Below, piece after piece: positions 1 through 21,132 of a DNA stretch of 21,132 nucleotides. The translations under genes were made by a program, and so were the position numbers. Source of the DNA: Promethearchaeota archaeon (GTDB lineage: Archaea; Asgardarchaeota; Lokiarchaeia; Sigyniarchaeales; SOKP01); assembly GCA_016839585.1 (NCBI GenBank), contig JAEOTZ010000027.1, forward strand, positions 1-21,132, written 5' to 3'. Below the pieces are notes generated by a model. It was given only the letters and a program-made list of their open reading frames with translations, did no database searches and had not been told where the DNA came from. Every line of letters begins with the position of its first letter. The stretch's first letter is position 1.

Positions 1-316
1 CCTGCTTAAAAAAAGAGAGCCAATCATCTATATTTTTCATACTGGTATATCTTGTTATGTCAAACATAAAAATACCTCCATCTGCTCCCTTAGCAAAGCT
101 AGGTAAAAGAACTCTAAAGCGATCTTCTCCAGCAAAATCCCATATACGAAGAACAACTGTCTTTCCTTCAATTTCTAATTCCTTAACACTAAAGTCTGCT
201 CCGATTGTCATCTTTAAATCTTCATTGAATACACGAGTAAGAAATCTATGTGTTAACGTGGTCTTTCCGACCCCGCCATCACCAAAAATACACAGTTTAA
301 ACTTAATTTTTCCCAT
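1..316 (-). CDS. Rab-like small GTPase (Ras superfamily), 3' end runs off the window
   Basis: Manual minus-strand translation from ATG at 316 (alternative GTG at 322): MGKIKFKLCIFGDGGVGKTTLTHRFLTRVFNEDLKMTIGADFSVKELEIEGKTVVLRIWDFAGEDRFRVLLPSFAKGADGGIFMFDITRYTSMKNIDDWLSFFKQ. G1 GDGGVGKT, G2 TIGADF, G3 WDFAGE. Absent from the ORF track because there is no stop codon inside the window. Confidence 0.95.
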   Translation of the reverse strand, partial: MGKIKFKLCIFGDGGVGKTTLTHRFLTRVFNEDLKMTIGADFSVKELEIEGKTVVLRIWDFAGEDRFRVLLPSFAKGADGGIFMFDITRYTSMKNIDDWLSFFKQ

Positions 317-427
317 TTTCACACCGTATTAATCTAGTAAACTTATAAAATAAATTAATTATCATTAATCTTATTTAAACTAAATATATAATAAATTTTT
401 AAAAAGTCATATTCAACTTTAATCTAA

Positions 428-859
428 TTATTTAATGATATCCGTTATAAAACAAGTTTCTATTATCTTAATTCCTTGGATTTGTGAAATTTTTTCTTCA
501 ATAAGTGGATTAAACTCTTCAATTGATGGAATGTCAACTTTCAATAAGAGTCCACAATCTCCTGATAACCGCCAAATATTAGTAATTTCATCAACTTCGG
601 ATAATTCTCTCAAGATTCGTTTAACCTCCTTAAAATCGGGAATAATTTTTACGGTAGCACTAACTTTTTGTTTTGTATCTATGTTATACTCAACTGTAAA
701 GCGTTTTATAATACCCTCATCAAGGAGTTTCTTAACACGCCTTCGTACAGTAGCCTCTGTTTTATCTATCTTTTTACTGATATCATTGAATGAAATTCTA
801 CTATTACTTTTTAATTCCTCTAAAATTTTGAGATCGATTAAATCTATTTTTTTCGACAA
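428..859 (-). CDS. Lrp/AsnC family transcriptional regulator
   Basis: N-terminal HTH (IDLIDLKILEELKSNSRISFNDISKKIDKTEATVRRRVKKLLDEGIIKRF) plus a RAM-like C-terminal domain (WRLSGDCGLLLKV); 143 aa; TTG start. Confidence 0.93.
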   Translation of the reverse strand: MSKKIDLIDLKILEELKSNSRISFNDISKKIDKTEATVRRRVKKLLDEGIIKRFTVEYNIDTKQKVSATVKIIPDFKEVKRILRELSEVDEITNIWRLSGDCGLLLKVDIPSIEEFNPLIEEKISQIQGIKIIETCFITDIIK

Positions 860-1074
860 TTTTTAAACATTTTTTGTTGAATTCTTACAACTTAGTTATA
901 AATTGTGATAAATAATTTAATAAATTATGTCTTTTTCAGAAAAAAAATTAAGTCTGTAATTTTTAACTTACTTTAATTGTAAAACCAGAGAATTGATATA
1001 GTGAAAAGAAAGAAATAACCTATTTTTATAAGGTTTCTTAGAAGGGATCTTAATGGTTAAGAAAGATTTTTAAT

Positions 1075-1109
1075 TTTGATAAAAACTTTATGTTTGATAA
1101 AAACTTTAT
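1075..1109. repeat. Tandem direct repeat, 2 x 17 bp TTTGATAAAAACTTTAT (18-bp period)
   Basis: Exact copies at 1075-1091 and 1093-1109 in the divergent intergenic region. Confidence 0.85.
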
Positions 1110-1320
1110 TAATTTTTAATTATAATAATTAGTTTTACTAAAATTATTATTTTTGTTAGATTTGTCACTTTTTTTGTTATATTTTGATAATAATAGGTGA
1201 TTCAGATCATAAATTTGTCTTAAGAAATGGTAAATGTTATTATCGATCAATTATCATGTTGAATCCGTGAATTCTTGCCTTTCTTGATAACTTTTTTGTT
1301 TGGTATTGTAAAAAATGATC

Positions 1321-1336
1321 ATATTTAAATATAAAA
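1321..1336 (+). promoter_or_regulatory. Putative archaeal TATA box (TTTAAATA within ATATTTAAATATAAAA)
   Basis: The same 16-mer recurs at 14881-14896 upstream of another gene, and a close variant lies at 19620-19633. Confidence 0.5.
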
Positions 1337-1362
1337 TTATCTAATTATAATAATAGAGAAAA

Positions 1363-1386
1363 AATTATGATTTTAATATCATAATT
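1363..1386. promoter_or_regulatory. Perfect inverted repeat AATTATGAT-N6-ATCATAATT, candidate operator
   Basis: 9-bp arms at 1363-1371 and 1378-1386, between the putative TATA box and the start at 1419. Confidence 0.5.
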
Positions 1387-1418
1387 AAAAAATTATATAA
1401 AAAGTGAGGAATGATAAA

Positions 1419-1688
1419 ATGTGTAATAATTGTAATTGCGACGCTTTTGACCAATGTTCAATAGTGGGATATATGCCCGTTGGGTTTTGCTGTTCGAAGT
1501 GTGTGTTATATGATGAACAACATACCTGTTTAACTTCTAAATCAAGACCTAAAATGGGTGTAGAAGAATCAGAAGTAATCAAACCGGTATCTACAACAAT
1601 AGAAGATGGGTTACTAAAAGTGGTTCTTAAAAAGAAAAAAAAGGAGATTCCAATTTATATAGACCTTCAAAAGCAATTTGAAAAATAA
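1419..1688 (+). CDS. Small Cys-rich hypothetical protein (possible metal or Fe-S binding)
   Basis: MCNNCNCDAFDQC...GFCCSKC...HTC: 8 Cys in the first ~37 aa, then a charged C-terminal half. SD-like GTGAGG at 1404-1409 favours ATG 1419 over GTG 1404. Followed by a T10 run. Confidence 0.75.
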   Translation: MCNNCNCDAFDQCSIVGYMPVGFCCSKCVLYDEQHTCLTSKSRPKMGVEESEVIKPVSTTIEDGLLKVVLKKKKKEIPIYIDLQKQFEK

Positions 1689-1701
1689 AAACTATATTAT
1701 A

Positions 1702-1711
1702 TTTTTTTTTT
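1702..1711 (+). terminator. Oligo-T archaeal terminator candidate
   Basis: T10 run starting 14 nt after the stop codon of the small protein. Confidence 0.45.
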
Positions 1712-1863
1712 GATTTGGTACTTAATTCATTTACTTTTTTAGCAATTTCCAGATTTTTAAAGGAGATTGTGATAATATATACCAAATTTGTAAACATTTC
1801 TTTTCTTAATTTAATAAAAAATTTAATAAAAGTAAAATATTAAAGAAAATAGAAGAATTAATA

Positions 1864-2376
1864 GTGTACATTGACATGAGTGTCATAAATTTTGATTTTA
1901 GAAATCAGGTTATTAAGCATAATGCTTCTTTGAGTTATTGTTATCAATGTTCAACTTGCTCAGGGGGGTGTCCGGTTGCTTTATTGACAAATGGAGAGTA
2001 TAATCCAAGAAAGATAATAGAAGAAGCGATTTTAGGACTTCAAGATAAATTAATTGAAGTTCAAGATCCAAATCCATGGTTATGTTCAACATGTCAGAAA
2101 TGTGTTGAGTTATGTCCTCAAAAAGTGGAGTTAACAGAAATTTTTACTTTGATAAAAAACAAATGCTTCGAGGAGGGAAAGTATCCTGAAGCATTTCATG
2201 CACAAGGTCAAGCAGTGCTAGAAAATGGTATTGCTATTCCTTATTCAAAAGCAGTACTTTCAAGAAGAGAAAAGTTAGGACTTCCAATAATAACAACAGC
2301 CCCAATTGAGGAGATAAAAACTCTTTTAAGACAAACAAATTTTGAACAAAATATTATAAAAAGGGAGGCTGAATAG
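1864..2376 (+). CDS. hdrC: Heterodisulfide reductase subunit C
   Basis: Two [4Fe-4S] motifs (CYQCSTCSGGCP, WLCSTCQKCVELCP) and YNPRKII; directly precedes hdrB. Real start may be ATG 1876. Confidence 0.93.
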   Translation: MYIDMSVINFDFRNQVIKHNASLSYCYQCSTCSGGCPVALLTNGEYNPRKIIEEAILGLQDKLIEVQDPNPWLCSTCQKCVELCPQKVELTEIFTLIKNKCFEEGKYPEAFHAQGQAVLENGIAIPYSKAVLSRREKLGLPIITTAPIEEIKTLLRQTNFEQNIIKREAE

Positions 2377-2378
2377 AA

Positions 2379-3248
2379 ATGTCTTATGATTTATTTTTAG
2401 GGTGTGTAATTCCGGCAAGATTACCTTTTTTAGAAGCCTCTTCCAGAAAGGTTTTTGAAAAACTTGGAATTAAACTGAATGATGTAGAGGGGTTTAGTTG
2501 CTGCCCTGATCCAACAGGAATCGAACAAATAGATCATACGACCTGGTTAGCTTTGGGAGCAAGAAATCTGAGTTTATGCAGAAATAATGGGGGAGTAATT
2601 TCATTTTGTTCAGGGTGCGTAGAGACCTTAAAAGGCGTAAACTACTTTATTAATAAAGATCTTACTACTAAAAAAGAAATCAATAGATATCTGCAAAAAG
2701 TTGGCAAAGTTTATGAAGGCAAGACGGAAGTGAAACATTTTGCAGAGATACTTTATGAAAATCTTGAGAATATAAAAAAAAATGTTGAAAAACCTTTAGA
2801 AGGTTTTAAAGTTGCTGTTCATTATGGTTGTCACTATTTAAGGCCTTCAGAAATTATAGAATGGGATGATCCATTTGAACCAATTACAATTGATGAAATT
2901 GTAAAGGCACTTGGAGCAGAATCAGTAGAATATGATTTGAAAATGGAGTGTTGTGGAAATCCAGTTGAAAAATCTGATAGAGATTTGTCTCTCTTAATGA
3001 TTGATAATAAATTAAAAGCTATAGAAAATGCCGGAGCTAACTGTGTTGCTGTGGTTTGTCCTGCGTGTTATCAGCAGTATGAATTCAATCAAAGGGAACT
3101 TAATAAGAGAAACAATACTGAGTATAATTTACCAATTTTTTATCTTTCTGAGCTTGTTGGTTTAGCTTTTGGATTTTTTCCTGAAGAAATGGGTTTAAAT
3201 TTTCATAGAATTAAACCAAATGAGTTATTCGAGAGTATTCACTTTTAA
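2379..3248 (+). CDS. hdrB: Heterodisulfide reductase subunit B (two CCG domains)
   Basis: FLGCVIP, SCCPDP, FCSGC, HYGCHYLRP, ECCGNP, VCPACYQQY: ligand sets for both non-cubane clusters. GGAGG SD upstream. Confidence 0.95.
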   Translation: MSYDLFLGCVIPARLPFLEASSRKVFEKLGIKLNDVEGFSCCPDPTGIEQIDHTTWLALGARNLSLCRNNGGVISFCSGCVETLKGVNYFINKDLTTKKEINRYLQKVGKVYEGKTEVKHFAEILYENLENIKKNVEKPLEGFKVAVHYGCHYLRPSEIIEWDDPFEPITIDEIVKALGAESVEYDLKMECCGNPVEKSDRDLSLLMIDNKLKAIENAGANCVAVVCPACYQQYEFNQRELNKRNNTEYNLPIFYLSELVGLAFGFFPEEMGLNFHRIKPNELFESIHF

Positions 3249-3303
3249 TTAGAAATTTTTTAAAGTTTAAAATTCAAAAATATAAAAATTTAAGGAGTTT
3301 GTT

Positions 3304-4611
3304 ATGGAAAAGGTTTCTAAAAGCGCATTAGTTATAGGAGGAGGAATAGCTGGAATTCAAGCAGCTTTAGATCTAGCAGATATGGGCATTCATGTAGATA
3401 TGGTTGAAAAAAAACCTTGCATAGGAGGAAGGATGGCCCAATTAGATAAAACTTTTCCTACTAATGATTGTTCGATTTGTATATTAGCACCAAAATTATC
3501 AGAATGCTATAGACATCCAAATATTACTCTTTATTCTTATTCTGAAGTTCAAAAGGTTGAAGGGTCAGCAGGTAATTTTTCAGCAGAAATTCTTAAACGT
3601 GCCCGTTATATTAAAGAAGAGGAATGTATAAATTGTGGTCTCTGTGTTGAAAAATGCCCTATGCGAGTAGAGGATGAATTTGATAGAGAACTTAGGAAAA
3701 GAAGGGCTATTTATATTTATTATCTTCAAGGTGTCCCTGCGATTATGACAATAGATAAGGAGAAATGCTTATGGTTTACTAAGAATGCTTGTAGAATTTG
3801 CGAAAAAACATGTGAAAGAGAAGCAATTGATTTTGAACAAGAGGATCAAATTATTAAATTAGAAAATATCGGTTCTATCATTGTCGCAACAGGATATAGT
3901 TTAATTGAGGATATTGATAAAGATGTATTAAAGAATTATGGTTATGGGAAATTTAGAAATGTAGTTAGTGCGTTAGAATTTGAACGATTAGAGTGCGCTT
4001 CAGGACCTCAAGGAGGTCATATTAAACGATTTTCTGATGGTAAAACACCTAAAAAAATCGCTTTCCTGCAATGTATAGGTTCCCGTTCAGATAGAGTAGA
4101 GAAATATTGTTCGTCTATTTGTTGTATGTATACAACGAAAGAGGCAATGATTGCTTATGAACATGACAATGAATTAGAATCTTATGTTTTTTATATTGAT
4201 ATGAGAGCGGGAGGTAAAGGTTTTCAATCGTTTCTACGCAGAGGAGCAGCAGAATATAATATTAAATATATTAAAAGTAAAATAGCTCAAATTACTGTAG
4301 ATGAGAAGGAAAATCCTATTATAATATATGAAGATTTAGATAATGATAAAATAACACAATTAAAAGTTGATTTGGTAGTATTAGCTACGTGTATAGTACC
4401 ACCTCAAGGAATTGACAATTTAGCAGAAATATTAGGAATTGAATTAAACGACTACAATTTTATTAAAACTACACCTTTTATACCGGTTGAAACAAGTAAG
4501 AATGGCGTTTTCACTTGTGGTTGTGTACATGAACCAATGGATATTCCACGTTCTGTTGCAGAGGCAAGTGGTGCTGCCGCTAAAGCTGCTGAAATAATTA
4601 GAGGAGGCTAA
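3304..4611 (+). CDS. hdrA: HdrA-family flavoprotein, module 1 (FAD domain with inserted 2x[4Fe-4S] ferredoxin; lacks the N-terminal CHCG domain; QmoA-like/split HdrA)
   Basis: GGGIAGIQAALDLA, GGRMAQLDKTFPTNDCSIC, CINCGLCVEKCP, LEFERL, FLQCIGSR, CSSICCMYTTK. AGGAG SD. Confidence 0.92.
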   Translation: MEKVSKSALVIGGGIAGIQAALDLADMGIHVDMVEKKPCIGGRMAQLDKTFPTNDCSICILAPKLSECYRHPNITLYSYSEVQKVEGSAGNFSAEILKRARYIKEEECINCGLCVEKCPMRVEDEFDRELRKRRAIYIYYLQGVPAIMTIDKEKCLWFTKNACRICEKTCEREAIDFEQEDQIIKLENIGSIIVATGYSLIEDIDKDVLKNYGYGKFRNVVSALEFERLECASGPQGGHIKRFSDGKTPKKIAFLQCIGSRSDRVEKYCSSICCMYTTKEAMIAYEHDNELESYVFYIDMRAGGKGFQSFLRRGAAEYNIKYIKSKIAQITVDEKENPIIIYEDLDNDKITQLKVDLVVLATCIVPPQGIDNLAEILGIELNDYNFIKTTPFIPVETSKNGVFTCGCVHEPMDIPRSVAEASGAAAKAAEIIRGG

Positions 4612-4617
4612 TTAATA

Positions 4618-6303
4618 ATGTCAGAAGAAAGGAATGAGGAAGAAATAAGAGTAGGCGTGTTCGTTTGCCATTGTGGAAGCAACATCGGCGGAGTTATTGA
4701 TTGTAAGAAATTAGCGGAAGAGGTTAGAAATTTTCCAGATGTTGCTTATACTGAAGATAATTTATATACATGTTCAGAAAATGGTTTAGCTGCCATTAAA
4801 AAAGCTGTAGAAGAACATAAATTAAATAGAGTTGTAGTTGCATCATGTACTCCTAGAACACATGAACCGCTATTCCGTGAATGTATCTCAGAGGCGGGTT
4901 TGAATCCCTATCTATTTAATTTTGTAAATATTCGAGATCAGTGTACCTGGGTTCATATGAAGCATCCTGAAGAGGCTTATGATAAAGCAAAGGATTTAAT
5001 AAAGATGGGGGCAGCAAAAGCAGTGAAACTTGAACCGTTAGATATGATAATGGTCAATATCAATCCTGCTGCTTTAGTAATTGGGGGCGGTGTTGCTGGG
5101 ATGAGTGCTGCGTTAAGCCTAAGTAGACAGGGATTTAAGACGTATATAGTTGAGAAGGAAGATAAGTTAGGAGGAAGGTTAAATTCACTTCATAAATTGT
5201 TCCCTTATGATATAGAAGCAACTGAATTCGTTGGAAAAATTATTAATAATGTTAAGAATGCTCAGAATTTAGAAGTTATAACATCATCAAGGGTGATAAA
5301 TATCGAGGGTTTTATAGGAAACTATGAAGTTGAAATTGATCAAAATGGTAATATTCGAAAATTAGAGGTTGGAGCTATCATAGTTGCTGTAGGTTCTTCA
5401 CTTCTTAATCCTCAAGGGTTATTTGGATATGATGGGATTAAAAGAATTACTCAGTATGAATTAGAACCAAAATTAAAAAATAAAGATTTAAAGGCAAAAG
5501 AAGTGGTAATGATTCAATGTGCAGGTTCTCGTAATGATGAGAGACCTTATTGCTCAAGTGTTTGTTGCATGACTGCTTTAAAAAACGCACTGACAATAAA
5601 AGAGTTAAATCCTGATATTCATGTAACGATCCTATTTAGAGATTTATACACCCCTGGCACAAGTTATGAAGAATATTACAGAAAGGCAAGGGAACAAGGA
5701 GTTCTATTTGTCAAATATGATGAAGATAGAATGCCTAATGTGGAGGAAAATCAAGTTAAAGTCTTTAATGAATATATTGGGGATGAAATGATTATCGCTT
5801 ATGATCTTCTAGTATTATCAACTCCCTTAGTAGCGAATAGTGATAATAAGGATCTTGCTCAATTATTAAAAGTTCCATTAGAAGCTAATGGTTTCTTTTT
5901 AGAAGCACATGTGAAATTGCGACCCAATGATTTTGCAACAGATGGAGTTTATATTGGTGGTTCCGCCAAATGGCCTGTTGATATAACAGAAACAATATCT
6001 CAAGGTTATGCGGCAGCATCTAGAGCCAGCACAATCTTATCTCATGAGACAATTGAAGTAGAGGGTGCCACATCAATTTTGCCTGAATATAATAAGAGTT
6101 TATGTACGGGTTGTGAAGTATGCATTAAAGTATGCCCGTACAATGCGATAAAAAAGAATGAAAATGATGAGATCGAGATTATTCAAGCATTATGTAAAGG
6201 TTGTGGATTATGTGCCGCAACTTGTACTAATAAAGCTCTAGTTATTAGACATTTTACAGATGATCAGATCTTGTCAGAAATATATGCGTATGGAGGAGAA
6301 TAG
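4618..6303 (+). CDS. hdrA: HdrA-family flavoprotein, module 2 (N-terminal CHCG domain, FAD domain, C-terminal ferredoxin)
   Basis: RVGVFVCHCG, VVASCTPRTHE, GGGVAG, QCAGSR, CSSVCCMTALK, EAHVKLRP, CTGCEVCIKVCP, CKGCGLCAATC. GGAGG SD at 4603-4607. Confidence 0.92.
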   Translation: MSEERNEEEIRVGVFVCHCGSNIGGVIDCKKLAEEVRNFPDVAYTEDNLYTCSENGLAAIKKAVEEHKLNRVVVASCTPRTHEPLFRECISEAGLNPYLFNFVNIRDQCTWVHMKHPEEAYDKAKDLIKMGAAKAVKLEPLDMIMVNINPAALVIGGGVAGMSAALSLSRQGFKTYIVEKEDKLGGRLNSLHKLFPYDIEATEFVGKIINNVKNAQNLEVITSSRVINIEGFIGNYEVEIDQNGNIRKLEVGAIIVAVGSSLLNPQGLFGYDGIKRITQYELEPKLKNKDLKAKEVVMIQCAGSRNDERPYCSSVCCMTALKNALTIKELNPDIHVTILFRDLYTPGTSYEEYYRKAREQGVLFVKYDEDRMPNVEENQVKVFNEYIGDEMIIAYDLLVLSTPLVANSDNKDLAQLLKVPLEANGFFLEAHVKLRPNDFATDGVYIGGSAKWPVDITETISQGYAAASRASTILSHETIEVEGATSILPEYNKSLCTGCEVCIKVCPYNAIKKNENDEIEIIQALCKGCGLCAATCTNKALVIRHFTDDQILSEIYAYGGE

Positions 6304-6304
6304 A

Positions 6305-7066
6305 GTGAGTTTTGAACCAAAATTATTAGGATTTTTATGTAATTGGTGCTCCTATGCTGGGGCTGATTTAGCAGGAGTAAGTAGAATCCAATACCCTCCA
6401 AATATGAGAGTTATTAGAGTTATGTGTAGTGGTCGTGTTGACCCCGAATTTGTTATTCAAGCCCTTGAATTAGGAATTGATGGCGTTTATGTAATGGGGT
6501 GCCATATTGGGGATTGCCATTATCTGGATGGTAATTATGAGGCTATAAGAAAATTTGATATGACAAAGAAATTTTTAAGTTTTGTTGGTCTAGATAATAG
6601 AATAAGATTAGATTGGGTTTCTGCCTCAGAAGGAGTTAGATTTGGTGAAGTGGTTTCTAAATTTGTTGAAGATATTAAAGCTCTTGGTCCATCCCCCTTA
6701 AGTGGAGATACTCCTGATCAAGAATTACTAGAGAAAGTGAAAGCAATTAGGGAGGCAGTGAGTAGTAATAGAATGAGAGCTTTGGTAGGAAGGCAGAGAA
6801 AAATAACTGAAGAAGAGAATGTATATGGAGAGAAAGTTCCTGAAGAGGAATTTGATGTTTTGATGGATCAAGCAATAAAGGAAGAATATGATCGCCATAG
6901 AATATTATTGGCATTAGAAAAGGATTCTAAATCAGTAAAAGATTTAGGTATTGAATTAAACCTTGATCCAAGTATAGTTTTAGAGCATACGTTAACCTTA
7001 AAAAGTCGAAGTCAAGTAGATTTTCAAAAAATTATAGGAAATACTCCTATTTTTATGAGAATATAG
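6305..7066 (+). CDS. mvhD: MvhD/FlxD-like [2Fe-2S] subunit with ~110-aa C-terminal extension ending in an HTH-like segment
   Basis: FLCNWCSYAGAD, RVMCSGRVD, GCHIGDCHY, WVSASEG. Start moved to GTG 6305 (GGAGG at 6292-6296; avoids a 44-bp overlap with hdrA). Tail RILLALEKDSKSVKDLGIELNLDPSIVLEHTLTLKSRSQV. Confidence 0.9.
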   Translation: MSFEPKLLGFLCNWCSYAGADLAGVSRIQYPPNMRVIRVMCSGRVDPEFVIQALELGIDGVYVMGCHIGDCHYLDGNYEAIRKFDMTKKFLSFVGLDNRIRLDWVSASEGVRFGEVVSKFVEDIKALGPSPLSGDTPDQELLEKVKAIREAVSSNRMRALVGRQRKITEEENVYGEKVPEEEFDVLMDQAIKEEYDRHRILLALEKDSKSVKDLGIELNLDPSIVLEHTLTLKSRSQVDFQKIIGNTPIFMRI

Positions 7067-7078
7067 AGGAGAAAAAGA

Positions 7079-10000
7079 ATGGAAAAAGTGGGAGCCGTTA
7101 TGGTTATAGGTGCTGGAATTGGTGGGTCTCAAGCTTCTTTAGATTTAGCGGATTCCGGTTATAAAGTCTATTTAATAGAATCATCTACTAGTATTGGAGG
7201 AGTAATGGCACAGTTAGATAAAACATTCCCTACAAACGACTGTGCTATGTGTATAGTAAGTCCAAAGCTAGTTGAGACAGGACGTCACCAGAATATAGAT
7301 TTAAGTATTAATTGTAAAATTTTAGATGTGTCAGGAGAAGCAGGTAATTTTAATATAAAAGTCTTAAAGAAAACATTGTATATAAATCCTGAAAAATGTA
7401 CTGGATGTGGAGTTTGTGGACAGGAATGTCCTGTGGAAGCAATTGATATATTCAATGAAGGATTAGCAAAATATGCTGCAACATCAGTTAAATATCCGCA
7501 AGCAGTACCTCTTGTTTACGCTATTAATAAAGACTATTGTATCGGCTGTGGAATATGTCAAGGAGTTTGTAAAGCTAAAGCAGTAGAATATGATCGGGAA
7601 GATGAAGAAGTTGATATTAATGTTGGAGCAATAATTTTAGCTCCTGGTTTTGATGAATATATTCCACCAGAAGCTAATTTATATGGATATGGAAAGTATA
7701 AGAATGTAGTAACTAGTATAGAGTTTGAACGTATTTTAAGTGCTAGTGGTCCATATGCAGGTAGGGTTTTACGTCCTTCAGATGGGGATATTCCTGAAAA
7801 ATTAGCTTTTCTCCAATGTATTGGTTCTCGTGATTATACAGGAAATGGACAACCATATTGTTCTTCAGTTTGTTGTATGTATACAGCTAAAGAGGCAGTA
7901 ATTGCCCATGAGCATATGCATCAAATAAAACCGACGATCTTTAGTATGGACGTAAGAGCTTATGGAAAAGATTTTGATAAATATATTATTAGAGCCCAAG
8001 AGGAATATGGGGTTCAATATATAAGAAGTCGTATCTCATCTATAAAAGAAGTACCAGAAACTAAAGATTTAAGGATAAAATATGAAACTGAAGATGGAAA
8101 AGTAATGGAAGAAGATTTTAACATGGTAGTCCTTGCTGTTGGGTTAAATCCTCCTAATGATAATGTTTTTCTCGCAGAAAAGTTTGGTATTGAATTAAAT
8201 GAATTTGGGTTTGCTAAAACTGACAAATTTAACCCAGTTCAAACATCAAGATCAGGAATTTATGCATGTGGAGCTTTCTCATCGCCTAAAGATATTCCTG
8301 ATACTGTAACACAGGCTAGCGCGGCTGCCGGTTGTGTTAATCAACTTTTATATGAAAAAAGAGGGACATTAATTACAGAAAAAACTCTACCTCCTGAAAT
8401 TTATGTAAATGGACAACCACCTAGAATTGGTGTATTTATCTGTCATTGTGGAATTAATATTGGTGGCTATGTGGATGTTCCAGACGTGACAAAATATGCC
8501 ACTACTCTCCCTAATGTAGTTATGGCAGATCGTAATCTATATACTTGTTCAGCAGATACTCAGACGATAATAAAAGATAAGGTAAAGGAATTTCATCTTA
8601 ATCGTGTTATTGTTGCATCATGTACTCCTAGAACACATGAGCCTTTATTTCAAGAGACCATTAGAGAAGCAGGATTAAATAGGTATTTATTTCAAATGGC
8701 AAATATTAGAGATCAATGTTCTTGGGTACATATGAACGAGCCAGAAAAGGCTACAGAAAAGGCTAAGGATTTAGTAAGAATGGCAGTAAATAAAGCGAGA
8801 GAAATAGAGCCTATTGAAAGGATAAAATTACCAGTTACTCCTAAAGCACTGGTTGTTGGAGGAGGAATAAGTGGTATGGTTGCTGCTTTAAATTTTGCTA
8901 GCCAAGAATTTGAGACTTTTTTAGTTGAAAAGCAAGAAGAATTAGGAGGCTTTGCTAGACACATATATCATACCCTTGAAGGTGGCGATGTTCAAGAATT
9001 TCTAACCGATTTAATAAAAAAAGTGCAATCAAATAAATTTATTCACGCATATACAGATGCAGAAATTGAAAATATTGATGGATATATCGGTAATTTTAAG
9101 AGTTCAGTCATCCATGGAAAGAAGAAAGAAAGAACAGAATTCGAACATGGAGTAGTTATTGTAGCAACAGGTGCAAAAGAATATCACCCTAAAGAATACT
9201 TATATGGGAATAATGGTAATGTAATTCTTCAGTCTGAGTTCGAAGAGATGCTAAATAATGATAAGGCAACAAATAAAAAATCAGTTGTGATGATTCAATG
9301 TGTAGGATCCAGAAACGATGAACATCCTTACTGTAGTAAAATGTGCTGTGCTGAAGCAATTAAAAATGCGCTATTAGCTAAAGAAAAAAATCCAGATCTA
9401 GAAATAACAGTATTATTCCGAGACATCCGAACTTATGGATTTAAAGAAAAATATTATCGTGAAGCACGTGAAAAGGGAGTTATATTCCTACAATATGATG
9501 AAGATAATCCTCCAGAAGTAATCCCAGAAGATTCACGATTAAGAATTGAAGTTTCCACACCAAGAAAAGAAAAAATATATATTAATTCTGATTTATTAGT
9601 TTTAAGTGCTGGAATATATGCAAACCGAGAGGAAAATGAAGATCTTGCCAAGATGTTGAAGGTTCCTCTTAATGATGATAATTTCTTTTTGGAAGCCCAT
9701 GTTAAGTTACGTCCTGTAGATTTTGCCACCGAAGGCGTATTTGTAGCAGGCTTAGCACATTGTCCGAAGACAATTGAAGATTCTATTGCTCAGGCAAATG
9801 CTGCAGTTTCAAGAGCTTGCACTATATTATCTAAAGATGAAATAGAAGCTGAAGGTAAGACTGCAATGGTTATTCCTGAAAGATGCACAGGGTGTGGTAT
9901 GTGTGTCGAGAATTGTGCATATAGCGCAATAGAGTTAATCGATGACCGAAGGTTTGGAAGGGTTGCCCAAATTAACCAAGCGTTATGTAAAGGTTGTGGG

Positions 10001-10090
10001 GCTTGCTCAGGAAATTGTAGATGCGCTGCAATAGATGTACTAGGCTTCTCGGGAGAACAAATATTTGCGATGATAACTGGGAGGTGCTAA
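7079..10090 (+). CDS. hdrA: Large two-module HdrA (two FAD domains; BamE-like architecture)
   Basis: First half colinear with 3304-4611 (GAGIGG, LDKTFPTNDC, CSSVCCMY); second half colinear with 4618-6303 (RIGVFICHCG, SCTPRTHE, EAHVKLRP, C-terminal ferredoxin). AGGAG SD at 7067-7071. Confidence 0.93.
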   Translation: MEKVGAVMVIGAGIGGSQASLDLADSGYKVYLIESSTSIGGVMAQLDKTFPTNDCAMCIVSPKLVETGRHQNIDLSINCKILDVSGEAGNFNIKVLKKTLYINPEKCTGCGVCGQECPVEAIDIFNEGLAKYAATSVKYPQAVPLVYAINKDYCIGCGICQGVCKAKAVEYDREDEEVDINVGAIILAPGFDEYIPPEANLYGYGKYKNVVTSIEFERILSASGPYAGRVLRPSDGDIPEKLAFLQCIGSRDYTGNGQPYCSSVCCMYTAKEAVIAHEHMHQIKPTIFSMDVRAYGKDFDKYIIRAQEEYGVQYIRSRISSIKEVPETKDLRIKYETEDGKVMEEDFNMVVLAVGLNPPNDNVFLAEKFGIELNEFGFAKTDKFNPVQTSRSGIYACGAFSSPKDIPDTVTQASAAAGCVNQLLYEKRGTLITEKTLPPEIYVNGQPPRIGVFICHCGINIGGYVDVPDVTKYATTLPNVVMADRNLYTCSADTQTIIKDKVKEFHLNRVIVASCTPRTHEPLFQETIREAGLNRYLFQMANIRDQCSWVHMNEPEKATEKAKDLVRMAVNKAREIEPIERIKLPVTPKALVVGGGISGMVAALNFASQEFETFLVEKQEELGGFARHIYHTLEGGDVQEFLTDLIKKVQSNKFIHAYTDAEIENIDGYIGNFKSSVIHGKKKERTEFEHGVVIVATGAKEYHPKEYLYGNNGNVILQSEFEEMLNNDKATNKKSVVMIQCVGSRNDEHPYCSKMCCAEAIKNALLAKEKNPDLEITVLFRDIRTYGFKEKYYREAREKGVIFLQYDEDNPPEVIPEDSRLRIEVSTPRKEKIYINSDLLVLSAGIYANREENEDLAKMLKVPLNDDNFFLEAHVKLRPVDFATEGVFVAGLAHCPKTIEDSIAQANAAVSRACTILSKDEIEAEGKTAMVIPERCTGCGMCVENCAYSAIELIDDRRFGRVAQINQALCKGCGACSGNCRCAAIDVLGFSGEQIFAMITGRC

Positions 10091-10094
10091 AAAG

Positions 10095-10547
10095 ATGACA
10101 TTACAAACAAAACAAGAAGAGAAAATAAATGAAGAATGGGAACCGAAAATTATTGCATTTTTATGTAATTGGTGCTCCTATGCCGGAGCAGATTTGGCGG
10201 GAGTTAGTAGAATTCAATATCCTCCTACTATTAGAGTTGTGAGGGTTCCATGTTCCGGTAGAGTGAACCCCTACTTTATTATTAAGAGTCTGATGGATGG
10301 GTGGGATGGAGTTGTTGTTTCTGGTTGCCATCCTGGTGATTGTCATTATCTTACGGGAAATTTAGTAGCAAGAAGGCGATTTGCTATATTGAAAGAATTA
10401 TTAGAATTTTTTGGTATAGAGCCAGGAAGAGTTAATTTTATGTGGGCTTCTGCTGCTGAGGGTGAACGTTTTGCCACTTTAATTAAAAAAGCTACAAAAA
10501 TAGTTAAAAATTTGGGACCAAATAAAAAATTTGAAAAGAAATGGTGA
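10095..10547 (+). CDS. flxD: MvhD/FlxD [2Fe-2S] subunit
   Basis: FLCNWCSYAGAD, RVPCSGRVN, GCHPGDCHY, WASAAEG; lies between hdrA and the flxC-like gene. Confidence 0.88.
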   Translation: MTLQTKQEEKINEEWEPKIIAFLCNWCSYAGADLAGVSRIQYPPTIRVVRVPCSGRVNPYFIIKSLMDGWDGVVVSGCHPGDCHYLTGNLVARRRFAILKELLEFFGIEPGRVNFMWASAAEGERFATLIKKATKIVKNLGPNKKFEKKW

Positions 10548-11572
10548 TGATTATGGGAATTGAGGCTGAAAATAAGGAAATCGAAAATTCAATGAGGGAA
10601 ACAGCAAGAAAACTACTTAAAGAGAAAGAAGTAGATGTAATAATTGGGTATACGAAGGGGACTGTTCCCTTAAGTTCAGCACCAATAATGATAACTAAAG
10701 AGGAAGATGTTGATAAATTAATCTGGAATAATCTATGTTATGTAAATTTAGCTAAATATCTAGTACCTAAAATACCTCAACTCATTGATCCTGAAAAAGG
10801 AGATTTAAAAGTAGGAATAGTGTCAAAAGGTTGTGTTGGACGAGCATTAATTCATTTATCAGTGGAAAAGCAAATTGATCTAGAAAATATTAAGATGATT
10901 GGAATTCCATGTAATGGTATAATAAATCGAAAAAGAATCGAGAAGGAGATTGGTGAAAAAGAGATTTTAGAATTTTTTACGTCTGAAAATGATATAATTG
11001 TAAAAGGAAAGGGTTTTGAACAGAAATTTTCTTATGATGAGTATATCAATGAATTATGTAAGGTTTGTAAAGTTAAAGCTCCTCCAACATTAGCAGAATT
11101 AGCAGAAACATGTGTTGGTGAATGTAAAGAAATAAGTTCAGTAGATGATGATTTTGAGGATTTAATAGAATTTGAATCAAAATCATCTGAAGAGAAATGG
11201 GAATATATTAAAGATTCATTAGAGACATGCACGAAATGCTATGCTTGTAGAGAGGCATGTCCAATGTGTTATTGTAATTTATGTTTTGTTGATCAAAATA
11301 AACCAATTTGGTTTGGGAAAACAACAGATTTATCTGATATAATTGTATTTCATTTAGTTAGGTCTATGCATCTGGCAGGTCGATGTGTAGCATGTGGCGC
11401 GTGTAGTAGCGTTTGTCCTGTGGGAATTGATTTAAATTTAATTACAAGAAAATTAGAAAAAATAGTTAAAGAAAGATTTAATTTCACATCTGGTATAGAT
11501 CCCAAGAAAACTCCACCCATGATGGATTTTAGGATGGATGATGCAGAAGAGTTTATGTTAGAAGAAGATTAA
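10541..11572 (+). CDS. flxC: FlxC-like Fe-S protein (FdhB/FrhB-like N-terminus, C-terminal 2x[4Fe-4S])
   Basis: VDVIIGYTKG...NLAKYL...KGC, CKVC, CTKCYACREACPMCYCNLC, HLAGRCVACGACSSVCP; gene order matches hdrCBA-flxDCBA. Start possibly ATG 10553 (GGTGA SD). Confidence 0.8.
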   Translation: MVMIMGIEAENKEIENSMRETARKLLKEKEVDVIIGYTKGTVPLSSAPIMITKEEDVDKLIWNNLCYVNLAKYLVPKIPQLIDPEKGDLKVGIVSKGCVGRALIHLSVEKQIDLENIKMIGIPCNGIINRKRIEKEIGEKEILEFFTSENDIIVKGKGFEQKFSYDEYINELCKVCKVKAPPTLAELAETCVGECKEISSVDDDFEDLIEFESKSSEEKWEYIKDSLETCTKCYACREACPMCYCNLCFVDQNKPIWFGKTTDLSDIIVFHLVRSMHLAGRCVACGACSSVCPVGIDLNLITRKLEKIVKERFNFTSGIDPKKTPPMMDFRMDDAEEFMLEED

Positions 11573-11604
11573 AAAGGTGATAAATAATAGATCAAAAATT
11601 ATTA

Positions 11605-12648
11605 ATGAAAAATGAAATAGGGAAGCTTTATATTGAATTGGGCGAAGAATATAATTTCTTTGCTCCAATAAAGGAAAAGGGTAATTTAGTATTTAAAAAA
11701 ATCTTAAATCCTGATGACATTATATTAGATTACTTTAATTCAAAAGTTCCACCAAAAGAAATCTTGTTTCCAAAAACGGAGGTATTATTTGAATATAAAA
11801 CTGATGGAAAAGAGGTAACGGAGATTATTGAAAGAAAAGATTTGGAGGAGAAGAACATTATTTTTGGAATTAGGCCATGTGATGCTCATGCATTTGTACT
11901 TATGGAAAACTTTTTTGCATTTGGGGATTATCAAGATGAAATCTTTTTGAAGAAAAGAGAAAATTCCATTATCATTGGAGTTGGCTGTAATAATCCAAAA
12001 AGCACCTGTTTTTGCACATCAGTAGAAGGTCATCCCTTTCAAAAAGATGATATGGATATCTTTTTGGTAGATTTAGGAGAAAAATATTTAGTTGAGGCGA
12101 TAAGTGAAAAAGGTAAAAATTTAATGAATAAAATGCCATGGCTGAAGAATGCAACTAAAAAGGATGTGCAAAAAGCCGCAGAATTATCTAAACAAGCAGA
12201 AGAATCCATTGTTACCAAATTAGATTTAAAAGATATTGAAAAAGTTCTTGATCCTAATTTTGATCATCCAATATGGAGAGAAGTCAGTGAAATTTGTATA
12301 GGATGTGGTACTTGTTCTTTCTTATGTCCAACATGTACCTGTTTTGATGTTATTGATGATAATGATCAATACAATAATCGAGGTAGAAGAATTAGAATTT
12401 GGGATACTTGTCAATTCTGTCTATATTCACTTCATACAAGTGGTCATAATCCTCGAGATAGCTGTATTGAACGCTGTAGAAATAGAATTTTACATAAATT
12501 CTGCTATTATCCTGAGAATTATAACACATTAGGTTGTGTTGGATGTGGTCGATGTATTCAACTGTGCCCTGTTAACAATGATCTTAGATCAATAATCGAA
12601 AAAATTAAGAAAATTGACATAAAAAAGGAGGAGAAAATAAGTGCCTAA
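11605..12648 (+). CDS. flxB: FlxB / AsrA-like / sulfhydrogenase beta-like Fe-S protein
   Basis: PPKEILFP, FGIRPCD, CFCTS, CIGCGTCSFLCPTCTCF, WDTC, CVGCGRCIQLCP. The N-terminus may extend to an ATA at 11587. Confidence 0.85.
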   Translation: MKNEIGKLYIELGEEYNFFAPIKEKGNLVFKKILNPDDIILDYFNSKVPPKEILFPKTEVLFEYKTDGKEVTEIIERKDLEEKNIIFGIRPCDAHAFVLMENFFAFGDYQDEIFLKKRENSIIIGVGCNNPKSTCFCTSVEGHPFQKDDMDIFLVDLGEKYLVEAISEKGKNLMNKMPWLKNATKKDVQKAAELSKQAEESIVTKLDLKDIEKVLDPNFDHPIWREVSEICIGCGTCSFLCPTCTCFDVIDDNDQYNNRGRRIRIWDTCQFCLYSLHTSGHNPRDSCIERCRNRILHKFCYYPENYNTLGCVGCGRCIQLCPVNNDLRSIIEKIKKIDIKKEEKISA

Positions 12649-13480
12649 TCCGTATATCCCTATACTTACTTCAGTTAAAAATATTGTTTCAGAAAATGAA
12701 GTAAATGATATAAAAACTCTCGAATTGGTGTTTAAGAAAGAAGAAGATTATAAAGGTTTCAACTATATTCCTGGCCAATTCGCTGAAATAAGCTTAATAG
12801 GAAAGGGGGAATGCCCTATTGGTATAGCCTCATCTCCAACTGAAGAAGGTTCTATTAAATTCACGATCAAGAAGATGGGAACTGTAACTACAGGATTTCA
12901 TAATTGTGATTTGGGAGATATTGTAGGAGTAAGAGGCCCTTTAGGTAATGGCTGGCCAATTGAAGAAATGAAAGGCAAAAATATTGTAATAATTGGAGGC
13001 GGATTTGCATTTTCAACCTTAAGATCTCTAGTCATATATTTGTTGGATAAAAGATATAGAAAAAATTATAAAGATATTACTGTGATTTATGGCAACCGTG
13101 ATTCTGGTGAAGTTTTATATCGAGATATCCTTGAAGAATGGGAAAAAAGAGATGATATTAAAGTAGTTCTAACCATTGATCGTGAAGAGGAAGGATGGAC
13201 TCGCGAAGTAGGGTTTGTTGCAGCAATAGTTAAGAAAGTTGCTCCATCTCCTAATAACGCTATGGCAGTAGTTTGTGGACCACCCATAATGATTAGGACT
13301 GCTGTAGCTGAATTGGTAAATCTAGGTTGGAAGGACGAGCAAATTTTAAATTCATTAGAGATGAGAATGAAGTGCGGAATTGGTAAATGTGGAAGATGCA
13401 ATATCGGTAATAAATTTGTGTGTATTGATGGACCAGTTTTTTCACTGGCAGAACTTAAGAAATTACCTAATGAATATTAA
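12641..13480 (+). CDS. flxA: FlxA / AsrB / PyrK-family FAD- and NAD(P)H-binding [2Fe-2S] oxidoreductase
   Basis: PGQF, IASSP, RGPLGNGW, IIGGG, VCGPPIM, LEMRMKCGIGKCGRC...VCIDGPVF; GTG start with GGAGG SD. Confidence 0.9.
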   Translation: MPNPYIPILTSVKNIVSENEVNDIKTLELVFKKEEDYKGFNYIPGQFAEISLIGKGECPIGIASSPTEEGSIKFTIKKMGTVTTGFHNCDLGDIVGVRGPLGNGWPIEEMKGKNIVIIGGGFAFSTLRSLVIYLLDKRYRKNYKDITVIYGNRDSGEVLYRDILEEWEKRDDIKVVLTIDREEEGWTREVGFVAAIVKKVAPSPNNAMAVVCGPPIMIRTAVAELVNLGWKDEQILNSLEMRMKCGIGKCGRCNIGNKFVCIDGPVFSLAELKKLPNEY

Positions 13481-13522
13481 ATTAATTGATTAAAAAGGAA
13501 AAAGAAAAGAGGTTAAAAAAAA

Positions 13523-14635
13523 ATGGTTGAAGAAGTTCTACCTAAATCTTTTGAAGATTTAATAAAAGATGTCCATGAACCAGGTATTTGTGGAGAATGT
13601 GGGGGATGTGTTAGCTTTTGCTCGGCTCATGAGATAAAAGCAATTGAGATGTCCGAAACAGGACCTCCAAGATATTATAATAAAGATAATTGCCTAAAAT
13701 GTGGGATTTGTTATTTAGTATGCCCTCAAACTCACATCTTAGATAATGAATTAAATGATAAGTATCATTATAAAGTATCTATTGGTAATTGGACAAAAAT
13801 TGCATCAAGTCAAGCCGCTTCAGAGGAAATTAGGAGAAATGCAACAGATGGTGGTGTTGTAACTGCGATTTTAATGTATTTATTAGATAAAAACTTAATA
13901 AACGGAGCTATTGTCTCAAAAAAAGAAGGTCCATTTAATAGAGTTCCTTTCTTCGCTACAACGAAAGAGGAATTAATAGAAGCTGCAGGATCTCACTATG
14001 AAATCTCACAGGGAGTTGTAAGCTTAGAGAAATATAATTCATTTGTACCCTCGATCACAAAACTAAAAACAGTTGTGAGTTCTGATGCAATGAGCATTGC
14101 TGTTGTTGGTACACCATGTCAGATAAACTCTATTAGAAAGATGCAGGAATTAAGCATTTTACCTGCTCATATTGTAAAATATACATTTGGCTTATTTTGT
14201 AATTTGAATTTCTCATTTAATGCCGAAGCTCGTATAAAATTAGAAGAAAAATTTGATTTCTTATTTGAGGATGTGGAGAAGTTAAACATCAAAGAAAATC
14301 TAATTATACAGCTTAAGAATAATCGAGTAAAATACATAGATTTTAAAGACATTCATGAATTTGCAAGACCAGCGTGCTTTGCTTGTCGAGATTTCTCTAA
14401 TGTCTATGCTGATATTTCTTTTGGAGGATTAGGTTCAAAAGATGGATATACTACATCAATTATTAGAACCAATATCGGTAAAAAAATATACAATAATGCT
14501 TTAAAAAAAGGTTATATAAAAGAATCCTCTGAACTTAATACATCAGTAAAGAAATCAGAAATGCTAGCTAAAATTATAAGCTTTGGGAAAAGAAAATTTG
14601 AGAGATACAATAAAGCATTAAAAAAAAGGAAATAG
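13523..14635 (+). CDS. Coenzyme F420 hydrogenase/dehydrogenase beta subunit (FrhB/FpoF/FqoF-like) with N-terminal ferredoxin
   Basis: CGECGGCVSFC, CLKCGICYLVCP, DGGVVT, AAGSHY, VVGTPCQ, GLFC, CFACRDF...ADISFGGLG. Confidence 0.9.
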   Translation: MVEEVLPKSFEDLIKDVHEPGICGECGGCVSFCSAHEIKAIEMSETGPPRYYNKDNCLKCGICYLVCPQTHILDNELNDKYHYKVSIGNWTKIASSQAASEEIRRNATDGGVVTAILMYLLDKNLINGAIVSKKEGPFNRVPFFATTKEELIEAAGSHYEISQGVVSLEKYNSFVPSITKLKTVVSSDAMSIAVVGTPCQINSIRKMQELSILPAHIVKYTFGLFCNLNFSFNAEARIKLEEKFDFLFEDVEKLNIKENLIIQLKNNRVKYIDFKDIHEFARPACFACRDFSNVYADISFGGLGSKDGYTTSIIRTNIGKKIYNNALKKGYIKESSELNTSVKKSEMLAKIISFGKRKFERYNKALKKRK

Positions 14636-14641
14636 GTAAAA

Positions 14642-14671
14642 TTATTTATTTTTTTATTTCTTCTTTTATTT
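14642..14671 (+). terminator. T-rich terminator candidate at the end of the hdr/flx operon
   Basis: T-tracts immediately after the frhB-like stop codon. Confidence 0.45.
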
Positions 14672-14676
14672 CGTAA

Positions 14677-14844
14677 GATTCTGCTAGATTATTAGATAAT
14701 AAACAACAACTAAATATAGCGGAATTAAAGAATTCAACAAATATTGAACTGGTGAATCTTGGCACGAATGTCGATTATATAGGACTATATTCAAGAATCT
14801 TTGCTGAAATCCTAAGATTGTATAATTATCCTATCCACTTTTAA
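14677..14844 (+). pseudogene. Possible gene remnant (55 open codons, no start at the 5' end)
   Basis: Reads DSARLLDNKQQLNIAELKNSTNIELVNLGTNVDYIGLYSRIFAEILRLYNYPIHF*, protein-like and less AT-rich than typical intergenic DNA here. Confidence 0.25.
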
Positions 14845-14880
14845 TCCGAATCGCCAAATCACTAATCTTTTCCACCCCAA

Positions 14881-14896
14881 ATATTTAAATATAAAA
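14881..14896 (+). promoter_or_regulatory. Putative TATA box for a leaderless transcript
   Basis: TTTAAATA at 14884-14891 sits at -30 to -23 relative to ATG 14914; same 16-mer as at 1321. Confidence 0.5.
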
Positions 14897-14904
14897 AGAG
14901 ATAT

Positions 14905-15711
14905 ATGATTTATATGAGAGATAAAAGAGCTATCATCATAAAAAACCCACGGCTGCAGAAAATAAGAAACAATTTGCGACGTCTTCTCCTTGCAGTTGTG
15001 AGTGTTAAATGGAACAAATTATTTGATGAAATGGATAGATTAAGATACACACCTGGAGGGACTCGAAGAACTGTCGATGATTTTACTTCAGATGAACTCC
15101 GAGAATATAGAGCTTATCAAGCACAGCAAAATGATCTTAGGAAGCTATCAGATAAATCCATCTGTAAGTGCGTAATGTGCGGGAAGGCGGATCGAGATAT
15201 GGTGTACAATAAAGCCTACGACGCGTGGTATTGTACCTTCTGTTATGGTCTAGAACTTGCCTCCGCCAGACAACGATTGGATATAAAACCTTATCTTCAA
15301 CTACCAGAGGATCACCCTTTCTTTACTGGTAAAGATCTTGAAATTTATAATACTCTTATGACAGAAATCGATTTATTTATAGATTACTTTATCCTCGAGA
15401 ATCTCATGATGTACCACAGAAATATTGATGAGAATGATATTAGAAATGAATTTAAAAAGCTACCAAGTAAACTCCAAAAACTCTGGATTCTTGAAGCTTG
15501 GCTTTTTAATACTAACTTCTCGGAAAATCTTAGAAAATTCAACGAAAAAAGAAAAGAGGTTAAAAAAAAACCATCAAATTATAAATTTAACACTTATATT
15601 TTCCAAGTACAATCCTTACCTGAAGATATAAGCTCTAAACGAAGATCATCCAGGAAGTTTAGGTCGCACGAAGATGAAGCTGTCGAGAGTCACTCCAAGA
15701 CCTTCCTGTAA
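14905..15711 (+). CDS. Hypothetical protein with Zn-finger-like CxCxxC...CxxC motif
   Basis: 268-aa ORF with ICKCVMCGKADRDMVYNKAYDAWYCTFCY; followed by T-tracts. Probable start ATG 14914. Confidence 0.75.
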   Translation: MIYMRDKRAIIIKNPRLQKIRNNLRRLLLAVVSVKWNKLFDEMDRLRYTPGGTRRTVDDFTSDELREYRAYQAQQNDLRKLSDKSICKCVMCGKADRDMVYNKAYDAWYCTFCYGLELASARQRLDIKPYLQLPEDHPFFTGKDLEIYNTLMTEIDLFIDYFILENLMMYHRNIDENDIRNEFKKLPSKLQKLWILEAWLFNTNFSENLRKFNEKRKEVKKKPSNYKFNTYIFQVQSLPEDISSKRRSSRKFRSHEDEAVESHSKTFL

Positions 15712-15963
15712 AGATTATCTTTCTTTTTCTTTTTTTGGTTTATTCTATATATTTTGAAAATTGGCTTTTTTTACTATTTCTTTATTGTTTAATTTTATTA
15801 ATAATAAGTTGATTTGAGAAAAAGCATTTGAATTTCGGCTTTTTTGACATGGTAAAAGCGATATTTATCATCAGTTTTTTGTTTATTTTTAAGAAAAAAT
15901 AATCATTAAAAAAAGTTATAAAAAATAAATGAAAAAATAAAAAACTTGAAGATATTTAACTCC

Positions 15964-17109
15964 TTAGAAGCATCGGTGAATTACTTGCGGTCCCATCTCC
16001 TTATATTCACGCCTTGTTACCCACATGCGATGGAAAGTCTTAAGTGAGCTGAGGATTGAGCCGCCTATCCATACGGAATACATACGCTCAGGTGGTGCGA
16101 TTATTTTAACATCTACCGATTCAGGAATTTGCTCCTTAATTTCCTTCGTGAGTCTTTCCTTTATGCCAGGGAACATGGTGCTGCCGCCCGAAAGAACGAT
16201 GTTGCTATACAAGTCTCTTCTTAGGTCAACGTCGCACTCGGAAATGGAGCCTACGATCACGTCATCCAGTGGTTCAAGCTCTTTCCCGATTACACTCGGA
16301 TTGAAAAGGCACTCTGGTCCGAGAAATCGTTCCACGCCAACCATAATGGTCTCTCCGTCAGGGAGCATGTAGCTTTTCTCCATTCCGGCGACCTTCTTCG
16401 AAAGCATCATTTCTTTTTCTGGATCTATGGCCACGTAACACAATTTCTCCTTGATATCTCTCACAATCTCCTTTTCGGCAGAGGTCGTAAAAGAGTACCC
16501 TTTCTGTCTAAGTAATCTTTGTAAATAATTGGTAATATCTCGCCCAGCTAGATCAATTCTTTGGATGGCATGGCTTAAAGCAAAGCCCTCGAAAATTGGT
16601 ACAACGTGGGAAACTCCATCGCCAATATCTATAACGCATCCTGTTGTACGACCTGAAGCGTAGAGGGACAATACTGCTTGCATGGCTACATAAAGTGCTG
16701 GAGTATTGAAAGTTTCAAACATAATCTCTGCCATTTTTTCCCGATTTGGTCTTGGATTTAAGGGAGCTTCGGTCAAAAGTACAGGGTGTTCACTAGGATC
16801 AATTCTGAGGTCTGTATAAAAGGTGTAATGCCAAATTTTTTCCATAGCTGTCCAGTCTTCTATAATACCATGCTCAACTGGAAACATTAATTTGAGTACA
16901 CCTTTTAGTTGCATTGCTTCTTCTCCGATGTAATATTCCCTTGTATAGTGCTCAACATCTGTCATTATAGATTCATACTTTGGATAACCTATAAGGGTCG
17001 GGAATACTGATCGAGGTTGATCTTCTCCAGCGAAGCCGTTTTTTGAAATGCCAGTACCATTATCAACCACAAGTGCCTTAGCGCTTAAAAAGCTTTCTTC
17101 TTCTGCCAT
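15964..17109 (-). CDS. Asgard actin (Lokiactin)
   Basis: Eukaryote-like actin motifs throughout: [153 protein letters not shown]-terminal HRCF. Confidence 0.98.
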
Positions 17110-17596
17110 ATTTCTTTTTCAGCCTATATTTTTAATTTTAATTTTTATAGATATTATTTTTAGATGTATTTTTATATTGCTTAAGGTTATTTTAATTTTT
17201 ATATTTTTATCAAATAATTGCTTTTTTTATAAACAATTAATGGGCAAAATAAAAAATTTAATAATCTAATAAATTTCATCTTTATAAATTTTTTTAATAC
17301 AGAAATAAAACGTACTATTTACAATTAAGTTTTAAATAAAATATTTAAAAGTAACTAATATTTTGGATTTCTAAAAAAGCTTGTAATAGCTTGATTTTAT
17401 ATCTCTTCTATGTTTGGATTATAAAAAATTGGTGTAAAAATAAACGCACATGATGAAATTGTTGTAAAAAAATAATAACTATATATATCTGTTATCATAT
17501 CAATAATATCGACAAAAACACAAATAAAAAGAATATAATAAAAAATTCATTAAATTATTTGTTAATCTCATCACTTAAAATTTTATAACTTTAAAA

Positions 17597-19042
17597 ATGG
17601 AATTGAATCTTGATCATTTAGAAGAAAATATTGACCAAATAGGTATTAAAGAGGCATCGGCTTTATTAAAAGAATTGATTGTAAATTCAAAAGATCCTCT
17701 ATCTCGGCAAAAAGCGTTAAAAATCTTTAGTTCAATTGATAATGGTAAAAACTTCAATTTTTATGAACAGTTATTTCTTTCTGATGAAAATTTTATTATT
17801 AGGCTAGAAACAGGATACATTTTAAGAGATAAATATCTTAATTATAAGAAATTTGTAACTCTTTTAGAATATACTTTAAATAAACTTGATAATGTACAAC
17901 AGAAACTTCTTGCTGTAGAAATACTAAATCTAATAAATACAACAAATTCAAGAAAAATTATAATTGATTATCTAAAGAGATTGATAAAAACAGAGTTTAA
18001 AAGTAAATTTGAAAAATTTTTCAATAGAATATTAACAGATGAACTTGAAAATTCAATTCCAAGTACGATTATAGATACTTGTATTAATTTAATTCTATAC
18101 GATTATTACTCTAATAAATGTAGATACCATATTACAACGAGAGAAGGAAAAATTGTATCATTAAACTGTGAAGGATCCAATTTGAAAAAGATCACAGAGA
18201 TTCTAGAATTTAATAGATTAATAGATTTAGAACATCTTTTACTCCAAAGAAATAAAATTAAAAATATTGAGGGTTTTGCACATCTAAATAGATTAAAGAC
18301 TCTAAATCTTAGTAATAATCAGTTAGGAAGAATAGAAAACTTAGAAGTTTTAAAAGAAACTTTAGAAGAATTAGATTTATCAAATAATAAGATTGAAAAG
18401 ATAGAAAATCTAGAACCATTAAGAAATTTGAGGAAATTATCTTTAGAATCTAATTTGATTAAGGAAATTGAGGGATTAGAAAATTTAGTAAATTTAGAAG
18501 AGTTAATCTTAAGTAGTAATAACATTAGAGTTATTAAGACTCTAAACTATTTGTTAAAATTGAGAAAGCTAAATCTCTCTTTCAATAAATTAGAGAAGAT
18601 CTCAGGCGTAAATAAATTAAGAAATTTATTATGGTTGTATTTAAATAATAATTTAATTAAATTTATTGAAAATCTTGATACTTTAAAAGATCTAAAGGGA
18701 CTTTATCTCTCAAATAATTGTATTAAGACAATAAAAAATTTAAAAAATTTAACAAATCTAAGAAAATTAGAATTATCAAATAATAGTATCCAGAGAATTC
18801 AAGGATTGGAAAACCTCAGAAAACTTCAAGAAATATTTTTAGATAAAAATAACATAAGTAAATTGGAGGGTTTAGATAATTTAGAGAATTTAATAATTCT
18901 TTTTCTTGAAAATAATGAAATTTCAGAGTTTAGTAATGAGAGTATTGAGAATTTAAAGAACCTTAATTTTATATTCTTAAATGAAAATCCATTAACACCA
19001 AAAAGTTGGGAAATTTATAGGAAAAAGACTAAATATCCATAA
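17597..19042 (+). CDS. Leucine-rich repeat protein (about 12 SDS22-type 22-aa LRRs) with an N-terminal helical/HEAT-like region
   Basis: Repeats such as LEELDLSNNKIEKIENLEPLRN, LRKLSLESNLIKEIEGLENLVN, LRKLELSNNSIQRIQGLENLRK; terminal LNENPL; no signal peptide or TM segment apparent. Confidence 0.93.
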   Translation: MELNLDHLEENIDQIGIKEASALLKELIVNSKDPLSRQKALKIFSSIDNGKNFNFYEQLFLSDENFIIRLETGYILRDKYLNYKKFVTLLEYTLNKLDNVQQKLLAVEILNLINTTNSRKIIIDYLKRLIKTEFKSKFEKFFNRILTDELENSIPSTIIDTCINLILYDYYSNKCRYHITTREGKIVSLNCEGSNLKKITEILEFNRLIDLEHLLLQRNKIKNIEGFAHLNRLKTLNLSNNQLGRIENLEVLKETLEELDLSNNKIEKIENLEPLRNLRKLSLESNLIKEIEGLENLVNLEELILSSNNIRVIKTLNYLLKLRKLNLSFNKLEKISGVNKLRNLLWLYLNNNLIKFIENLDTLKDLKGLYLSNNCIKTIKNLKNLTNLRKLELSNNSIQRIQGLENLRKLQEIFLDKNNISKLEGLDNLENLIILFLENNEISEFSNESIENLKNLNFIFLNENPLTPKSWEIYRKKTKYP

Positions 19043-19619
19043 GAAAAATCTCTATCTCTTTGTTTTTTAGGTAATCATCAATCCATATTTCCATTAATGT
19101 CTCATCATAATAATTTGAATCTATATAAAATTGATTTTTTCTTATCCCTATGATTCTAAAACCTAATTTTTTATAAAGATGTTTTGCTCTTTCATTATTT
19201 GAGAAACAGCTTAAGATAATTTTTTCTTTATGATTTAAATGTTTAGATGCTTTTATTGCTATATCAATTAAATTTCTGCCGATACCTAAGTCGCGATACT
19301 TTCTTTTAACTATAATACCTAATAAACCAACATGAGAAGCAGCATCCCATTCTGAGTTTGAAATCTCACAATGGCCAATAATATTATATGGAGGATTACG
19401 TTCTGGGAGTTCAGCAATAAAACATATCTCATTTTCTTTTTTAATATTATGATACCAAGATTCTTTCTCTAATTGAGTTCTTACTGGATAAAAAACAGGA
19501 ATGTATATTCCTTCTTCTATGACTTCATTGAAATTGTCCCAAACGCCTTCTACATCAGATTTTTTTATATGTCTAAAGATAATTTTTTCTCTGTTTTTTA
19601 ACTCTAAGACCTTTTTCAT
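19029..19619 (-). CDS. GNAT family N-acetyltransferase
   Basis: Motif A LGIIVKRKYRDLGIGRNLI and motif B NNERAKHLYKKLGF; overlaps the convergent LRR gene by 14 bp. Confidence 0.9.
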   Translation of the reverse strand: MKKVLELKNREKIIFRHIKKSDVEGVWDNFNEVIEEGIYIPVFYPVRTQLEKESWYHNIKKENEICFIAELPERNPPYNIIGHCEISNSEWDAASHVGLLGIIVKRKYRDLGIGRNLIDIAIKASKHLNHKEKIILSCFSNNERAKHLYKKLGFRIIGIRKNQFYIDSNYYDETLMEIWIDDYLKNKEIEIFLMDI

Positions 19620-19664
19620 TATTTAAATATAAATTTTTATAATTAAATTCCTTATGGTAATATT

Positions 19665-20123
19665 ATGGAAAAAGAAAATGATGAGCAAGTAAAAAAAGAG
19701 ATCAAAGAAAAAGAAAAAACTAAAGCTTATATTGACAATATCTCTCGACATAAAAAGCAACCAATAGCAAAAGACTTAGTTAATTTGAAACATGTTGAGG
19801 TAAAGAAGCAAGAAGTTAGCCAAGAAACAATGGACCTTGCCCAAACTTTAAAAGAACAATACTTAGAACATGACCAGTTTGAAAGGCTTTCAAATGATGA
19901 AATCACCATACTTGAATCTATTATGGACAAAAGATTATTCTTAACTCGCATTGCGATAATTTCAAATCAAAGTAGAATCCCATTAGGGATAGAACCTTTT
20001 AAAAAAGCAGATTTAGAAAAACTTTTAGATGGTCTTATCTCTAAGGGATATATTAATATAGAAAAAGTAGAGGATAAAATAGTTTATTATCTTACAGAAA
20101 GAGGTAAATATCGAGTTCAATAG
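19665..20123 (+). CDS. Hypothetical protein with C-terminal winged-helix-like domain
   Basis: LSNDEITILESI...ADLEKLLDGLISKGYINIEKVEDKIVYYLTERGK is a typical wHTH recognition helix, wing and LTxxG; charged N-terminus. Confidence 0.7.
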   Translation: MEKENDEQVKKEIKEKEKTKAYIDNISRHKKQPIAKDLVNLKHVEVKKQEVSQETMDLAQTLKEQYLEHDQFERLSNDEITILESIMDKRLFLTRIAIISNQSRIPLGIEPFKKADLEKLLDGLISKGYINIEKVEDKIVYYLTERGKYRVQ

Positions 20124-20254
20124 ATTATATAAACTACTTAATTCTTCTTTAAAAATTCAATATTTTACATTTATGTTTATAACATATGACTAATTCTTAA
20201 ATTAATAATTTCTTTAAGTTTATTTATCAAAACAATTAAGATGGTTAAGAGAAG

Positions 20255-20788
20255 ATGCTTGAAGGTAAGAATGTGAATTTGAGGATTCGTGAGAAGGAGG
20301 ATTTACCACTGATTGCAGAATGGTTTAATAATCCAGAGTTCTGGGGTGCATTTTTTTCACCTCTACAGAGGTCCAGATTAGAGATGAAAAAGGCACAGGA
20401 TAATAATCCTTTTGAATTTGAGAGTTTCATTATTGAGAAGAAAGACGGAACCAAAATTGGTCTTATATCTTACTTTAACATGTTGCATCCCATGGGGAAA
20501 TTGTTGGAAATTGGTTTTACTTTAGTTCCAAATGAAAGGAGAAAAGGCTACTGCACTGAAGCTGCCAAGATTATGGTTGACTATTTGTTTCTTTCAAAAG
20601 AAATAGTCTGTATCCAAGCCCTTACTGATATCGGAAATGTAGCTTCTCAGAAAGTTTTAGAAAATGTCGGTTTTAAAAAGGAAGGAGTGATTCGTAAACG
20701 TTTTTTCACAAGAGGAGAATGGAGAGAAATTTGGTTTCATAGTATTCTCAGAGAAGAATGGAAAGAACCAAAAATTTTAAAAAATTAA
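20255..20788 (+). CDS. RimJ/RimL-like GNAT N-acetyltransferase
   Basis: LEGKNVNLR, EIGFTLVPNERRKGYCTEA, NVASQKVLENVGFKKEGVIR, SILREEW. Confidence 0.92.
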   Translation: MLEGKNVNLRIREKEDLPLIAEWFNNPEFWGAFFSPLQRSRLEMKKAQDNNPFEFESFIIEKKDGTKIGLISYFNMLHPMGKLLEIGFTLVPNERRKGYCTEAAKIMVDYLFLSKEIVCIQALTDIGNVASQKVLENVGFKKEGVIRKRFFTRGEWREIWFHSILREEWKEPKILKN

Positions 20789-20809
20789 TAAATAGAAAAT
20801 TATTATTTA

Positions 20810-21127
20810 TTAATCTTTTTTCAAAATCAGTTTGTTTATAGCTATATCTTGAAATTCACCGTTTGGATTCTCGCGCCTGATGGTTAATGGCAAGATACCT
20901 GCCTTTAACTCTAATTGAGCAATTTTGATTGGATCTATCATGTTTTTAGGTTTTTCCACTAACATAGGCGCCCCAAATGAGATTTGCAGACTTCTCGCCC
21001 CTACTATCCTAGCTTTCTCATATCTAGTTAAAAAAATTGTTCCTATCTTGACATACTTTCTGACTTCTTTATAAATTTTTCTTAATTCTCGAGATTCTAA
21101 GAAGCTAGACATGGTTTTGCAAACCAA
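20810..21127 (-). CDS. rpoK: DNA-directed RNA polymerase subunit K (Rpo6/RPB6)
   Basis: [22 protein letters not shown]...[21 protein letters not shown]. Start uncertain (ATG 21112 or TTG 21127); the frame is open to the window edge. Confidence 0.95.
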
Positions 21128-21132
21128 AAAAA

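Follow-up and report, generated by a model that had tools for sequence, protein, structure and literature searches.

An expanded Flx-Hdr operon of a Promethearchaeota archaeon with two asymmetric HdrA units and a putative F420 module

The FlxABCD-HdrABC system was reportedly described by Ramos et al. in 2015 from Desulfovibrio vulgaris and syntrophic bacteria. In sulfate reducers, DsrC is the proposed acceptor. Flx-Hdr has also been noted in Asgard archaea (PMC7015854), F420H2-driven Hdr has been published (PMC12350162, PMC5296606), and fused or tandem HdrA proteins with FrhB or FdhB are described in two further reports (PMC9012536, PMC12054007). In the solved Fdh-Hdr and Elp-Hdr complexes, HdrA's N- and C-terminal domains together with MvhD make up a mobile arm serving the FAD of the partner, and the FdhB/ElpB subunit accompanies MvhD in this donor arm (PMC12350162). 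The HdrA chains in the PDB set searched are all canonical (643-671 aa). Here we describe an archaeal operon that joins a Flx arm, two asymmetric HdrA units and an FrhB-like protein. A sequence-only reading, an earlier reading of the DNA made without database searches, had allowed that this arrangement might already be characterised; its modules are indeed known from the work cited above, and the combination was not found in the literature searched.

The window is the whole stretch of DNA analysed, 21,132 nt of contig JAEOTZ010000027.1 (assembly GCA_016839585.1), and its Asgard origin is indicated by an actin gene (445 bits) elsewhere in the window and by closest contigs that belong to Promethearchaeota MAGs. 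Within 1864-14635, eleven ORFs all lie on the + strand, in the order hdrC, hdrB, hdrA_a, hdrA_b, an extended mvhD, a gene for a 1003-aa HdrA, flxD (mvhD), flxC, flxB, flxA and a frhB-like gene, with intergenic gaps of -44 to +55 nt. Profile searches bore out the eleven packed, co-oriented genes and the family names given by the sequence-only reading, and returned no NiFe hydrogenase or molybdopterin family match among the operon ORFs, in agreement with its claim that no gene encodes the catalytic subunit of a hydrogenase or formate dehydrogenase. At the 3' end, 269 nt separate the frhB-like gene from the next ORF, and a T-rich tract (14636..14675, + strand), with T runs directly 3' of the frhB stop codon, is the likely end of the transcription unit. 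Because this tract lies after frhB, and the A-rich flxA-frhB spacer, with GAGGT ahead of the ATG, has no T run, we infer that frhB is co-transcribed with the operon. A conserved neighbour of the 5' end is a gene for an Lrp/AsnC-type protein (428..859, - strand; HTH_24 and AsnC_trans_reg), homologues of which (72-79% identity) adjoin the Cys-rich gene described below and hdrC in loci L081-L083; it is a putative regulator of the operon.

Beside hdrC stands a gene for a small protein of 89 aa (1419..1688, + strand) with eight invariant Cys, in the pattern C-x2-C-x-C ... C ... CC-x2-C ... C across an alignment of 17 homologues. It matched no Pfam or NCBIfam family, and the Atlas clusters nearest to it are Promethearchaeota-only. 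The gene adjoins hdrC in all nine of the relatives' hdrC-upstream stretches examined; in four further relatives the best match in the genome is found upstream of the operon on its contig, and in 29 sampled genomes it shares a contig with the extended-MvhD marker. Past the stop codon there is a T10 tract. The gene represents an Asgard-specific family that is kept next to hdrC, and the protein is a candidate redox partner.

The hdrC ORF is open from a GTG at 1864, but orthologues align from its residue 5, which makes ATG 1876 the more likely start (1876..2376). HdrC (Fer4_8, 43.6 bits) has two [4Fe-4S] motifs of the form CxxCxxCxxxCP, at C26-C36 and C74-C84, while HdrB (2379..3248; PF02754 in two stretches, 84 bits) has two intact CCG motifs, with cysteines at Cys 9/41/42/77/80 and 151/191/192/227/230, and is the predicted disulfide-reducing subunit, its active-site cysteines being intact. 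Both score under the CoB-CoM equivalog cut-offs, HdrC with 106.7 bits to TIGR03290 (cut-off 160) and HdrB with 285.9 bits to TIGR03288 (cut-off 345). This single hdrCB pair is all that the operon encodes for two HdrA units. Searches of the genome, which is 99% complete, turned up neither McrA nor DsrC; the former result accords with the non-methanogenic Asgard host that the sequence-only reading had presumed, and the latter, together with the equivalog scores, bears out its leaving the disulfide substrate unnamed.

The first HdrA unit is divided between two genes that share a frame, with a TAA stop between them. Selenocysteine read-through across this junction was ruled out, as the separating stop is TAA and not TGA. 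The 'core' half, hdrA_a (3304..4611; NF040770 (HdrA2) model positions 137-563), has a FAD (thioredoxin-reductase) domain with an inserted 2x[4Fe-4S] ferredoxin domain, a DCSIC motif and equivalents of Cys197, E356, K409 and Cys386/399/403/404, and is without N-terminal and C-terminal domains. The 'arm' half, hdrA_b (4618..6303; model positions 1-232 plus about 319-647), has an N-terminal Fe-S domain, a FAD domain without inserted ferredoxin and a C-terminal 2x[4Fe-4S] ferredoxin domain; on alignment to 5ODC_A, residues 8-242 correspond to 2-236 and 235-555 to 305-646, positions 237-304 are absent, and I and T stand where 5ODC_A has Cys194 and Cys197. The extended MvhD that follows (mvhD1x, 6290..7066; FlpD, 170 bits) has an ORF open from 6260, with a start near 6290 more likely. 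It is a [2Fe-2S] connector, the N-terminal part of its AF2 model matching MvhD 5ODH_D with a TM of 0.82, and its Cys-free helical C-terminal extension of ~120 aa is conserved in 17 orthologues; there is a weak HTH_5 match, and the whole model had no significant match beyond MvhD chains.

The second unit is the fused 'type II' HdrA, hdrA_L (7079..10090; NF040770, 977 bits in 3 stretches), in which the core half (1-~440) precedes the arm half (~441-1003). Against 8RVU_a, residues 8-371 correspond to 155-517, 446-607 to 10-171 and 856-1000 to 511-650, so arranged that the halves are complementary in the same way as hdrA_a and hdrA_b, to which hdrA_L is 45% identical. Its MvhD-type connector, mvhD2 or flxD (10095..10547; FlpD, 175.7 bits), has 77% identity to the flxD in the canonical flx-hdr cluster that the genome carries on C26, and each HdrA unit is paired with an MvhD of its own. 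By domain composition, the HdrA pieces make up two pseudo-dimers, both asymmetric and of the type II or tandem kind already published. The 'four HdrA flavin sites' proposed earlier hold in that all four flavin domains retain FAD residues and Cys386/399/403/404, yet a complete path for bifurcation is probably present just once per pseudo-dimer; the arm-half flavins, whose FAD-site residues are kept, might conceivably have a role of their own.

Of the Flx proteins, FlxC (10541..11572) is an Fe-S protein with invariant Cys clusters that matches FdhB 7BKB_E in two stretches (phmmer, E 5.6e-29), and its AF2 model (pLDDT 87.5) retrieved 7bkb_E (E 3e-16) and ElpB 8rvu_E (E 5e-13) with Foldseek; it is predicted to have the FdhB/ElpB fold and is probably the partner of FlxD. 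FlxB (11605..12648; Fer4_22, 100.5 bits) is a HydB/AsrA-like Fe-S subunit, with 184 bits to HydB and 140 to AsrA, both under cut-offs, and 167 bits to PDB 9NEZ_B. FlxA (12641..13480), with matches to NAD_binding_1 (56 bits), DHODB_Fe-S_bind (40.5 bits) and FAD_binding_6 (23 bits), is a predicted NAD(P)H-binding FAD/[2Fe-2S] flavoprotein, as the NAD(P)H port of the sequence-only reading implied; it shares 74-91% identity with its counterparts from Asgard loci and 50-58% with those from the Flx clusters of Syntrophales/Desulfacinum. The terminal frhB-like gene (13523..14635; PF04422 (FrhB_FdhB_N), 68.8 bits; PF04432 (FrhB_FdhB_C), 124.3 bits) encodes an N-terminal 2x[4Fe-4S] (dicluster) domain and scores 174 bits to TIGR03289, under the cut-off of 331.5. 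Its best PDB match, over the full length, is FwdI 8RJA_E (169 bits), a protein that reduces F420 in assays (PMC11493965). The F420 port suggested earlier is upheld to the extent that the product is a putative F420-reductase-type module that would bind F420, and the genome encodes F420 synthesis, with CofG, CofH, CofD and CofE (365, 468, 308 and 261 bits) all over curated cut-offs.

Conservation of the double cluster extends to at least 16 archaeal MAGs and to a single MAG of the Anaerolineae. Among the 16 archaeal loci, nearly all those whose surroundings are sufficiently covered include one FrhB gene or more, against none of seven canonical single-HdrA Flx clusters; frhB-type genes are linked to the cluster type in relatives, a point on which the F420 port might have failed. 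Some relatives (L012, L013, L022) have two FrhB genes for two HdrA units. The FrhB orthologues form one clade (98% support), and its sister group consists of the FrhBs from the other type II HdrA clusters in this genome. In bacterial clusters such as Desulfacinum L046 and WOR-3 L069, a type II HdrA-MvhD is paired directly with flxCBA, and these HdrAs group with hdrA_L in a core-half tree. The operon is one of ~10 Hdr loci in the genome, and since a canonical hdrCBA-flxDCBA cluster and two FrhB/type II HdrA clusters (C45 and C47) also occur there, it looks like a mosaic of module types that are present separately as well.

The best explanation overall, to which we give about an even chance, is a soluble, hydrogenase-free bifurcating (or confurcating) system of the HdrABC kind, with two HdrA units and with NAD(P)H and F420H2 as inputs. 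Each unit would act as an internal heterodimer, an idea put forward for tandem and fused HdrA (PMC9012536), and would offer a single complete path for bifurcation. The arm half, through its N- and C-terminal Fe-S domains, would pass electrons to the core-half FAD; the core half also carries Cys197, the inserted domain that reduces ferredoxin and the Fe-S cluster leading to HdrC, and its FAD would split the electrons between ferredoxin (via the inserted domain) and HdrC/HdrB. Electrons from NAD(P)H would travel through FlxA, FlxB, FlxC (as an FdhB/ElpB-like adaptor) and FlxD to the arm of hdrA_L, and those from F420H2 through the FrhB-like module, most likely to the arm of hdrA_b by way of the extended MvhD. 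Most likely, the units would be two parallel complexes sharing HdrBC, ferredoxin and the disulfide, and flow could run in either direction. The donor-to-arm wiring is uncertain: frhB here adjoins flxA and not the first HdrA unit, and the FrhB-linked HdrA on C45 falls in the hdrA_L clade of the core-half tree, both of which run against it. The relatives with two FrhB genes, the FAD-site residues kept in the arm halves and the presence of one hdrCB pair for two units also weigh against the explanation.

The sequence-only reading had assumed that one multi-input complex converges on one HdrB, but a pair of complexes with HdrBC in common accords no less well with the findings. That all eleven products form one supercomplex on the single HdrBC, with NAD(P)H and F420H2 feeding one particle, possibly by serial bifurcation, would suit one operon with one hdrCB pair and near-zero spacers, a gene set inherited whole in at least 16 archaeal genomes, and the serial bifurcation proposed by Lyu et al. 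for clusters with type II HdrA and an extra HdrA (PMC12054007). We nevertheless regard it as unlikely: the HdrA-HdrA interface is already satisfied inside each pseudo-dimer and nothing is known to join two units, the same module types stand apart in the genome (C26; C45, C47), and relatives have one, two or three HdrA-MvhD modules, which suggests independent, stackable units.

The position of frhB straight after flxA (42 nt apart here and 21-54 nt apart in relatives) would also suit a terminal FrhB that belongs to the Flx arm, where FlxABC and FrhB equilibrate or select NAD(P)H versus F420H2, with the first HdrA unit and its extended MvhD docking some donor whose genes lie at another locus, for instance a hydrogenase or formate dehydrogenase. 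The MvhD extension, which is conserved, might serve as a docking domain, two NiFe hydrogenase loci occur elsewhere in the genome, and the second FrhB gene of relatives, where present, directly precedes the first HdrA unit, some also keeping the post-flxA copy. Yet downstream frhB is absent from five archaeal double clusters (four with the upstream copy only, the fifth, L026, cut off upstream), so that the Flx arm functions without it, and bacterial Flx clusters have no FrhB; we find this reading quite unlikely. The FrhB superfamily includes members without F420 use, PF04432 also matches F420-less genomes (a Bacteroides control, for example), the protein here is under the FrhB, FpoF and PRK09325 cut-offs, and some of the genome's 13 FrhB-family matches probably serve other roles. 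An FrhB-like subunit that serves instead as a module for flavin/Fe-S electron transfer or for some other substrate, leaving NAD(P)H as sole input, is nonetheless improbable given the full F420 pathway, the reactivity with F420 of the closest solved relatives (FwdI, CdhZeta, FrhB and Fsr) and a ferredoxin plus FrhB-domain architecture the same as in FwdI.

Our preferred two-input system resembles FlxABCD-HdrABC in its order hdrC-hdrB-hdrA...flxD-flxC-flxB-flxA and in an NAD(P)H flavoprotein FlxA, Fe-S proteins FlxB and FlxC and an MvhD-like FlxD, and differs in that the single 650-aa HdrA gives way to a pair of asymmetric units, both accompanied by an MvhD, that a FrhB-like gene is appended, and that the DsrC of sulfate reducers was not found. 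The FlxC fold and the 8-Cys mini-protein conserved beside hdrC add to the operon's description. With the type II/tandem HdrA clusters of ANME and Methanosarcinales (PMC9012536, PMC12054007), it shares two HdrA types with complementary N-terminal domain and Cys197, the FAD residues E356 and K409, an MvhD and an FrhB-family F420 subunit; those clusters have a degenerate molybdopterin (FdhA-like) subunit, CoM-S-S-CoB and Mcr-containing hosts, whereas here there is a Flx NAD(P)H arm with no FdhA-like gene and no Mcr, and the core half comes first, unlike Chadwick's description of HdrA3/4. MetFV-HdrABC-MvhD of the non-methanogen Moorella thermoacetica likewise has MvhD, HdrBC and an HdrA in which two modules with complementary losses of domains are fused, with methylene-THF reductase as partner rather than Flx or FrhB (PMC9012536). 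ElpABC-HdrABC (8RVU, PMC12350162) and FdhAB-MvhD-HdrABC (7BKB) have an FdhB-fold subunit and MvhD as mobile donor arm, to which FlxC corresponds by sequence and fold, though shorter in the F420-reductase-domain region; F420H2 can drive Hdr bifurcation there (PMC12350162), with canonical homodimeric HdrA and an ElpA/FdhA partner, neither of which occurs here. FwdI/CdhZeta of Ca. Ethanoperedens (8RJA, 8RIU; PMC11493965) partner Fwd and CODH instead of Hdr and use F420 as electron acceptor, but share with the FrhB-like protein an N-terminal 2x[4Fe-4S] domain joined to an FrhB-type FAD/[4Fe-4S] domain, and like them the FrhB-like protein would be a plug-in module on a non-hydrogenase Fe-S enzyme.

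The operon at 1864-14635 consists of eleven ORFs, all on the forward strand, separated by spacers of -44 to +55 nt and followed by a gap of 269 nt. Pfam and NCBIfam searches identify their products, all encoded on the + strand, as HdrC; HdrB with two CCG domains (PF02754 in two stretches); two incomplete HdrA proteins, 435 and 561 amino acids long (hdrA_a and hdrA_b); a first MvhD with a C-terminal extension of about 120 amino acids; a large HdrA of 1003 amino acids (hdrA_L); a second MvhD (flxD); the two Fe-S proteins FlxC and FlxB; FlxA, an NAD(P)-binding FAD/[2Fe-2S] protein (PF00175, 56 bits; PF00970, 23 bits; PF10418, 40.5 bits); and, last, a member of the FrhB/FdhB family that has a dicluster domain at its N terminus. 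These identities bear out the gene list of the sequence-only reading, and the same searches found no hydrogenase or molybdopterin subunit among the ORFs of the window. The genes for FlxB, FlxC and the MvhD-like FlxD are contiguous with hdrC-B-A genes in a single orientation. All would be co-transcribed, judging by their spacing and by a T-rich tract that lies after frhB, with none before it; transcription ends were read by simple T-tract inspection alone, as sigma-70 and hairpin counts in the window equal those in shuffled sequence and the models of that scan do not apply to archaea. The 55-nt spacer between hdrB and hdrA_a (3249-3303) contains a T6 run and TATA-like A/T boxes, and may serve as an internal attenuator or promoter; it is the exact site at which relatives carry an extra FrhB gene. 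The window spans an entire contig of 21,132 bp (C10), part of a 3.45-Mb genome that is 99% complete, and its host is, as judged from gene content, a Loki-type Asgard archaeon, because the window holds an actin gene (445 bits) and the nearest contigs are Promethearchaeota MAGs.

When aligned with the solved chains 5ODC_A and 8RVU_a and with one another, the HdrA pieces resolve into two kinds of complementary half. The core halves, namely hdrA_a and residues 1 to ~440 of the 1003-aa protein, comprise an FAD (thioredoxin-reductase) domain with an inserted 2x[4Fe-4S] ferredoxin domain, and have the DCxxC motif that holds Cys197 but not the N-terminal domain. The arm halves, namely hdrA_b and the rest of the 1003-aa protein, keep the N-terminal domain and the C-terminal one and lack the inserted domain, Cys194 and Cys197. 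Matches in three stretches to HdrA models, 8RVU_a and 5ODC_A give two thioredoxin-reductase FAD domains per chain or tandem gene pair, and the GxGxxG motif, the equivalents of E356 and K409, and Cys386/399/403/404 are kept in all four halves. One core and one arm thus make up a pseudo-dimer, split in one case and fused in the other. Selenocysteine read-through linking hdrA_a to hdrA_b was considered, as the two lie in the same frame 6 nt apart, and was rejected on finding that the intervening stop is TAA. No structure of a split or fused asymmetric HdrA was found in the searched copy of the PDB, and the operon offers a natural split-versus-fused pair for the study of such proteins.

That the two HdrA-MvhD modules arose by a recent duplication in tandem can be rejected, since the split pair and the fused HdrA share only 45% identity and fall into separate, well-supported, old clades in the core-half tree; on the same grounds the two are old paralogues. 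Related clusters, located by tblastn and ORF mapping, occur elsewhere in the genome. Contig C26 carries a canonical hdrC-hdrB-hdrA(666 aa)-flxD-C-B-A cluster, whose Flx genes share 71-91% identity with the window's, and contigs C45 and C47 each carry a cluster of the form frhB-frhB-hdrCB(fused)-type II hdrA-mvhD. Because of these clusters, the operon looks like a mosaic of a Flx module with FrhB / type II HdrA modules. The genome as a whole contains 13 FrhB-family matches, 13 MvhD matches (four of them with two in-frame TGA codons), roughly 20 CCG proteins and two loci for NiFe hydrogenases. Convergent with the canonical cluster on C26 lies a giant ORF (C26:56981-61927, +) of a 1571-1654-aa family, which looks like a type II HdrA with a ~470-aa internal insertion and a fused MvhD, and which is kept in several relatives (L008, L024, L031, L035 and L011). 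At five other loci (C45:34324-36459, C47:148938-150981, C59:33916-35670, C79:46983-49170 and C90:31423-33506) HdrA appears as two adjacent pieces of ~100 and ~450 amino acids, beside MvhD genes that carry, except on C59, two in-frame TGA codons, a pattern in line with published selenoprotein pairs of HdrA and MvhD from Asgard archaea (PMC11227280).

Each of the two HdrA units has an MvhD of its own. The extension of the first (6722-7066, +), about 120 amino acids long, is Cys-free and helical, and is kept in all 17 orthologues, one of them from an Anaerolineae MAG; it gives a weak winged-HTH-like signal (a weak match to HTH_5), and a fold search with the whole model significantly matched MvhD chains alone, with no solved fold for the extension. 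Used as a marker, the extended MvhD turned up in 64 of the 301 genomes sampled from the phylum, and in 52 of the 68 genomes of the window's own family.

On the donor side, FlxA and FlxB are similar to AsrB/AsrA and to the NADPH-dependent sulfhydrogenase in its gamma and beta subunits (PDB 9NEZ_B). FlxC (10541-11572, +), usually described merely as an Fe-S protein, has an FdhB/ElpB (FrhB-superfamily) fold with a shortened flavin domain: phmmer matches it in two stretches to the FdhB chain 7BKB_E (E 5.6e-29), and the top fold matches of its AF2 model (pLDDT 87.5) are FdhB 7bkb_E (E 3e-16) and ElpB 8rvu_E (E 5e-13). The middle part of its FrhB-type domain is shorter than in FdhB, and neither PF04422 nor PF04432 was detected in it by Pfam search. 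FdhB is an F420-type subunit that makes, with MvhD, the donor arm in Fdh-Hdr and Elp-Hdr complexes (PMC12350162), so the fold of FlxC accounts for a possible docking of the Flx arm on FlxD/MvhD; the flxD and flxC genes overlap by 7 nt. We infer an arm ordered FlxA -> FlxB -> FlxC -> FlxD.

The FrhB-like protein encoded last in the operon exceeds the Pfam cut-offs for the N-terminal (PF04422, 68.8 bits) and C-terminal (PF04432, 124.3 bits) FrhB_FdhB domains, and falls under those of the FrhB/FpoF equivalog-level models TIGR03289 (174 bits against 331.5) and NF040616 (98 bits against 475). It has N-terminal 2x[4Fe-4S] motifs and four further Cys, and its best solved relative, matched over the full length, is FwdI (8RJA_E, 169 bits), the plug-in F420-reductase module of the Fwd complex of Ca. 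Ethanoperedens, a complex that reduces F420 in assays (PMC11493965). By analogy with FwdI, which carries out hydride transfer with F420, the protein is predicted to react with F420. The F420 port proposed earlier would have fallen had the genome lacked F420 synthesis, and it stands on this point: CofG (365 bits), CofH (468), CofD (308) and CofE (261) are all encoded, above curated cut-offs. A search for Mer as an F420-dependent marker returned sub-threshold luciferase-like matches only, and this marker was dropped.

The operon's distribution was examined by a FlxA-centred scan of species-representative genomes, in which the best 80 of at least 572 confirmed relatives were annotated. Among these 80, the hdrA_a-hdrA_b-mvhD(ext)-hdrA_L-mvhD-flxC-flxB-flxA block recurs in at least 16 archaeal loci (counts across relatives being phylogenetically non-independent here and below) and in one Anaerolineae MAG (L044); in locus L033 the first HdrA pair is fused. 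Linkage of frhB, which the sequence-only reading had made a point on which its proposal could fail, held up: among the same best 80 of at least 572, an orthologue lies 21-54 nt after flxA in 9 of the 14 archaeal double clusters (both HdrA-MvhD units plus Flx) with room downstream, and in four more loci whose upstream part is missing from the contig, against none of seven canonical single-HdrA Flx clusters. Eight double clusters among these 80 have another FrhB gene before hdrA_a; in the four that were fully read it encodes 368-374 amino acids, lies between hdrB and hdrA_a, and is 33-36% identical to the window's FrhB. Leaving aside L026, whose contig ends upstream, every double cluster with enough context among the best 80 has at least one FrhB gene. 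In the FrhB tree, the downstream proteins group together with 98% support, and their sister group is made up of the FrhBs from the clusters on C45 and C47 (97%); the upstream proteins form another clade (100%). Bacterial relatives among the best 80 (Desulfacinum, Syntrophales, WOR-3 and Stahlbacteria) have large HdrA-MvhD units with flxCBA and no FrhB. Double HdrA-MvhD units with Flx are seen on the bacterial MAG contigs L044 (Anaerolineae, with extended MvhD), L059 and L069 (Stahlbacteria, WOR-3), an occurrence that points to horizontal transfer of the entire cluster, or to mis-binning.

In solved complexes, the FAD that the donor arm serves is that of the partner HdrA, whose FAD domain has a cluster through which high-potential electrons reach HdrC and HdrB; low-potential electrons leave via the inserted ferredoxin domain (PMC12350162). 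On this model, each arm half, together with its own MvhD, would supply the FAD in the core half it is paired with, giving one complete bifurcation path per pseudo-dimer. The four HdrA flavin sites claimed earlier thus survive as sites, given the residues kept in every half, but two complete paths are expected, not four. In the simplest assignment, NAD(P)H would enter through FlxABC-FlxD to hdrA_L, and F420H2 through FrhB and the extended MvhD to hdrA_a/hdrA_b, with both units drawing on the same HdrBC, ferredoxin and a disulfide. The single multi-input complex of the sequence-only reading appears less likely than two parallel complexes, because the pseudo-dimers are self-contained and the modules are separate and variable in number elsewhere. 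The wiring of FrhB is the weakest step in this scheme, because frhB adjoins flxA in the window, some relatives have two FrhB genes, and the HdrA tree does not separate cleanly by donor. An assignment of donors to HdrA units by phylogeny was not clean, as the FrhB-linked HdrA of C45 falls within the hdrA_L clade of the core-half tree.

HdrB has two CCG motifs for non-cubane [4Fe-4S] clusters (Cys 9/41/42/77/80 and 151/191/192/227/230), and both HdrB (285.9 bits to TIGR03288, cut-off 345) and HdrC (106.7 bits to TIGR03290, cut-off 160) score under their equivalog models. Searches of the 99%-complete genome found neither McrA nor DsrC (PF04358), and CoM-S-S-CoB and DsrC are therefore rejected as Hdr substrates. 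A candidate partner lies upstream of hdrC at 1419-1688 (+), where an 89-aa protein with eight invariant Cys is encoded; its family has no Pfam match and belongs to no known family. All nine relatives in which that stretch was read (L081-L084 and L085-L089) have homologues next to hdrC, in one orientation or the other, the closest having two or three tandem paralogues, and in four further relatives the genome's best match lies upstream of the operon on the same contig. Among clusters, the family is seen in those of Promethearchaeota only. It was found in 53 of the 301 sampled genomes, 48 of which also have the extended-MvhD marker, and in 29 genomes of this sample the two genes lie a few kb apart on one contig. 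Within the window's family, own genome included, 47 genomes have both, 6 the marker only, 5 the 8-Cys protein only and 11 neither; outside it, 15 of 16 marker-positive genomes gave no match to this query. The case for an obligatory partner is weakened by this absence, because of which the gene is, by its distribution, a linked, non-obligatory accessory. Possible roles for its product are those of redox partner, carrier of Fe-S clusters or metal, and sensor. Were a single Asgard-specific machine of two HdrA units, Flx arm and FrhB to couple the NAD(P)H/F420H2 pools to ferredoxin, with HdrB acting on the 8-Cys protein instead of a small-molecule heterodisulfide, the mini-protein would serve as its dedicated partner, of a thiol/disulfide (or Fe-S) kind, in the role that DsrC has in sulfate reducers; we regard this combination as unlikely.

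Other neighbors include an Lrp/AsnC-type regulator (428-859, -), a possible regulator of the operon, which at least three relatives keep, at 72-79% identity, next to hdrC and the Cys-rich gene. After the operon, a 268-aa ORF (14905-15711, +) has no Pfam or NCBIfam match and three partial paralogues in the genome (on C45, C57 and C61). Farther on, a Lokiactin gene (15964-17109, -; 445 bits, Pfam Actin) stands head-to-head with that of a leucine-rich-repeat protein (17597-19042, +), followed by two GNAT acetyltransferases (19029-19619, -, and 20255-20788, +).

No known group is more closely related to the eukaryotic host lineage than the Asgard archaea, and models of their syntrophy hinge on the balancing of NADH, F420H2, ferredoxin and H2/formate. 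To our knowledge, these Asgard archaea have neither CoM-S-S-CoB nor DsrC. Of their energy genes, those for Hdr rank with the most abundant and the most highly expressed (PMC11291895). What the operon defines is an Hdr system that is conserved and hydrogenase-free, with two identifiable predicted donor ports, a modular logic of core half, arm half, connector and donor, and a testable candidate partner in the linked Cys-rich protein. Several of its elements have precedents: Imachi et al. (PMC7015854) mentioned Flx-Hdr in Asgard archaea and Orsi et al. considered it, and F420H2-driven Hdr (PMC12350162), plug-in F420 reductases (PMC11493965) and fused and tandem HdrA with FrhB/FdhB (PMC9012536, PMC12054007) have been published. 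Whether the arrangement had already been characterized elsewhere was a question raised at the outset, and a non-exhaustive literature search found no paper on this operon combination, on FlxC as an FdhB-fold protein or on the linked 8-Cys protein. F420H2-driven Hdr is also stated in the title of one further paper (PMC5296606).

Compared with known systems, the operon shares with the methanogen-type CoB-CoM HdrABC the two CCG motifs of HdrB, but its HdrB and HdrC are sub-equivalog and no McrA was found. With the Elp/Fdh-type donor arm it has in common an FdhB-fold subunit and an MvhD connector; that arm has an FdhA/ElpA-like partner, whereas no ElpA-like or molybdopterin-family ORF occurs in the window. 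With FlxABCD-HdrABC it has in common the NAD(P)-binding flavoprotein FlxA and the Fe-S and MvhD-like Flx subunits encoded alongside Hdr; the single canonical HdrA of ~650 amino acids in that system is here replaced by the split pair (435 + 561 aa) and the fused 1003-aa protein. These show the same complementarity of N-terminal Fe-S domain and Cys197 as the tandem and fused HdrA of ANME and Moorella, for which Chadwick et al. described complementary halves (PMC9012536), and match the 'type II' fusion of A6- and A12-like HdrA classes of Lyu et al. (PMC12054007).
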